Positions 1 to 64,000 of a stretch of 64,000 nt of DNA are shown piece after piece. Positions within the stretch are counted from its first letter, which is position 1. Each line of letters begins with the position of its first letter. The DNA is taken from positions 82,595 through 146,594 of the forward strand of contig CACLCM010000001.1 in NCBI GenBank assembly GCA_902605365.1, given 5' to 3'. Under the pieces are notes generated by a model, which saw only the letters and a program-made list of their open reading frames with translations, did no database searches and was not told where the DNA came from. The position numbers and the translations under genes were made by a program. The DNA comes from an uncultured Candidatus Poseidoniales archaeon (GTDB taxonomy: Archaea > Thermoplasmatota > Poseidoniia > Poseidoniales > Poseidoniaceae).

Positions 1-816
1 GGGTCAGAGATTATGCAAACTGGAGACAGTTGTGAGATTACTAGAGATTTCATTGATGAAACAGGCCCTCGTTGGGACTTTGTAGGCACTAGGTCGATTA
101 TCGGTACACCATTCAAGGTCTTGGATTCTGATTACAAGTTGGATTGCAGTAACTGGCCAGCAGGTACCTACATCGTTAGCGAAACCTATCAAAATGGACT
201 AGGGCAAACCACTTCAGACACATTGGAATTAGTTATTGTTAACAAACCTCCTCCTCATTTTACAATTGAAATAAACGGTAACGATGCTTTGGTTGGAACT
301 CCATGTACCATTTCACACGTACAAGCAGCTGGCGAAAACCATGATGATTACACCAAAGATTGGATCATCACTCCATCCATAGGAATGGCTGCAAATGCAA
401 GTAGTTTGGACTGTTCAAAATGGGATTCTGGCGTTTACAAAATACTTCTCACTGTCACCAATGATGAGGAAATAAAAACCACTGGCGGAACTATGCTAAT
501 TAGAATGCCATCCCCTGATGTTACCACAGATGATGATGCTCCAGTACTATCCCGTGGTGAAGAAACTGAAACCTCAAATGTCGGAATTTTCGGAATCGGA
601 ATTTTGGCGCTTGTACTTGGAATTGCAGTATTTGTACTGATGATGAAGGGCCCTGAAGACGACCAAATGGGCAACATAATGCTAGATGAAATCGGCGAGC
701 CAGATGCAGAAGGATTACCAACTCACCTAGATGATAATGGAATGCTTTGGCGACGTCATGATGACGGTGAAATGGATTGGTGGGACCGTTCTTCTCTAAC
801 TTGGAAGAGGTGGTAA
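1..816 (+). CDS. Surface-anchored protein, 5' end cut by window edge; two Ig/PKD-like repeats, C-terminal TM anchor, Trp-rich tail
   Basis: The frame is open from nt 1 (GSEI precedes the first Met at 13). No signal peptide follows that Met. Internal repeat DCSNWPAGTYIVSETY / DCSKWDSGVYKILLTVTN. Hydrophobic helix IFGIGILALVLGIAVFVLMM is followed by a charged tail. Confidence 0.6.
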   Translation, partial: GSEIMQTGDSCEITRDFIDETGPRWDFVGTRSIIGTPFKVLDSDYKLDCSNWPAGTYIVSETYQNGLGQTTSDTLELVIVNKPPPHFTIEINGNDALVGTPCTISHVQAAGENHDDYTKDWIITPSIGMAANASSLDCSKWDSGVYKILLTVTNDEEIKTTGGTMLIRMPSPDVTTDDDAPVLSRGEETETSNVGIFGIGILALVLGIAVFVLMMKGPEDDQMGNIMLDEIGEPDAEGLPTHLDDNGMLWRRHDDGEMDWWDRSSLTWKRW

Positions 817-817
817 A

Positions 818-1678
818 TTGTTACGAGACATTGCGTTTTGGACAATGATTCTCAGCGGTTCAGCTCTCCTAATAATGTTCGTTAAAGCCATGTGGAGGCG
901 GTATGTAAACCTCCAATCCCAAATCCCGGGTTTAGAAAAGAACTGGGTTCCTGATAATGCGCACCACTGCATAGCATCTTACAAAGGCTCGAAAGTTTCA
1001 TTGAAAAATGTTAGAGACTTCACTTGGAGCGGTAAGAGAGATCACGATTCTAAATGGATAGACACCAGTGTTGATGTCGACGACATCACAGATGTCTGGT
1101 ATGTAATAGACCATTTCCACAAGATAAAGGGACTTGCACATACTATGCTAACGTTCGAATTTGGTGATGGACAATTTATCACATTCTCTTTCGAAACTCG
1201 TAGAGAGGTTGGAGAGAGATATGACCCGTGGCGAGGTTTGTGGCGTGCCTTTGAATTATACTTGCTTGTAGCTACAGAAAGAGACGCACTGCACCTGAGA
1301 ACTAACGGCAGAAAGCACAAGGTTCACCTTTTCAGAGTTCAGACTCCTCCCGGTAAAGACAAGGCATTGTTCAACGCTTTATGTGACCGATTAAATTCTC
1401 TTGGAGAAAAACCTGAATGGTACCACACATTTGGTAAAACTTGTACAACGTCTATTGTAGACCAAGTCAACCTAATCACTCCTGGTCGAATTCCAAATAT
1501 GTGGAGGACATTGCTTCCTGGGCATTCTGCTAGAGCGGCATGGAAACTCAAGTTGATTGAGGACTGGGGTGGATACGAATCTACAGTCGAAGCATCAAGA
1601 GTTGATGAAAGAGCAAGAACCTGGGATGGTAAAGAAGAGTATTCACGATTTATCAGGGCGCATTTGCCTCCCAAATGA
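818..1678 (+). CDS. Membrane protein, DUF4105 (Lnb N-terminal-like) family candidate
   Basis: 286-aa ORF with an N-terminal TM helix (FWTMILSGSALLIMFV). The core AHTMLTFEFGDGQFITFSFETRRE ... GKTCTTSIVDQVN resembles the DUF4105 pattern from memory. TTG start lies 1 nt after the upstream stop. Confidence 0.45.
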   Translation: MLRDIAFWTMILSGSALLIMFVKAMWRRYVNLQSQIPGLEKNWVPDNAHHCIASYKGSKVSLKNVRDFTWSGKRDHDSKWIDTSVDVDDITDVWYVIDHFHKIKGLAHTMLTFEFGDGQFITFSFETRREVGERYDPWRGLWRAFELYLLVATERDALHLRTNGRKHKVHLFRVQTPPGKDKALFNALCDRLNSLGEKPEWYHTFGKTCTTSIVDQVNLITPGRIPNMWRTLLPGHSARAAWKLKLIEDWGGYESTVEASRVDERARTWDGKEEYSRFIRAHLPPK

Positions 1679-2231
1679 ATAGTAAATCCCCCGACTCGCG
1701 AGATACTTTCACCACATCTTCAGTGACCCTGTTTCCGACTCCTTTACTACCGGTTTGAACATCCTCTCCTGCAAGTTCAAATTCTACACCTGAGATTACA
1801 ACATCCTTAACTTCTCCAAATGCCATAATAGAACAAATTGAACCCTTTTCTAATTCGATTTCAAGTCCTTCTGAACCGACTCTACATGCTCTCCAATTAT
1901 CGAAGTATAGAATCGCATCAGATTCAGTTTCGAATAAAGTAGTAAATGACGCGATTTGATGGTCCAGTCTACCTCCAGAAATACCTACCACTGCATCAAC
2001 ATCATACCTTTTCAAAGCCTTTGACAAGTCTGTATTTTCTTGGTCTTTATCTGCCTCATATTTTTCAGGATTTGAGATTGAATCGAGGTCTCCAACAACA
2101 ACATCCCATGATTCAAAACGGTCAGCAGCTCCGTCTAATGCTATGATGAAATCAGCGGTTCCGATTAGGTCATTCACCAAGGATTCATCTCCCCAATTTC
2201 CGTTCGCCACAACTAGCACCATGCCGGCCAT
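1653..2231 (-). CDS. Thiamine pyrophosphokinase
   Basis: VLVVANGNW...ADFIIALDGAADRF...VVVGDLDSIS...DQENTDLSKAL...GGRLDH matches the TPK catalytic-domain motifs (aDgGan, GDfDS, dqdxTDf, GgRfDH). Confidence 0.8.
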   Translation of the reverse strand: MAGMVLVVANGNWGDESLVNDLIGTADFIIALDGAADRFESWDVVVGDLDSISNPEKYEADKDQENTDLSKALKRYDVDAVVGISGGRLDHQIASFTTLFETESDAILYFDNWRACRVGSEGLEIELEKGSICSIMAFGEVKDVVISGVEFELAGEDVQTGSKGVGNRVTEDVVKVSRESGDLLFIWEANAP

Positions 2232-2284
2232 GATTAGGGGACAATATTCTCCGATTCAAGCGGTTCGCTCCAATTCAACTATTT

Positions 2285-2305
2285 CGGCCCCCTTAAAGGG
2301 GGCCG
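2285..2305. promoter_or_regulatory. Perfect 21-nt GC-rich palindrome in divergent intergenic region
   Basis: cggccccctt-a-aagggggccg: 10+10 nt are perfectly self-complementary around a central A. It lies between the TPK start (2231, minus) and the giant-protein start (2346, plus). Confidence 0.35.
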
Positions 2306-2345
2306 TGTAATCATCCCTTGGGAATAGTAATGTAGGACGGTAGAT

Positions 2346-5300
2346 GTGATGGAAGTTATGTCATGGAGAAACAAGGGTATACCCCTCGCGATTTTCGCTC
2401 TCTTTGTGATCCAAATTCTCGCCCCTATGGTCGCCCTTCCAACTCCTGAGTTGTCTTCGAAAAAGGCAACTCCGTCACAGTCTGTCGCATTTTCTAGTGG
2501 TTCAGGGCATGAATTACAAGGGGATTTAATCAGTATTGATGGCAAGAATTGGACAGTAAGAGGGGAATCTGTTCTAGATTATTGGGACTTGACTTCGCAT
2601 GATGTGGATGCTAACGTCTCAATGGACCTGATAGTTACCGAAGATGGTACAGGTTATGCTTGTTCAATCAATGGCACTGATGTAAACATGCATACCATTT
2701 CTCAGGACGGTAATTTTGAAACTCTCCTAGTCGAAACATTATCCGTTCAAGCCGATGAGTGTGCAATCGCAATAGGGATTCAACATCGAATTCAAATTGT
2801 GTACAATGTCGGTGATGACTTGCGATTGGCTAGGTTAGCAGAACCAAATGCAGTATATGCGGAAAGAACATGGCATTTGCGAACAATTGTTGAAGATGTA
2901 TTCAGTGGAGGACTAACCATTTCTCTAGATTCAGATTCAAAAACTCAAATCATATTCCAAGATGTCGATATGGCATTACATCACGTATGGTTCAACAGAG
3001 CGTACTGGAATAATACAATTCTAGACCAAGGGCCAGTCGATGACGACATAGAAGTCGAAATCGATTCCAATGGCATGTACCACATTCTCTACACAAACCC
3101 CTCTGAAGGTGAATTACGCTTGTTGAAATTCAATGATACAACTGAGACAAGACAAGTCTTAGCAAGAGGAAGTACGGTAACTTCTGCTATTGGTATGGAT
3201 CTTGATGTCAACGATATTGGGCAAATAACCTATTCGAAATCTGACGGATTAGGAAATAACACAATTTCACTACTGCGTAGTCTCGCTGGTAAGGATACTG
3301 GCAGAATTGACCCTGACCCAAAATGGCTCATCAATTATGATGATGATTCGGTCGAAGGAACCGTTGCAAGCGGTGATTTGAATGGCGATGGCAAGGACGA
3401 CTTGGTTTACACAGACCCTGAAGGAAATGGGACAATTTCAATTCACTACGGCTCTCCCGGCGGACCTGGAGCATTAGCTGACAGGATTTTGGTAGGTTCA
3501 TTTAGTGACTCAATGTTGGGCACTGGATTAGCGATTGGTGATTTCAATTGTGACGGGTTTGATGATATCGCTTCGAGTGAACCGGGCATGGCAATCAACA
3601 ACTCAGGCCACATCTCTATCAGGTTGGGCTCTTCCTCTGGAGTAGCCACCGATGCATGGTGGGAAATGAATGGTAGCGATGATGACAACCTTGGATGGTC
3701 TTTGACATCTTTAGGAGATGTAGAATCAGATGGATGTACTGACTTGGCAGTCGTTGCTGACAAATTAATCGAAGAGAATGCTCAAGCGACATTAACTAAG
3801 AATGGATTAGTAATGGTTCTCAAAGGAAATGCAACCTCTATGATTCACCATGGTAATGTAACACAATCTGAATTTGGTTCCATGTTTGGACGTCAAGTCA
3901 TTGGAAACGGTGACATAAATGGTGATGGTTTCCTAGATATGGTTGTCTCCAATACAGGTAGTCTAGATACTCCAACTGGATATTCTTCTGTAGAATTCTT
4001 CTTTGGCAATTCTACCGGTATTGTTCTCAATAGTACAGGCAATACGCATGCTCCACTCGATACGGGTAAGTTGTATGGTGTTGAAATGGCATTCATAGGG
4101 GATGTTAATGGCGATGGTTTTGATGATATTTTAATCAGCGAATTATATGCTCAAACAACACCTTTCCATTCAGGAAAGGTCCACATGTGGGCAGGCTCTA
4201 GTACAGGACCAATTGCCGGTACATGGAGTCTGAAAGGTAGCTATGCCAATCAATTATTGGGACAAACAATTTCTCCTGCAGGGGATATTAATGAAGATGG
4301 ATTTGATGATTTCTTATTGATGTCGCCATCTAGTGCCAAGTCAGGAAATATCGACCTTTACCTCGGTTCTTCCAATGGTCCTAGAACCGATACTCAATTA
4401 TTCGCTCAAGGCTCCAATGGTGAGAATGTCGGATTGAATATTCTTTCAGGCATTGACTTAGATGGGGATGGAATGGGAGAAATTCTTTACTCTTCTAGAA
4501 ACTTAACTCGTGGTGATGAGTTCGGCCCACTACTAACCATAATGTCAGAAAGGGATTGGGAGTACGTCGATTTCTCATTCGACAATCCAGTTGTTGGAAT
4601 CGATATGCATACTCCTCTTCGAGGTAGCCCTTCGATGATGGTAATGCTTTCAGATTCCAGTGTCAATCTTGTTGAAAATACCCTAGATGGAACTCCTTCA
4701 GGGCGATGGGTGACACGAGCACTAACTACAGCAAACGACGCTCACATGGGCATTTCTAGTTCAGGCAAACCGTTGTTCATTCTAATTACCTCAGATAGTT
4801 CACTTGCTACAATGACCGTTGAAGGAAACACAGGCCTAGATTATTCACTGAACTCGGGAACTGGACTGGGCAAATTAATGGGTTCAGATATCGATTCTAA
4901 CGGTTATCAGAGGATTGGCCATGCCTCTCCTGGATTCTCATCAATCTTCTACACCGAAGAGGGAGCAGATGGTTTCACAACCAGTACAATGCGTACAGGG
5001 ATTGATTTAATTCACCCAATCAATATGTTCGTCGATGGGGATGAACTGTCTAGAATGGTATACGTTGATGATGAGAATATGGTCACATTAGCTACCCTAG
5101 ATGGCACCTGGAGCGAAGAATCAATCCTCAATACAACAATTGGAGATGACTTCGACTCAATCTGGGTAGATGATACTCTTCTATTCATTCAAGTTGCGAA
5201 TTCTTCAAACTCTACAGCACTACAATTAGTTGAATATCATAATGGGACCTCTACGGTCACAGATATCGCCAATGCTTCGACTAGTGCTGAAATAGAAATC

Positions 5301-8300
5301 TCTGATGGAGTCGATGACAAGTTGGTAATATCACTAATGGATTCCAATCAGCTAACCGTTTATGAGAGGGAAAGGTTTGGAACAGGCGACAATTGGAGTG
5401 TTGCAAAACAAATAGGGTTGGTTGCTAGTGACAATTACAATATGGCAATGGCTGGGCAGATCATCATCTTCGATGCAAATAATTCCGCCTCTCAAGGAAT
5501 CATAATCGAGGATAGTGGTAATTGGAGTTTAAGTTCTCTAGAAGTTCCTGATAGCATGACTGAGTATTATTTGTCACAGACCCAAGAAAGGTGGCATCTA
5601 ACCACTACCGATTCCTCAAACCAATTGGTTTGGACAACAGGCACAGTAAATGAAACTTCAACTACTGGCATTCAAACCTCAACCGTATTCCCTTCCATTA
5701 CCACAGATTACGTCGTTCCAGTACTGGATGTAGAAGGAACTCTAATGATGGCTTATTCCCAATCTTCAACAGATGATTTCCTCCTGATGAGGATGGTTAG
5801 TGATTTAGATAGAGACCTTATTCCTGATTCCCATGATGACTTGCCAATGCTTGGCAATCAATGGCAAGATTCTGATTTAGATGGCTTTGGAGACAATTCA
5901 TTAGGACCATCATCTGATGAATGCCCATCTTCATTTGGATTATCGACCTATGACCGAAACGGCTGTGATGATTATGACGAAGATGGTTGGTCAGACATCA
6001 TAGATGACTGTGCAAACGATGACGGGACATCTTGGTGGGGTTACTATGGATGTGATGATTATGACCAAGATGGTTGGGCTGACAATGACGCAACATTCGT
6101 AGATGGAGATAGATATCCAACAAATTGGAAACAAGCTCTAGATTCAGATCGTGACTCTTTCGGCGATAACCATGGTCCTGATTGTTGTGATGTAACCGTC
6201 TTGGGCTCGGTAGAAAGCAGCGTTCCTGACCTATTCCCATACAACCGTATGCAATGGGAAGACAATGACAATGATGGTTATGGAGATAATTATTCGGATA
6301 TAGAATTTGGAGACAAGTGTTTCTGGATTCAAGGATTCTCATGGAGAGATCGACTTGGCTGTGTAGATACAGATGGTGATGGTGCTTCAGACCCATCTGA
6401 CATTGGAACAAGCAAAGAGTGGACTGAGGAAGATGGCGCTGATTGGTGGCCAAATGATAGTACACAATGGGCTGATAGTGATGGGGATGGATATGGAGAT
6501 AATTCATCAGATGGAGCAACTCTTCCAGATAAATTCCCTACAAACCCTTCAGCAGCAAATGATACCGATAACGATGGCTATCCAAATAATTGGACTGCAC
6601 TGGATAATGGTACTAATCGAGCAGGCCTTATGCTAGATAGTTGCCCTAATGAGGCAGGTAATTCTACTTCGTCAGTAGACTCATCTGGTCTGATAGTCTC
6701 CTACTATGGCTGTACTGATACAGATGGTGACGGTCGAGAAGACTCAGCAGATGCTTTCCCAGATGACCCTACACAAATGGCAGATACAGATGGTGACGGC
6801 TGGGGAGATAACCAGCAAGGAAGTGACCCTGATAGATGCCCGTATGACTTCGGTGTAATCAACGGAACCAATGGAGTAGGCTGTCCTATAATCGGTGAAG
6901 AAAGTGATTATGACCAAGATGGTGTATCTGATGATTTCGACGATTGTAATAATACTCAAGCCGGACAACCTGTTGATGAAATTGGATGTTCAGATTATCA
7001 AAAGGATACTGACCAAGATTATGTTTCAGACGCAGAGGATATGTGCCCAAGCACTCCTATCGGTGAAGATGTTGACAGTGTCGGATGTTCAGATAGCCAG
7101 AATCTAGTCGATTCTGATGAAGATGGAATCTTTGACCCCTATGACCTATGTCCAGACTCAAATCCGCAATTAACAATCGATGAAAATGGTTGTAACTTGG
7201 CTCAAAAGGATACTGATGGGGATGGAGTTAACGACCTGATGGATGATTGTCCAGGCACTGAAGCAGGCATACCAGTTCTGTCCGATGGCTGCTTAGATGA
7301 AGCTGCTTTAGCGGAAGATATCGATGGTGATGGCTTCAAAGGCCCTTACTCTTACAATCCAGATAATGAAACTCATGAAGGCGATGCTTTCCCACTAGAT
7401 CCTACTCAGTGGCACGATATGGATGGAGATGGATATGGAGATTCACAAGCACCTGGCGCCAACAATTCTGATGATTGTCCTGAAGAATGGGGCAATTCAA
7501 CAATGAAATCTCGCTTCGGATGTTTAGACACAGATGGAGATGGATATCACGACTATCTTGGAGATGACAAATTCCCTGCGGATGGTACGCAATGGGAAGA
7601 TAGAGATCTGGATAGTTGGGGTGATAACCCTGATGGAAATGATGCAGACCAATGTTTGAACACTAGTACTGCAGGGGACCGAACAGAACAAGCAAGAATC
7701 AACTTTGGTTGTGCAGATTACCAATCTGATAGCGACAATGACGGAGTAACCGATGATGCTGATGCTTGTCCAGGAACTGTAGCTGGAGCGGAAGTTTACC
7801 CTAGTGGCTGTAAGAAAGAAACACAGGCAGAACCTGAATCTGAAGATGATTTAATCATGGGTATGGATTCAATGACCTTCTTTGCTATTGTTGGAGGAGG
7901 AGGACTTGTCATCATTGTACTGATAGTTTTCATAATTTCTAGAGTCCGAGGCGGAGATGACTTTGACTTCGATGATGATGATTGGGATGAAGACGACGAT
8001 GACGACGATGATGACTTCATGTCAAATATTCTCGGAAGAGGCCAATCACGTGGACCTCCTAGTAATGCAGGTCCAAGTCGAGGCCCACCTAGCCAAGCAG
8101 GACCAAGCCGAGGCCCTGGTGGCCCTAGTAGAGGCCCCCCTAGCCAAGCAGGACCAAGCCGTGGCCCAGGTGGCCCTAGTAGAGGCCCCCCTGGTGGAGC
8201 GGGACCTAGTAGAGGTCTTCCAAGCGCTGCAGGGCCGAGTCGAGGCCCCGGTGGCCCAAGTAGAGGTCCAGGCGGCCCAAGTCGAGGCCCAGGAGGTCCG

Positions 8301-8543
8301 AGTAAAGGTAAGAAGGTCGCCAAGCGTAAACCAATTGGCGATGCTAATGCTCGAAAGGCAGTAGCAGAGATGGATCCTGATTTATTCGCTCCTCAAGAAT
8401 TAGATGATAGAACTGCAGCAATCGATTGGACAAAGGGTGCTTTGAAAGACGGTGAAACAGAACGAACAATCCTAATGCAACTCCAAACTACTGGTTGGTC
8501 TGCTCCACAATCCAGAGCAATCATTGATTTGTCCAAACAATGA
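2346..8543 (+). CDS. Giant single-pass surface protein (2065 aa): signal/anchor, FG-GAP beta-propeller, thrombospondin type-3-like Ca-binding repeats, TM helix, repetitive cytoplasmic tail
   Basis: Uninterrupted 6.2-kb ORF with N-terminal hydrophobic segment IPLAIFALFVIQILAPMVALP. It has seven DxNxDGxxD FG-GAP motifs and many DxDxDGxxDxxD motifs. TM helix FFAIVGGGGLVIIVLIVFIISRV. ATG at 2349 is an alternative to GTG 2346. Confidence 0.9.
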   Translation: MMEVMSWRNKGIPLAIFALFVIQILAPMVALPTPELSSKKATPSQSVAFSSGSGHELQGDLISIDGKNWTVRGESVLDYWDLTSHDVDANVSMDLIVTEDGTGYACSINGTDVNMHTISQDGNFETLLVETLSVQADECAIAIGIQHRIQIVYNVGDDLRLARLAEPNAVYAERTWHLRTIVEDVFSGGLTISLDSDSKTQIIFQDVDMALHHVWFNRAYWNNTILDQGPVDDDIEVEIDSNGMYHILYTNPSEGELRLLKFNDTTETRQVLARGSTVTSAIGMDLDVNDIGQITYSKSDGLGNNTISLLRSLAGKDTGRIDPDPKWLINYDDDSVEGTVASGDLNGDGKDDLVYTDPEGNGTISIHYGSPGGPGALADRILVGSFSDSMLGTGLAIGDFNCDGFDDIASSEPGMAINNSGHISIRLGSSSGVATDAWWEMNGSDDDNLGWSLTSLGDVESDGCTDLAVVADKLIEENAQATLTKNGLVMVLKGNATSMIHHGNVTQSEFGSMFGRQVIGNGDINGDGFLDMVVSNTGSLDTPTGYSSVEFFFGNSTGIVLNSTGNTHAPLDTGKLYGVEMAFIGDVNGDGFDDILISELYAQTTPFHSGKVHMWAGSSTGPIAGTWSLKGSYANQLLGQTISPAGDINEDGFDDFLLMSPSSAKSGNIDLYLGSSNGPRTDTQLFAQGSNGENVGLNILSGIDLDGDGMGEILYSSRNLTRGDEFGPLLTIMSERDWEYVDFSFDNPVVGIDMHTPLRGSPSMMVMLSDSSVNLVENTLDGTPSGRWVTRALTTANDAHMGISSSGKPLFILITSDSSLATMTVEGNTGLDYSLNSGTGLGKLMGSDIDSNGYQRIGHASPGFSSIFYTEEGADGFTTSTMRTGIDLIHPINMFVDGDELSRMVYVDDENMVTLATLDGTWSEESILNTTIGDDFDSIWVDDTLLFIQVANSSNSTALQLVEYHNGTSTVTDIANASTSAEIEISDGVDDKLVISLMDSNQLTVYERERFGTGDNWSVAKQIGLVASDNYNMAMAGQIIIFDANNSASQGIIIEDSGNWSLSSLEVPDSMTEYYLSQTQERWHLTTTDSSNQLVWTTGTVNETSTTGIQTSTVFPSITTDYVVPVLDVEGTLMMAYSQSSTDDFLLMRMVSDLDRDLIPDSHDDLPMLGNQWQDSDLDGFGDNSLGPSSDECPSSFGLSTYDRNGCDDYDEDGWSDIIDDCANDDGTSWWGYYGCDDYDQDGWADNDATFVDGDRYPTNWKQALDSDRDSFGDNHGPDCCDVTVLGSVESSVPDLFPYNRMQWEDNDNDGYGDNYSDIEFGDKCFWIQGFSWRDRLGCVDTDGDGASDPSDIGTSKEWTEEDGADWWPNDSTQWADSDGDGYGDNSSDGATLPDKFPTNPSAANDTDNDGYPNNWTALDNGTNRAGLMLDSCPNEAGNSTSSVDSSGLIVSYYGCTDTDGDGREDSADAFPDDPTQMADTDGDGWGDNQQGSDPDRCPYDFGVINGTNGVGCPIIGEESDYDQDGVSDDFDDCNNTQAGQPVDEIGCSDYQKDTDQDYVSDAEDMCPSTPIGEDVDSVGCSDSQNLVDSDEDGIFDPYDLCPDSNPQLTIDENGCNLAQKDTDGDGVNDLMDDCPGTEAGIPVLSDGCLDEAALAEDIDGDGFKGPYSYNPDNETHEGDAFPLDPTQWHDMDGDGYGDSQAPGANNSDDCPEEWGNSTMKSRFGCLDTDGDGYHDYLGDDKFPADGTQWEDRDLDSWGDNPDGNDADQCLNTSTAGDRTEQARINFGCADYQSDSDNDGVTDDADACPGTVAGAEVYPSGCKKETQAEPESEDDLIMGMDSMTFFAIVGGGGLVIIVLIVFIISRVRGGDDFDFDDDDWDEDDDDDDDDFMSNILGRGQSRGPPSNAGPSRGPPSQAGPSRGPGGPSRGPPSQAGPSRGPGGPSRGPPGGAGPSRGLPSAAGPSRGPGGPSRGPGGPSRGPGGPSKGKKVAKRKPIGDANARKAVAEMDPDLFAPQELDDRTAAIDWTKGALKDGETERTILMQLQTTGWSAPQSRAIIDLSKQ
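3360..4500 (+). other. Seven FG-GAP (integrin-alpha-like) repeats, putative 7-bladed propeller
   Basis: GDLNGDGKDDLVYTD, GDFNCDGFDDIASSE, GDVESDGCTDLAVVA, GDINGDGFLDMVVSN, GDVNGDGFDDILISE, GDINEDGFDDFLLMS, IDLDGDGMGEILYSS, spaced about 50-65 aa apart. Confidence 0.7.
5800..7790 (+). repeat. Thrombospondin type-3-like Ca-binding repeat region (coding)
   Basis: Recurrent W(x)DxDxDGxGDN and DxDxDGxxDxxDxCP motifs, for example QDSDLDGFGDN, ADSDGDGYGDN, DTDGDGWGDN, DSDNDGVTDDADACPG. Confidence 0.75.
8044..8307 (+). repeat. Coding tandem repeat: nine exact GPSRG units plus two variants (Pro/Gly/Arg-rich cytoplasmic tail)
   Basis: The translation reads GPSRGPPSQAGPSRGPGGPSRGPPSQAGPSRGPGG... It follows the TM helix and an Asp-rich run (DDFDFDDDDWDEDDDDDDDD). 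Confidence 0.9.
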
Positions 8544-8610
8544 GGAATTATTAGTAAGGCATCAGGCTCAATAAGTGCGGACAGTTGGAAGGGAAGAGGA
8601 GAGGGAATTC

Positions 8611-10071
8611 ATGAGTGACGATGTTGCCGATGTCTCGATGCCAGAGGGTATCGAAGTCGATGATGCCGCTGCTTATTTCGGAGTATTCGAATCATCAGAT
8701 GCCCTTCATCAGATGATGGAGATGTCTCGTGAAGATGCTTTTGAGAAATTCTTTGCTCTGTTGTCAGACCTTGTACTCAAACCAGGAGACTTCGATTTTC
8801 AACTAGCCAGCGAGAGACTATCTTGTGAAGGAGGAGAGATCTATTTCCTCGTGGCAGGACATCTTGGAGTTATGTCTTTGCCAGAACAACTTTCATTGGC
8901 CATTAGTGAAGGACAATTTTCTGATGATGATTCCAAGTTATTGAGCGAGATAGCAGATCCGATGCGATTGCTAAAATTATTCGCTATCGCTCAGCAGACT
9001 GGAGGAGAGGGTGAAGCGACAAAATATCTCAAAGGTGTCGAATCTTTGATGTCAAACCCAGCAGCGAATAAGGATGCTTTACTTTCACTAGCGAGTGAAG
9101 TACAAGCAGCATTCGATGTCGCAGGACATGTAACACCTATCGCTAGTTTGTCTAGCGGAAGTGCTATCGCCAAAGAAGTCGAAGCAGCATACGTTACACC
9201 AACTCCAAAAGTTGTAGAAACCAAGCCTAAGGTAAAGCCAAAAGCAATTGAGACAGAGCCAGTGATAGTACCTGAGCCTGAACCTGAACCAGTATCAGTT
9301 CCACTTCCAACGCAGCAGGAGACAGCTCCTGTGGTTAACGATGTACCAGTTCCACTTCCAGAAATAGAAAAACCAAAGGTGGAAGTTGATGTTCGCAAAG
9401 ACTCAGAGAAAACTGAAGATGCGTTCGCAGGAGCCTTTGGAATGGTTGAGGAAGAGCCCGAACCTGAACCTGAACCCGAACCAGAGCCGGAGCCAGAGCC
9501 AGAGCCAGAGCCAGAAATGGAGGCTGAACCTGAACCGACTCTTGATGATGCCTTCGAAGCAGCAGATACTAACCAAAGTGGTGGCCTATCTATTGAAGAA
9601 GTGGTTCAAGCGACTGGTTTAGATGTTGAAGAAGCTACCAAACTACATGCTGAAGCCGATATCGATGGTGATGGAGAAGTTACTCTTGAAGAATTAAAAT
9701 CTAAGCCAGAGGTTATCGAAAAGATGGCTTTGCCTAAACCAGTAAAACCGGTCAGGGCAGGAATTCAAAATCCTCAACCAGTTCAACCACAGCAACAGCA
9801 ACAACAGGCTTGGGCTCAACAGCAGCAGCAACAGCAGCAGCAACAGGCTTGGGCTCAACAGCAGCAGCAACAGCAGCAACAGGCTTGGGCTCAGCAGCAA
9901 CAGCAGCAGCAGGCTTGGGCTCAGCAACAGCAGCAACAACAGCAAGGATGGAACCAACCAGTTCAACCGATGCAGCCTACAATTCGTTCAGGAATCCATT
10001 GTAGGGGTTGCCGAATTGGAGTTGACCCTAACTGGCGTTTCTGCCCAGTATGTGGTACTCAAATCCGTTGA
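8611..10071 (+). CDS. Acidic cytoplasmic protein with PE repeats, paired EF-hands, poly-Gln (QnAWAQ) repeats and C-terminal zinc ribbon
   Basis: The ORF is open from GTG 8575. ATG 8611 is preceded by the purine-rich ggaagggaagaggagaggg. EF loops are DTNQSGGLSIEE and DIDGDGEVTLEE. The C-terminus is CRGCRIGVDPNWRFCPVCG. Confidence 0.8.
   Translation: MSDDVADVSMPEGIEVDDAAAYFGVFESSDALHQMMEMSREDAFEKFFALLSDLVLKPGDFDFQLASERLSCEGGEIYFLVAGHLGVMSLPEQLSLAISEGQFSDDDSKLLSEIADPMRLLKLFAIAQQTGGEGEATKYLKGVESLMSNPAANKDALLSLASEVQAAFDVAGHVTPIASLSSGSAIAKEVEAAYVTPTPKVVETKPKVKPKAIETEPVIVPEPEPEPVSVPLPTQQETAPVVNDVPVPLPEIEKPKVEVDVRKDSEKTEDAFAGAFGMVEEEPEPEPEPEPEPEPEPEPEPEMEAEPEPTLDDAFEAADTNQSGGLSIEEVVQATGLDVEEATKLHAEADIDGDGEVTLEELKSKPEVIEKMALPKPVKPVRAGIQNPQPVQPQQQQQQAWAQQQQQQQQQQAWAQQQQQQQQQAWAQQQQQQQAWAQQQQQQQQGWNQPVQPMQPTIRSGIHCRGCRIGVDPNWRFCPVCGTQIR
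9451..9537 (+). repeat. Coding (Pro-Glu)n dipeptide repeat
   Basis: EEPEPEPEPEPEPEPEPEPEPEMEAEPEP is encoded by gaacct/gagcca hexanucleotide repeats. A shorter PEPEPEP run lies near 9271-9290. Confidence 0.9.
9790..9948 (+). repeat. Coding CAG/CAA-rich repeat (poly-Gln blocks separated by AWAQ, four units)
   Basis: QQQQQQAWAQQQQQQQQQQAWAQQQQQQQQQAWAQQQQQQQAWAQQQQQQQQGW. At the DNA level, caacaggcttgggctca recurs. Confidence 0.9.
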
Positions 10072-11256
10072 TCAGGCGATGAATACACCGTCATCCAATA
10101 TTTTGGTGTCATCTAACCAAACAGATGGTTTGGAAATTACTCCAGGAATATGAATTCCAACAGCTGCACTTCCTCCAAGACTTGAATTGTCGCCTATCGA
10201 AAAGTAGCATGTTCCAAGTTGTTTTTCATCCTCAAGAACATGGCCGGTCATTCTAGCATTTGGATTCATACCGAAACCAAATTCAGCAACTGTCCAAACC
10301 ATTTCTCTGTCTTTTGAACGAAGTCTCGAGGCTGCTTCTCCAAACTGTTGTCTAATCTGTGCAGCAGTAGAGTCTCCCTTGATATCAATTACAATTCCAT
10401 TTTCAACAGTCAGTTCTAACGGTTCTTCCAGAAGTGTAGACTCCCATGTACCATCGATGAAAATAGTGCCGTTCATTGAACCTTCACGCGGTAGAACAAA
10501 CGCTTTACCTGCGGGTAAATTTGTGATCATTCGTGGCCTATTACAAATACCATTATCGTCTAATTTCCAATCTCTCCAAGATACTTCAAATTCGATATCT
10601 GTGCCGTTTGAATCTTTTACATGAATCAAACGCTTCCTCCGAAGTGTGCTAGATAATTCCGATAAATTCTTCTTAATCTGATTGAAGTCAGCAGTCATCC
10701 CCCCTTCTACGAACATTTCAGGAGTCATACCGGGCATAGTTGCAACTCTTGCCCCCTCTTTGACAGCACTCCTAATCGCTCTTGTATGCGTTAGAGAATA
10801 TCGTGTTGGAGCAATTACGATTTGTTGCTGTCGCATCAAATTAGCCACCGGGGAAGGGGGTTCCTCTCCGTGATGACGGCTTTTAGGCATAACAATCAGT
10901 AGTACTCTATCAGAACGCTCAGTCGCAGCCCGATGAAGCGCTTGTCCAATCTCTCCTGTAGTTGGGTCACAAACAATCAGGACATTCTCACCCCTTCGTA
11001 TGTCCATACATGTATGTGTTACACGTTTTGCGGATTCTAGTAGAGCAGCTTCAAGATCGAAATCCATTTTTTCTTCTTCAATAATTTCCTCTTCATCGAC
11101 TTCAGCTTCAACCACTTCATCGATTTCAAGGTCGTCCTCAATTTCGGGCTTTTCATCCTTCGACTTACGGCGGAAGGGTGAGACCATGTATAGCGCAAAC
11201 ACGCATACGCCTTCAAATTGTGCCCAATTCGTTATGAAATCTTGAAGAATAAGCAA
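10072..11256 (-). CDS. Aminopeptidase, M29 (aminopeptidase T/AmpS-like) family, with acidic N-terminal extension
   Basis: GENVLIVCDP..., VATMPGMT, FGFGMNPNA, LEDEKQLGTCYFSIGDN fit the M29 thermophilic metalloprotease layout. The true start may be Met at 11187 (MVSPFRRK), because 11256 leaves only 14 nt to the divergent gene. Confidence 0.7.
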   Translation of the reverse strand: MLILQDFITNWAQFEGVCVFALYMVSPFRRKSKDEKPEIEDDLEIDEVVEAEVDEEEIIEEEKMDFDLEAALLESAKRVTHTCMDIRRGENVLIVCDPTTGEIGQALHRAATERSDRVLLIVMPKSRHHGEEPPSPVANLMRQQQIVIAPTRYSLTHTRAIRSAVKEGARVATMPGMTPEMFVEGGMTADFNQIKKNLSELSSTLRRKRLIHVKDSNGTDIEFEVSWRDWKLDDNGICNRPRMITNLPAGKAFVLPREGSMNGTIFIDGTWESTLLEEPLELTVENGIVIDIKGDSTAAQIRQQFGEAASRLRSKDREMVWTVAEFGFGMNPNARMTGHVLEDEKQLGTCYFSIGDNSSLGGSAAVGIHIPGVISKPSVWLDDTKILDDGVFIA

Positions 11257-11270
11257 CTTTACGATGGTAT

Positions 11271-12758
11271 ATGGGCGAGCAAGAAGAATTCATGCTGAGA
11301 GTTAATGACTTATACCGATTTGAAGCAATTCAAGGCCACTTAGGGTGGGACCAAGAAACAATTATGCCTACTAAAGGAGCAAAGGCACGTGGTGAAATTC
11401 TAGCTTGGTTAGCCGGGCAGAGACATAGCCGACTAATCGACCCAGAGTTAGGTGAACTAATCTCATCACTCGAAAATAAGGAATTGGATGATTTCCTTAC
11501 AGCCAATGTCAAAGAGATGAGAAGGAAATATGATGAAGCGGTCAAACTACCAACTGAGTTTGTATCCTCTTTTACCAAAGCACGAAGTGAGGCTTTAATA
11601 TCCTGGCAAAAAGCTCGTAGTGATAGCGATTTTAGTCAATTCGCTCCACACTTGGAGAATATGGTGAAATTAACTCGCCAGAAAGTCGAGTACCTTGGTA
11701 GTGAATCGACACCATATGATGTCCTTCTAGACGAATATGAAGTCGGAATGACGGTCGCTGATTATGACCCACTATTCGCAGGATTGAAAGAAAGGCTAGT
11801 GCCTTTGTTGTCGAAGATTATGGAATCAGGGACTGAAATCCCTAGATTACCTGAAGATATGACATTCCCAATCGATTCTCAGGAGATGTTTTGCAACCAA
11901 GTTAGCAAAGCGATGGGCTTTGATTTTGAGGCAGGTCGTATGGATAGATCAACTCATCCTTTCTGTGCAGGACTATGGCCAGATGACACTAGATTCACCA
12001 CAAGGTTTGATGAAAAAGACCCATTTTCCTGTCTTTATGCTGTAATGCATGAATCAGGACATGGATTGTATGAGCAGGGTTTGCCTAGAGAGCACAGTTA
12101 CTCTCCAGTAGGCATGGCGGTTTCATTAGGTGTTCACGAATCACAAAGTCGATTCTGGGAGAATCAAATTGGAAGAACTGCAGCGTTTTGGAATGTAGCA
12201 ATGCCTTGGTTTAGAGAACAATTCCCAGATTGTCCAGACTGGAGTAATGAAACTTTAGATTTGGTGGCAAACGAAGTAAAGCCTGATTTCATTCGTGTTG
12301 AAGCGGATGAAGTAACTTATAATTTGCATATCATGATTAGATATGAGATTGAAAAGATGATTTTCAATGAGGGATTGGCTGTAGAAGATATTCCTGAAAC
12401 ATGGAATAAGATGATGAAAGATTGGTTTGGAATCGATGTGCCAAGTGATTCGCTTGGATGCTTACAAGATATCCATTGGTCTATGGGTGCATTCGGTTAC
12501 TTCCCAACATATACTCTAGGAAATTTATATGCGGCTCAGTTGCTTGAATCAATGGCTGATGAGTTAGGAGATATCGATGATATAATCTCATCAGGAGATT
12601 GGTCCAGCATGCTATCTTGGCTACGCTTACAAATCCACGATAAGGGGTCTGTTATCACTCCTTCAGAGCTAATTGAATCAGCAACAGGCAAAGCACCTAG
12701 TCCAGATGCATTCCTCAACTATGTTGAGAGTAAATATTCCAAGTTATACAACTTGTAA
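11271..12758 (+). CDS. Carboxypeptidase, M32 (Taq carboxypeptidase) family
   Basis: The family hallmarks are present: HESGHGLYEQG (HExxH), HPF, IRVEADEVTYNLHIMIRYEIE and DIHWSMGAFGYFPTYTLG. Confidence 0.85.
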   Translation: MGEQEEFMLRVNDLYRFEAIQGHLGWDQETIMPTKGAKARGEILAWLAGQRHSRLIDPELGELISSLENKELDDFLTANVKEMRRKYDEAVKLPTEFVSSFTKARSEALISWQKARSDSDFSQFAPHLENMVKLTRQKVEYLGSESTPYDVLLDEYEVGMTVADYDPLFAGLKERLVPLLSKIMESGTEIPRLPEDMTFPIDSQEMFCNQVSKAMGFDFEAGRMDRSTHPFCAGLWPDDTRFTTRFDEKDPFSCLYAVMHESGHGLYEQGLPREHSYSPVGMAVSLGVHESQSRFWENQIGRTAAFWNVAMPWFREQFPDCPDWSNETLDLVANEVKPDFIRVEADEVTYNLHIMIRYEIEKMIFNEGLAVEDIPETWNKMMKDWFGIDVPSDSLGCLQDIHWSMGAFGYFPTYTLGNLYAAQLLESMADELGDIDDIISSGDWSSMLSWLRLQIHDKGSVITPSELIESATGKAPSPDAFLNYVESKYSKLYNL

Positions 12759-13097
12759 TTATTCTTCTGCGTCGCTATCGTCACCGGTAATCTTTGCTTG
12801 TAGATTGTTAAGCATTCCAGTTAAATCGCTGATTGCGTCTTGCAAATCATTAGTTCTATCTTCTTCATTATCTGTACCGAATGATACACCTAACAAGGTT
12901 ATCATTGCACCAGATAGCATAATCACTGCAGATACGAAAAGATCCTTCAAATCAGTATCTTCGCCGTTAGCTAACATGACTCCCCAAAGGGCACCGGATG
13001 CGAATATTAGCAGTCCAAGTATAATCTGTTGATGTCCAGGTCCAAGTTTTTCTTCAAGTCCACTCATTGTGTTTCCCCGCTTGGAAGATATATCCAT
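12759..13097 (-). CDS. Small two-TM membrane protein with acidic C-terminus
   Basis: 112-aa ORF with helices IILGLLIFASGALWGVMLA and LFVSAVIMLSGAMITLLGVSF. It fills the gap between flanking genes. Confidence 0.5.
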   Translation of the reverse strand: MDISSKRGNTMSGLEEKLGPGHQQIILGLLIFASGALWGVMLANGEDTDLKDLFVSAVIMLSGAMITLLGVSFGTDNEEDRTNDLQDAISDLTGMLNNLQAKITGDDSDAEE

Positions 13098-13141
13098 CAG
13101 TTAAAATATTAGCGGATATTTTTTCTATTTGGGTTTGAAAA

Positions 13142-14545
13142 TTAATTCCAAGGCAACATGACCAGAGGTTTTCCTGCTTGTCCAGCATCTACTAGACATT
13201 GCCCTTTTGGACCAGTGTCATCATTTCTTTCAAACACTGGAGTGCCCGCAACTGCGGTAAAAACCGGCCATCCGACCAATTTCTTTCCGACGAATGGATT
13301 CCATCCAACATTGGACCACGTATTCTTATCTTCAACAAGTTGTTCTTTCTTCATATCAACTAGAACAATATCTCCGTCATAGCCTTCTTCAAGCCTGCCT
13401 TTGCCGACCATTTGGTAGCATTCTGCAACATTGCTAGACATCCACTGAACAACTTGTTCGATTGTACACTCGCCCTTTGCAGCGTGAGTTAGCATAACTG
13501 GAAGTGATGTTTCTACACCAGGCATTCCACTTGGAGCGCTAGGGAATCCCTTTGCTTTATCTTCGAGTGTGTGAGGGGCGTGATCAGTTGCAATACAATT
13601 GATTGTACCATCTTGTAATCTCTTCCATAGCGTATCTTTGTCTTTTTGATATCGTATAGGGGGGTTCATCTTCAATCTGGTTCCTTGCACTTCAACATCT
13701 CTTTCATCAAGTGTCAGGTGTTGAGGTAGCGTTTCAGTTGTGACGTGTGCCTTACCCTCTATTCCATGTAATGACGTAACTTCGTTTAACCAATCGGCTT
13801 CAATTCCTGAAGTAAGGTGGAGGATGTGCAGGCGATGACCACTATCCTGTGCGTAATTAACCGCTCTCTTTGTCGCAATCAATGCAGTCTCGTCATCTCT
13901 CCACTCAGCATGGGCAGCCATATCTGTACGACCTTCGATACCCTTCTTTCTTTCATTCATTCGGTCTTCATCTTCAGCATGGACTGCGATCAGTCCTGCA
14001 GTATTGTCGAAAATAGTCTTGAGAGCACTTGATTCATTGACCAATAAATCTCCCGTTGATGAGCCCATGAATATCTTGATTCCACAAATACCGGGAATTG
14101 AGATCGGTGAATCAGGAGTGCCCACCGTCTTTTTCAATTCTTCAACATTTGATTCTGTAGCTCCGATAAAGAATCCATAATTTGTTATGCACTTATTTGA
14201 TGCAATTTCCAACTTGTCATGCATGGATTGTAATGTGGTTTGACTCGGTACATTGTTTGGCATGTCGAGGAAAGATGTCACTCCACCGCTAGCAGCTGCA
14301 CGTGAACCAGTGTATAGGTCCTCTTTTTCTGGTTGGCCAGGGTCTCTGAAGTGAACTTGCGGGTCAATAATTCCAGGAAGTAGATGTAATCCAGTTCCAT
14401 CTTGCAATAATTCACCATTACGTGGCTCAAGATTTGCATCAGTAGAAATTTCTGATATTACTCCATCAGTAATTCGTAAGTCACCAGTCACAGTTCCAGT
14501 AGGTAGTACCATTTTGGCTCCAGTAATCAAAATATTTCCTGCCAT
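13142..14545 (-). CDS. pyrC: Dihydroorotase / cyclic amidohydrolase
   Basis: PGIIDPQVHFRDPG and ATDHAPH metal-binding motifs are present. The ATG at 14545 (MAGNILITG) has GGTGA upstream and sits 4 nt after the mogA stop. The longer ORF to 14599 would overlap mogA. Confidence 0.8.
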   Translation of the reverse strand: MAGNILITGAKMVLPTGTVTGDLRITDGVISEISTDANLEPRNGELLQDGTGLHLLPGIIDPQVHFRDPGQPEKEDLYTGSRAAASGGVTSFLDMPNNVPSQTTLQSMHDKLEIASNKCITNYGFFIGATESNVEELKKTVGTPDSPISIPGICGIKIFMGSSTGDLLVNESSALKTIFDNTAGLIAVHAEDEDRMNERKKGIEGRTDMAAHAEWRDDETALIATKRAVNYAQDSGHRLHILHLTSGIEADWLNEVTSLHGIEGKAHVTTETLPQHLTLDERDVEVQGTRLKMNPPIRYQKDKDTLWKRLQDGTINCIATDHAPHTLEDKAKGFPSAPSGMPGVETSLPVMLTHAAKGECTIEQVVQWMSSNVAECYQMVGKGRLEEGYDGDIVLVDMKKEQLVEDKNTWSNVGWNPFVGKKLVGWPVFTAVAGTPVFERNDDTGPKGQCLVDAGQAGKPLVMLPWN

Positions 14546-14549
14546 CTTT

Positions 14550-15098
14550 TCACCTTCTTCTAGCATTTTTTGGACGGAAGGCATTGCATATATTATCATT
14601 CATGTCAATATATGGCCCACTCAATAAATCTATGCAGTACGGAACTGCCTTCCAAATTTCATCAATGGTTTCCCGTATTGCCTTTGGGCGTCCAGGCAAA
14701 TTGAAAATTAGACAATTGCCTCGAACCCCTCCGACTTGTCTAGAAAGTATTGCCGTAGGCACAAATTCCAAGGAAACGGCTCTCATTTGTTCCCCAAAGC
14801 CAGGAAGTATTCTGTCACATACAGTTTCAGTTGCTTCTGGAGTGACGTCTCTTAGGGCAGGTCCTGTCCCTCCGGTTGTAACTACCACATTACAACCTAA
14901 TTCGTCAACCATCTCAATCAGGGCTTCAGAAATCAATTCTAACTCGTCGGGAACTATTCGATAGTGGTGAGTCCATTGTGAGGCAACAGCCTCCTCGAAA
15001 AAGCCCAGTATTGCAGGGCCTCCCTCATCTTCGTATTCTCCAGAATGCGCTCTGTCAGAGACGGTAAGTATCCCAAATATAGCGGGGTCTCCAACCAT
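14550..15098 (-). CDS. mogA: Molybdenum cofactor biosynthesis protein MogA/MoaB family
   Basis: TVSDRAHSGEYEDEGGPAI and TTGGTGPALRDVTPEAT motifs are present. Confidence 0.8.
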   Translation of the reverse strand: MVGDPAIFGILTVSDRAHSGEYEDEGGPAILGFFEEAVASQWTHHYRIVPDELELISEALIEMVDELGCNVVVTTGGTGPALRDVTPEATETVCDRILPGFGEQMRAVSLEFVPTAILSRQVGGVRGNCLIFNLPGRPKAIRETIDEIWKAVPYCIDLLSGPYIDMNDNICNAFRPKNARRR

Positions 15099-15107
15099 CC
15101 TTACACC

Positions 15108-17222
15108 TCACTCATTGCCGTACTTGTCACGTATATCGGCATGGAATGAATCTAGAAGTGTATCTTCGAATAACTCTGCTTGTCTCCTCGTCTTGGTAGA
15201 ACGCATGTGAAGGAATGCCATTCCAATGAATGCGATAATGGCTATAGGTATTGCAGCTTCAAGTTTGTACTTGTGCATCACAGTAACGATGCCTTCAGCA
15301 GTATACGCCCATGTTAGAGAAGCAACGGCTCCTCCTACGAATGTAGCCCACAGTACACGCATGAATTTCATACGCGACAATAATCCTAGCATTGCTCCAA
15401 CCAAAACTCCCGAGGCCATGAACGGGATCCACACAAACACGATCAATCCCCAGAATCCCCATTTGTTAATCATCTCACGCTTTTCATTAGCAGTATACTC
15501 TACCGTCGAAAGAATATCTCCGAACAATTTGGTTTGAAGGACACGGCCGCCTAAACCGTCTTGTTTAGCAACAGCAGCAACTCTGGAATCCTTGTCTCCC
15601 TTTGAGGAGAGTGTTTCTACACGCCCTGCTCCTGAGCGGTCCGCAAGAGTTGAAACTAGATTACGGCCCTTGACGATCAATTCTTGCGTACCTACCAATT
15701 CTGGATTCTCTCTCGAGATGTACTTTCGCAAATGTTTCTCAATTTCAGAATTAGAGTCCTTGAATCTGAAGAAAGCAAATCTCTGGTTTGGCTTGTAAGC
15801 AACTCTTACGAAAATGATGGAGTCTTCACTGGTTACAGTTGCCATCTGCAAAATTAAGTCATTTTTAGAGCGGAAGTAACCCTTGACCGATTCTCTAACT
15901 TCATCTTCAACCTTAGATAGCATGTGTAGGTCACGGAAGAACGAGGTGTAATCTTGGTCTTCCATATCCTCTCCTTCTACCATTCCACTTCCCACACCAA
16001 CTCCTGTTTCGAAGTCGATAGCCTGATTGTCACCAATCGAGCGTACTGTTAGTTGAACTGGTTTGAAAACTCTGAATAGTGCGAATTCCTCTAGCACTTC
16101 TTTCAAAACATCTGATCTAACATCTGCAACATCGGAAAATGTTCCATCTGTATTGGAATATGGCACCATGATGTCGATTGACAAATCCCGAACCTCTATT
16201 TTGTAAAGGTCCCAGTCTATCTTGATATGAAGCCGCCTCTCAGTATTTCGTAATACATCAGCAACCACCTTTCTAATGTGGGTTCTAGATAGCATATCGT
16301 CAGTTTCCTGATGGTATAATTTGTACATTACAGGATAAGCCAAAAACAGGGAAATAACCGACAAGGAAAGAGAGATGAAAGCCATCCACCATGCAGGTAT
16401 GCCAGCAGCTCCTCCCGTCAGCATTGCAGTTTCACGACCACCGCCAAGTTCAGCCCCCATCAGAACGAATCCCCAGTTTCCAAGGTCGGTTACAGACCAG
16501 CAAGAACGTGGACCATCTTCAACGATATGCCCCTCTCTCTTAACTTCAGAATCTACGAATGGCAGGAATGACAGAGCATTTTCAGAAGTACTAATCTCGA
16601 ATTCAAATTCCTTAGAAATCCTCTCAGTGTCGTTCTTTCTCAACTCATCTCTATTCTCATCCGTGATATTTTCATATACAACATCCTTAGGATACATGTC
16701 GATGAAAATCACAACTTGATACATTCCAGTTTCCCATTCAGAATAGTCAATTTTCACATTACGCTTCTCGACTTCATCCCCACTGGGTTCGGGTGTAGAT
16801 GAATCTTCATCTGCTAATACAGTCCAATTCAGGATTGCCATACCTTCTCCAAGGTTTCTGCCTGAGATTTTCAAAACTTCAGCATCATTGTCTGGGTATG
16901 CGTGGATCCAGGGAGTGTCAAGAACCTCTTCACATTGTTCTCCGCTATCTAGAATAGTGCCACTAGCCCAGTGATCGAGACTTGTTGCTTCGCCAAATAC
17001 TCCTCCTGACATTCCAAATAGCAAGAGTGCGTAAAGTGCGCCATATCCTAATCCCATCAGTAAAGTCCAGTCTTCAATGGCTGAGGGAAAACGCCTTTTT
17101 GAATCCGTGTTACGGCGTTTTCTAATTCCGGCGAGTTCCTTAGAAATCTTGTCGATAGGTTTGGTTTCCTCAACCTCTCCGGCCAAAGCGTCCATATCAG
17201 AATCGATATTGTTGGACGCCAT
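15108..17222 (-). CDS. Multi-domain membrane protein; C-terminal region resembles small multidrug-export (COG2426-like) membrane domain
   Basis: Long ORF with several TM helices. The C-terminal KWGFWGLIVFVWIPFMASGVLVGAMLGLL... resembles that family from memory only. Met at 17222 (MASNNID) is preferred over 17249 (MCLCPVGAH). Confidence 0.6.
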   Translation of the reverse strand: MASNNIDSDMDALAGEVEETKPIDKISKELAGIRKRRNTDSKRRFPSAIEDWTLLMGLGYGALYALLLFGMSGGVFGEATSLDHWASGTILDSGEQCEEVLDTPWIHAYPDNDAEVLKISGRNLGEGMAILNWTVLADEDSSTPEPSGDEVEKRNVKIDYSEWETGMYQVVIFIDMYPKDVVYENITDENRDELRKNDTERISKEFEFEISTSENALSFLPFVDSEVKREGHIVEDGPRSCWSVTDLGNWGFVLMGAELGGGRETAMLTGGAAGIPAWWMAFISLSLSVISLFLAYPVMYKLYHQETDDMLSRTHIRKVVADVLRNTERRLHIKIDWDLYKIEVRDLSIDIMVPYSNTDGTFSDVADVRSDVLKEVLEEFALFRVFKPVQLTVRSIGDNQAIDFETGVGVGSGMVEGEDMEDQDYTSFFRDLHMLSKVEDEVRESVKGYFRSKNDLILQMATVTSEDSIIFVRVAYKPNQRFAFFRFKDSNSEIEKHLRKYISRENPELVGTQELIVKGRNLVSTLADRSGAGRVETLSSKGDKDSRVAAVAKQDGLGGRVLQTKLFGDILSTVEYTANEKREMINKWGFWGLIVFVWIPFMASGVLVGAMLGLLSRMKFMRVLWATFVGGAVASLTWAYTAEGIVTVMHKYKLEAAIPIAIIAFIGMAFLHMRSTKTRRQAELFEDTLLDSFHADIRDKYGNE

Positions 17223-17334
17223 GTGTGCCCCTACGGGGCATAGGCACATGAAGGCTATGCTAAATCATAAGTGAAATCGCTCAAATGACCAAGTATTCTC
17301 AGAATGCAAACACGAAGTAAACTAATTCAGATTA

Positions 17335-17410
17335 TGGTGGGTTAGGCCGGACTTGAACCAGCGACCTCGGCATCTTCAGTGCCGCGCTCTCCCAACTAAG
17401 CTACTAACCC
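17335..17410 (-). tRNA. tRNA-Phe (GAA), CCA encoded
   Basis: The reverse complement is GGGTTAGTAGCTTAGTTGGGAGAGCGCGGCACTGAAGATGCCGAGGTCGCTGGTTCAAGTCCGGCCTAACCCACCA. Acceptor stem is GGGTTAG/CTAACCC and the anticodon loop is CTGAAGA. A GTTCAAGTC T-loop is present. Confidence 0.9.
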
Positions 17411-17457
17411 GGGATAACCTCGCCACAGGCATCAGCATTTCAAGCCTTACGGCTCAA

Positions 17458-18282
17458 TCACTCGATGTCTTCTAGCACGACTAACTGCATATCAGCTAAT
17501 TGTGCAAGTCCATGCCGTGACATGTCTAGTAATGCCTGAAGTTCATCATAAGAGAATGTAGATTCTTCTCCAGTACCCTGAACCTCGACAAATTTACCAT
17601 CAGATGTCCCCACTACATTCATGTCAACATCTGCATTTGAATCAAGAATATAATCCAAGTCGAGGAATACATCATCGCCGATTAAACCAACAGATATTGC
17701 TGATAGGTCATGTGGGATTACCTTGTTTTCGTGATTACGTGCTTCTGTTTTTGATAACTGAGGGGGTGTCCAGCCATTTTCACGGTCATCACGAGATGGA
17801 CGTAGGTCTATTGGCAAACAATCTCCGCTAGCGATCAGTCTTCGAACCGCTAGTCTTAGAGCGATATTTGCTGCTGTAATGGATGCACAACGTGTTCCAC
17901 CGTCTGCATTGAGAACATCACAATCTACTGTAAGTGCAATTGGGCCTAATGCTTCGAGATCGATTGCACCTCTTAGAGAGCGGGCAACCAGCCTTTCAAT
18001 TTCCTGAGTACGGCCCTTCGCTCCTCTTCTTTCTCGACGGAATCGAGAATCGGTGGAACCAGGAAGTAGAGAGTATTCTGCATGAACCCATCCCTTAGTA
18101 GCGTCACGAGGGAACCATCCAGGTAGTCTGGATTCTTTGGTTACACAACATAGGATGTGGGTGTTGCCTTGGCGGTATAGGATACTCGCAAGAGCATTAG
18201 GGGTGAAATCGATTTCAACCTCGATATTTCTCATTTCATCTTTAGGACGGTCGGTCTCAATGCCGGTCTTGAACTTGGCCAT
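17458..18282 (-). CDS. rph: Ribonuclease PH
   Basis: GWVHAEYSLLPGSTDSRFRRERRGAKGRTQEIERLVARSLRGAID and CDVLNADGGTRCASITAA match RNase PH motifs. ATG 18282 (MAKFKTG) is preferred over GTG 18300. Confidence 0.8.
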   Translation of the reverse strand: MAKFKTGIETDRPKDEMRNIEVEIDFTPNALASILYRQGNTHILCCVTKESRLPGWFPRDATKGWVHAEYSLLPGSTDSRFRRERRGAKGRTQEIERLVARSLRGAIDLEALGPIALTVDCDVLNADGGTRCASITAANIALRLAVRRLIASGDCLPIDLRPSRDDRENGWTPPQLSKTEARNHENKVIPHDLSAISVGLIGDDVFLDLDYILDSNADVDMNVVGTSDGKFVEVQGTGEESTFSYDELQALLDMSRHGLAQLADMQLVVLEDIE

Positions 18283-18359
18283 GCTTCGGCGAGTAACCAC
18301 TACACAAGAACACTTCCCTCAACGCACAGGTTGAAGAATCAAGCCCCATTGGGCCGTTC

Positions 18360-19505
18360 ATGCCTAGAGCGGTTATCTGCGGTGTTGCACGAACTCCAAT
18401 CGGTAAATTCCGGGGCAGCCTCTCTAATTTGAGTGCAGTCCAGTTGGGTATTCGTGCGGTAAAAGAGTTGTTGAATCGATGTGATATCGATGCATCTAGC
18501 GGCATAATTGACGAGGTTCTTTTCGGTCAAGTCTTACAGGCAGGTGCGGGACAAGCGCCTGCTCGTCAGGTTGCTTTAGGAGCTGGACTTCCTAATTCTA
18601 CAGCGGCTACAACAATCAACAAAGTCTGCGGCTCTTCTCTCAAAGCGGCAATGATGGCTGCAAATAGTATCAAGGCTGGAGAATACAAGGCCATTGTAGC
18701 AGGTGGAATGGAGAGTATGACAAATGCTCCTAAGTTCGAGAAGCGAAATGGCGAAGAAAAAGAAATGGTTCCAACTATGGTTCATGACGGACTATGGGAT
18801 GTCTACAACGATGTTCACATGGGCAATACAGGAGAAATCGTTGCCAATGAATGTAATATTTCACGAGAAAAGATGGATGCTTTTGCCGCACGTTCCCAAA
18901 ACAAGGCAGCACAAGCAGAAGCTAACGGCTGGTTTGCTTGGGAAAGATTCGACATGCCTGAACTTTCAACCGATGAAGGAGTACGTGTAGGAACTACTGC
19001 AGAGAAACTTGCAGGTCTAAGGCCAGTATTCCAAGAAGATGGCATGGTTACTGCAGGAAACGCATCTACTCTCAATGACGGTGCTTCTGCAATTTTGGTT
19101 GCTGATGAAGATTTTGCTAAGGAAAATGGCTGGGAAATAATTGCAATTATTGAGGACTACTGCACCGCAGGTGTAGAACCTCACCGTGTAATGTATGCGC
19201 CAGTTCCAGCGATCAAGATGTTACTAGAAAGGGCTAACCTGGGCGTTATGGATATTGATGTTTACGAACACAATGAAGCCTTTGCAAGCGCATCATGTGC
19301 AGTTGCTCAAGATGTAGGAATTCCAGATGATAGATTCAATCTTCATGGCGGGGCAGTCGCTCTAGGCCATCCTCTCGGAAGCAGCGGAACTCGCTGTCTA
19401 ATTACAATGATTGGAGTAATGCGCAGACTTGAGGCTAAGAGTGGAATCGTGTCTCTTTGCTTAGGTGGCGGGAATGCCGTAGCAATGCGAATTTCCTGTG
19501 AATAA
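18360..19505 (+). CDS. Acetyl-CoA C-acetyltransferase (thiolase)
   Basis: NKVCGSSLKA (active-site Cys), NEAFA, GGAVALGHPLGSSG and CLGGGNAVAM are present. Confidence 0.9.
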   Translation: MPRAVICGVARTPIGKFRGSLSNLSAVQLGIRAVKELLNRCDIDASSGIIDEVLFGQVLQAGAGQAPARQVALGAGLPNSTAATTINKVCGSSLKAAMMAANSIKAGEYKAIVAGGMESMTNAPKFEKRNGEEKEMVPTMVHDGLWDVYNDVHMGNTGEIVANECNISREKMDAFAARSQNKAAQAEANGWFAWERFDMPELSTDEGVRVGTTAEKLAGLRPVFQEDGMVTAGNASTLNDGASAILVADEDFAKENGWEIIAIIEDYCTAGVEPHRVMYAPVPAIKMLLERANLGVMDIDVYEHNEAFASASCAVAQDVGIPDDRFNLHGGAVALGHPLGSSGTRCLITMIGVMRRLEAKSGIVSLCLGGGNAVAMRISCE

Positions 19506-19558
19506 TTCCAAATTTCTCCTACGGTAAGGTATATTTGTGATTGTTTCGACGGAGGTTT

Positions 19559-20236
19559 ATGCAGTTAAGCGATGATGGACAATGGATGTGGAACGGCACG
19601 GATTGGATTCCAGCCGGACAACCAGCAGTAGTACAACCTGCAGCAGCGCCCGTAATGCCTCAACCAGATTTTACAGGAGCCACATTTGGCGCACCTGCGC
19701 CTGCATCTATTTCGATGCCTCATATGAACCAACCACAAGTCGTATACGTTCAAGAAGAGAAGTCTTCCAAGAAAATTATTCCATGGATTGGAGTTGCAGT
19801 AATATTGCTGTCTCTCATTATGCCATATGTTTCATTCTTTGGTATCGTAGAGGTTTCAGGATTGGAGATGCTCGGATTTATCGGCGAAGTTGCTGAAGCA
19901 GCTAGCGAGGATAGTGGAGATGGTGGAGATGTTGGAAGTGGCGATTCATCAGATGATGATTTCAGTCTTGGTTCAGAAGGTATAGCGCTTATTATTGCGG
20001 CTTTCGTGTTTGTCTTTAGCCCTCTAGTATTCCTTCTCACGAGTATAACTTCAGCAATATTATTGCTGATGAAAAAGTCTACCAAAATCGTCGGTATTAT
20101 TCATCTAAGTTATGTTGGAATATTCTTTGTTGCTGCAATATTATCTCCATCGCTTGGTGAACTTTCGATATTCTCCATAATAGGCTTTGGATTCTATTTA
20201 GGCGCCTTCTCAGGCGGGGCATTATTAGCAAAGTAG
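19559..20236 (+). CDS. Membrane protein, unknown function (N-terminal WxWNGxxW motif, Pro/Ala-rich linker, 4 TM)
   Basis: The ORF is open from TTG 19541 and the first ATG is 19559 (MQLSDDGQWMWNGTDWIPAG). Several hydrophobic helices occupy the C-terminal half. Confidence 0.6.
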   Translation: MQLSDDGQWMWNGTDWIPAGQPAVVQPAAAPVMPQPDFTGATFGAPAPASISMPHMNQPQVVYVQEEKSSKKIIPWIGVAVILLSLIMPYVSFFGIVEVSGLEMLGFIGEVAEAASEDSGDGGDVGSGDSSDDDFSLGSEGIALIIAAFVFVFSPLVFLLTSITSAILLLMKKSTKIVGIIHLSYVGIFFVAAILSPSLGELSIFSIIGFGFYLGAFSGGALLAK

Positions 20237-20238
20237 TT

Positions 20239-21117
20239 TCATTGCGAGACATCTTTCCAGTTTCCAGATTCTATTTCACGATACGAGTCTAGAGATTGCG
20301 CATAGTGATAGACATAGGCCCATTTTTCACCTTGTTCAGTATTCACCTTTTGGATTGATTTAGAGAACAAGGGGTCGCTTCCTCCGCTCCCTTCAATCAA
20401 GTCTAAAGTCTGAATTACATCAAGCATATCTTCTGCTTGGAACACCTCTCCATAGACTGTTCTCTCTCCTGCTACGAGTCCAGGATAATTTCCTAAATCG
20501 TACAACTCTCCTTGAACAGTACCTTTGCAAATAAATTCACAACCTTCCTCTAATACGTTATGACGCAACATTCCTTTCATCAGTGTCCCATAAACAAATA
20601 CAAGGTCAAATTTAGGTTTCGGGATTTCTCTGATAGCTCCATTCAACCAATTAGTAGGCATTCCTAATCGGTTCAATCCATTTCTAATCAGATTCTCGTA
20701 TTCTTCATTTGGTGGGTGGAACGATTTTTCTCTGGTATGGTGAATGTACGTGTAGGCTTCATGCGATTGCCCATCAGGCGTGAAAACGGTTACTCTTTCC
20801 CTTCTGTAATATTTAGGGTTTGGATGACCTTCTTTTTTGTCTAGGATATCTCTTGTGTATTCATCTATTTCGAATAGAGCGCCTGGGGTGGCCGCTCTGC
20901 CTGAACCAAGGAATCTAAGATTCGCAGCTCCTGCTCCTCTAGTTACTGAAAAGTAGTTGAAATCTAGAACAAAACCATCAATCCAAGCAGGTCCAATTTC
21001 TTTCATGCCATCGTGCTTGAATCCTCTTTGCCTACACCATCTAGTCCAATCTTCTTTGTCGAGGTTAGAGCCATAACCAAAGTATAGCATTGGTTTAGAA
21101 TTGTTTCTTTTTTGCAT
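20239..21117 (-). CDS. Tandem gamma-glutamylcyclotransferase-like (GGCT/AIG2) domains fused in one protein
   Basis: The first half starts YFGYGSNL. The second half starts VFVYGTLMKG and continues ...GELYDLGNYPGLV...VYGEVF. These are the signatures of the two GGCT-fold subfamilies. Confidence 0.7.
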   Translation of the reverse strand: MQKRNNSKPMLYFGYGSNLDKEDWTRWCRQRGFKHDGMKEIGPAWIDGFVLDFNYFSVTRGAGAANLRFLGSGRAATPGALFEIDEYTRDILDKKEGHPNPKYYRRERVTVFTPDGQSHEAYTYIHHTREKSFHPPNEEYENLIRNGLNRLGMPTNWLNGAIREIPKPKFDLVFVYGTLMKGMLRHNVLEEGCEFICKGTVQGELYDLGNYPGLVAGERTVYGEVFQAEDMLDVIQTLDLIEGSGGSDPLFSKSIQKVNTEQGEKWAYVYHYAQSLDSYREIESGNWKDVSQ

Positions 21118-21161
21118 ATGGCAGAGTTATATTGGGGACTATTAAACCCTTAGATTTACAA

Positions 21162-22133
21162 TCATTTTTTCTTTCGCATTACTACGAATAAAATTAGAAG
21201 AAGGAGTATACCTCCTCCGCCTCCTCCATAGATCAGCAATTGATTATCAGATGTGCCTGAAATAATTTTGTCCGATTCACTCGCTTCTGCAAATACGGTA
21301 ATCGTAGTAGTTACTGTCTCAGTAAGGCAGTTACCTTCATTTTTACAACTGAAGTCACTTGTTGCAATGAAATCTAATTCGAATGTCATTTCATGCTGGC
21401 CTTCAGAATTAATTGGCCAATCTTCGTAACCAGTTGGAGTTCTCATTATTACACGAACTGTCATTGGTGCTACCATCGATTGTATTTCCACCTTAACCAT
21501 GGGTAAAGAGATGGAAAATCCAGCATTTTCCAAAACACGTAGAGAGTCATATTCCACTGCCAATAGAAACCTATCCATGCCATTTCCGAGGTTGTAAACC
21601 CTAAACTGTAGATTGTAATCTACTTTTGTTTGTAAAGTTATTAACGATTCAACAGCTTCCACTTGCAATCCTGAATATTGCATAATATTAACTATCATAT
21701 TAGCTTCAGATTCGGCAGTATTTGGAGGAGGAACTCCCATGGCTTCAGTAACAGTCGCTTTGACATTTAGGGTTCTGGTAGACATAGGCATACCTTGGTT
21801 GGCTTTAACTGTCACAACAAACTCTTCTTCTCCATTAGGCCCAAGTGTAATTGAACCAGGATGAGATACTGCTAATCCATCAGCTTGAACTTGGATTTCG
21901 ATTGTTTCTTGATATGAATTAGGGTTGCTAACAATACAATTTGCATGGCCTGTTAATGTAGCCCCTGGATATACTTGAATTGCTACGGCTCCATCACAGG
22001 TTATACTTACATCCGGGGCGCCAACTTGTGCTTCAACAGTAGGTACAGGCATTGCAGAGAGAAGGAAGATTAGAATTAGCACAGTCGCCTTCAGTCTCAT
22101 GCCTTCATGCGCTATTTGGTTGGTATTCAACAT
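21162..22133 (-). CDS. Secreted beta-rich protein with C-terminal Gly6-TM-RKKK sorting-signal-like end
   Basis: Signal-like LKATVLILIFLLSAMPVPTVEA at the N-terminus. The protein ends IYGGGGGGILLLLILFVVMRKKK*. Confidence 0.65.
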   Translation of the reverse strand: MLNTNQIAHEGMRLKATVLILIFLLSAMPVPTVEAQVGAPDVSITCDGAVAIQVYPGATLTGHANCIVSNPNSYQETIEIQVQADGLAVSHPGSITLGPNGEEEFVVTVKANQGMPMSTRTLNVKATVTEAMGVPPPNTAESEANMIVNIMQYSGLQVEAVESLITLQTKVDYNLQFRVYNLGNGMDRFLLAVEYDSLRVLENAGFSISLPMVKVEIQSMVAPMTVRVIMRTPTGYEDWPINSEGQHEMTFELDFIATSDFSCKNEGNCLTETVTTTITVFAEASESDKIISGTSDNQLLIYGGGGGGILLLLILFVVMRKKK

Positions 22134-22151
22134 TTCCCGGTTTTTTGGAAA

Positions 22152-22766
22152 TCATTTCTTCGATAAATGTAATCTCACTACGTGCGCTTGGCCTCTGTGT
22201 AAGTCGGATTCTTCTAATTCTACAGTTTCGACTTTAGCATGAATTATTGTGAAACCTTCACCAATTACTTCCATCACTTCATCGAGGTCCCAGAGTAAAT
22301 CAAGGCTCTTGGGACCACCACTTGTCATTTCTATTTGGCTGGTGTGGTATCCTTCACAAATGAATTCTCCACCCGGTTTTAGCGAAGAAAGCATACGCGG
22401 ATAATGTTCACAAAACATTGACCAAGGGACGTGAAACCAAGAACATGCGATCAAATCATATTCCTGTTTTGAAAAATCACGGATTGCCAAATCATCCACT
22501 TCATAGTGAACTTCAACACCTCTTTCTTTAGCCAATAAAGCACACTTCTCCTTTCCAACATCAGATAGGTCGAATACGGTGGTGTCGTATCCTTGAGATG
22601 CAATCCAAACCGCGTTTCTTCCTTCTCCATCTGCAGGAACAAGCGCCTTTCCTGAACCGGGTTTAATCCTCATCTCAAGCCAAGCGTTGGGCTCTTTTCC
22701 ATACGCCCAACCACTTCCTGAAAATCTAGCATTCCATGCTTCTGCACCGAACCTTACATTACTCAT
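22152..22766 (-). CDS. Class I SAM-dependent methyltransferase
   Basis: ALVPADGEGRNAVWIASQGYDTTVFDLS fits the motif I / post-I pattern. ATG 22766 overlaps the upstream NFACT gene stop by 8 nt. The ORF is open from TTG 22775. Confidence 0.7.
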   Translation of the reverse strand: MSNVRFGAEAWNARFSGSGWAYGKEPNAWLEMRIKPGSGKALVPADGEGRNAVWIASQGYDTTVFDLSDVGKEKCALLAKERGVEVHYEVDDLAIRDFSKQEYDLIACSWFHVPWSMFCEHYPRMLSSLKPGGEFICEGYHTSQIEMTSGGPKSLDLLWDLDEVMEVIGEGFTIIHAKVETVELEESDLHRGQAHVVRLHLSKK

Positions 22767-24831
22767 CCTTCTCAACCTTCTTGAATTTGATAAGCCCTAC
22801 ATCTTCGATAATTTCACAATTTCCTGGCAGTATGGGTAGGATGTCATCTACAGACAAGCCAGTCGATTTATAGATTCGATTCGCCACATTTTCCTTCTTC
22901 TCACGGCCGGGGGCGATCACGATATATCTGTTACAAATATCTGCAATGTGCTCAGGTGTTGAGGCCATTAGCATCGGAATTCCATTTATTGCAATTAGGC
23001 CGATTCCAAGTTTCAAATCGATGTCCTTGTACCAAGTTCTTTTCCCACGAATTATGAATGCGCCCTTACCGACATACTCTCCAGTTTCTGCAGATTTCGA
23101 AACTTGCCCTGGTTTGACCCAGAACACAGTTCCATGAGCTCCGCCTCCATTCCATGCTCTGCTCCAAGCAAGAGCCATTGTGGCTGCAATCTCTGTTGTT
23201 TCATCATCCAAATCGGCTTCTACTTTGTCGACTAAGCGGAAAGCCGGAATGTCTTCTCCAATGTGTGCAGGTGGCTGAGCATCAACGATGAATCCCTGAT
23301 TGTTTCGTAGTGAGCATGAAGGCGCTCCGTGTAAGTCTGCGTGGAGGTAACGGTCTCCCAGCGACAAATGCCTTTTGACAACCGAATCATTGCCTTTAGC
23401 ATCACGCCCACCAACCATCAAATGACCACTTGGAAGCATTGACCATTTGTGGTTTTCAAACCAAAGGCGTTTCGACCTTTTCACCCTTGCAATCTGTCCG
23501 CTAGCCTCTCTTTTAGCATGCTTCTTTTGAGCTCTTGCAAGTTCTAATTTCGTGTCCTTTAATGCTTGAATTGCCCCAGCAGACTTGTCTTTTTGCTTAC
23601 GGCCTGATTGGAAAAATCGTTGTGCGTTCTGATGGACAGTTTCATCGAGGTTTAGAGACACCTGTTTGCCAGGATTCCCTTCCTCATCAGGCAAGAATGC
23701 GATGAAACTCCTCTCCGCTGCATTAACTGAACTAATCCATTCAATTTCCTTTACCGCTTTCTTTACCCCATCCCAACCCAAAGTGTCTACAGCCTCTTTT
23801 ATTTGTGCTAATAATTGTTCAACATGAGTCCAGTTTTCTTGAATCATATGGCCTATTGCCTGTTGTTTCTCGACCTTATCTCCAAAACCTTCTAGCGATT
23901 TTTCCTGTTGTGCAAGACGCCTTTCTAGACGCTCTACATCTGTTGAATATCCTCTTCCAGGCGATGCAACATCTAGCGCTTCAGCCTCTCTCCTCGATAA
24001 TGCATGGGCGTCATGTAATCCCATCCACTCATCAACAGCCTCACACATAGTCGGGAAATCTTTCCTCTCTCTATCTTCTAGAGTTGAGAGAACTAATGGC
24101 CATGCTTGGTCCACTCCGCCTTCTTTTAGGAATAGATGACCTTTCCATTCACTTTGCAATAAGTTCTGTAATGAATCCCATACTTTCTGTAAATCAGTTT
24201 CTTTTATCTCTGCATTAGCATCATGTTTTGCATCCGCACAAACAGCAGTCGCCAATGCTCCACCAAGATTCAATCCTCCTCCTAGAGTTTTACCAAGTGT
24301 TCTTTCACTAGCATTCATCAATTCAGAAAATGAGTCAAAATCTAGGTCAAAAGGATTGGTTGCTGCAGGGGGTAAGGTGTATGCAACACCCTTCTTGAGA
24401 ACTCTATCTGCATATGATTTGTGAGTAAGAGGTTGGATGATTATGTCATCCTCATCGGTCAAAATGATATTACCGTCTCTGAATACTTCAACATAGAGAT
24501 GAAGCATTCCGTGCCCCTTTTCGAAAACAAAGCGCAAAACACGGTCAAATCCGATTTGCTCGATTACTTTGAGTCTGGCATTGGAAAGGGATTTTCTCAA
24601 TACCATTGCAAATGGTGCTGGTATTTGCGGCATTGGGCGGTCTCTTTTACTGGTGTAAATTCGCTTTCCACGAACCATTACCAGATCGGTATTTCCGCCT
24701 TCTTTGGACCTTAATCGTAGTACTACTTGCTCGTAGTGTGGCTGGTAGCACTTTCTGCAATGAGCACCGACCATTACTTGCAACTCGCTAACAACAGCGC
24801 GCAAGTCAAGTCCGCTCATCACATCCTTCAT
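22759..24831 (-). CDS. NFACT-family protein (RqcH/Rqc2/FbpA homologue; NFACT-N plus DUF814/NFACT-R)
   Basis: N-terminus MSGLDLRAVVSELQ...; coiled-coil middle; DRYLHADLHGAPSCSLRN (DUF814 motif). ATG 24831 forms an ATGA overlap with the upstream stop. Confidence 0.8.
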   Translation of the reverse strand: MKDVMSGLDLRAVVSELQVMVGAHCRKCYQPHYEQVVLRLRSKEGGNTDLVMVRGKRIYTSKRDRPMPQIPAPFAMVLRKSLSNARLKVIEQIGFDRVLRFVFEKGHGMLHLYVEVFRDGNIILTDEDDIIIQPLTHKSYADRVLKKGVAYTLPPAATNPFDLDFDSFSELMNASERTLGKTLGGGLNLGGALATAVCADAKHDANAEIKETDLQKVWDSLQNLLQSEWKGHLFLKEGGVDQAWPLVLSTLEDRERKDFPTMCEAVDEWMGLHDAHALSRREAEALDVASPGRGYSTDVERLERRLAQQEKSLEGFGDKVEKQQAIGHMIQENWTHVEQLLAQIKEAVDTLGWDGVKKAVKEIEWISSVNAAERSFIAFLPDEEGNPGKQVSLNLDETVHQNAQRFFQSGRKQKDKSAGAIQALKDTKLELARAQKKHAKREASGQIARVKRSKRLWFENHKWSMLPSGHLMVGGRDAKGNDSVVKRHLSLGDRYLHADLHGAPSCSLRNNQGFIVDAQPPAHIGEDIPAFRLVDKVEADLDDETTEIAATMALAWSRAWNGGGAHGTVFWVKPGQVSKSAETGEYVGKGAFIIRGKRTWYKDIDLKLGIGLIAINGIPMLMASTPEHIADICNRYIVIAPGREKKENVANRIYKSTGLSVDDILPILPGNCEIIEDVGLIKFKKVEKDE

Positions 24832-26333
24832 GGCCGCACCCATCCACCGTCAGTGCTTCTTACATTTCCACCCTTCTCATGGGATAGCAAGTGAGACAGT
24901 GTCTGGTCAACAGATAGTCCTGGGTGTGCATTAGGAGTATCAGAATAAGCGACTTTGGCAATTTCTTCTAGGACTGAATGACCTGCTTCAACAGCAGCTA
25001 ATACCTTGTCGTGTCTAATTGAGCGATGTCGAATATAATGTTCTAGAGTACGGTATGGAAGTGGTATAACTGGTCCATGAGAAGGGAACATTAGGTGGGG
25101 GTCCAAGTCCAGCAAACGCTCTAACTGCTCAATGTAAGTCACCATCTCGCCTTGATGTGGGGGGACTAGAATAGTTCCTATTCCGGCAACCATGTCTCCT
25201 GCAATCAATCCTGAATCAGAAATCAGGCAGAGATGTTCTGGATGGTGACCAGGTGTGTGAAGAACAGTCCATTCTTGGTTTCCTAATTTGAGAACTTCAC
25301 CATCTTTCAGTATTCTATCAGCAGTAGGTGCTGCTGACCAAATCGGTACGTCAAAAGCCTCTTTCAATAGCCCAGAATCTGCGATATGGTCTCCATGGCT
25401 ATGAGTATAGAATACGGCAACTAATTCGCCCTTGTGCCTCTCGACAGCCTCTGCAACATCTTCCATTCCTTCTCGATGTCTAAATGCGGGGTCTACTACA
25501 ATGAAATCCCCTTCTGGGTCTCCAACCAAGTAGCAATTCGTATGGTCAGCAGGAGGGAGAGTTGCAGTCTTTACAGGTACGACCTCAACTCCTTGAGCGA
25601 AAAGAATTGAGCGGCGACCTGGTTTACGTGCTTCTAAGTCAATAGCGACCCTTGTCATGTCCTGGTCCATCATCGAAAGGCATCTTTCTACTTCCATTAG
25701 AAGAGTTACAACCGGTGGTGCTACCTTGATTGCATTATTCTGCCATGCTCCGATTATGTCACGAGGACGCATCCATCTCGCATCTTCAAATTCAGTTTGA
25801 CCAACCAGTGAAAACTCATCATGTTCCTTGGAATGGATATGTAGGAATGTATTCTCAAACCTCATCGGCCCAAATGGCGGAGTAGTCCTCATCGATATGA
25901 TTCGCATACCGGTGGTATCAGATGGAATGTCACCGTCTAGTGCAAGAGGGAACCAATTCGCCTTGTCATCGACTACCATTCTTCTGAAATCTTCCTCTAC
26001 AGATACCAATTTACCGCCTTGAGGAGCCAGTCCTAATTCCTCGACAAGTTCTCGCAAAATCGCACAGTGTTGAACAGAAATTCCGATAACTTCACTCGCA
26101 GCTTTGTCAACACGTGAGACTCCACCACCTGGAAATGCCCAGTATCCGGGGAATGAGGGCATTGTTTCACAGCGCTGTCCAAGAAGGACTTCAACGCCAT
26201 CATCGCCATCTCGTGTTATCATTAGAGTCGCAGATGGACGGGGAGGTTTTCTCTCAAAATCTGGCAGTGACACACCGGACGGGACCTCGCTCATATTGCG
26301 GGCCAACACACAAATGGTTTCAAGACATAACAT
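24828..26333 (-). CDS. NUDIX hydrolase fused to MBL-fold metallo-hydrolase
   Basis: NUDIX box GYWAFPGGGVSRVD...ILRELVEELGL is present, as is the metallo-beta-lactamase motif YTHSHGDHIADSG. Alternative start at 26294 (MSEVPSG). Confidence 0.8.
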   Translation of the reverse strand: MLCLETICVLARNMSEVPSGVSLPDFERKPPRPSATLMITRDGDDGVEVLLGQRCETMPSFPGYWAFPGGGVSRVDKAASEVIGISVQHCAILRELVEELGLAPQGGKLVSVEEDFRRMVVDDKANWFPLALDGDIPSDTTGMRIISMRTTPPFGPMRFENTFLHIHSKEHDEFSLVGQTEFEDARWMRPRDIIGAWQNNAIKVAPPVVTLLMEVERCLSMMDQDMTRVAIDLEARKPGRRSILFAQGVEVVPVKTATLPPADHTNCYLVGDPEGDFIVVDPAFRHREGMEDVAEAVERHKGELVAVFYTHSHGDHIADSGLLKEAFDVPIWSAAPTADRILKDGEVLKLGNQEWTVLHTPGHHPEHLCLISDSGLIAGDMVAGIGTILVPPHQGEMVTYIEQLERLLDLDPHLMFPSHGPVIPLPYRTLEHYIRHRSIRHDKVLAAVEAGHSVLEEIAKVAYSDTPNAHPGLSVDQTLSHLLSHEKGGNVRSTDGGWVRP

Positions 26334-26347
26334 GGTCTGGCACCTCC

Positions 26348-26518
26348 ATGGTCACAATTGAGGAGGATCTCGAGATGTTGGCCACAGCTATTGACATGGG
26401 AATAGATCCGTTCCCTCCTCCAAGAAAAAAGAGACCTTGGGCAAAGTATGCTATCGCTTCTTTCATGTCGATTATGATGATCAGTTGGGTCTCCAAATTC
26501 CTAATGCGGTTCGCGTGA
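26348..26518 (+). CDS. Possible small membrane protein (56 aa)
   Basis: This is the only ORF in the 190-nt gap between two minus-strand genes. It reads MVTIEEDLEMLATAIDMGIDPFPPPRKKRPWAKYAIASFMSIMMISWVSKFLMRFA, with one C-terminal helix. There is no supporting homology. Confidence 0.25.
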   Translation: MVTIEEDLEMLATAIDMGIDPFPPPRKKRPWAKYAIASFMSIMMISWVSKFLMRFA

Positions 26519-26523
26519 AGAAA

Positions 26524-28185
26524 TCAAGCCTTGATGGACTCTAACTCTACAGGGTCTAATTTCAAACCTTTAGACATTTGAGTTCTTACGTATTCAGTCA
26601 CTTCTTTAGCGGTATCTTTTGATTCTTTAGTTCTCTTAGCAAGCGTTCGCATTGGCATTGCCATGCGATGATTTTTGGAGAAGTGAGATTGATTCTCCTC
26701 CAAGAAATTCCAATACATATCAGACATAGGACACGATTTTTTGAAGTGAAGTGAACAATCTCCACAGTAATCTCCCATTTTTTTGATGTAAGGAGTTCCG
26801 CTAACATATGGCTTAGTAGTCATCACATCACCTACAGCATAAGTCCCCATTGCTAGTACGTTTGGCTCGACTACCCAATCATAGGCATCAGTAAACATGG
26901 CCCAAAACCAGTCGGTTAATTCACGTGGATTAATTCCCAACAAATTACCGATATTAGCTAGTACCATCAGGCGAGGAATGTGGTGAGCATAACCTGTTTC
27001 AACAACATCAGAAACCGCAGTATCTAAGCACAGCATACCGCTTTTTTCTCCCCAATATGTTGGAGGTAAATCAAAATCGTTTCCAAGAACATTTGGTGTA
27101 ACTCTAGAGTTACTCCATTCACCTTCCCATCCGGCTCCACTGCGTGATGATAATTCTCCATCCTCAACTTCGAAACCATTGGTTAATTCGTGTACGTGAC
27201 GAACGAATTCCCTCCACCCAATTATTTGGCGTACGAATCCTTCTTTGGAGTTTAATGGAATGTCCAACTTCAATGTATCTTCAAGCAGATTTCTTGGCAT
27301 CAATCTGCCTAGGTTTAGCAGAGATGAAACAGTGGTGTGAAACAGTGTTTTGTGCTCTTTGGTCATAGCATCTTCATACGGGCCAAACCAGTGCATAACA
27401 GTTGATTTTGCCCAATCCCATAGGCGTGTAGAATCTTCATTGGATGCAGGTATATTCTCTTGGTTAATTTTCCCGGGATGATGTGAAAATTTGCTCTCAA
27501 CCATTTGTATTACTTCATTAGTAATCTGGTCTGGTTTGAAACTGGGCATCTGTGGTAGTTCAACCGCACTATCCCACGGTAGGCGATTCTGGTCATCTAA
27601 TGACCATGAACCACCTAATGGCTTACTATTTTCATCTAACAATATCGATTGGCTTTTCCTGATATGGCGATAGAATTTGTCCATTCTCCACGGAGGTTTA
27701 TCGCCCACGCTCGAGGTGAAATCTTCAGTTGTGGTTAACCATCCCTTGTGATTTAATAACTTGATTTTTCCAGTATCAATCAGATTTGAAATCGCTTTTC
27801 TCAAAGTAAGTTCAGCAGGCTTAGTTGCTGTAACCACTCCGTATTCATCTATTATTTCAGCAAGAACTTCAGAGTATCCTTTGTCGCTGAAAATGTACCT
27901 AATCGGGTGCCCAAGCCTTTGCATCTCAAGTGCGAAATGTCTCTGATTCGATAATTGCAGTACTAATTTCTGTTTGTGGTAGGGCAGTTGTTTTGCCTTC
28001 CAAGTAGTTTCAATAAATATCAGTCCAAGTTTACTAGCCTCAATTGCAGGAAGGAGTTCTTGATTCAGTTGGTCATATGTAACGAAGTGCCAGCGTTCCA
28101 CTCCGTTCGGAATGTCTAGTAAAGACGAAGCGAACGCTGACACATTACAAAGATTGTAGTTCTCCTTTTGAAAACTTGTTGCCAA
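26524..28185 (-). CDS. Cryptochrome/photolyase-family protein, COG3046 / FeS-BCP (PhrB/CryB-like) type
   Basis: The length and the motifs IIGWREFVRHV, GYAHHIPRLMVL and YDWVVEPNV fit. So does the C-terminal Cys cluster GDYCGDCSLHFKKSCP, typical of the Fe-S bearing prokaryotic (6-4) photolyase group. Confidence 0.75.
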   Translation of the reverse strand: MATSFQKENYNLCNVSAFASSLLDIPNGVERWHFVTYDQLNQELLPAIEASKLGLIFIETTWKAKQLPYHKQKLVLQLSNQRHFALEMQRLGHPIRYIFSDKGYSEVLAEIIDEYGVVTATKPAELTLRKAISNLIDTGKIKLLNHKGWLTTTEDFTSSVGDKPPWRMDKFYRHIRKSQSILLDENSKPLGGSWSLDDQNRLPWDSAVELPQMPSFKPDQITNEVIQMVESKFSHHPGKINQENIPASNEDSTRLWDWAKSTVMHWFGPYEDAMTKEHKTLFHTTVSSLLNLGRLMPRNLLEDTLKLDIPLNSKEGFVRQIIGWREFVRHVHELTNGFEVEDGELSSRSGAGWEGEWSNSRVTPNVLGNDFDLPPTYWGEKSGMLCLDTAVSDVVETGYAHHIPRLMVLANIGNLLGINPRELTDWFWAMFTDAYDWVVEPNVLAMGTYAVGDVMTTKPYVSGTPYIKKMGDYCGDCSLHFKKSCPMSDMYWNFLEENQSHFSKNHRMAMPMRTLAKRTKESKDTAKEVTEYVRTQMSKGLKLDPVELESIKA

Positions 28186-28233
28186 TCATAGAGTAATACA
28201 GACCTTATTAATTGAATTAGATTAGTGAAAGTT

Positions 28234-29058
28234 ATGCCTGAAGGACCTGAAATCCATCGTGCTGCGAATAGGATTCGCAAAGCACTGGAGGGCATGGTCA
28301 TCGAGGATGTTGAAATTACAATTCCAAGGTTCTCAGAATCTCATGAACAATTTCTTGGTAAGACGGTAAACCGAGTTGAAGCCCGTGGAAAGGCTATGCT
28401 GATCCACTTCGATAATTTCGTAATGTACAGTCACAATCAATTGTATGGAAGATGGACTGTTAACTTGAAGGATACAGCTCCAAAAAAATGGAATCGCGCT
28501 CTACGTGTTGCTCTTACAACAGAAAAGCACACTTGTAGACTGTGGTCTGCAACCGACATTTTGCTGATGGAGCCGTGGGAATTATCTGGCCATCCTTATC
28601 TTTCCAAACTTGGACCAGATGTCGTAATTCCTGAAACTACTGTAACTGAATTAGTTGAGCACATGAATGACAAGAGATTCCAGAGACGCCGATTGAAATC
28701 GCTATTACTAGACCAAGGTTTCTTTGCTGGAATTGGCAATTATCTACGCAGTGAGGTCTTATTCACTTCTGGCCTGCATCCCGATAGAACAGTTTCTTCA
28801 TTGAGCGATGAGGAAAAGAAAGTTTTAGCTGAGCAGGCACTCTTCTTATCTCGTCAATCATTCGATGTTCCTGGCATAACCGTCGACTTGGAAATGTATG
28901 ACAAATTACGTAGTTTTGGACAAACTAGAGGCCAGGCTAGGCATTGGGTATTCACTAGAAATGATATGGAATGCCATAACTGCAATTCCCTAATCATTCA
29001 TACCCGCCCTGGGGGCAGAAGGTTGGACTATTGTCCACAGTGTCAACCGGATTGCTAA
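28234..29058 (+). CDS. nei: Endonuclease VIII / formamidopyrimidine-DNA glycosylase family (Nei/Fpg)
   Basis: N-terminal MPEGPEI carries the catalytic Pro2/Glu3. The C-terminal zinc finger is CHNCNSLIIHTRPGGRRLDYCPQC. GTG 28225 would add three residues and bury Pro2. Confidence 0.85.
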   Translation: MPEGPEIHRAANRIRKALEGMVIEDVEITIPRFSESHEQFLGKTVNRVEARGKAMLIHFDNFVMYSHNQLYGRWTVNLKDTAPKKWNRALRVALTTEKHTCRLWSATDILLMEPWELSGHPYLSKLGPDVVIPETTVTELVEHMNDKRFQRRRLKSLLLDQGFFAGIGNYLRSEVLFTSGLHPDRTVSSLSDEEKKVLAEQALFLSRQSFDVPGITVDLEMYDKLRSFGQTRGQARHWVFTRNDMECHNCNSLIIHTRPGGRRLDYCPQCQPDC

Positions 29059-29163
29059 TGCAACAAGTTCAACCTACATTTTCCCATAAGAGGGAAGTAG
29101 CTACGAGCAGTAAATACATTTGATAATAGTACTTTGAATTCCAAACTGAAAAGATACAAGATG

Positions 29164-29184
29164 TTTTTTTAACCGGTTCTTTTT
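29164..29184 (+). terminator. Oligo-T tracts flanking AACCGGTT palindrome, possible archaeal terminator for nei
   Basis: tttttttaaccggttcttttt lies about 105 nt after the nei stop. Archaeal termination commonly uses oligo-T. Confidence 0.3.
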
Positions 29185-29194
29185 GGCGCAGGAC

Positions 29195-30196
29195 ATGAGG
29201 GTAACTGGTCCCACCTTTGCGGCGATTCTGTTGCTTTCTGCAACCTTATCTGGTTGTATTGGTTTTGGAGATGAAGAAGATTCAAATTCAAAAAATCAGG
29301 ATGCTAACGGAGAAGACATTTATTCCATCCATTGTCAAGAATACGATGATCTTGAGAGGTGTTGGAAACTGCTAGTTCCCAATAGCGTAGAGAAAGATAC
29401 TCTAGTACCACTTGTAGTTGATATTCATGGTTATACCCAAGACATGGATAAGCACAACAATGTGACTGGTTTTGCTGATTTAGCAATAGAACAGGGGTTC
29501 ATGGTAGTCTATCCAGATGGATATGAGAACTCTTGGAATGCGGGTGATATTTGTTGCGGAATAGCCTTTGAAGAGGGCATTGATGACATGAGTTTCCTCT
29601 TAGGAATGGTAGAGCACTTGATTGAAACACAACCTGTCGATGCAAATCGGGTATATGTCTCTGGATGGTCAAATGGCTGTTCGATGACACAAATGCTTGC
29701 AACTCAAGCCAGTGAAGTATTTGCAGCTGCGGGATGTATGGCGATGTATTTGATTACCGCACCATCTCCAGATTATTCACCGGTTCCATTCATGGAAGTA
29801 CATGGACTATTAGATGATCTAATTCTGTATGGTAATACTGGACCACTCTATATCTTTGGCCAAGAAGAAGGATGGGCGAAGGAAGGAGCGTTGCAGAATC
29901 TTGAAGACTGGAGAAAGATGAACAATTGCTCCGGCTTAGCTCCTGAAATGATAACAGTTGAGACAGATTATGATATTCGAGGATATTCGAATTGTGATAA
30001 CGGGGCAGAAGTTCGTCTCATGACTCTAAACTATGCAGGTCATAATCCGTATGCAAAAGACTGTCCTGACTATCAATTAGATTCTGCTGGCGACCTACTT
30101 TGGTCGTGCAGGAAGAATCCGACAGGGATAGAATCTACACGTATTCTGTGGGAATTCTTGAGTGGTTTTTCTAAAAGTGATGAAGAATCGTTCTAA
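29195..30196 (+). CDS. Secreted lipoprotein esterase, PHB-depolymerase/LpqC (COG3509) family
   Basis: Lipobox LSATLSGC. VVDIHGYTQ, YPDGYENSWNAGDICCG and the nucleophile elbow VSGWSNGCSM are present. The ORF is open from TTG 29183. Confidence 0.7.
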   Translation: MRVTGPTFAAILLLSATLSGCIGFGDEEDSNSKNQDANGEDIYSIHCQEYDDLERCWKLLVPNSVEKDTLVPLVVDIHGYTQDMDKHNNVTGFADLAIEQGFMVVYPDGYENSWNAGDICCGIAFEEGIDDMSFLLGMVEHLIETQPVDANRVYVSGWSNGCSMTQMLATQASEVFAAAGCMAMYLITAPSPDYSPVPFMEVHGLLDDLILYGNTGPLYIFGQEEGWAKEGALQNLEDWRKMNNCSGLAPEMITVETDYDIRGYSNCDNGAEVRLMTLNYAGHNPYAKDCPDYQLDSAGDLLWSCRKNPTGIESTRILWEFLSGFSKSDEESF

Positions 30197-30234
30197 CCCG
30201 ATTTAGTTTGTAATCTGGTTTCAAGAACATAGGC

Positions 30235-30245
30235 CACGGTGTGTC
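30235..30245 (+). repeat. Left direct repeat of islet (cacggtgtgtc)
   Basis: Exact 11-mer shared with 34839-34849. It lies 39 nt after the esterase stop and 41 nt before the DUF262 gene stop. Confidence 0.55.
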
Positions 30246-30286
30246 CTAGACCTATTTTAATCAAATTCAACTATCGAGTTTGTACA

Positions 30287-32605
30287 TCACTCGTATTCTT
30301 GCCACCTTGATAAAATCCATTTCGTGAGAAGTTTCGATCTTTCATCATGCGATAAATTGTCATATCCTAACGAATATTTTTCTGCTGTTAATTTTATTCT
30401 TCTGTACTTTGCCTGATTAGAATAATAGTACTGTTTACAGTTTTTCGGTTCCTCGGTCATACCAAATTTTGAATCCCAATCAAAATTACTCGCCTCACTA
30501 TTTTCATATGGTTGCAAAATTGTTAGATTCCCAATTGTGTTACTATATTTTTGATGCCACTTCTGATAATCTGGCTCTTCGCCTTCAAGGATTTTAATTT
30601 CATCAGAAAATTCCCATGTTTCCATTCTCGGAACCCATTTTGTATATGTCTCTGGGATGATATGTTCAATGGTGCTTTCAGTGTATTTTTCAATCACGTA
30701 ATCTTTGTGGCCCACCTTACTTCCAGACATTTCATATTCGTTCAATAAATACCTAGCCAAAGCTCTTTTTGAGTACATATTTGTTGATTTAAGTTCTCTA
30801 GTAACAGATTCATCGTCAGGATAATCATATCCAGATGTTGATTTTAACTTTCTAAGTAATGAGTTTGAATCTGGTTTTTCTCCACATGTCTTCCACATTC
30901 CTCTGAAAAAGTTTGTGAATCCTGCGTTTTGTAAACTACAGATGTTACGGCGTACTAGATATGATTCAATGACGTCCAAACACTTGGCAACCTCATCCTC
31001 TTGAGATTGAGTTCTTCTGTAAAATTGAAGTAATTCCATAAGGTACGGGAACGTCGTTGTAGGAGGATTATATCTTCGTAAACGAAGCAGCCGTTTCCAA
31101 ATCTTTTCACTTGTTCTAATTGGATCTGTTTTGCCACCATCGGCCTCCAATATTTCATTCTCTGGGAATTCTCGACAAAGAGAGATGTACACTGGGGCCA
31201 TTTCTTTTAATTCAGCAATCATTGCCGCTGATGTAGATTTTTTCGTTTTCCAATAATGTCTTAGTTGGACATACATCTTTCCTTTTGTGACATTTTCAAT
31301 AGGCCTAGTTAATGTAAAAGGAAAATAATAATCATCCAATTTCGATTTGACGTTGTTATTCGATTTGAATGAAAAGGATTCTTCATACTCTCGCATACTT
31401 CCTTCATAAAGATCATTAGCAGCTTCTGGCATATCTATTAGATTTTCAAAAATGAGGTTTCTGACTAAGTCTCCTGCTGATAGCTTTTTTCCAGTATTAT
31501 TCAAACGCTCGAAAATCATGTAAGGGTTTATTTCATTTGGAAGAATAATCATCGTGAAAAACAATCGATCTTTGATTATTTCAAACAAATATTCTAATTT
31601 TTCTCTGACTACATTTCCCTTTGAATCTCTAACCCTAGCTTTTACTCCCTTAATTAGATCGTTTTTCCAGGCATTGATTAATCTAACATTCTTACCTTTA
31701 TCCTGATTTAATTTTGGCTGTCCTAATGTTGGTATTAGATATTTTAGAATCTCGTTAAATTGTTTGGTATCAGAAATAGTTGGTACAATTGTGGGTGTGT
31801 TTTTTCTTGTCCCTGTTTTCACTGTCAAAGGGTCAGCAAAATTCTCTGCTATATCTCCAAACCCATTATCTTGGGCAACTTTGGTGATTGCACAAATTAG
31901 AGCATACAATGTGGTCAATCTTTGCTGCCCATCAATTACCCAATTTTCCTGAGTGCTTGATCCCGCTCCTGGCTTTGAGATACTAACCAAAATAGCGCCC
32001 AAGAATTGACTGTTTTCGTTGCCATGCCAAATATCATCGATATCACTCCATAGAGTGTCAAACTCGGTTTTTTCCCATTTGTAACGTCTTTGAAACATTG
32101 GCATTACGTAAATTTCTGTTCCATTAAGCAAAGTGCCTATAGTTTCTTGAGTTAAGGTAAGGTCTTCGCTTTTTGTATATATTCTATCTTCATTAGAACT
32201 TGGAATTGGATACTCCTCATATTGAATTACTGTCTCATTATCATTATCCAGATTATGCTCGATAGTCAGAGTTTTTTGCAGGATGAGACAAATTAAAACT
32301 TCCTCTTCTTCGTCATAATAAATCTCCATTTCATCATCTAGGTTTCCGAGATCTTTGATGTTAGAAATTCCAAATCGTCGATCACCTCTTGTTCTCGAAC
32401 GATAAATTGACATTTGTCCAATCTGTTTGGATTCTCCAATTCGAATTTGTATTGGCACCACAACTCCATTTTCCCTGCCATTTTTCATTTTTTCATAATC
32501 ACAGATTTCTAATTTACGAAGTAGTTTCCTGAGAGACGGTTTGGAATCAAATAGGTTCTTACCCCAGTTATTTGCAGTGAATACATACTTGGGTCTTTCT
32601 TCCAT
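30287..32605 (-). CDS. DUF262 (ParB-like NTPase) + DUF1524 (His-Me finger nuclease) protein, GmrSD/type IV restriction family, with unassigned N-terminal domain of about 145 aa
   Basis: VMPMFQRRYKWEK and VIDGQQRLTT are the DUF262 motifs. STIEHIIPE and IGNLTILQPYENSEASN are the DUF1524 motifs. The start is 4 nt downstream of the methyltransferase stop. Confidence 0.8.
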   Translation of the reverse strand: MEERPKYVFTANNWGKNLFDSKPSLRKLLRKLEICDYEKMKNGRENGVVVPIQIRIGESKQIGQMSIYRSRTRGDRRFGISNIKDLGNLDDEMEIYYDEEEEVLICLILQKTLTIEHNLDNDNETVIQYEEYPIPSSNEDRIYTKSEDLTLTQETIGTLLNGTEIYVMPMFQRRYKWEKTEFDTLWSDIDDIWHGNENSQFLGAILVSISKPGAGSSTQENWVIDGQQRLTTLYALICAITKVAQDNGFGDIAENFADPLTVKTGTRKNTPTIVPTISDTKQFNEILKYLIPTLGQPKLNQDKGKNVRLINAWKNDLIKGVKARVRDSKGNVVREKLEYLFEIIKDRLFFTMIILPNEINPYMIFERLNNTGKKLSAGDLVRNLIFENLIDMPEAANDLYEGSMREYEESFSFKSNNNVKSKLDDYYFPFTLTRPIENVTKGKMYVQLRHYWKTKKSTSAAMIAELKEMAPVYISLCREFPENEILEADGGKTDPIRTSEKIWKRLLRLRRYNPPTTTFPYLMELLQFYRRTQSQEDEVAKCLDVIESYLVRRNICSLQNAGFTNFFRGMWKTCGEKPDSNSLLRKLKSTSGYDYPDDESVTRELKSTNMYSKRALARYLLNEYEMSGSKVGHKDYVIEKYTESTIEHIIPETYTKWVPRMETWEFSDEIKILEGEEPDYQKWHQKYSNTIGNLTILQPYENSEASNFDWDSKFGMTEEPKNCKQYYYSNQAKYRRIKLTAEKYSLGYDNLSHDERSKLLTKWILSRWQEYE

Positions 32606-32609
32606 GTTA

Positions 32610-33908
32610 TTACTCGTAAGTTAATATTGATTTAATTCTTTCACCAATCGATTTCGCCATAAATGGAGGGACAGCGTTTCCAATTTGAGTGTATTTTGGA
32701 CACTCTCTTTCAAAAATACCCTCACTTGGTTTTCCCGCACGACGATCTCCACCAGTAGTTCTTGGCCCTAAGAATACATGATGATCTGGTAATGTTTGAA
32801 GACGAGCCCATTCTCTAACAGAATATGTCCTAGGAACTGAATAATGAACGTAATCATCTGGTATTGATTGACAAGTCATTGTAGGATTATTTCCCTTCCA
32901 TCTTCTTGGAGTAAACGATTGATTGTTTTTCTTAGTGCGTAAATGTTCAGGACAGTCTTTCATATTGCACTGATTATCAATCATGAATTGAAATCTCTCT
33001 TCAGTTGATGGACGATGATTTGAAAACTCGTGATCTGTAAGGAGATGCTTTCTCCAATTATCGCCTAACATGGCACGCATTTGTTTTTGGTACTCTGTTT
33101 TTGGTTTCTTACGATGCCTAGGTTTTTCTTCTATCCAACCTTGGAAATTTAAATCATCAATTGCATCAATGATGTCAGGAGGAATTAGTCCATTTCCAAT
33201 AGGAAATAATCCGCCATTGTTCCTTAATTCACCACTATAATTTGACTTTCCTCCCTGAAAGAACTTTTTTTGACGGGGATTAAATTTAATCATGTCGAAT
33301 TCGCCTTTCGAATAAACGTCATGCCTAACCCCCATGATCATGACACGTGGACGGTTTTGAGGAACTCCGAAATTGTACGCATGAAGTAATGTTGGTTGGA
33401 TTTTGTATCCTTCGATGCTCTCAAATTCTTTCCATACCCTCCTAAATACCTCTCCTTTCCTTGCTTTCTTTTTTTTCCATTTAGCTGTAAGTAAGCCTTC
33501 CACATTCTCAAATAAGAAAACCTTAGGTTGAAGTATATTGATCACTCTAATCATTTCTTGGAAAAGGTAACTTGTTGGGATATCTTTAGTTTCCACTTTC
33601 TGACTTCTGCGAACTTGACTACGTGAATATTCTTGACAAGGAGGGCCTCCACAAAGCAAGTCAAGTTTACCTATGCCTCCTAATATTGGTAGCAGTTCCT
33701 TTTTGATAATGTCATTGGATAACACATCGACTATGTTTCCTACAAATGGTATCGCATCAGGGAAATTGGCTCGAAAGGATGCTGCTGCATTCACATTTAC
33801 CTCATTGAAAGCTACGCATCTAAACCCCGCCCCTTCCAAACCTCTAGTTAATCCGCCGCACCCTGCGAACAAATCAACACTTGTCAGATTCCTTCGCTCT
33901 CCCATCAT
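32610..33908 (-). CDS. dcm: DNA (cytosine-5)-methyltransferase
   Basis: Motif I DLFAGCGGLTRGLEGAGF, motif IV GGPPCQEYS, motif VI LFENVEGL, motif VIII QNRPRV, motif X GNAVPP. Confidence 0.9.
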   Translation of the reverse strand: MMGERRNLTSVDLFAGCGGLTRGLEGAGFRCVAFNEVNVNAAASFRANFPDAIPFVGNIVDVLSNDIIKKELLPILGGIGKLDLLCGGPPCQEYSRSQVRRSQKVETKDIPTSYLFQEMIRVINILQPKVFLFENVEGLLTAKWKKKKARKGEVFRRVWKEFESIEGYKIQPTLLHAYNFGVPQNRPRVMIMGVRHDVYSKGEFDMIKFNPRQKKFFQGGKSNYSGELRNNGGLFPIGNGLIPPDIIDAIDDLNFQGWIEEKPRHRKKPKTEYQKQMRAMLGDNWRKHLLTDHEFSNHRPSTEERFQFMIDNQCNMKDCPEHLRTKKNNQSFTPRRWKGNNPTMTCQSIPDDYVHYSVPRTYSVREWARLQTLPDHHVFLGPRTTGGDRRAGKPSEGIFERECPKYTQIGNAVPPFMAKSIGERIKSILTYE

Positions 33909-33929
33909 TTGTTGTGTGCCAACACCTGG

Positions 33930-33936
33930 ATATAAA
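33930..33936 (-). promoter_or_regulatory. TATA-box-like element upstream of methyltransferase (would give a leaderless or near-leaderless mRNA)
   Basis: The minus strand reads gggTTTATATcc. The element is centred about 26 nt upstream of the ATG at 33908, matching archaeal TATA-to-TSS spacing. Confidence 0.3.
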
Positions 33937-33977
33937 CCCTGGCTTTAAACAATCAATTCACACCAATTAAAGCAGTT

Positions 33978-34696
33978 TTAGTAATTAGTTCTAACCAAAA
34001 TTCGACTGACTTGTTTGTGAGACCATTTTCCTCCTCGCTTGGCAGGAACGCCACACTCATTCAATTCTCTTGCAATCTCTGAAACCTTAATGCCGTCTTC
34101 GTGATACCTTGCATGGATGTATTCAATCCACTTCTGTTCCTCTTCATTCTCGATGAAGTTGTTGTCCTCATCCACATCCCAACCGTATTTATCGTAGGTG
34201 AATCGCTTTCCTGTATCTTTGAGATGCTGTAAGGCCATACAGGTTCGCTCGCTGATGAGATTCCTCTCCATTTCACCAAAGGCAGCCAAGATGGTAATCA
34301 GCATCCTGCCAACTGCTGAAGACAAATCAAGAGGTTGCCCTCCTGATTCACAGAATTGAATTCCTACTCCAAATTCATCTAATTCTTCTACTGTAGCAAG
34401 GCAATCGATGGTGCTGCGAAATAATCTATCCATTCTGTAAGCAAAAATGTGCTTAATTTTCTGCTTAAGGATGAACGCTTCATCTGCTTAGCAGCAGGTC
34501 TTGACCACAATGGCACCTTGGCACTCACTCCGTCATCGATGAAAATATTCTCATCAGGAAGCAGTAAATTACGAAATTCTGCGTTAGCTTTTCCTTTGGC
34601 AATTTGAGCATCTATGCTCACTCCATCCTCCGCTTGACGAGTTGTTGATACTCGAACGTAGAGAACGCATTCTTCTGCTTGTTTCTGCTTAGCCAT
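33978..34696 (-). pseudogene. Serine recombinase (resolvase/invertase type with recombinase/HTH C-terminal part), interrupted by a frameshift near 34472-34490
   Basis: The upstream frame gives MAKQKQAEECVLYVRVSTTRQAEDGVSIDAQ...DDGVSA...RPAAK. The other frame continues ADEAFILKQKIKHIFAYRMDRLFRSTIDCL...AAFGEMERNLISERT...GGKWSHKQVSRIL. The two halves are ORFs 34388-34834 and 33978-34433. Confidence 0.75.
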
Positions 34697-34838
34697 CAAT
34701 CTAGATTTATCCGGCTTGGTATTTACACTCACGCGACGGCCAAAAGTTCGGACACTGGGTTGGTGTGTCCGTCTTTTTCTGCTTGTAGAAGCAGAAGTAA
34801 AAGTGGATTTTCGGGTTGCTATATGGTCGGCCATACCG

Positions 34839-34849
34839 CACGGTGTGTC
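34839..34849 (+). repeat. Right direct repeat of islet (cacggtgtgtc)
   Basis: Exact 11-mer shared with 30235-30245. It lies upstream of the recombinase and 55 nt before the next plus-strand gene. Confidence 0.55.
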
Positions 34850-34903
34850 TTGAGGAGGATTTTCCTACGATTAGTTTATCACCTACATCCTTGAGTTTTG
34901 AGC

Positions 34904-36691
34904 ATGAAAGCCGTTTTCCTTTCGATACTTCTCGTTATTTCAGGAGCATTTGCAGGATGTCTGAATTATGAAGATGAAGATGAGGAACCAGAATTTTTTG
35001 GTGAAGTGTACTGGCAAGAAAATGGTGTAGCATTGATTTGGGTTGATGAGTGGTTGTATTATGGACTACCAAAAATCAATGGGGGTTGTGATGAGTGGAA
35101 TGTCATTTTAGATGATGAAATTGATTGGGATAAATTCACAGTCGTAGAAGGTCAGCCCATAGGTGATGTTTGTTTTGACGTAGCTAGAGATGAAAAGCAT
35201 GTATCAACTTACACTGGAGATTATTTTGAAATTTGTATTGTAGGAGATGAGGAAGATTTTTGCTACGACATACACCTAATCGACGGCGGCATAATTCGTT
35301 ATTATGATGGATATTATGTCATGTGTACCTTCTATGCAAGCGACATAAGAGAGCCAACTGGGGGGTACGAAACCACCCCTGTTCTCTTAGTAGATGATGA
35401 AGAGTGGCACGAGCAGTTTGCAGATTTTGTAAGGGATTCTCAAGATGCAGCAGAAGAAATTGGATGCCTGACACCATCATACGATAATTTAGATGTCCCT
35501 TCGGGACCATGGATTAGCATAGATGAGATTGATGAAGATGATGAGGAGGACTATCCTAGATGTGAATTGATATGGCCTGAAGATGCTTTCAAGGCAGCAA
35601 TATATTCCTTCATTGCAGAGTATGAACTACTCTATGGTGCTTCAGTTGGTTGTTTCTTAGATGATTATGCTGACCAAACCTACGAAGATGTTGCCTTTGA
35701 CTTGGAGGATAATTTCTTCTCCTCGGATGCCTTGGAATACGCCCAAAATTGGGTTGACACAAATGCCCAAGAATATGGACAGGAATCATTTAACTTATCT
35801 ACAGAATTCAACATCGCAGGTGGAGGATTAGGCCACATAAACGGAACAACTCAACCTGAGCCAGTAGAGTGTAGTGAAAGTGGAGATGAAACTCCTGCTC
35901 AATCTACAAACTCATCTATATTCACAATCCAAGAAAACCCTCACGTTAACCAATCTGGAATGGCTTGCTTCACCAAATATGTCGAAGTATTTGGATTAGG
36001 CGTGTATGCTGAATCAGGACTTAGTGACGAACAAGTACTGCATGCAGCTGATGTATTAGCAGAATTACTAGACAATGACGAAGATGGGGTTGCTGATGAC
36101 CAAGCCTTGCTGTCAAGGCTGCAAGACATGAATGCTCTTGTTCCGATGTTCAATTCTGAAGAAATTGCTGAATCTCCTGCTCTTTTGGATTTCGAGGAGA
36201 ATTACAATGGCAATGGCGTAGGTGCAGTATTATTTGCAAACGAAGTAGATCCTGAAAATCCAGGGCTTTGGGGCGCAGATGCAACTATCGAGGAGATAAT
36301 GCACACAATCAATCATATTGGTCATGTTCATTTGTATCCAGATGCTTTTGGTTTAGAACCTAATTCATCGTTGCTAAGTGATGCAATGGACGAAGCAAGA
36401 GGTGGTCAATTCGTTGAACATCCTGGCGAATATCCTGAGGATGCATGGTATCATTACGACGATGTAACGTGCGAATACGATTGCATGGCTATCGAATACC
36501 TCTACTGGGCTCAAGTCGCAAATATGGGCTTACTGAATGATACTGAGACTTGTGATGGTATTGATGATGAATGGCAGCCATGCTCGAAGGAATTGTTGGA
36601 AAGTATGGATGTGCTAATCTATGCTCTAGTTACCGACCCACAGTATATGCTGCCTCAAATTGCGCCTGATGGTCAATATAATCCTGAATGA
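34904..36691 (+). CDS. Highly acidic secreted lipoprotein, unknown function
   Basis: Signal plus lipobox MKAVFLSILLVISGAFAGC. It is Asp/Glu-rich throughout and has a His cluster, EEIMHTINHIGHVH. The ORF is open from TTG 34898. Confidence 0.7.
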   Translation: MKAVFLSILLVISGAFAGCLNYEDEDEEPEFFGEVYWQENGVALIWVDEWLYYGLPKINGGCDEWNVILDDEIDWDKFTVVEGQPIGDVCFDVARDEKHVSTYTGDYFEICIVGDEEDFCYDIHLIDGGIIRYYDGYYVMCTFYASDIREPTGGYETTPVLLVDDEEWHEQFADFVRDSQDAAEEIGCLTPSYDNLDVPSGPWISIDEIDEDDEEDYPRCELIWPEDAFKAAIYSFIAEYELLYGASVGCFLDDYADQTYEDVAFDLEDNFFSSDALEYAQNWVDTNAQEYGQESFNLSTEFNIAGGGLGHINGTTQPEPVECSESGDETPAQSTNSSIFTIQENPHVNQSGMACFTKYVEVFGLGVYAESGLSDEQVLHAADVLAELLDNDEDGVADDQALLSRLQDMNALVPMFNSEEIAESPALLDFEENYNGNGVGAVLFANEVDPENPGLWGADATIEEIMHTINHIGHVHLYPDAFGLEPNSSLLSDAMDEARGGQFVEHPGEYPEDAWYHYDDVTCEYDCMAIEYLYWAQVANMGLLNDTETCDGIDDEWQPCSKELLESMDVLIYALVTDPQYMLPQIAPDGQYNPE

Positions 36692-36907
36692 AATTATTCG
36701 GAAATTGTCCAATCAAACACCTTGGCTACTTGCCCAGGTATACAAGATTCCACTCAATACACAACATGCATAGAAAACAGCCCTAATTGGATTGTACTTC
36801 ACGGCTTCAAACCAATACCTCGGATTCAACAGATACAACATGAGAGTTATTCTTACTTAGTCCATTGTAATACTATTGCTTGTAATTGTAGATATCAAAT
36901 AAAATAT

Positions 36908-38737
36908 CTACTCTTCACTGTCTTCTAATTGTGAATCGTAAATTTGTTCTAATTCAGCGGCTCTTTCTTCTGAAATACCAAATGTTTTAGCCTGGAATTT
37001 GAGCATTTTTCGCTCATCATCAGTAACAAACCGATCTTCCATTGCGATTCCATATGCCTCGGAATATGCATTTTCTTTATCCATGCGAAGAACTTCTGAT
37101 TCAGTCATCTGCGCTTGGATTTTAAATTCATCATATTGAATAAATCCATCTTGATTCAAATCAATTTCTTTGAAAAATTCAGACTGAGTTTCTGGAGGCA
37201 GTTTCGCAACTTCCGGAGATTGAGAAAATTCCTCTGGCGAAATTACTTCATCGTTATTTTTGTCCATTGATTCAAACGCCTCTTTGATTTCCCTCTCATC
37301 GATTGGTGCTAGACCAGTAGTTCCAAAGACACTCATCATATTTATCCCGCTTGAGCCATATTTCTCGGCTAGTCCTTCAGGAGTCTCGCGACCTTCTTCC
37401 AACTTGTCATACCATTCTTCAAGGTAAATTTTCTTCTCTTCATTAATCCCGTAAGCTTTCGCTTGGAGATCTAACATAGAACGTTCATTTACGGTAATCT
37501 TTCCATCCTTTTTTGCAAGAGAGTACATCTCAAGGTAACCTAATTCTTCCTTTGTGTGAGATTCAGGAAGAAGTTTTGACGAGATGATACCTATTGTCTT
37601 GATGATCGGTTTTCGCAGGATAATAAGTGGTAAACCAATTATTACGCCTCCAATCCAACCTTGGTCAAATATAGTTTCCATCACTTCAGTGCTTACTAAA
37701 AATAGAATTGCGCCCACTCCAGCGAAGATTGCAGTGCTGAATGTTTTCCGTAATTGTTCATCAATTCCAAACATGTCATTTTTGATAACTGCATATGTAA
37801 AAATGATACCTTCAAACAATGCAGCTAATACAACGGCGGTTGGCATCAGTGGAGCTAGTGCAATTAGGATTGCAGGGACATACTGGTCTGCATTGAAAGG
37901 ATTTGTACTCAGATTTGGCGATTCGCCGAGAATAGAAATAATCGTAAATAGAATCATAGTTGTCACAATTTGTAAAGTAGTCTTGCCAATGAATCCTAGT
38001 CGAACTGCACGCACTTCTCCAATGAGGTTTGCATTTCCTTCTGAATTTATTCTCTTCTGCGACTTTCCTACTGCGATTGTTGCAATTATTGCCCCAATAA
38101 GCGGGATGAAAAGTAGAACCTGTGTTAGTGGGCCAAGTGCGACATTAGAGTATGTCAAGGGATATACTGATGCATATTTTTCAGGACATGTAACTTCAAA
38201 GGGCAAGGGGTTGCCTGAAGCGGTAGTGCCTTGTCCAGCGCCTACTCCTTCACAGTAAATCCAGCCAATATCTCCAATCGCTACACTTGTTCCTCCCAAA
38301 AGGTGGCTTAAACCAATAATTAGTGTGAAACTGATTATCGGGAGAACGTATAATCCATGGAAACGGAAAAAGTCTTTAACTTTCTTAGCCCATTTCTTTT
38401 CACTGTAAAATGCGCCTGCCAAAATGTACAGAACAAATAATTGAAACGACATAGTGTAGTAAACTATTCTTGCAGGCTTTAGAACGCTCAGGAAACTTTC
38501 AGGCCAAGCATAGACCCAGAACAACATTGCTGTAGCGCATCTCAGTGCTTCAGTAAATAACATCAATGCCATAAATCGATTTTTAGCCTCTTTTGGACCT
38601 GCCTTCAATATAAGGTAAGAAAGGAAAATCAGGAAAACCGCTGCAAAAATACTGAAAATAGCAAGTAAGCCCCAGTATCCCAAGAATGAACCTGAAGCGC
38701 GCCAATAATATGAGAGTGGCGAGCCTACATCTGCCAT
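36908..38737 (-). CDS. Polytopic membrane protein with cytoplasmic C-terminal region carrying two EF-hand loops and two TerB-like/co-chaperone-like repeats
   Basis: About 10 predicted helices in the N-terminal 380 aa. EF loops are DKNNDEVISPEE and DLNQDGFIQYDE. Repeats are KDGKITVNERSMLDLQAKAYGINEE and EDRFVTDDERKMLKFQAKTFGISEE. Confidence 0.75.
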   Translation of the reverse strand: MADVGSPLSYYWRASGSFLGYWGLLAIFSIFAAVFLIFLSYLILKAGPKEAKNRFMALMLFTEALRCATAMLFWVYAWPESFLSVLKPARIVYYTMSFQLFVLYILAGAFYSEKKWAKKVKDFFRFHGLYVLPIISFTLIIGLSHLLGGTSVAIGDIGWIYCEGVGAGQGTTASGNPLPFEVTCPEKYASVYPLTYSNVALGPLTQVLLFIPLIGAIIATIAVGKSQKRINSEGNANLIGEVRAVRLGFIGKTTLQIVTTMILFTIISILGESPNLSTNPFNADQYVPAILIALAPLMPTAVVLAALFEGIIFTYAVIKNDMFGIDEQLRKTFSTAIFAGVGAILFLVSTEVMETIFDQGWIGGVIIGLPLIILRKPIIKTIGIISSKLLPESHTKEELGYLEMYSLAKKDGKITVNERSMLDLQAKAYGINEEKKIYLEEWYDKLEEGRETPEGLAEKYGSSGINMMSVFGTTGLAPIDEREIKEAFESMDKNNDEVISPEEFSQSPEVAKLPPETQSEFFKEIDLNQDGFIQYDEFKIQAQMTESEVLRMDKENAYSEAYGIAMEDRFVTDDERKMLKFQAKTFGISEERAAELEQIYDSQLEDSEE

Positions 38738-38881
38738 GATAATTCGTTTTGAACTCGGTACTTATTACTAGTCCCGGCAACAAAACCTCTAGTGTATTTC
38801 ATCGGTTTTTTTGTGGTCATGATTTGTTTTTTATTAGTAGACAGTCAGCAGATTGAATAAAACTGTACAGTTGGGGACTTC

Positions 38882-40078
38882 ATGGACAGACCACAACGCA
38901 GTGCTTTGGCTCATCATTGGACTCTTGATCCAACTTGTGTTTTTCTTAACCACGGTTCTTTCGGAGCATCTCCTAAGTTCATTATTGATGAACAGCGTAA
39001 GTGGCAAGATATTCTGGAGAATGAACCGGTCCGCTTCTTTGAAGAAACTCTGCATGGTGTGATGCTAGAAACTAGGAAATCCCTCGCTAAGATGCTAACC
39101 TGTGACCCTGAAGATTTGGCCTTAATAGAAAATGCAACATCGGGAGTAAATACGATTCTGCGTTCATTAAAATTTGCTCAGGGCGATGAGATACTCGTAC
39201 CCGACCATGCTTATCAGGCCTGTAAAAACACCATCGATTATGTGAGCGAAAAGTGGGGTGCAAAAGTGGTTACGTGCCATATTCCATTCCCGGTTGATAA
39301 CGCAGATGTTGCCTATGATGCAATCATGTCTGGTGTCTCTTCAAGAACAGTTCTTGCATTGATTGATACAGTTACTAGTCCAACCGGATTACTGATGCCT
39401 TTTGAGAAAATAGTCCACGACTTAGAATCCAAAGGTGTTCACGTCATGCTTGATGCAGCACATGGAATTGGAATGGTTCCACTTAATTTAGACCGTATGG
39501 GTGCTTCTTTCACCACGAGTAATTGCCACAAGTGGTTATGTGCTCCAAAAGGAACTGCTTTCCTCCATGTTCGCAAAGACCTACAACCTCAGATCCATCC
39601 TCTTACAATCAGCCATGGAATGAGTTTCCCATTAGGAGATACTACTCGCTTTAGGCATGAATTTGACTGGACAGGAACTCGTGACTTGACGGGCCATTGT
39701 ACTCTTCCAGTACTGATAGACGGAATGGCAAAATTAGTCGAAGGTGGCTGGCCTAGCATCATGAAGCGAAATCACGACCTAGCCATTGAAGGCAGGAATA
39801 TTCTGTGCCAACGCTTAGGAATTTCAGCCCCCTGTCCTGAAGATATGATTTCATGCATTGCAACTTTGCCTCTACCTAGCGGTTCAAGCGGTGGAATACC
39901 CTTGCATGAACCAGACCCACTTCACGAGACACTTCAGAAGAAATATGGCATCCAAATCCCAGTATGGTCGTGGGAATCACCTCAGGGACGTTATATTCGA
40001 ATCTCAGCTCAATTGTACAACCATGTCGATGAATATCATTACCTCGCAGATGCACTTGCAAACGAATTGAACATTTAG
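38882..40078 (+). CDS. Class V aminotransferase (isopenicillin-N epimerase / cysteine desulfurase-like, PLP-dependent)
   Basis: FLNHGSFGASP at the N-terminus and SNCHKWLCAPKG (PLP lysine context) are present, with the overall length typical of the family. Confidence 0.7.
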   Translation: MDRPQRSALAHHWTLDPTCVFLNHGSFGASPKFIIDEQRKWQDILENEPVRFFEETLHGVMLETRKSLAKMLTCDPEDLALIENATSGVNTILRSLKFAQGDEILVPDHAYQACKNTIDYVSEKWGAKVVTCHIPFPVDNADVAYDAIMSGVSSRTVLALIDTVTSPTGLLMPFEKIVHDLESKGVHVMLDAAHGIGMVPLNLDRMGASFTTSNCHKWLCAPKGTAFLHVRKDLQPQIHPLTISHGMSFPLGDTTRFRHEFDWTGTRDLTGHCTLPVLIDGMAKLVEGGWPSIMKRNHDLAIEGRNILCQRLGISAPCPEDMISCIATLPLPSGSSGGIPLHEPDPLHETLQKKYGIQIPVWSWESPQGRYIRISAQLYNHVDEYHYLADALANELNI

Positions 40079-40127
40079 TTCGTGGAACTAATCAAGATTC
40101 TATAAACCTCAGAATTAGTAGCGGGCT

Positions 40128-40769
40128 ATGAGGAGGCTAATGTTACCAATTTTGGTACTAACTCTCCTTAGTGTTACAGTTAGTGCAGAAACTTACATCA
40201 TTACTGGTAGAGCAACATATGCAGACAATTCTCAAGTCCAACTATACGACATCACCATCGATTGTGAGCCAGGAGAAAGTAACTGTTTACAATTCAATGG
40301 GGCCACAACTCAGACCGACCGATATGGGAATTTCACCTTGGCTATTGGTGTTGATGAAAGCGATGACGGGACTAGGATTCTGTTGAAACTTAGAGGCGAA
40401 GAGTTCCCTCATACAATCGACCTCGACTTGCTAGAAGCATCAGGAGGATCAATCACCCAAGACATAAAACTCGAACAATATCCTACACCAGCAAGTTCAG
40501 GCTTTGGCTCAGGTTGTTGCCTGTTGTTATTTGTTATCATGGCCCTATACGCTATTACCAAGACTGCAAGAATGCTTTCCACACCTCAAGGAAGAATGGA
40601 ATTTAGAGGATTCAAACCCGCAAGGACTCTTGAGTGTCCAACATGTGGTGAGGTAGTTGCTCAGCATCAATTACTGAAACATCTGGTTGAAGTCCACGAT
40701 ATGGAATTGGTAGAAGCTGGAGAGTTAACCGGTAAAGCTATGCGAACTATTTGGTCAGAGGAAGAATAA
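40128..40769 (+). CDS. Single-pass membrane protein: extracellular CarboxypepD_reg-like beta domain, TM, cytoplasmic C2H2-like zinc finger
   Basis: Signal MLPILVLTLLSVTVSA, then YIITGRATYADNSQV. TM helix CCLLLFVIMALYAI. The finger is ECPTCGEVVAQHQLLKHLVEVH (C-x2-C-x11-H-x4-H). Confidence 0.65.
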   Translation: MRRLMLPILVLTLLSVTVSAETYIITGRATYADNSQVQLYDITIDCEPGESNCLQFNGATTQTDRYGNFTLAIGVDESDDGTRILLKLRGEEFPHTIDLDLLEASGGSITQDIKLEQYPTPASSGFGSGCCLLLFVIMALYAITKTARMLSTPQGRMEFRGFKPARTLECPTCGEVVAQHQLLKHLVEVHDMELVEAGELTGKAMRTIWSEEE

Positions 40770-40811
40770 GTTCTCGAATAATCAAAAGTAATAGGACCAT
40801 TTCAACGAAGC

Positions 40812-41171
40812 ATGGACAAAATCAATTTCTCAGAGAAATTGGCTAAATTTTCAGACCACTGGTCGCCTAAAGTAATCGCAGAAATGAACGATTATCAATT
40901 CAAATTAGTCAAGTTAGAAGGCGAATTCGATTGGCATGACCATTCCGATACAGATGAGGTTTTCATCGTCATAGAAGGGTCAATGAAAATCGAAATGGAA
41001 GACAAAGTAGTCGAACTAAATGCAGGTGAGATGTATGTTGTTCCCAAGGGCGTAACTCACAAACCTACAGCCGAAAAAGAATGCAAAATAATGTTGGTTG
41101 AGCCAAAAGGCGTGATCAATACCGGTGAGGCAGATAGTGATCTAACTGCAGAAAACGATGTCTGGATTTAG
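40812..41171 (+). CDS. Cupin domain protein
   Basis: GEFDWHDHSDTDEVFIVIEGSMKIEM...GEMYVVPKGVTHKP contains the two cupin motifs. Confidence 0.8.
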   Translation: MDKINFSEKLAKFSDHWSPKVIAEMNDYQFKLVKLEGEFDWHDHSDTDEVFIVIEGSMKIEMEDKVVELNAGEMYVVPKGVTHKPTAEKECKIMLVEPKGVINTGEADSDLTAENDVWI

Positions 41172-41476
41172 AATTCAAAATCTTGTCCACAACTTGGACA
41201 TTCATACAAATCGTCTTCATCAGTTCCTACATTGATTTCCGCTTCACAATGAGGGCAGATAACAATGATATCTTCTTGAGGTGAAGACTCACTTGCTACC
41301 ATGGAGTCAATCAGGGCATGATTGGCACTAATTATTGCTGTAAATATAGAACCCAGTATTGCGGTCATAATTAGTAAACCACCTACATAGCTCCAAATAT
41401 CGAACCCATCACCTAACACTAAAGCAATGAATAGTCCGAAGAGGGCCAGAATCCCCCATCTAGCGAACCAGTTCAT
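41168..41476 (-). CDS. Small membrane protein (2 TM) with C-terminal zinc ribbon
   Basis: Helices WGILALFGLFIALVLG and LLIMTAILGSIFTAIISA. The ribbon is CPHCEAEINVGTDEDDLYECPSCG. Confidence 0.65.
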   Translation of the reverse strand: MNWFARWGILALFGLFIALVLGDGFDIWSYVGGLLIMTAILGSIFTAIISANHALIDSMVASESSPQEDIIVICPHCEAEINVGTDEDDLYECPSCGQDFEF

Positions 41477-41541
41477 ATCTATCGAAATAAGGTCATTAGG
41501 AAAAATGTATCTCCTGAATTAATCACAGATTAATCTGAATT

Positions 41542-42447
41542 TTATTTGGGATTTATCCAAGTTTTTAGATTTCGCATTGAAGAGAAAACTCCTCTAAAGA
41601 AACCACTAAGCAAGAATGCACATAGAGCAATAGTCATCGCCCATCCCCAGACATTGGTTATCGCTTGCATCTCACCATCTGTAAGCATTAGAGACAGTGT
41701 AGTTGCTAAGCCAACTCCAATTGAAGTTTTGATTCGATTAGGTAATTCCATTGACAACAAGGTACCTGCTTTAGACTGGCTCGTGAGAAGGAATAGTGTC
41801 CAAATTGCAGTTCCTAATGGCCAAACCACCGCTTTGGTCTCCATTCCACTAAATTCAATTCCTCTATCTTGTAGCTGGAAATCAATGACTATCAATATCA
41901 CAGCCCAAAGTACTGAGAAACCTAGAGTTACCAGGATTTGATTAATTGAGTGATTAACTTCTCCACCTAATCCTCGCTCTACATTATCTGACTGTTTTTC
42001 TTCGGTCTCAGAATCTGAAGAATTTTCTACGGTTTCGGAATCATTGTCTTCCAGTTTTGTATTATTTTGAACTTTAATTTTTAGTTCCTTAACTTCCTTC
42101 TCAAGTGCTTGAATATCTTGAATTAATTTTTCATGTTCTTTAGTAGGAATTGTAACCATTGGAGGTAATTTCTCGTTATCGACGAGTATTTTTTTGTATT
42201 TGTCGTCCTCTTTGAGAGATTCCACAAACTCCTCCCTTTTCTTTTGCCGGTTCTCAATCATTTCATCCTTCTTTTGACTCGCCTTTACGGCCATCTCAGA
42301 TGTCCATTTTGAAGTGGCATCAATCGCTTTGCTTGTGCCGTCCACAACTTTCTTACCAGTTATTTCTAAACCCGATTTTATATTTTCAAGGTGTTGATTT
42401 AATTTAGAATCATTATCATTTAACGACTCTTGATTTTCATCTTCCAT
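41542..42447 (-). CDS. Membrane protein with N-terminal coiled-coil/acidic region and 4 C-terminal TM helices
   Basis: ATG 42447 (MEDENQESL) lies 11 nt after the upstream stop. The ORF is open from TTG 42474. A KELKIKVQ coiled-coil-like stretch is followed by hydrophobic helices. Confidence 0.65.
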   Translation of the reverse strand: MEDENQESLNDNDSKLNQHLENIKSGLEITGKKVVDGTSKAIDATSKWTSEMAVKASQKKDEMIENRQKKREEFVESLKEDDKYKKILVDNEKLPPMVTIPTKEHEKLIQDIQALEKEVKELKIKVQNNTKLEDNDSETVENSSDSETEEKQSDNVERGLGGEVNHSINQILVTLGFSVLWAVILIVIDFQLQDRGIEFSGMETKAVVWPLGTAIWTLFLLTSQSKAGTLLSMELPNRIKTSIGVGLATTLSLMLTDGEMQAITNVWGWAMTIALCAFLLSGFFRGVFSSMRNLKTWINPK

Positions 42448-42458
42448 CAACACAACTC

Positions 42459-43169
42459 CTACTCGGCGCACCAACTAGGTCTTTCTGTCTCGTATTTAGC
42501 AGAATCCTCTGAATATGAGTTTGAATCTTTCACAAGTAGAATACAGGTACCTTCAACCTCATCTGTTGAAGAATCATCTTCATCGATTTCTAGGCTGATC
42601 CAACTCATCCACATCGCTTTTTCATCATCACTAAATCCTTGTTTCAGTGTTTGCACGATTATGGTTGATTCACCATTACCATTGTTGATTTCACTTGTTA
42701 AGGTGACCACATCATCCTCAATTTCCCAAGTAGCATCATTTCCAGTTCCATCTTCAAATGTTCCATCGATATCAAAAGTGAATATTTGCCCATCAGCCTT
42801 AGTCCAAGAGCCTTCGATTGGATGGGTTGATGCAGGGATTTGGAACACAAGATAAACAACAAAAATTACGGCAACTAAGCCTAAAATTGAGAAAACGATT
42901 TTCTTATTTTCTTTGATGCTGACCTTGGTATTATCGTAGTACACTCCTGCTTTGAATATCATTCTATCAAAATTGAATGAATCAGTGTTCTTTCCAGCAG
43001 TTGATACCGGTTTGGAAGGTATCGCTTCATGGCCAGGAGGCGGGGCTGGGTCTGGCTTTCTGCCATCTAATGAGAACTCAGGGAAATATCTCAGCGTATG
43101 CTCAAGAGCTTCCTCTTCAGTGTACCCTTGTTCGATTAAATCATCATGATAAGCTAATTGATCTGACAA
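42459..43169 (-). CDS. Single-pass membrane protein, unknown function (cytoplasmic LIEQGYTEEEA motif, Pro-rich linker, extracellular beta domain)
   Basis: MSDQLAYHDDLIEQGYTEEEALEHTLRYF. TM helix IVFSILGLVAVIFVVYLVF. It abuts the flanking genes. Confidence 0.65.
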   Translation of the reverse strand: MSDQLAYHDDLIEQGYTEEEALEHTLRYFPEFSLDGRKPDPAPPPGHEAIPSKPVSTAGKNTDSFNFDRMIFKAGVYYDNTKVSIKENKKIVFSILGLVAVIFVVYLVFQIPASTHPIEGSWTKADGQIFTFDIDGTFEDGTGNDATWEIEDDVVTLTSEINNGNGESTIIVQTLKQGFSDDEKAMWMSWISLEIDEDDSSTDEVEGTCILLVKDSNSYSEDSAKYETERPSWCAE

Positions 43170-43718
43170 TCAATCACCTTCTAACATCTCTTCGATTGAT
43201 TCAGTTTCGGAAGTATCATTGTTCAGTTCTAGAATTTCACTTAGTTCGTGGTCTGAATCTTCTTTAGTCTCACTTTCTTCAACTTCAGAATCATTCATAT
43301 TCCAGTGAAGGAATCCACTAAGTCCAAGCATTCCCCATAATATTAGAGGTGGAGCTAGTTCAATATTCAGAGAGATACTGTAGATGAATGGAGGTGTCAG
43401 TTCTGCTTCAACCTGAAATCCGCCACCTTCTGCTACCATTCTTACCAAAATAATCCACAAGAAAACGCTTGTGCCTAGGAAAGCAGTCATTCTTGCTAAA
43501 GAGCGGCCACTGCTGAACAAATATATGCTTAACAGCATTACAGCAGTTACCAATCCGTAAGATGCTGCACTAAATTCAGTAGACGCATAACTTGTTTGAT
43601 ACATCGGTACTAGTGCGCCGAATAGAGTGTGAGGTATTGCTACAATTAACAACCAAAGGTTGGGGTTCAACATACTCTTTAGGTCGGTTTTTAAAACACG
43701 CTCTAATACTTCACCCAT
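43170..43718 (-). CDS. Four-TM membrane protein with acidic C-terminal tail
   Basis: 182-aa ORF with four hydrophobic segments. Its start shares nt 43718 with the upstream gene's stop. Confidence 0.65.
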   Translation of the reverse strand: MGEVLERVLKTDLKSMLNPNLWLLIVAIPHTLFGALVPMYQTSYASTEFSAASYGLVTAVMLLSIYLFSSGRSLARMTAFLGTSVFLWIILVRMVAEGGGFQVEAELTPPFIYSISLNIELAPPLILWGMLGLSGFLHWNMNDSEVEESETKEDSDHELSEILELNNDTSETESIEEMLEGD

Positions 43719-45325
43719 TATACTTCAACCTCCTTTTTTTCGTCAACATTTTCTTCAGATTGCCCTCTCTTGGCACGCCATAAGAAGCCCAGAGTTAGCA
43801 TAGATGATATTGCTAGTAGAATCAGTATATCTTGAATATCGATAGTAATAGTTCCTTCATCACTAGAGGACGAATCACTAGTCCTTGTATTGTCTGTGGA
43901 TGCAGGTTCTTGCCCAGGGTCGAGAGGCTTGGTATCCAAAGCATCGATAACGCCATCGCCATCATCGTCCATGTCCAGTTTATTGCCAACTCCGTCACCA
44001 TCTGTGTCACGCCATTCGGTGAAATCATTAGGGAATGCATCATCGATATTATTGACGCCATCTCCATCGATATCTAGGTCGATAGAATCAGGCAGGCCAT
44101 CCCCGTCTAAATCTGAAATATACGTTGAATTCAATGGGAATGCATCATCTTCATCCAATATTCCATCATTATCATCATCGGTATCTGCATTGTCACCCAA
44201 GCCGTCACCGTCGTTGTCATTCCATTCTGCTGTATTGAATGGGAAAGCATCTAGAGAATCGATTACGCCATCATTATCATCATCGATATCGGCATTATCT
44301 CCAACAGCATCTCCATCAAAATTGAATTGTTCTTGTGGGTCCAATGGGAATGCATCATTTACATCCAATACGCCATCTCCATCATCATCATCATCGTCAG
44401 AATCTGGAGTTCCATCTCCATCTAGGTCAACTATCACTTCGACATAATCTGTCTCAGAATCTTCAGAATCCGGAGTTCCATCATTATCGTCGTCAAGGTC
44501 AGCGTTATCTCCAATTCCGTCTCCATCATGGTCCGCGGATTCGGTTGGGTCTAGAGGGAATGCATCTTCTGAGTCGACGACTCCATCTCCATCATCATCC
44601 ACGTCTGCCGTGTTTCCTAATCCGTCATTATCGGTATCTTGCCACTCAGATGCATCTTTCGGGAAAGCATCATCTTCGTCAGGAACACCATCATTATCAT
44701 CATCAGGATCTGCATTATCTCCGATGCCGTCGTTATCATTGTTGTATTGCTCAGAGCTATCTTTAGGATATGCATCTTCACTATCGCTGACATTATCATT
44801 ATCATCATCACTGTCAGCATTGTCTCCTACACCGTCACCATCTGTGTCTTCATGCTCGTTTGGATTGTAAGGGAATGCGTCTTGTTGGTCGCTTACTCCA
44901 TCATTATCATCATCGGAATCGACATCATCATTTTGTCCATCATTGTCTGAATCTTGACCTGATGAGCCTCCGTTTCCTGAATTACCATTGCCATTGTTAC
45001 CATTCTCGTCGTCATCGTCGTCGTCGTCATCGTCGTCATCGTCGTCATCATCGTCGTCATCTTCCCGGCCTTCGCATTCACCAGGGTAATCACTGTCGTC
45101 AGGGTCGTCTTCATCATCCCATTCACATAGGCTGTCTGAATTACACGATGATTCAGAGCTGTAGGTTTCTTCACAATAATCATCATCGCCATCTCTTCCG
45201 GACGTGTCAAACAATTCATCACGAACATCTAATGAACTCATTTCCATAACAGAAATCGGTGCAGTAAAAAGTAAAATGATTAGAATCCAAATAGCGGCTA
45301 GATTTCTCATCATGAAGAATCCCAA
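43718..45325 (-). CDS. Secreted Ca-binding protein: signal, Cys-rich cap, poly-Asp run, ten thrombospondin type-3-like units, C-terminal TM anchor
   Basis: Signal NLAAIWILIILLFTAPISV. A run of about 19 consecutive Asp follows. There are ten units of the form DxDGDGxGDNADxDDDNDGxxDxxDAFP. TM helix ILILLAISSMLTLGFLW. Confidence 0.85.
   Translation of the reverse strand: MGFFMMRNLAAIWILIILLFTAPISVMEMSSLDVRDELFDTSGRDGDDDYCEETYSSESSCNSDSLCEWDDEDDPDDSDYPGECEGREDDDDDDDDDDDDDDDDDDENGNNGNGNSGNGGSSGQDSDNDGQNDDVDSDDDNDGVSDQQDAFPYNPNEHEDTDGDGVGDNADSDDDNDNVSDSEDAYPKDSSEQYNNDNDGIGDNADPDDDNDGVPDEDDAFPKDASEWQDTDNDGLGNTADVDDDGDGVVDSEDAFPLDPTESADHDGDGIGDNADLDDDNDGTPDSEDSETDYVEVIVDLDGDGTPDSDDDDDDGDGVLDVNDAFPLDPQEQFNFDGDAVGDNADIDDDNDGVIDSLDAFPFNTAEWNDNDGDGLGDNADTDDDNDGILDEDDAFPLNSTYISDLDGDGLPDSIDLDIDGDGVNNIDDAFPNDFTEWRDTDGDGVGNKLDMDDDGDGVIDALDTKPLDPGQEPASTDNTRTSDSSSSDEGTITIDIQDILILLAISSMLTLGFLWRAKRGQSEENVDEKKEVEV
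43935..44935 (-). repeat. Coding tandem array of ten TSP3-like units
   Basis: Nine units end in DA(F/Y)P(x)D and one in DSETD. The array produces many spurious repeat-shadow ORFs in other frames and on the plus strand. Confidence 0.85.
45005..45062 (-). repeat. Coding GAY trinucleotide repeat (poly-Asp)
   Basis: Plus strand reads ctcgtcgtcatcgtcgtcgtcgtcatcgtcgtcatcgtcgtcatcatcgtcgtcatc. Confidence 0.9.
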
Positions 45326-45403
45326 ATGGTACTGGTATATATTTAGGACTCCCTAAAATGAGTCATAAGATGATAGAGGATTTTCTTGATTAGAAGGTAG
45401 AAG

Positions 45404-45476
45404 TAGTCTCTCCCGGATTTGAACCGAGGTCTGCGGGACCAGAACCCACAATGATGGACCGCTACACTAAGAGACT
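45404..45476 (-). tRNA. tRNA-Gln (CTG), no encoded CCA
   Basis: The reverse complement is AGTCTCTTAGTGTAGCGGTCCATCATTGTGGGTTCTGGTCCCGCAGACCTCGGTTCAAATCCGGGAGAGACTA. Acceptor stem is AGTCTCT/AGAGACT with the A1:U72 pair typical of archaeal tRNA-Gln. Anticodon loop is TTCTGGT. Confidence 0.85.
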
Positions 45477-45525
45477 AGCAGACGAGCCAAAAGCCTCTCA
45501 TTCTTCAAGTAAGCGGTTTGAAATT

Positions 45526-46572
45526 TCAACCACGTAGTGCAGCAATAACATCTTCAAGTTGTTCAGGAGATGGCCTTAGTAGGTCTTCTCCCATTTCGAC
45601 TAGAGGTGTGTCGTGCAAATCTAAATCTACGTCAAGAGAGGGCTTTTCTCCATCGAAATAGAGTATGCCTGTGACGTGCTTTTTGTCTGCATCTGCTTTG
45701 TGAAGTGCGGATAAAGCTGCAACAGCATCAGATATATCGTGATCTTCTGAGATTGTTTCCAGCCTCATAGTTGAGCCATCGTGAAGAGTCACGTCTGTAT
45801 AAGAACCAGCAGGAACTTCTACTTGTTCTAGTGGTGAGAAGTGAGGTATATATCCCACAGAGTGTAATTCTGCTTGATTGTCCTTCACATATCCATACGA
45901 ACGCAAAGATTCATCATTATTGTTGAATGTAACACAAGGGCTGATTATGTCAATCAATGCGAACCCTTTGTGAGAAATTGCCGCTTTCATCAAAGCAGTG
46001 AGTTGTTTCTTGGAACCGCTAAAAGAACGTGCTACAAATGAGCACCCTAGGTTGATTGCCATGGCACACAAATCAATTGGCTGAGTTTCATTTACTGGTC
46101 CCTTCTTCTTTTTTGAGCCAACATCGGCTGTTGCTGAATATTGGCCTTTTGTTAGACCATAAACTCCGTTGTTTTCAACGACGTAAACCATATTCACATT
46201 GCGCCTAATCGCATGAATAAGTTGTCCAATACCAATCGATGCAGAATCTCCGTCTCCCGAAACTCCAATGTAAGTCAGGTCTTTGTTTACAACATTAGCT
46301 CCAGTTGTAACGGATGGCATTCTGCCGTGGACTGTATTGAATCCATGTGATTTCCCTAGGTAGTAGGCAGGAGTTTTACTTGAGCATCCAATTCCGCTCA
46401 TTTTAGCAATTCTATGTGGTTGTAATCCGTTATCCCACGCTGCGGTTACAATGACGTTTGAAATTTGATCATGCCCACAGCCGGGGCAAAGTGAGGATTT
46501 CCCTCCTGTGTAGGAGTCTTTTGGCTCGTTAATGACGTTGAGTTTAACGACCTTTACTCGCTTTTCACTCAT
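45526..46572 (-). CDS. korB: 2-oxoacid:ferredoxin oxidoreductase, beta (TPP-binding) subunit
   Basis: CPGCGH, IGVSGDGDSASIGIGQLIH (TPP motif) and VYVVENNGVYGLTKGQ are present. It overlaps the alpha subunit by 4 nt. Confidence 0.85.
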   Translation of the reverse strand: MSEKRVKVVKLNVINEPKDSYTGGKSSLCPGCGHDQISNVIVTAAWDNGLQPHRIAKMSGIGCSSKTPAYYLGKSHGFNTVHGRMPSVTTGANVVNKDLTYIGVSGDGDSASIGIGQLIHAIRRNVNMVYVVENNGVYGLTKGQYSATADVGSKKKKGPVNETQPIDLCAMAINLGCSFVARSFSGSKKQLTALMKAAISHKGFALIDIISPCVTFNNNDESLRSYGYVKDNQAELHSVGYIPHFSPLEQVEVPAGSYTDVTLHDGSTMRLETISEDHDISDAVAALSALHKADADKKHVTGILYFDGEKPSLDVDLDLHDTPLVEMGEDLLRPSPEQLEDVIAALRG

Positions 46573-48422
46573 ATCTCTGCCTCCTCAAGTACCTCTAATA
46601 TTCGTTCGGCATATAGTCTGCCCCTTGGAGGCATTCCATCGCTGTATGCTACGCTTAGCATTTTGCTAAGTAGGTGAAGTGGGTATTCTTTTCTCATAAT
46701 TCCATATAATTGTGCATCTCTATTGATTTCAACAACAATTATTTTGTCGTGTTTTTCCATAAATGCTTCAACTTCGCTGTGAAGTGGTAGCGCTCTAATT
46801 CTGCAAGTGCTGATTTTCTTCCCCGAGTTTTCTTCAACGATGTCTTCTATTTCATCAATTGTATTTTCCATTGAACCATAAAAAATTACGCCTAATTCCT
46901 GCTCTTCATCCTCTTTTATTATGGGGGCAGGCAGGTAATCCCTAGCTCCGTCGATTTTACGTCCTAGTCTTTGCATGAGTTTGTAGTAAACATCGGGCTT
47001 TTCGGAATATGTTCCGTCTTCGTCATGGCCAGTTCCGCGGTATAGGATTGGGTCTAAGCCAGATCCTGGTAGTGTTCTGTATGGGATTCCGTCACCATCG
47101 ACATCACGGTATCTGCCGTAGTTTTCGATAGAATCCATTTGCTCTTGTGTTAACACAACCTTTCCTCTGTCTATGGACTCGTCAGGATATTCAAATCCAC
47201 GGCAGGCCCATTTGTTCATTCCTAAGTCTAGATCTGAGAACCCAAATACTGGTGTTTGGTATTTTTCAGAGGCATCGAAAACCTTCCAGCCAAATTCGAA
47301 GCATTCTTCTACCGTTCCTGGAATAAATACAATGTGTTTTGTATCGCCGTGACTGCTCTCATAAACCATAGTTAAGTCTCCTTGTTGGGTTCTAGTTGGT
47401 AAGCCCGTAGATGGCCCAACTCTGTTAACATCCCAAAATACACAAGGCACTTCTGCGAAATATGCGAGTCCAATGAACTCTTGCATCAATGAAATACCTG
47501 GTCCGGAGGTTGCAGTAAGGCCTCTAGCACCTGCCCAACCAGCACCAATAATCATTCCAGCTGCAGCTAATTCATCCTCAGCCTGTATAACGGCGTAAGT
47601 TGCTTTTCCTTCATGGGTTCTGAGTTTCGGCAGCCACGAAATAATCCCTTCGGCTACGCTTGAGGAGGGTGTAATTGGATACCAACCCAGCATTTGTATG
47701 CCGCCAAACACTGAGCCTAATGCTATGGCCTCATTTCCTTCAATAAAGAATCCGCCTTCTTCAATTTCTCTTGATTCAACTGCATAATTGTCGCTCTTCG
47801 TCAATTCTTCAGCAAAATATGCTCTTCCCAATCTAGCAGCTTCTCCGTTAAGTTCGATGGCCTTTGCTTTTCCACCGAATTGCTTCGAGATTGCTGCTTC
47901 AAGAACTTCTTGATCCATGCCTAAAAGTTCAGCAAGAACTCCCACATAAACGACGTTGGCAATCATTCTAGCCAACTTTGGGTTGAGTTTCCTTGCGATT
48001 TTGGTCATCGGTACAGGATAGGAGATTACATCTTCCCGCTCCATTGGCATTTTAGAATCCATATTCCAGATAACTACCGTGCCCGGTTCTAGGGAAGCCA
48101 AATCTTCTTCCCAAGTTGCAGGGTTAACAAGAATTTGGATGTGAGTTCTATCGCCGGGAGCCTGATATCCCTTTTCTGATAGTCTAACAATATACCAAGT
48201 TGGAAGACCGGATATGTTTGAGGGAAACAAATTCTTGCCACTGACTGGGATTCCCATGTCGAAAAGAGTCTGCAGGAGGATTAGGTTTGCAGACTGTGAA
48301 CCGGTACCATTTGCCGTTGCTATATTTATGGTAAAATCATTTACAACTTGGTCCATTTCGGCTTGCCACCTCTGCGCCCCCCCTAACGGGGAGTCTTCCA
48401 CTGGCCCCTTGCGTTGGCCCAC
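46569..48422 (-). CDS. korA: 2-oxoacid:ferredoxin oxidoreductase, fused gamma-alpha subunit
   Basis: The N-terminus INIATANGTGSQSAN is the gamma-type domain. The alpha domain is GNEAIALG...YPITPSS...ATSGPGISLMQE. Possible later start at 48356 (MDQVVNDF). Confidence 0.85.
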   Translation of the reverse strand: MGQRKGPVEDSPLGGAQRWQAEMDQVVNDFTINIATANGTGSQSANLILLQTLFDMGIPVSGKNLFPSNISGLPTWYIVRLSEKGYQAPGDRTHIQILVNPATWEEDLASLEPGTVVIWNMDSKMPMEREDVISYPVPMTKIARKLNPKLARMIANVVYVGVLAELLGMDQEVLEAAISKQFGGKAKAIELNGEAARLGRAYFAEELTKSDNYAVESREIEEGGFFIEGNEAIALGSVFGGIQMLGWYPITPSSSVAEGIISWLPKLRTHEGKATYAVIQAEDELAAAGMIIGAGWAGARGLTATSGPGISLMQEFIGLAYFAEVPCVFWDVNRVGPSTGLPTRTQQGDLTMVYESSHGDTKHIVFIPGTVEECFEFGWKVFDASEKYQTPVFGFSDLDLGMNKWACRGFEYPDESIDRGKVVLTQEQMDSIENYGRYRDVDGDGIPYRTLPGSGLDPILYRGTGHDEDGTYSEKPDVYYKLMQRLGRKIDGARDYLPAPIIKEDEEQELGVIFYGSMENTIDEIEDIVEENSGKKISTCRIRALPLHSEVEAFMEKHDKIIVVEINRDAQLYGIMRKEYPLHLLSKMLSVAYSDGMPPRGRLYAERILEVLEEAEI

Positions 48423-48500
48423 GCTCTTTGAATGTGTTGATGGTATTTCACAATTTTAAGTAAGGGTAGGCCTCAAAACTGAAAGCAGTTTCGGGGTATC

Positions 48501-49571
48501 ATGGCCGATGAGTCAATTGCCCAAGCATGGAAAGAAGCAGAAGCTCTACTTGGTAAGGGTAAAACCAATGGTGCACTAGATCTTTTACGAAAGGCAGACC
48601 CAGATGGTAAAGAGGCAACTACGCTCCGTTTAGCAGGCCAAGCTGTGTATCTTCAAGCTGGTAAAAGTAATTCAAAATCTGATTACCGTAAGGCTGCAAA
48701 ATTACTTAGAGATTCAGTGAGTCTTAACCCTAGAGATAAGCAATCGAGCGCTCTTTACAATCAAATCCGCAATGAAATGCAAGATAAGCACATTTCTGAA
48801 ACATTGATTCCTCGTATGATGAATAACGGAACTCCAACTCCAGCTGGAATATTCGCCGTAGTTGTATCACTATTGCTAATTCTGGCCGCATTACAATTTG
48901 TAACCGGTAGTGACGAGTTTGAGGACGGAGAAGCAGTAATGACAATTTCCTGGACAAATAGCGTTGGCGAGGTACAAGTCGAGGAGATTACGATAGCCTT
49001 GCATCGTGCTGAGGCACCTATCCATGTTGAGAATTTTATCTTACTATCCAATTCGGGTAAGTACGACGATGTCTTGTTCCACAGAGTTATCGATGGATTC
49101 ATGATTCAAGGTGGCGACTTTGAGATGAATAGCGGTTCTGGTGGCTATACTGCTAAGTGGTATGGGTATTGTAACGGCCAGACTACGGATTCTTCAGGAG
49201 CAGATTACACTGCGGAAACATGTCAAATCAATCAGTGGTCACTTCCAGGTGAGCATGAAAATGGTCTCAAGCACAAGGGTGGATCTCTTGCTGCTGCACA
49301 TGCAGGATTGAATACAGATGGTTCTCAATTCTATATCGTGCCTAGTGATTCTGCTCCAACTTGGTTGGATTGGAATGAAGGCAAAGACTGTTCTCAAGAG
49401 TCTTGTCACACTGTATACGGGACAGTAACTGACGGCTTGGAATACATTGATGCGATTTCAAATGTTCAAACTAGTCAAGGTGACAAGCCAGTAGATGATG
49501 TAACACTTGTATCCGTTGAGATTACCGATGAGGGAATCGTCGATGACAAGCCATGGTACCAATTCTGGTGA
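48501..49571 (+). CDS. Membrane-anchored cyclophilin-type peptidyl-prolyl isomerase (N-terminal helical/TPR-like region, TM, extracellular PPIase)
   Basis: FHRVIDGFMIQGGDF and GSLAAAHAGLNTDGSQFYIV are cyclophilin motifs. TM helix GIFAVVVSLLLILAALQFV precedes the catalytic domain. Confidence 0.8.
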   Translation: MADESIAQAWKEAEALLGKGKTNGALDLLRKADPDGKEATTLRLAGQAVYLQAGKSNSKSDYRKAAKLLRDSVSLNPRDKQSSALYNQIRNEMQDKHISETLIPRMMNNGTPTPAGIFAVVVSLLLILAALQFVTGSDEFEDGEAVMTISWTNSVGEVQVEEITIALHRAEAPIHVENFILLSNSGKYDDVLFHRVIDGFMIQGGDFEMNSGSGGYTAKWYGYCNGQTTDSSGADYTAETCQINQWSLPGEHENGLKHKGGSLAAAHAGLNTDGSQFYIVPSDSAPTWLDWNEGKDCSQESCHTVYGTVTDGLEYIDAISNVQTSQGDKPVDDVTLVSVEITDEGIVDDKPWYQFW

Positions 49572-49621
49572 TTTGTTCTTTCTAGGCACATTGATATGAT
49601 TCGGCCTACCGCTGTCGCTCT

Positions 49622-52276
49622 ATGAGCGACTCGGGGCCCTTCTCTTCGAAGAGAGATTTCCCATTAGGTGGGATATATCATGCCCTAGATTCTTTAGATG
49701 AATCTGGACTCGATACCTCTTCGCTACCTTACTCGATTAGAGTTCTCCTAGAAGGTGCACTGAGGAATTGCGACGGCTTCTTAATCACCGAAAAAGATGT
49801 TCGTAATATCGCAGATTGGAAGGCGAATGGGGAACGTGGAGAAATACCTTTCAGGCCTTCAAGAGTAATCCTTCAAGATTTTACTGGCGTTCCGGCGGTA
49901 GTAGATTTAGCAGCATTGAGAGATGCGATGGTCGAGATGGGTGGAGACCCAGAAAAGGTAAATCCACAGGTGCCAGTAGACTTGGTGATAGACCATTCTG
50001 TGCAGGTAGATGTTTCAGGTTCTAACACACAAGCTCTTGAATTAAATTTGGATATTGAATATCATCGAAATATGGAGAGATATACCTTCCTAAAATGGGG
50101 TCAACAATCACTAGAAAACTTTCGTGCAGTTCCACCCTCAAGAGGTATTGTTCATCAAGTAAATCTTGAATGGATAGCAACGGTTGCTCGCCAAGAAAAT
50201 GGTGTATGGTTGCCTGATTCATTAGTGGGTACAGATTCACACACTACAATGATCAACGGACTTGGAGTCCTTGGCTGGGGAGTGGGTGGAATCGAGGCTG
50301 AAGCGGTTATGCTTGGACAGCCGATTTACATGCTCTCTCCAGATGTTGTAGGTTTCAGACTTAATGGAGCATTGAACTCGGGAGTTACTGCTACAGATAT
50401 GACTTTGAGAATCGTTGAGATGTTGCGTGAGCATGGAGTTGTTGGTAAATTCGTTGAATTCTTCGGGCAAGGAATGGCGGCACTATCGCTTCCTGACCGC
50501 GCAACTATTGCTAATATGGCACCTGAATACGGTGCAACGTGTGGTTTCTTCCCCGTTGATGATAACACCCTTGAATACATGCGATTATCTGGTCGAGATG
50601 ATGATGATGTAGCGAGTGTTGAAGCCTACTGCAAAGCCCAAGGGCTGTGGTATGATTCATCCTCTCCAGAAAAGAGTTACACCGCAGTTTTAGAACTCGA
50701 CCTTTCAACAGTTCAACCCGCTTTAGCCGGTCCAAAAAGACCTCAAGACAGGGTCGATTTGTCTAATATGGCACAACATTTCAAAGAATCTCTAACCCAT
50801 GAAGTAGGGCATAGCGGTCACGGTTTATCCGAATCTGATTTATCCAAATCTGCCCTAGTTGGTGATGAATACGACTTGAATCACGGCGATGTTGTAATTG
50901 CGGCAATTACCTCTTGTACCAATACTTCCAATCCAGGTGTAATGTTGGCTGCTGGATTATTGGCTCGTAATGCTAGAGAACTTGGGCTATCGGTCAAACC
51001 ATGGGTAAAGACATCATTAGCTCCTGGTTCCAGAGTAGTTACTGATTATTATGAGGCTAATGGATTAGATGAAGACCTTGCAGCATTAGGCTTCAACAAT
51101 GTTGGATATGGTTGTACTACATGTATTGGTAATTCAGGACCACTTCCAGAAGAAATAGAGGCTGCTATCGATGAGTCAGGACTTATCGTAGGTTCTGTCA
51201 TCTCTGGTAACCGTAACTTCGAGGGCAGAGTCCATCAGAAAGTCAAGGCTTCATATCTATCAAGTCCGCCATTGGTTGTAGCATATGCATTAGCAGGTAG
51301 TTTGAACGTTGATTTAGTAACTGAACCTTTAGGAATCTCTACCGATGGTAATCCAGTAATGCTTGATGATGTATGGCCTAGTGATGAGCAATTATCGGCT
51401 GCTTTGTCTAAAATAAATCCTGAAATGTTCCGTGAGAAATATTCCACAGTTATGCAAGAGCCAAGGTGGGATTCAATTCCTAGCGAAGCATCACCGCTAT
51501 ACCCATGGCAAGAAGATTCAACATACATTCGACTACCAAGTTTCTTCCAAGGCTTGTCAAAAGAGGCCGATCCAATTCAACCTATTGTTGGAGCAAAGGT
51601 CTTACTGAAATTAGGAGATTCAATCACAACTGACCACATCTCCCCTGCTGGAGCATTCCCCGCTGAGGGTCCAGCTGGTAAATGGCTGATAGAAAGAGGG
51701 GTCAATAAAGGAGATTTCAACTCATTTGGAAGTCGCCGTGGTAATCATGAAATCATGATGCGTGGGACTTTTGCAAATGTTAGAGTGAAAAATCAAATGG
51801 CGCCTGGAACAGAAGGAGGATATGCACTAAACCATGAAACTGGTGAAATAACCTCTGTGTTTGAAGCCGCTATGGCTAGCGATACTCCAATGGTGGTTTT
51901 GGCTGGCTCTCAATATGGAACTGGCAGTAGTAGAGATTGGGCTGCAAAAGGAACTTATTTGTTGGGTGTAAAAGCCGTAATAGCAACTTCCTTTGAGAGA
52001 ATCCATCGTTCTAATTTGGTTGGAATGGGTGTTTTACCATTGACTTTCAAGGAGGGCGAGAGTGCAGATACTTTGGGATTAGATGGCACTGAGTCATTCG
52101 ATATCCCGGTTATGGATGATGTCGAGGCACTCCAAGAATTGACAGTTACTGCCAACAAATCAGATGGTAGTACCGTGATATTTACTACTGATGTGAGACT
52201 AGATACTCCTGTTGAAGTTGACTATTATCGCAACGGTGGTATACTGCATACAGTTCTAAGAAAACTAGCATTGTGA
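49622..52276 (+). CDS. acnA: Aconitate hydratase (AcnA/IRP type)
   Basis: 884 aa. LQDFTGVPAVVDLA, VGTDSHTTM, ITSCTNTSNP and CTTCIGNSG (Fe-S ligand motifs) are present, with the C-terminal swivel domain. Confidence 0.95.
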   Translation: MSDSGPFSSKRDFPLGGIYHALDSLDESGLDTSSLPYSIRVLLEGALRNCDGFLITEKDVRNIADWKANGERGEIPFRPSRVILQDFTGVPAVVDLAALRDAMVEMGGDPEKVNPQVPVDLVIDHSVQVDVSGSNTQALELNLDIEYHRNMERYTFLKWGQQSLENFRAVPPSRGIVHQVNLEWIATVARQENGVWLPDSLVGTDSHTTMINGLGVLGWGVGGIEAEAVMLGQPIYMLSPDVVGFRLNGALNSGVTATDMTLRIVEMLREHGVVGKFVEFFGQGMAALSLPDRATIANMAPEYGATCGFFPVDDNTLEYMRLSGRDDDDVASVEAYCKAQGLWYDSSSPEKSYTAVLELDLSTVQPALAGPKRPQDRVDLSNMAQHFKESLTHEVGHSGHGLSESDLSKSALVGDEYDLNHGDVVIAAITSCTNTSNPGVMLAAGLLARNARELGLSVKPWVKTSLAPGSRVVTDYYEANGLDEDLAALGFNNVGYGCTTCIGNSGPLPEEIEAAIDESGLIVGSVISGNRNFEGRVHQKVKASYLSSPPLVVAYALAGSLNVDLVTEPLGISTDGNPVMLDDVWPSDEQLSAALSKINPEMFREKYSTVMQEPRWDSIPSEASPLYPWQEDSTYIRLPSFFQGLSKEADPIQPIVGAKVLLKLGDSITTDHISPAGAFPAEGPAGKWLIERGVNKGDFNSFGSRRGNHEIMMRGTFANVRVKNQMAPGTEGGYALNHETGEITSVFEAAMASDTPMVVLAGSQYGTGSSRDWAAKGTYLLGVKAVIATSFERIHRSNLVGMGVLPLTFKEGESADTLGLDGTESFDIPVMDDVEALQELTVTANKSDGSTVIFTTDVRLDTPVEVDYYRNGGILHTVLRKLAL

Positions 52277-52316
52277 GACCGGTGGGTTGATTTCCCCTCG
52301 CCCTTAGGGAGGCCAC

Positions 52317-52964
52317 ATGCAGGAGTTGAAGGGATACGTTCGCTACCGCTTCCGCAGTGAAGAGGAAGACATAGATGTCTTACTCGAAGGTGAGGCGGAT
52401 TGGGTTCGTGGCATTGTTGCTGAACTGGGCTTGAGAAAAGTTGGCTGGATGATGCCAATGGCTGTTGATAGCACAAAAATGACCTCTTCTGGAATTTCTA
52501 ATCAAGACACACATCTACCTTCTGGTAAACCAAAAGACATGGGTCCTGAACCCGATCCATCTCGAATACCAATCATTAGAAGGCCAATCGGTGAACTGAA
52601 TTTAGTTGCAAAACTTGTTGAGGCTGGTTTGGAAAAGCCGCAAAGGCCCACTTCTGACGAATTAAGGTTGCAACTCGAAGATATCGAGGAGCCACATCCG
52701 GCTCAGGGACCTATGGTCGTAGACCCTATGGCCGAATCTTGGTTGAAGGAATTGCTCAGAATAGTGGTCAGAGCCCATGGTGTCACGGCGATTTCTACCG
52801 AAACTATCGCTTTGGCTGCAAGTGATTATCTTGGAGATAGAGAAGGTCTCGAACTCGAACTATTCCTAGAATCTATGTTCAGGGCAGGTAAAATTGTCAA
52901 GGTCCACGGAGGAGATGCGACCGGTTGGGGTCCATCTCCGGCATGGTTATCTTCTGGATTGTGA
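52317..52964 (+). CDS. Hypothetical cytoplasmic protein
   Basis: 215-aa ORF following acnA. I recognise no motif. Confidence 0.5.
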   Translation: MQELKGYVRYRFRSEEEDIDVLLEGEADWVRGIVAELGLRKVGWMMPMAVDSTKMTSSGISNQDTHLPSGKPKDMGPEPDPSRIPIIRRPIGELNLVAKLVEAGLEKPQRPTSDELRLQLEDIEEPHPAQGPMVVDPMAESWLKELLRIVVRAHGVTAISTETIALAASDYLGDREGLELELFLESMFRAGKIVKVHGGDATGWGPSPAWLSSGL

Positions 52965-52987
52965 ATATTTAGTCCAATATTCGATAT

Positions 52988-53030
52988 TGGCGCTAATCGT
53001 TATACTAAGCGCCAGTTTATTTTAATTTCA
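52988..53030 (+). terminator. Hairpin (TGGCGCT-N13-AGCGCCA) followed by T-rich tract
   Basis: 7-bp inverted repeat at 52988-52994 and 53008-53014, then gtttattttaattt. It starts 24 nt after the stop at 52964. Confidence 0.35.
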
Positions 53031-53082
53031 AAACACACCTTCCCAAAGCAATTAAAGTGGTAGTTGAAGTCCGAAGAGACGA

Positions 53083-56000
53083 GTGATGATGATGTTTTTG
53101 AAGACTATGAATAACGACGGGCGTGCAAGAGCAATTTTGCTAGTCCTGATAATGTTACTTTCAACAACTGCCGCGAACCTAGTTTCTGCTTCGACTTCTC
53201 GTACCTATACGACTGATACAGACCCTGTTGATGTTGCATTGGGAGATTTCGATTGTGACGGAGACTTGGACATCGTAACAGCAAACGACAGAAGTACCAG
53301 AATTTCGGTTTTGTGGAATGAAAATGGACATTTCCAGAAGCGCACAGATATCTGGACTTCCGCTAACCCGAACCAAGATGCTGATTTCGAAGATCACTCA
53401 AACACTCAGCAGGTTGAAGTCGGTGAATTCACCGGTGACGACGCTATAGATATCGTAATCTATGCACGTAACAGGCCTCTACGCCAAGATGCAACAGGTG
53501 CGATTGTAGTCGATAAACCAGGTAACGTTACCATCGTTGAAAATGACGGCTGTAGCGTTGACACATTCACGATCAGACAACAATTCGATGTTGTTTGGAT
53601 GTGGGACCTTGCAGTAGCTGATTTGGACCAAGATGGCAACGACGATATCGTCACTCTAGAGTTGTTAGCTGACTTGAAGAATCAGCGTGTTGTCACATAC
53701 CGTGGACCAATCACTTCAAGCACTCAAGGACAAATCACAAGTCTAGGAGATTCTACTCAGAATGCATACAGGGAACTGGAATTAGGTGATTGGGGAGAAC
53801 CTAGTCAGACCAATCCGGTAAGCGGAAGTTGTGATGACAATGACCTTTGGTTAGTTCGCTCAGAAGGTGTAGATTACCTGACCGGCGCGGCAACTAATCC
53901 TGGTAAGTCTGACAACGTTACAGTAGTCGAATTTAATTGTCTTACCAACACTTTCCCTGCTACGATAACATGGAGTTCAACCGGAAGTGCAGGATTACAC
54001 GTTCATGCTTTAGGACCTGAATTTGGTGGTTTCGATATTGCAGACTTAGACAATGATGGAATCATCGACGTAGTTGCAATCAACGATGCAAATACTGAAA
54101 ACGTAACCTATGCAACAATTACGCAATCAACACACACCTACTCTCCTTCAAAGACAGTGTATTTCGGGCCATATATCGCTTGGGAAGTTACTGTTGGTGA
54201 ATTGAACGGTGACGGTGAACCGGATTTCGTTCATGCTGCTAAGTTCAAGCAATCCAACGCAACATCCTCTACAGGAGATACGACTACCAATTACTATCTG
54301 AACTTACCAACAAGCGTACAGGTTACTCTTTCAAACGGTAACGGTGGACATATGAATCCTCTAGAGTACTTTGGTGCAATGAGGCCAACCACTGTTGCAA
54401 TTGGGCAGGTTATTGGCGGGGCTAACAGTGCACCTGACTTGATTGTCGGTCACGGATCATACGACCAATTCACCTATGACGATAACTTTGGCTGGGATGG
54501 CTCATACGACCGAATCGTAGTTATCGAGATGGATAACAAAGACTTGGCGGTTTCAAATATCGATATTTCACCAACCGACGCATATGTTGGACTACTTGGA
54601 GAAGGTACTCGTGAAGTCGAAGTAACAGTAACCAATACTGGAATGGATATCCTAAACGGACAGGCTACTCTTGACGTTGAAATCAAGGAAGTAGACGAAG
54701 CAGCATCTAGCAATGTCACAGTTTATGCTATGGATTGGGATAACCCTGAGGACAAATCTGGGTGTGGCACAGGGTGTGGATGGACTACTGAAGCGTATTA
54801 TGGTGTAAGCCACTGGCACGAAGAAGTCGCTGCTAACAGTTCTGTTGGCCACACTTCTGGTAACAATGCCCCCGCACAGTCTGCTAACGCAAACAACCCA
54901 ACCGATTTCATGTGGTCTGGTGTCATGAAGACCAACTCAAGTGGAGACACTTGGTCCGGATATGAACCAAACTGGGATGAAGGACTAGTTCTGAATGACG
55001 TAGATTTGACAGGTGCAGACCGTGCTTGGATGAGTATTGAGATGTTCAGGCATCTCGGTCTAGCAGATCTTTACACTCAAGACACCAATGGATACGTTCT
55101 AGCTGAAGTTTGGGATGATGCAGCAATTATCGAAGTTTTCTCTGATGATGAAGGATGGGTAACCATCGCATGCCCAACAAGTGCTTACTTCGCAAACCAG
55201 TGTGCCTCGGGAGAGAGTTACTGGGGTGGCTATGACCAAGGAAGAGTTGAGAGTGAACAGAACACTGGCCTAGACGCTGCTATCTTCCGATATGGTGGAG
55301 CAATACCTGGTACACAATACGGCTGGGGTAACTTTACCGAAGATGACCTTGGTGCATTCGAACTATCTAGTTTCGCAGGAGACATAATCGATATTAGATT
55401 CCGCTTCAAGTCTGGATGGGAAGGTTCCTTAGGAACTAACGAATCTACTTGGTCTGGAAGAGATGGTTTCGCTATCGATAACGTAACAATCTGGAAACAG
55501 AATACAGCGTTCACATCAAATGTCCAAAATCAACAGTCAACTATCAATATGAACAACTTGGCTCCTAACGAGGACTACACTACTGCAATTACTGCTGATT
55601 TCATTAATGGAACAACATATCGCATATCTGCAGTCTTGAATTATGCACAAGATGAACAGCCAGCTAACGACGACATTGTTGGTTACATTACAGCATTCAA
55701 TATCTTTGACCCTGCTGTTATGAAGATAGATTCGTTTAATCCTGGTGGATTATATGCAGAAGGTAACTTCCCAATCGAAGTAATGGTTGAGCATCTTGGT
55801 AATACAAATGTCACATTCGACCTTGAAGCCAAGGTCTACAGTGCACTACCTACCGATGTATACTGCGGTTCCCCACTAGTCGTTTGTGAAGAAGGATTCG
55901 AAGGCGGCTCGTCTGGATTTAGATACACCGATGACAACAATGCAAACGGTGGAATTCTTGATGATTCAACTTGCGCTGAGAAGATTTTCGGTTCTCACGC

Positions 56001-59000
56001 ATACTGGTTCGGACACCCATGTAACACAGCAAACAGTTTCGGAGATGTGTGGGAGAATGAAACACTAACAATACCTGGTATCGATTTGACCAACATGTCT
56101 GGAGATTATGTTGCATTGAACTTCGAGTACTTTGCAGAGACATGGTTCGAAATCCAGCAATCTGGAGCAACTTCCTCTGTAAATGATTACGCAGCATTAA
56201 CCGCTGATTGGAACGTTGGAGGAACAGATTACGAAGGTGTAATCTACGGACAATGGATCGATTACAACGAAGATGGATTCTGTATCGTAGACGAAGATGG
56301 AAACGGTTTCATCGACCCTGTAAACGAGACAACGCTCGATAATACTGAGATTGATTACATCGGTGACCCATCTAACGTCAATGGTGGAGCAGGTTCTTAC
56401 AACGTGTTCTTCAACAGTGACGGATTGGTACAAAGCAGAAGTATTGACCTTACTCACTTGTATGTAGTCAATACAACCTCTCCAGATTCGAACTTGTGGA
56501 CCGATGAATGTATCAGTCTTGCAGGATCAGTCGTCGATTTGAATTTCGAATTCCAATCCAACGACGATGGACACAATGGTCAAAATGACGGTGTTCGTGG
56601 AGTTGCTTTCGATAACATCTCTCTTGAGGAGTTCACATTCAGCCAGGATGCATCTTACTCTACAACTGTAATTGACCTAGATGCTGAAGAGAACAGAACC
56701 ATTGCAATCTCAAACCATGACTTCGTATCTGGAGTTTACAAGATTGAGGTTGAATCAATATTCGACAACACAACCCAAGGAACAGCTTGGTACGGATTCG
56801 AAGAGATTTCCCTTGCTAACAACTTAGGCAGAGTGATCTTCTCAGTTGAGAGTGTAGATATCACCTTAGGAAAGCCAGATCAGATATCCTGTCTGTCAGA
56901 TGTTATCCTAGATTGTCACTTGCCAATTGATAGCGCCAAGATGCATGACTGGTCTCTATCTGCAACAAATGGTGTACTTCAAGGAGATTATACATTCCAT
57001 ATGACAGTAGTCGATGAAGCGGATGGCAGTACAGTTCACTCTACTACTGCAGGACCAAGTCAGACTCTATCTGCTCACGAGAGAACTTCGGTTTCCTTCA
57101 CTCCATGGAACGGTTGGATGGATGGTCATTCCTACAACATTAGTTACCATGCAACTTTACCTGACGGTAGTACTTCTGGAAATGTACGCTACTTCCATGC
57201 ATCATTCGCAGACCAAATCGATGTAGCAATTCTTTCGGGAGATTCTACTAGAGTCTCTGCAATTAAGGAAGACTTAGTTCTGCTTGGAATGTCATACACA
57301 CAGTATGATATCCTCGACTGGGATGATTATCTAGACCTTGGATGGATGACTCACTATGACAAGATAATCATGCCATGGCAAGATGTGAATATCGCTAAGC
57401 CTAGTGAAGAAGGCGGTAAAGGATACTTCGAGATAATTGGAAGCTCCTCAAACCAAAATGTGTTGAAGAATTTCATGTCGTCTGGTGGTACAGTACAAGT
57501 TCACTTGTCTGGTGCTACAGATTACTATGATTACTCATCGTCTACAGGAGAGAGCCTACTACCATTCGATATGGATATTCAGCCTCGTAACACTCCTGAA
57601 ACTCGAGTTACTTACAACAACATGGAAGTTGCTGACCCTTACCACCCAATTCTCGATGGTGTAGACTTAGCAGCCTTCCAAGGATTCGACCAATTCGGAA
57701 CAGTTACTGAAGCGATAATCAATACCAAGAGCGCTTCTGCAACTTCGATTCCACGTGCTTGTGGAGACTACTCTGAGGAAGGAGGTTCTTTCCAGCGACT
57801 ATTACAATCAGAAGCAGATTCTCAGGACACTGTTCTGGGAGTATGTAGCTATGTTGACGGTGGATTAATCGTTACTACAATCGATGTATCTAGCGTTTCC
57901 GATAGAGCAGATAGTACTACATTCCCACTATTGGGTAACATGCTATCCTACCACGTATCACCTTATCCAAATGGATTTGGAACACTTGGTAATGGTCTTG
58001 ATTTGACTATAAATGGCGAAGTACCATCTTTCGATCCATCTACAGGAGGATATGCTTACCATTACATGAAGAGTGACTCAGAAATCACATTTGGTCACAC
58101 TACCAGTACTTCTGAAGTGCTATCGACAGATTGGGTAATGAGCGGTCCTACCGATTGGGAAGGATCCTCAATGGCTAGTGGAAGCGACCACACAGATGTT
58201 GCAAACCCAACAGTCAATTTCTGTAAGGTAGACTTGTCATCCGCAACCGGATGTCTTCAAGGAGCAACATGGGAAGTCACTCTTTACCTGCATGACGATG
58301 CTGGACACTCACGTTCCATCAGTGTCACAGTAATGACCGATGATACTCGAGCAGACGAATTCCGTCCTGATGCTGATGCAATAATCGATATGCGGGAAGA
58401 ATACGCTGACCAAATAGAGGACCGTGGAGTCAAATCTGTATCCGGAATAGACTGGCCTCTAAAGAGAATCAACCTGGATGAATCAGGCTCTCTAACAGTA
58501 CATTTCGATGCAGGAAACTCTTCAGATGCTGATGCATTAACCGGTAACGGAATTGAAACCTATGAGTGGACTGTACTGTTCGACAAGCCTTACGATGAAG
58601 ATAATTACAAGTTGGAAGGGCACAATTTCATCACACCATCATCTAGTGATGGAGCTTGGGCTTACACATTCAGTAACGTTACTGTTGACCCAAGTGGACA
58701 AACAGAGTCTCTGATTCGTATCGAACTTGTAGTCTATGATCAGGCTGGAAAGAGTTCTGACAAGTACAAGATGTACTTCTCAGTAGTTCCTGAAGGATTC
58801 GGAGATGCAGAACCTACTGTACAAATCGACTTATCGATGAATGGCACAAAGGTTGTTGGTGATACAATCACTCTAACCGGAAACGTTGTTGATGGTGCAG
58901 AACAAGGCGATGTCTATGTTGAAGCAGCACTATTGGACACTACGTTCGATGAAACTGCAGTCGCAAAGTACACCCTACAACTAGAGGGCAAGTGGGCTAA

Positions 59001-59598
59001 ATCCCCTGCTCTTGGTGATGGAGATGGATTCGAATTAACTTTGAACATCGAAGAATTATTCGATAACATAACCAAGCAAGAGCGTGTATACCTGAAGGTG
59101 TATGAAGGAGATGACAAGCGTTGGCCTATCATCTACTACATTGAAATCACTCTACCTGAATGTCAGGGTCTAACAGTTCCTGTTGAAGTTCTTGACGCAG
59201 AGCCAGATGCATACTGGATTTGGGAGAATGAAGAGTGTGTATGGTCTGGAGATTACACTGACTCCGATGGAGATGGTGCACCTGACAAAGCCCCTGTTAC
59301 CGAAGGAGCAGAATCAGAAGATGACAATCTGATGCTGTATCTAGGAGGAGGAATCGGTCTTCTCATGATTGTTATACTGTCCTTATTCTTTGTACTTCGT
59401 GGAAACGACGAAGAAGATGTAATGGGCGATTCCCAGATGAGTGGAGACTTCTCTGCAACAGCTGCAGGATATGGCGGAGTTGCACAAATGGATCCAATGG
59501 AGCAATATGTTCAACAATTGATTGCTCAAGGATATCCAGAGGAAACAGCCAGGACATATGCTCAGCAATACGCTGGTCACTTCCAACAACAGCAATAG
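53083..59598 (+). CDS. Giant single-pass surface protein (2171 aa): signal, FG-GAP/VCBS-like repeats, long beta-rich region, TM, short Gln-rich cytoplasmic tail
   Basis: Uninterrupted 6.5-kb ORF. Signal ARAILLVLIMLLSTTAANLVSA. Motifs GDFDCDGDLDIVTAN, ADLDQDGNDDIVTLE, ADLDNDGIIDVVAIN and GELNGDGEPDFVHAA. TM helix LYLGGGIGLLMIVILSLFFVL. ATG at 53086. Confidence 0.9.
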   Translation: MMMMFLKTMNNDGRARAILLVLIMLLSTTAANLVSASTSRTYTTDTDPVDVALGDFDCDGDLDIVTANDRSTRISVLWNENGHFQKRTDIWTSANPNQDADFEDHSNTQQVEVGEFTGDDAIDIVIYARNRPLRQDATGAIVVDKPGNVTIVENDGCSVDTFTIRQQFDVVWMWDLAVADLDQDGNDDIVTLELLADLKNQRVVTYRGPITSSTQGQITSLGDSTQNAYRELELGDWGEPSQTNPVSGSCDDNDLWLVRSEGVDYLTGAATNPGKSDNVTVVEFNCLTNTFPATITWSSTGSAGLHVHALGPEFGGFDIADLDNDGIIDVVAINDANTENVTYATITQSTHTYSPSKTVYFGPYIAWEVTVGELNGDGEPDFVHAAKFKQSNATSSTGDTTTNYYLNLPTSVQVTLSNGNGGHMNPLEYFGAMRPTTVAIGQVIGGANSAPDLIVGHGSYDQFTYDDNFGWDGSYDRIVVIEMDNKDLAVSNIDISPTDAYVGLLGEGTREVEVTVTNTGMDILNGQATLDVEIKEVDEAASSNVTVYAMDWDNPEDKSGCGTGCGWTTEAYYGVSHWHEEVAANSSVGHTSGNNAPAQSANANNPTDFMWSGVMKTNSSGDTWSGYEPNWDEGLVLNDVDLTGADRAWMSIEMFRHLGLADLYTQDTNGYVLAEVWDDAAIIEVFSDDEGWVTIACPTSAYFANQCASGESYWGGYDQGRVESEQNTGLDAAIFRYGGAIPGTQYGWGNFTEDDLGAFELSSFAGDIIDIRFRFKSGWEGSLGTNESTWSGRDGFAIDNVTIWKQNTAFTSNVQNQQSTINMNNLAPNEDYTTAITADFINGTTYRISAVLNYAQDEQPANDDIVGYITAFNIFDPAVMKIDSFNPGGLYAEGNFPIEVMVEHLGNTNVTFDLEAKVYSALPTDVYCGSPLVVCEEGFEGGSSGFRYTDDNNANGGILDDSTCAEKIFGSHAYWFGHPCNTANSFGDVWENETLTIPGIDLTNMSGDYVALNFEYFAETWFEIQQSGATSSVNDYAALTADWNVGGTDYEGVIYGQWIDYNEDGFCIVDEDGNGFIDPVNETTLDNTEIDYIGDPSNVNGGAGSYNVFFNSDGLVQSRSIDLTHLYVVNTTSPDSNLWTDECISLAGSVVDLNFEFQSNDDGHNGQNDGVRGVAFDNISLEEFTFSQDASYSTTVIDLDAEENRTIAISNHDFVSGVYKIEVESIFDNTTQGTAWYGFEEISLANNLGRVIFSVESVDITLGKPDQISCLSDVILDCHLPIDSAKMHDWSLSATNGVLQGDYTFHMTVVDEADGSTVHSTTAGPSQTLSAHERTSVSFTPWNGWMDGHSYNISYHATLPDGSTSGNVRYFHASFADQIDVAILSGDSTRVSAIKEDLVLLGMSYTQYDILDWDDYLDLGWMTHYDKIIMPWQDVNIAKPSEEGGKGYFEIIGSSSNQNVLKNFMSSGGTVQVHLSGATDYYDYSSSTGESLLPFDMDIQPRNTPETRVTYNNMEVADPYHPILDGVDLAAFQGFDQFGTVTEAIINTKSASATSIPRACGDYSEEGGSFQRLLQSEADSQDTVLGVCSYVDGGLIVTTIDVSSVSDRADSTTFPLLGNMLSYHVSPYPNGFGTLGNGLDLTINGEVPSFDPSTGGYAYHYMKSDSEITFGHTTSTSEVLSTDWVMSGPTDWEGSSMASGSDHTDVANPTVNFCKVDLSSATGCLQGATWEVTLYLHDDAGHSRSISVTVMTDDTRADEFRPDADAIIDMREEYADQIEDRGVKSVSGIDWPLKRINLDESGSLTVHFDAGNSSDADALTGNGIETYEWTVLFDKPYDEDNYKLEGHNFITPSSSDGAWAYTFSNVTVDPSGQTESLIRIELVVYDQAGKSSDKYKMYFSVVPEGFGDAEPTVQIDLSMNGTKVVGDTITLTGNVVDGAEQGDVYVEAALLDTTFDETAVAKYTLQLEGKWAKSPALGDGDGFELTLNIEELFDNITKQERVYLKVYEGDDKRWPIIYYIEITLPECQGLTVPVEVLDAEPDAYWIWENEECVWSGDYTDSDGDGAPDKAPVTEGAESEDDNLMLYLGGGIGLLMIVILSLFFVLRGNDEEDVMGDSQMSGDFSATAAGYGGVAQMDPMEQYVQQLIAQGYPEETARTYAQQYAGHFQQQQ

Positions 59599-59618
59599 CA
59601 AGCATAGTTGGATAGGCT

Positions 59619-59636
59619 CTGCCCTCTCAAGGGCAG
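59619..59636 (+). terminator. Short GC hairpin after giant gene (CTGCCCT-ctca-AGGGCAG)
   Basis: 7-bp perfect stem with a 4-nt loop, 21 nt after the stop at 59598. No following T-tract, so function is uncertain. Confidence 0.25.
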
Positions 59637-59657
59637 GGTCCTGTGACCGATTGACAT

Positions 59658-60950
59658 ATGAGGTGCGCTCGCTCGCCTCAGTCCATGGACAAGGGTGACA
59701 ACTACACTGTAGCCGATTTGGAACTGGCGAGTGAAGGTGCTTTGCGAGTTGATTGGGCCCGCTCTAGGATGCCCGTCTTAGCTGCACTTCGCGCACAAGC
59801 TGAGATTGACCAACCACTTGCAGGAATGCGAGTTGCTGGTTGCCTCCACGTGACCAAAGAAACGGCTGTACTAATCGAAACCATTGAGGCAGCAGGAGCA
59901 AAAATATCCTGGTCTGGTTGCAATCCACTTTCTACCCAAGATGATGTCGCAGCATGGCTTGCTCGTGAAGGATATTCAGTCCATGCTTGGCATGGACAAT
60001 CTGTTGAAGACTTCTATTGGTGTATTGACAAGACTCTCGAATTCAAACCTACGTTGACCTTAGATGACGGAGCAGATTTGATTGTGCGAGTTCATGGCGA
60101 AAAGTCTGAGTTTGCAGAAACCGTAATCGGAGGAACCGAGGAAACAACAACTGGAGTACACCGTTTGCGAGCTATGGCTGCTGCTGGTGACTTGAAATAT
60201 CCAGTTCTTGCAGTTAATGATGCCATTACTAAGTGGGACTTTGACAATGTTTACGGAACAGGTCAATCAACAATAGATGGAATTATTCGTTCGACTAGTG
60301 TCCTGATTGCAGGAAAAACATTCGTTGTTGCAGGCTACGGACACTGTGGTCGAGGTTTAGCAATGAGGGCCCGTGGAATGGGTGCCAATGTCATCATCAC
60401 TGAAATCGACCCACTTCCTGGTCTTCGTGCAGTAATGGATGGATTTAGAGTAATGAAGATGGATGAAGCTGCTCCATTGGGAGACATATTCTGTACTGCT
60501 ACTGGTATGAAGGATGTAATAGTTGGAAGGCACATGGACATGATGAAAGACGGGGTACTACTTTCCAATACAGGTCACTATGATTGTGAAATTAATATTG
60601 CTGAGTTGAAAGAAAGGTCGGTTTCAATGCGCACTATACGCCCTGAAAACGATGAATACACTTTGGCGAATGGAAATACAATTCACCTGTTAGCTGACGG
60701 CCGACTAGTCAATCTAGCAGCAGCAGAAGGACATCCTTCAGAAGTTATGGACATGAGTTTTGCAAATCAGTTCTTATCGCTGTGCAGGCTTGCTGCTGAG
60801 AGCGATCAATTAGAGGCACAGGTCTACGATATCAGTCTAGAACAAGACATGGGTCTTGCCAAAACCAAACTCGAGACTCTTGGATTTTCAATCGATGAAC
60901 TAACTCAAGAACAGATTACATATTCTACAGATTATACTGCAGGTACGTGA
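59658..60950 (+). CDS. ahcY: Adenosylhomocysteinase
   Basis: DDGADL, GGTEETTTGV, the NAD-binding GYGHCGRG and NTGHYDCEI are present. An alternative, more typical start is at 59685 (MDKGDNYTVADL). Confidence 0.9.
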   Translation: MRCARSPQSMDKGDNYTVADLELASEGALRVDWARSRMPVLAALRAQAEIDQPLAGMRVAGCLHVTKETAVLIETIEAAGAKISWSGCNPLSTQDDVAAWLAREGYSVHAWHGQSVEDFYWCIDKTLEFKPTLTLDDGADLIVRVHGEKSEFAETVIGGTEETTTGVHRLRAMAAAGDLKYPVLAVNDAITKWDFDNVYGTGQSTIDGIIRSTSVLIAGKTFVVAGYGHCGRGLAMRARGMGANVIITEIDPLPGLRAVMDGFRVMKMDEAAPLGDIFCTATGMKDVIVGRHMDMMKDGVLLSNTGHYDCEINIAELKERSVSMRTIRPENDEYTLANGNTIHLLADGRLVNLAAAEGHPSEVMDMSFANQFLSLCRLAAESDQLEAQVYDISLEQDMGLAKTKLETLGFSIDELTQEQITYSTDYTAGT

Positions 60951-61982
60951 TTACTCTTCTTCATAAGAAGATAATTCTGAATCTTCTTCTTCTTCGATGA
61001 ATCCAATTTCATCATAGTGACTTTCGAAGTCAGGCATGTTTATCTTCCAATTCCTTGGAAGTTTCCTGTTTGCAGATATTATCTTCTCAAGGCGCTGTTG
61101 GAATGCAGGTGGGTGCCTTGAAAACAAGAACATATACAGTTTTGTTCCACGAATATCCTCTGGAATCACAACCTTTCCACTACTTGCTTCAAATTGAATC
61201 GCTCTCAACAAGTTGAATCCAGGTTTGTTCACTCTGTGGTATAGTTTACGAGTAAATGACATTCCAATAATTACTGTAACTAGAATTAGTAGACTTGTTA
61301 GACAGAATGCACCCCATCCTTCTCCAAATAACCATCTAGATGCAAATACTTCCATCATAAGAAATGGGATAGTAGTGAGCATGAAAAGCATATTCTCGGA
61401 AACAGGAGCCTTATTGGCTCTCATCTTAATTGCAGTCCAACCTCCATGGTTTTTTTGCCATGGTTTGAAATGGATTTTAGGGTCTTGTTCAGCAGACCTC
61501 TCCAGTGTGCGATGTAGTTGAGTAATTCTAGCGAGTTGAGAATTTGCAATGTCTAAATTATCTTCAAACAGAGAACTTAGACGGTCTCTTGCTTCTGCAT
61601 ACATTCCTAAATCAGACAGTATTGTTGCTTGTTCAACAATAGGTACTGATTCGAGAGGAGCGGCATCTCTACATCGTTGCCACCAATGAAGAGCATCTTC
61701 GTGCAACCCTAACTGGTCGACCATGATTCGACCACCTTTAATCCAAGCATCGACCCTTGATGGGTCAAGTTCAATCACTTTATTGCAAGCAACTAATGCT
61801 TTAGAAGCCTGGTCAATATCTGGGTATTTACCATCAGGAGACAATAGTTCGACGATCATCCACCAAGCATTCGAATGTTCGGGGTCGGCTTTTACTGCTA
61901 ATCTAGCATGCTCTAAAGCATCATCAAATTCGCCATTCTCTTCCGCTTCAATAGCATCAAGATAATGACTTTCACCGCTCAT
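60951..61982 (-). CDS. TPR-repeat protein with two C-terminal-half TM helices
   Basis: The N-terminal half has TPR-like helices (AWWMIVELL..., AWIKGGRIM...). Helices MLFMLTTIPFLMMEVF and AFCLTSLLILVTVIIGMSF follow. The start forms an ATGA overlap with the upstream stop. Confidence 0.65.
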   Translation of the reverse strand: MSGESHYLDAIEAEENGEFDDALEHARLAVKADPEHSNAWWMIVELLSPDGKYPDIDQASKALVACNKVIELDPSRVDAWIKGGRIMVDQLGLHEDALHWWQRCRDAAPLESVPIVEQATILSDLGMYAEARDRLSSLFEDNLDIANSQLARITQLHRTLERSAEQDPKIHFKPWQKNHGGWTAIKMRANKAPVSENMLFMLTTIPFLMMEVFASRWLFGEGWGAFCLTSLLILVTVIIGMSFTRKLYHRVNKPGFNLLRAIQFEASSGKVVIPEDIRGTKLYMFLFSRHPPAFQQRLEKIISANRKLPRNWKINMPDFESHYDEIGFIEEEEDSELSSYEEE

Positions 61983-63052
61983 TCACGATTCCTCCGCTCA
62001 CTACGACCATACTTTGCAGATTGTAGGGGAGGGGGGTCCTTCAGTTTCCTGTGGTGCCCTTTGTTTCTTGGTCCACCTACTCTTTTCGAGCGTCCACAAC
62101 TGAAACACTCGTTTCTCTTAGCGAAATTTGATTTTCCACATTGAGGACATTCCCAATCGCCAGCTCTTGGCTCAGGTGCTTCTCTCCTATCGCCAGGTCT
62201 GCGGTCATTACCTTCCCACTTTCTTGAATCTGGATTTCTTCTTCTGTCATCACGACCACTCCTGTCGTCACGACCTCTGCGGTCGTCACGTCCACGCCTG
62301 TCATCACGACCTCTGCGGTCATTTCCGCCTCTGCGATCATTACGCTGATTTGAGCCTCCTCCTCTTTTTGGCTCACCACAGCGGTTACATTCAGTTCTGA
62401 ATGCGAAGTTGGAATTATTACACTTTGGACATTCCCAATCGTTGTCCGAAAAATTACCGCGACCGTCTCTTCTGTCGTCACGACCTCTGCGGTCATCACG
62501 TCCACGCCTGTCATCACGTCCACGCCTGTCATCACGACCTCTGCGGTCATTACCGCCTCTGCGGTCATTACGCTGACTTGAGCCTCCTCTTTTTGGCTCA
62601 CCACAGCGTTTACATTCAGTTCTGAATGCGAAGTTGGAATTATTGCACTTTGGACATTCCCAATCGTTGTCTGAAAAATTACCGCGACGGTCTCTTCTGT
62701 CATCACGACCTCTGCGGTCTTCACGTCCACGCCTGTCATCACGACCTCTACGGTCGTCTCGGCCACGACTATCATCGCGTCCTCTTCGATTGTCATTTGA
62801 TTGCCGATTATCTCTTGGCCTTTTGGTACGAATAGTAATTTCTAGACCTACCATTTGACTGGCATTTGATTTTCTGTCAAGATGGGCGACATGAACTAGT
62901 GACTCGTTTAGATTACCAATTACTCCATCGACCTTGCCGATGTATGTTTCACCAGAATCGATCATTACTGAACCAAGGGCAGGGCACGCTCCCGAGTAAC
63001 TAACGAGCAATCCACCTTCGTGGCTGACTCTCTCTACCCTACCTTTGAACAT
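61979..63052 (-). CDS. Gar1-like beta-barrel fused to Arg/Asp-rich (RRGRDD)n arrays and three RanBP2-type zinc fingers
   Basis: The N-terminus KGRVERVSHEGGLLVSYSGACPALGSVMIDSGETYIGKVDGVIGNLNESLVHV aligns by eye to archaeal Gar1 (G.V......G.L.V.....P.L...V.......G.V..V.G). The three fingers are WECPKCNNSNFAFRTECKRCG, WECPKCNNSNFAFRTECNRCG and WECPQCGKSNFAKRNECFSCG. Confidence 0.8.
   Translation of the reverse strand: MFKGRVERVSHEGGLLVSYSGACPALGSVMIDSGETYIGKVDGVIGNLNESLVHVAHLDRKSNASQMVGLEITIRTKRPRDNRQSNDNRRGRDDSRGRDDRRGRDDRRGREDRRGRDDRRDRRGNFSDNDWECPKCNNSNFAFRTECKRCGEPKRGGSSQRNDRRGGNDRRGRDDRRGRDDRRGRDDRRGRDDRRDGRGNFSDNDWECPKCNNSNFAFRTECNRCGEPKRGGGSNQRNDRRGGNDRRGRDDRRGRDDRRGRDDRSGRDDRRRNPDSRKWEGNDRRPGDRREAPEPRAGDWECPQCGKSNFAKRNECFSCGRSKRVGGPRNKGHHRKLKDPPPLQSAKYGRSERRNRE
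62176..62850 (-). repeat. Coding tandem repeat with about 225-bp period (two near-identical zinc-finger segments plus a diverged third) and nested 15-bp RRGRD sub-repeats
   Basis: The segments around 62366-62470 and 62591-62695 are almost identical (ggctcaccacagcgKttacattcagttctgaatgcgaagttggaattatt...). Plus-strand shadow ORFs at 62401 and 62626 begin with the same peptide. Confidence 0.85.
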
Positions 63053-63088
63053 AACCCCGCCTCGGAGTACTCCTTTTCAGTGTGACGG

Positions 63089-64000
63089 TCAATCTCTACG
63101 GAGTAGAATTGCCGCTCCTAGCATGGAAAACATAGTAGCAAACATTCCAATTGAGGGTAGTCCGCTTTCTTCAGCCGAGCTATCAGTGTCTCCTGGTTCA
63201 ACAACATTTCCGGCATAAGGATCTGATACACTAACTTCGATAATTGAGATTTCACCAACAGAATCAGTCGCACTGAGAGTTACATCATATTGAGTCAATC
63301 CATCAGCAACACATTTTGCGATTGAAAGGCTAACATCCCAATTTGGTCTTTCTCCAGTGAAACTTGTAGTGGTTTCTCCACACATTGTAGCAGAGAGTTG
63401 TACATCACCGCCATCTGGGTCATACACTTCACCAGATAGTGTGAATGAGAACTGGTCTGAAGCCCAGGTTGCTTGTGAACCATCAATCTGGTCAGTTTCG
63501 ACTGTGATTACAGGTGGAGTATTGGTCTTTTCAAGAGACAGGTCAATCATTACATCCCAATCTAACATTCCAGTAGATGTTGCAGTAACATGAATCATGA
63601 ACGCACCGGGGGATATTCCTGAAAGTTGTACAGCATCAGTGGATGATGTAGAACCTAGATTGGTTTGTGTCACAGGGCCATCTCCTCCATCTTGAGATGC
63701 AGCAAGGCTAACTGCAAGGTTTTGAACCAATAATGATGGAGTAGATTCGATGTTTACCGAGTCACTGTAACTTGCAAGTTGGTCAGGTGCAGAGAAACTT
63801 GCCGGCTGTCCAAATCTCCAGGACTTTGTAGCATTATTTCTCTCGCCATACGGGTCTACAATTGCGCAATCCGCGGTTCCCGAATCTGAAACACCAGAAG
63901 TTACCAGAAGTTCTCCTGCTGAATTCATTCTACTCGACCAACCGTCCTCAGCGAAAGTACAATCCAATCCCCATGCATGGTTGTCACTAGCCCAATCAGC
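63089..64000 (-). CDS. Secreted surface protein with PKD/Ig-like domain, 5' end beyond window; ends in TM-RRD sorting-signal-like terminus
   Basis: The minus-strand frame stays open to nt 64000 (ADWASDNHAWG precedes the TTG at 63967). The protein ends GLPSIGMFATMFSMLGAAILLRRD*. A PKD-like stretch is SGEVYDPDGGDVQLSA...YDVTLSATDSVGE. Confidence 0.7.
   Translation of the reverse strand, partial: ADWASDNHAWGLDCTFAEDGWSSRMNSAGELLVTSGVSDSGTADCAIVDPYGERNNATKSWRFGQPASFSAPDQLASYSDSVNIESTPSLLVQNLAVSLAASQDGGDGPVTQTNLGSTSSTDAVQLSGISPGAFMIHVTATSTGMLDWDVMIDLSLEKTNTPPVITVETDQIDGSQATWASDQFSFTLSGEVYDPDGGDVQLSATMCGETTTSFTGERPNWDVSLSIAKCVADGLTQYDVTLSATDSVGEISIIEVSVSDPYAGNVVEPGDTDSSAEESGLPSIGMFATMFSMLGAAILLRRD

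What the first reader, a model, noticed from the sequence alone, without database searches (positions are those of the whole stretch)
61979..63052. Gar1-like domain fused to RRGRDD arrays and three canonical RanBP2-type zinc fingers (eukaryote-like RNA-binding architecture)
The first 60 aa or so align by eye to the archaeal H/ACA RNP protein Gar1 barrel. The rest consists of (R)RGRDD pentapeptide arrays interrupted by three fingers. Each finger fits the RanBP2 consensus W-x-C-x2-C-x3-N-x6-C-x2-C exactly. The NFAFRTEC / NFAKRNEC core resembles the ssRNA-binding subclass (ZRANB2 and FUS/EWS/TAF15-type NFxxRxxC) rather than the ubiquitin-binding NZF subclass (T-F motif). Eukaryotic Gar1 is flanked by Gly/Arg-rich domains. 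FET proteins place a RanBP2 finger between RGG boxes. Archaeal Gar1 is normally a bare barrel of about 80-100 aa. This would be an unusual archaeal protein combining features regarded as eukaryotic elaborations.
Basis: partly seen in the sequence, partly recalled or inferred. Interest (0 to 1): 0.75.

Follow-up and report, generated by a model that had tools for sequence, protein, structure and literature searches.

The report
Archaeal Gar1 with RNA-binding zinc fingers
This gene encodes the Poseidoniales (Marine Group II archaea) version of Gar1, a subunit of the RNA-guided pseudouridine-forming complex, extended by a long flexible arginine-rich tail carrying three small zinc fingers of the type eukaryotic ZRANB2 and FUS use to bind single-stranded RNA; this combination has not been described for archaea.

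Summary
ORF 61979-63052 (-) encodes 357 aa: an N-terminal beta-barrel of about 79 aa, three RanBP2-type zinc fingers that fit the consensus exactly (Pfam PF00641, 78.6 bits against a cut-off of 27), and RRGRDD arrays predicted to be disordered.

The barrel is a diverged Gar1:
- Single-sequence Pfam and NCBIfam scores fall below the curated cut-offs.
- Gar1 is nevertheless the top Pfam family for 20 of 20 relatives.
- A family profile hits P. furiosus Gar1 first in the PDB.
- hhalign against canonical Gar1 gives 98% probability.
- The AlphaFold model (pLDDT 89) matches archaeal, yeast and human Gar1 (TM 0.74-0.82).

The fingers best match ZRANB2, FUS and RBM10. They keep the RNA-contact residues across 193 distinct family fingers, and none has the ubiquitin-binding TF motif.

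The architecture is not a one-off. It is found in 281 loci in Poseidoniales species genomes, with 0-5 fingers. Finger-less and one-finger forms occupy the same syntenic slot, so this is one orthologous gene with an elaborated tail. Close strains differ by clean in-frame gain or loss of modules.

The most likely function is an H/ACA RNP Gar1 subunit with a multivalent ssRNA-binding tail. I could not test Cbf5 binding, RNA binding, or whether the genome lacks a second gar1. No prior description was found. I rate it a new variant of a known kind.

The parts
61979..63052 (-). Complete gene, 357 aa: Gar1 barrel plus three RanBP2-type zinc fingers separated by RRGRDD arrays
   Evidence: ORF listing; Pfam; 258 homologues; 281 genomic loci
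62816..63052 (-). aa 1-79: Gar1-type six-stranded beta-barrel with an invariant SHEGG loop and the P-x-L and G-K-V-D-x-V-x-G motifs
   Evidence: AF2 pLDDT 89.2; Foldseek top hits 2ey4, 2hvy, 3u28 and human Gar1, TM 0.74-0.82, rmsd about 2 A; profile against PDB; Pfam Gar1 top hit in 20 of 20 members; hhalign 98%
62675..62815 (-). aa 80-126: linker 1, an RRGRDD array predicted to be disordered
   Evidence: pLDDT below 50 for residues 80-126; 18-bp and 36-bp tandem repeats
62588..62674 (-). aa 127-155: zinc finger 1 (DWECPKCNNSNFAFRTECKRC)
   Evidence: Regex; Pfam PF00641; best PDB matches ZNF265/ZRANB2 at E 9e-8, FUS, RBM10; contact-residue map D,N,S,F,F,R,K
62450..62587 (-). aa 156-201: linker 2, an RRGRDD array predicted to be disordered
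   Evidence: pLDDT below 50 for residues 156-201; TRF
62360..62449 (-). aa 202-231: zinc finger 2 (DWECPKCNNSNFAFRTECNRC), the finger closest to the ZRANB2/FUS RNA-binding pattern
   Evidence: Regex; contact-residue map D,N,S,F,F,R,N
62177..62359 (-). aa 232-292: linker 3 (RRGRDD array followed by the conserved W-x-G-N-D-R-R-x-G-D-R motif)
   Evidence: pLDDT below 50 for residues 232-292; W279, G281, R284, R285, G287 and R289 invariant in the clade
62084..62176 (-). aa 293-323: zinc finger 3 (DWECPQCGKSNFAKRNECFSC), a distinct terminal finger type that is nearly invariant in the clade
   Evidence: Regex; invariant columns; contact-residue map D,K,S,F,K,R,F
61979..62083 (-). aa 324-357 plus stop: conserved basic C-terminal peptide (KRVGGPRNKGHHRKLKDPPPLQSAKYGR...), predicted to be disordered, of unknown role
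   Evidence: Invariant columns; a G-H-[AH]-H tail recurs across the family; pLDDT below 50
62240..62743 (.). 225-bp tandem duplication (2.2 copies, 91% match) that generated the finger 1 and finger 2 modules
   Evidence: TRF; strain variants differ by clean in-frame module indels
60951..61982 (-). Downstream gene whose start overlaps the gar1 stop by 4 bp: a 343-aa protein with TPR repeats, a transmembrane segment and an acidic C-terminus. The pair is conserved across the order. Whether it belongs functionally is unknown
   Evidence: Pfam TPR; hydrophobic segment around aa 220-245; synteny in L001-L004, L085-L089

Best explanation
This is the Gar1 orthologue of a Poseidoniales (Marine Group II) archaeon.

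The N-terminal barrel most likely docks on the catalytic domain of Cbf5 in the box H/ACA pseudouridylation RNP. In characterised archaeal complexes Gar1 controls the Cbf5 thumb loop and substrate and product turnover. This docking is inferred, not shown.

A lineage-specific tail is fused to the barrel. It consists of three FUS/ZRANB2-type RanBP2 zinc fingers, each probably gripping a short G-rich single-stranded RNA triplet. The fingers are strung on flexible, net-positive RRGRDD linkers. The tail therefore gives the RNP a multivalent, low-specificity single-stranded-RNA tether. It would capture or hold substrate RNA (pre-rRNA or tRNA), or the guide RNA, near the active site. This is the role proposed for the RGG domains of eukaryotic Gar1, here reached with a different module.

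The tail evolves by unequal recombination of its 18-bp and 225-bp repeats, so finger number varies from 0 to 5 among relatives and between close strains.

What is shown: the architecture, the Gar1 fold and homology, the finger class, conservation of the RNA-contact residues, positional orthology with simpler forms, and modular indels. What is inferred: Cbf5 binding, zinc and RNA binding, and the functional consequence.
For: - Gar1 identity: Gar1 is the top Pfam family for 20 of 20 N-terminal domains (best E 2.6e-5). The family profile hits P. furiosus Gar1 chains first in the PDB (E 0.003). hhalign against a canonical set that includes a Pfam-annotated Gar1 gives 98% probability, E 1.8e-13, over 74 columns. 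The AF2 model (pLDDT 89) matches Gar1 of archaeal, yeast, insect and human RNPs with TM 0.74-0.82. JGI independently names family members 'rRNA processing protein Gar1'.
- Orthology: finger-less (154 aa) and one-finger (204 aa) forms sit in the same syntenic slot. The exhaustive search shows a continuum down to canonical 89-90-aa Gar1. The apparent second copies in MAGs are strain-variant contigs.
- Finger class: PF00641 scores 78.6 bits. The best PDB matches are ZRANB2 F1 and F2, FUS and RBM10. At the ZRANB2 RNA-contact positions (PMC11789483), 193 distinct family fingers have D 99%, N 83%, aromatic 100%, R 99% and N 83%, and none has a TF motif.
- Tail: linkers have pLDDT below 50 while the barrel and fingers fold. 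All 120 top hits keep the barrel.
- Precedent: the RGG domains of eukaryotic Gar1 modulate catalysis and substrate exchange (PMC8096250).
Against: - The barrel scores below the curated Pfam and NCBIfam cut-offs and carries a lineage-specific SHEGG motif, so it is diverged.
- No cbf5, nop10, L7Ae or H/ACA RNA lies in the 64-kb window or next to the gene in relatives.
- Absence of a second, canonical gar1 elsewhere in the genome was not tested.
- Finger 1 has K and finger 3 has K and F at specificity positions, so GGU recognition cannot be assumed.
- Some positional orthologues lack fingers, so the tail is not essential for the core function.
- Nothing here tests binding directly.
Confidence: 0.65

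Rival explanations
1. The barrel has been co-opted. The protein is a stand-alone multivalent RNA-binding protein or chaperone that no longer works in the H/ACA RNP, and a separate canonical gar1 serves Cbf5.
For: The scores against Pfam and NCBIfam Gar1 are below threshold. The family-specific SHEGG motif is invariant. No H/ACA partner genes lie nearby, and the conserved linkage is instead to a TPR/membrane protein.
Against: Positional orthologues with a plain barrel plus basic tail look like ordinary archaeal Gar1. The exhaustive profile search found no second short family attributable to Poseidoniales. The duplicates seen in MAGs are strain variants. The fold match covers the whole Gar1 core. 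gar1 is not usually clustered with cbf5 in archaea (general knowledge, not tested here).
Confidence: 0.15
2. The tail is largely neutral repeat expansion. The finger and RRGRDD modules are tolerated low-complexity DNA amplified by slippage or unequal recombination and contribute nothing specific.
For: There are 18-bp and 225-bp tandem repeats. Close strains differ by whole modules. Finger number ranges from 0 to 5, and finger-less orthologues exist.
Against: RNA-contact and zinc-ligand positions are conserved across 193 distinct fingers. The terminal finger and tail are nearly invariant within the clade. The reading frame is maintained in essentially all complete ORFs. The architecture persists across 281 species-level genomes.
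Confidence: 0.1
3. The fingers mediate protein-protein contacts (as Nup153/RanBP2 fingers do with Ran, or NZF fingers with ubiquitin-like proteins such as archaeal SAMPs), or they bind ssDNA rather than RNA.
For: The RanBP2 fold is used for protein binding in several eukaryotic proteins, and Nup153 and RanBP2 fingers appear further down the hit list. FUS-type fingers can also bind DNA (general knowledge).
Against: None of the 193 fingers has the NZF TF motif. The top matches are all RNA-binding members. The D, N, aromatic, R and N contact set is conserved. The fusion partner is a subunit of an RNA-modifying RNP.
Confidence: 0.07

Closest known systems
Archaeal Gar1 (e.g. Pyrococcus furiosus Gar1 in PDB 2EY4, 2HVY, 3HAY)
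   Same: It has the same six-stranded barrel (TM about 0.8, rmsd about 2 A). It keeps the same core motifs (P-x-L and G-x-V-x-x-V-x-G) in the profile alignment. A basic C-terminal end is also present.
   Different: The canonical protein is about 75-105 aa, a barrel plus a short basic tail. Here about 280 aa with three zinc fingers and RRGRDD arrays follow the barrel. The barrel is diverged (about 23% identity, below the Pfam cut-off) and has an invariant SHEGG loop.
Eukaryotic Gar1 (yeast Gar1p, human GAR1)
   Same: A Gar1 core is flanked by arginine-rich, disordered, presumably RNA-contacting extensions. Some relatives of the window protein carry true RGG/GGYRGGG tails (P0194, P0070, and L047 with 18 RGG).
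   Different: The eukaryotic extensions lie on both sides of the core, are pure RGG, and contain no zinc fingers. The window protein's linkers are RRGRDD (only 4 RGG) and lie at the C-terminus only. Nothing indicates common descent of the extensions.
ZRANB2 (ZNF265)
   Same: This is the best sequence match for the fingers (E 9e-8 and 2e-6). The D68, N76, aromatic-79, R82 and N86 contact pattern is retained, and there are multiple fingers per protein.
   Different: ZRANB2 pairs two fingers with an RS domain and acts in splicing. The R81 equivalent is usually F here (as W in FUS). It has no Gar1 domain.
FET proteins (FUS, EWS, TAF15)
   Same: A single RanBP2 finger with an N-F-x-aromatic-R-x-E-C-N core is embedded between arginine-rich disordered regions, so structured and disordered parts cooperate in RNA binding (PMC12344763 listed).
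   Different: FET proteins also have an RRM and a prion-like domain, and their linkers are RGG boxes. They are not part of an RNA-modification enzyme.

Membership tests
Gar1 (PF04410; H/ACA RNP subunit) | Gar1-type six-stranded beta-barrel fold | tested here: met
   AF2 pLDDT 89.2. The top Foldseek hits are 2ey4_D/C, 2hvy_B, 3u28_C and human and insect Gar1, followed by Naf1; TM 0.74-0.82, rmsd 1.7-2.2 A.
Gar1 (PF04410; H/ACA RNP subunit) | Sequence homology to the Gar1 core detectable by profile methods | tested here: met
   Gar1 is the top Pfam family for 20 of 20 members. The profile against the PDB returns P. furiosus Gar1 first, at E 0.003. hhalign gives 98% probability, E 1.8e-13. Caveat: the curated single-sequence cut-offs are NOT reached (PF04410 16.9-21 bits against 29.3; NF009629 18.5 against 132).
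Gar1 (PF04410; H/ACA RNP subunit) | Binds the catalytic domain and thumb loop of Cbf5 | not testable with these tools
   No complex prediction or experiment was available.
Gar1 (PF04410; H/ACA RNP subunit) | It is the genome's Gar1 orthologue (no separate canonical gar1), alongside cbf5, nop10 and L7Ae | tested here: inconclusive
   Finger-less and one-finger positional orthologues exist. The second loci in MAGs are strain variants. No second Poseidoniales Gar1 family appeared in the exhaustive search. However, no whole genome could be scanned, and no partner genes lie in the window.
RanBP2-type zinc finger (PF00641) | W-x-C-x2-C-x3-N-x6-C-x2-C signature, and a score above the Pfam gathering threshold | tested here: met
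   Three exact matches. 78.6 bits against a cut-off of 27, with 3 stretches. The fingers fold as small beta-hairpin units with pLDDT 60-79.
RanBP2-type zinc finger (PF00641) | Coordinates one zinc ion through the four cysteines | not testable with these tools
   All four Cys are 100% conserved in 193 distinct fingers, but metal binding was not measured.
ssRNA-binding RanBP2 subclass (ZRANB2, FET, RBM5/10) | Conserved RNA-contact set: D before W, N76, an aromatic at the stacking position, R82 and N86 (ZRANB2 F2 numbering) | tested here: met
   Finger 2 matches fully (D,N,F,R,N). Finger 1 has K at the N86 position. Finger 3 has K at N76 and F at N86. Family-wide: D 99%, N 83%, F/Y 100%, R 99%, N 83%. 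Contacts are taken from PMC11789483. The best PDB matches are RNA-binding members.
ssRNA-binding RanBP2 subclass (ZRANB2, FET, RBM5/10) | Binds GGU/GGN single-stranded RNA | not testable with these tools
   This needs EMSA, RBNS or SELEX.
NZF (ubiquitin-binding RanBP2 subclass) | T-F/Y dipeptide after the second cysteine | tested here: not met
   0 of 193 distinct fingers carry it. The window fingers have NNSN or GKSN at this position.
GAR/RGG domain (as in eukaryotic Gar1 and fibrillarin) | Clustered RGG/RG repeats in a glycine-rich disordered segment | tested here: not met
   The window tail has only 4 RGG and is 35% R, 19% D and 16% G, i.e. RRGRDD arrays. Relatives do meet the criterion (P0194 is 41% G; 71 of 232 members have at least 5 RGG). 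The window protein resembles a GAR domain in charge and disorder but is not one.

The most novel reading that the evidence does not exclude
Poseidoniales independently built a Gar1 carrying a FUS-like module (RNA-binding RanBP2 fingers embedded in R/G/D-rich disordered repeats). The module makes the H/ACA RNP multivalent for G-rich single-stranded RNA, enough to concentrate it on nascent rRNA or even drive condensate-like assemblies. That would be a prokaryotic counterpart of GAR-domain-dependent nucleolar organisation. It would also mean that the ssRNA-binding RanBP2 finger subclass, so far characterised only in eukaryotes, is established and under selection in an abundant archaeal order, which raises the question of the direction of transfer.
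Probability: 0.2. Interest if true: 0.8.

Novelty: new variant of a known kind. Interest (0 to 1): 0.6.

Why it matters
Textbook and recent primary literature treat arginine-rich RNA-contacting extensions on Gar1 as a eukaryote-specific feature (PMC8096250). RNA-binding RanBP2 fingers have been characterised only in eukaryotic splicing, FET and organellar editing proteins.

Here an entire, globally abundant order of marine archaea carries such an elaboration on its Gar1 orthologue. Natural variants with 0 to 5 fingers, and with either RRGRDD or true RGG tails, sit in one syntenic gene.

This provides a natural allelic series for testing what accessory RNA-binding tails do for an RNA-guided modification enzyme. 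It is also a simple prokaryotic system for studying finger/IDR cooperation, and a data point on whether such modules arose convergently or were exchanged between archaea and eukaryotes. It corrects database annotation as well, since most members are labelled 'hypothetical' or 'zinc finger protein'.

Tried and rejected
- Single-sequence phmmer of the N-terminal 88 aa against the PDB found nothing. The family profile was needed.
- An exact look-up of the window protein in the assembly index returned 'not on record'. The nearest genome locus is L006 in MAG MED870, about 97% identical.
- The idea that some genomes hold two paralogous copies was rejected. L005/L006, L010/L015 and L029/L030 are syntenic strain-variant contigs in the same bins.
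- The ubiquitin-binding NZF reading was rejected: 0 of 193 fingers have the TF motif.
- A homology search seeded with the canonical-type Gar1 P0237 returned only itself. It was useful only for its precomputed PF04410 label.
- P0201 and P0238 (long proteins with repeated hits to the barrel profile) turned out to be additive false positives on WD40-type repeats (for P0201; P0238 was not inspected).
- Rfam at gathering thresholds found only two tRNAs in the window and no H/ACA RNA.
- A Pfam survey of about 40 window genes found no cbf5, nop10 or L7Ae.
- Literature searches for Gar1 with RanBP2 and archaea, with Poseidoniales, with Marine Group II, and for zf-RanBP with archaea found no prior description.
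- One search used a wrong regex spacing and returned nothing; it was corrected.
Full report
**1. The observation**

The minus-strand ORF at 61979-63052 starts with ATG and encodes 357 aa. A regular expression for W-x-C-x2-C-x3-N-x6-C-x2-C finds three fingers at aa 131-150, 206-225 and 300-319, which are nt 62603-62662, 62378-62437 and 62096-62155.

Pfam Zn_ribbon_RanBP (PF00641) scores 78.6 bits (E 1.9e-22, gathering cut-off 27) with three stretches.

RGRDD occurs 11 times and RRGRDD 10 times. Outside the fingers the tail is 35% R, 19% D and 16% G, and the region after aa 79 has a net charge of +33.

At the DNA level the arrays have an 18-bp or 36-bp period. A 225-bp unit (one finger plus its array) is repeated 2.2 times at 91% identity over 62240-62743. 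The alternative-frame ORFs inside this region (for example 62077-62796) are by-products of the repeats.

**2. Is the N-terminus Gar1?**

For the single sequence the signal is weak. PF04410 gives 16.9 bits (E 0.0054) against a cut-off of 29.3. The NCBIfam Gar1 equivalog NF009629 gives only 18.5 bits, but it aligns residues 6-96 to model positions 4-94 of 97. phmmer of the N-terminal 88 aa against PDB sequences finds nothing.

I therefore built a 20-sequence alignment of the N-terminal domain from homologues (A1). The results were:
- Scanned individually, all 20 members have Gar1 as their best Pfam family (best E 2.6e-5), all below the curated cut-off.
- The A1 profile searched against PDB sequences returns four P. 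furiosus Gar1 chains as its top four hits (E 0.003-0.01). The alignment runs through the P-x-L and G-x-V-x-x-V-x-G motifs.
- An AlphaFold2 model of the domain is confident (pLDDT 89.2, pTM 0.78).
- Foldseek against the PDB places Gar1 from the P. furiosus, yeast, insect and human H/ACA (telomerase) RNPs at the top (TMq 0.74-0.77, TMt up to 0.82, rmsd 1.7-2.2 A). The Gar1 domain of Naf1 comes next, and unrelated barrels follow only after that.
- An exhaustive hmmsearch of A1 against 1.84 billion cluster representatives finds only 127 significant proteins. The weakest include canonical 89-90-aa proteins, one of which (P0237) carries a precomputed PF04410 annotation.
- hhalign of A1 against these two plus the P. 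furiosus fragment gives 98% probability, E 1.8e-13, over 74 columns. This test is partly circular, because two of the three template sequences were found with A1.

JGI's pipeline independently names several members 'rRNA processing protein Gar1'.

Conclusion: the domain is a diverged but genuine Gar1 barrel.

**3. What kind of fingers?**

phmmer of one finger against PDB sequences ranks the hits in this order:
- ZNF265/ZRANB2 finger 1: E 9.3e-8
- ZRANB2 finger 2 (the chain crystallised with RNA, 3G9Y): E 2.1e-6
- FUS ZnF (6G99): E 3.3e-5
- RBM10: E 7.2e-5
- Nup153, TAF15, RBM5 and RanBP2 below these

Published contacts of ZRANB2 finger 2 with GGU are D68, N76, V77 (backbone), W79 (stacking), R81, R82 and N86 (PMC11789483, citing Loughlin et al. 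2009). The window fingers map onto these positions as follows:

| Finger | D68 | N76 | V77 | W79 | R81 | R82 | N86 |
|---|---|---|---|---|---|---|---|
| 1 | D | N | S | F | F | R | K |
| 2 | D | N | S | F | F | R | N |
| 3 | D | K | S | F | K | R | F |

The N-F-x-aromatic-R-x-E-C-N core is the FUS pattern (NFSWRNECN). Across 193 distinct fingers of the family these positions are D 99%, N 83%, F/Y 100%, (F 73%, K 10%, R 9%, W 4%), R 99% and N 83%, and the four Cys are 100% conserved. None has the NZF T-F/Y motif.

The fingers therefore fall in the ssRNA-binding subclass by sequence, and the contact residues are conserved across the family. Zinc and RNA binding themselves are inferred.

**4. Whole-protein anatomy**

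A full-length AlphaFold2 run shows the barrel (1-79) and the three fingers as folded units (block pLDDT 60-79). Residues 80-126, 156-201, 232-292 and 324-357 are below 50. The picture is beads on a string.

Within the window's clade the internal fingers and arrays vary. The C-terminal module is nearly invariant. It consists of W-x-G-N-D-R-R-x-G-D-R, finger 3, and the peptide KRVGGP..KGHHRKL.DPPPL.SAKYGR. A related terminal peptide (R-G-K-x-x-G-H-A-H-N-R-x-P) ends the more distant members. Its role is unexplained.

**5. Distribution and orthology**

The full-length search finds 258 homologues. All 120 listed carry PF00641 and the barrel, and they come almost entirely from Poseidoniales/MGII MAGs and SAGs.

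A scan of one genome per GTDB species finds 281 confirmed loci. The 80 retrieved are Poseidoniales, apart from one evidently contaminated bin.

Finger number ranges from 1 to 5 among the database hits and from 0 to 4 among the genomic ORFs.

More distant members show every intermediate:
- canonical short Gar1;
- barrel plus basic tail (P0202, P0205, P0218);
- barrel plus a pure RGG/GGYRGGG tail with no finger (P0194);
- forms with degenerate fingers.

Synteny is decisive for orthology. The window gene, its 45-60%-identical relatives, a 4-finger form (P0169), a one-finger form (P0213, Thalassarchaeaceae) and a finger-less form (P0205) all lie in the same slot. That slot is between a ~640-680-aa protein with no Pfam match and a ~330-370-aa TPR/membrane protein, next to S-adenosylhomocysteine hydrolase, a ~2200-aa FG-GAP protein and aconitase.

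MAGs that appeared to have two copies contain syntenic strain-variant contigs, not paralogues.

Strain variants 94-97% identical in the flanks differ by clean in-frame loss or gain of a 75-aa finger module or a 40-aa array. This fits unequal recombination within the repeats.

So one orthologous gene, the order's Gar1, has a rapidly evolving, modular tail.

**6. Surroundings**

The gar1 stop overlaps the start of the TPR/membrane gene by 4 bp (61979-61982), and the pair is conserved across the order. The upstream ORF (63089 to beyond 64000) ends 36 bp before gar1.

No cbf5, nop10, L7Ae or Rfam H/ACA RNA is present in the window. The finger motif occurs nowhere else in the window.

**7. Mechanism**

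In characterised archaeal RNPs, Gar1 binds only Cbf5 and regulates the thumb loop and product release. The RGG domains of eukaryotic Gar1 modulate catalysis and substrate exchange and are described as absent from the archaeal counterpart (PMC8096250).

The best-supported reading is that the barrel plays the canonical Gar1 role. The tail supplies several weak, G-triplet-type ssRNA contacts plus electrostatic attraction. Together these tether substrate or guide RNA to the RNP, with avidity set by the number of modules.

Three rivals remain:
- a co-opted stand-alone RNA-binding protein with a separate gar1 elsewhere (0.15);
- largely neutral repeat expansion (0.10);
- protein- or DNA-binding fingers (0.07).

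**8. Comparison and novelty**

The protein is a member of the Gar1 fold and homology family and of PF00641. By sequence it behaves like the ZRANB2/FET ssRNA-binding fingers.

The window tail is not a true GAR/RGG domain (4 RGG; RRGRDD arrays instead), although relatives have real RGG tails.

Literature searches for Gar1 with RanBP2 and archaea, with Poseidoniales or with Marine Group II, and for zf-RanBP in archaea, found no description of this architecture. Public annotations are mostly 'hypothetical protein' or 'zinc finger protein'.

I rate it a new variant of a known kind, with interest 0.6. It is surprising to specialists because it contradicts the view that such Gar1 extensions are confined to eukaryotes, and it offers a natural series of variants. 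The function is still inferred, and the whole-genome test for a second gar1 remains to be done.

Noticed in passing
window 30287-34834 (-): A small defence or mobile island. It holds a GmrSD-type restriction endonuclease (PF03235+PF07510), a C5 cytosine DNA methylase (PF00145), and a serine recombinase split into two overlapping ORFs (33978-34433 and 34388-34834), probably by a frameshift.
   Followed up: no
window 60951-61982 (-): A 343-aa protein with N-terminal TPR repeats, a hydrophobic segment around aa 220-245 and an acidic C-terminus (EEEEDSELSSYEEE). Its start overlaps the gar1 stop by 4 bp, and the pair is conserved across Poseidoniales. The function and any link to Gar1 are unknown.
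   Followed up: partly
window 61979-62083 (-); also the C-termini of P0046, P0059, P0085, L046-L082: A conserved C-terminal peptide follows the disordered tail: KGHHRKL.DPPPL.SAKYGR in the window clade and R-G-K-x-x-G-H-A-H-N-R-x-P in the others. It looks like a short docking motif with an unknown partner.
   Followed up: partly
window 63089-64000 (-), runs off the window end: This is the C-terminal part of a ~640-680-aa protein with no Pfam match. It ends in a hydrophobic anchor plus RRD (a possible archaeal C-terminal sorting signal) and always lies immediately upstream of gar1 in relatives.
   Followed up: no
window 2346-8543 (+) and 53083-59598 (+): Two giant ORFs of 2065 and 2171 aa. Orthologues of the second carry weak FG-GAP_3 hits and stay syntenic with gar1 and aconitase across the order. 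They are probably large surface proteins.
   Followed up: no
L057 (CAXRAI010000013.1): A contig with the Poseidoniales gar1-finger gene sits in a MAG labelled Salinimicrobium sp. (Bacteroidota). This is most likely bin contamination.
   Followed up: no
L005 / L006 (MAG MED870), L010 / L015 (SP143), L029 / L030 (SP3054): Single MAGs contain two syntenic versions of the same locus at 86-99% identity, which indicates strain mixtures in the bins. In MED870 the two versions differ in finger number, 2 against 3.
   Followed up: yes
window 8575-10071 (+) and 36908-38737 (-): Two proteins with EF-hand calcium-binding motifs, which are uncommon in archaeal annotation.
   Followed up: no
window 17458-18300 (-), 22759-24843 (-): Ordinary RNA and ribosome-related genes: an RNase PH-type exosome subunit, and an NFACT (ribosome quality control) protein. 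tRNA-Phe is at 17335-17410 and tRNA-Gln at 45403-45476.
   Followed up: no
P0201 (1361 aa), P0238 (1284 aa): Long proteins hit the barrel profile through many repeated short stretches. P0201 is an NTPase plus WD40-repeat protein, so this is an additive false positive. P0238 was not inspected.
   Followed up: partly
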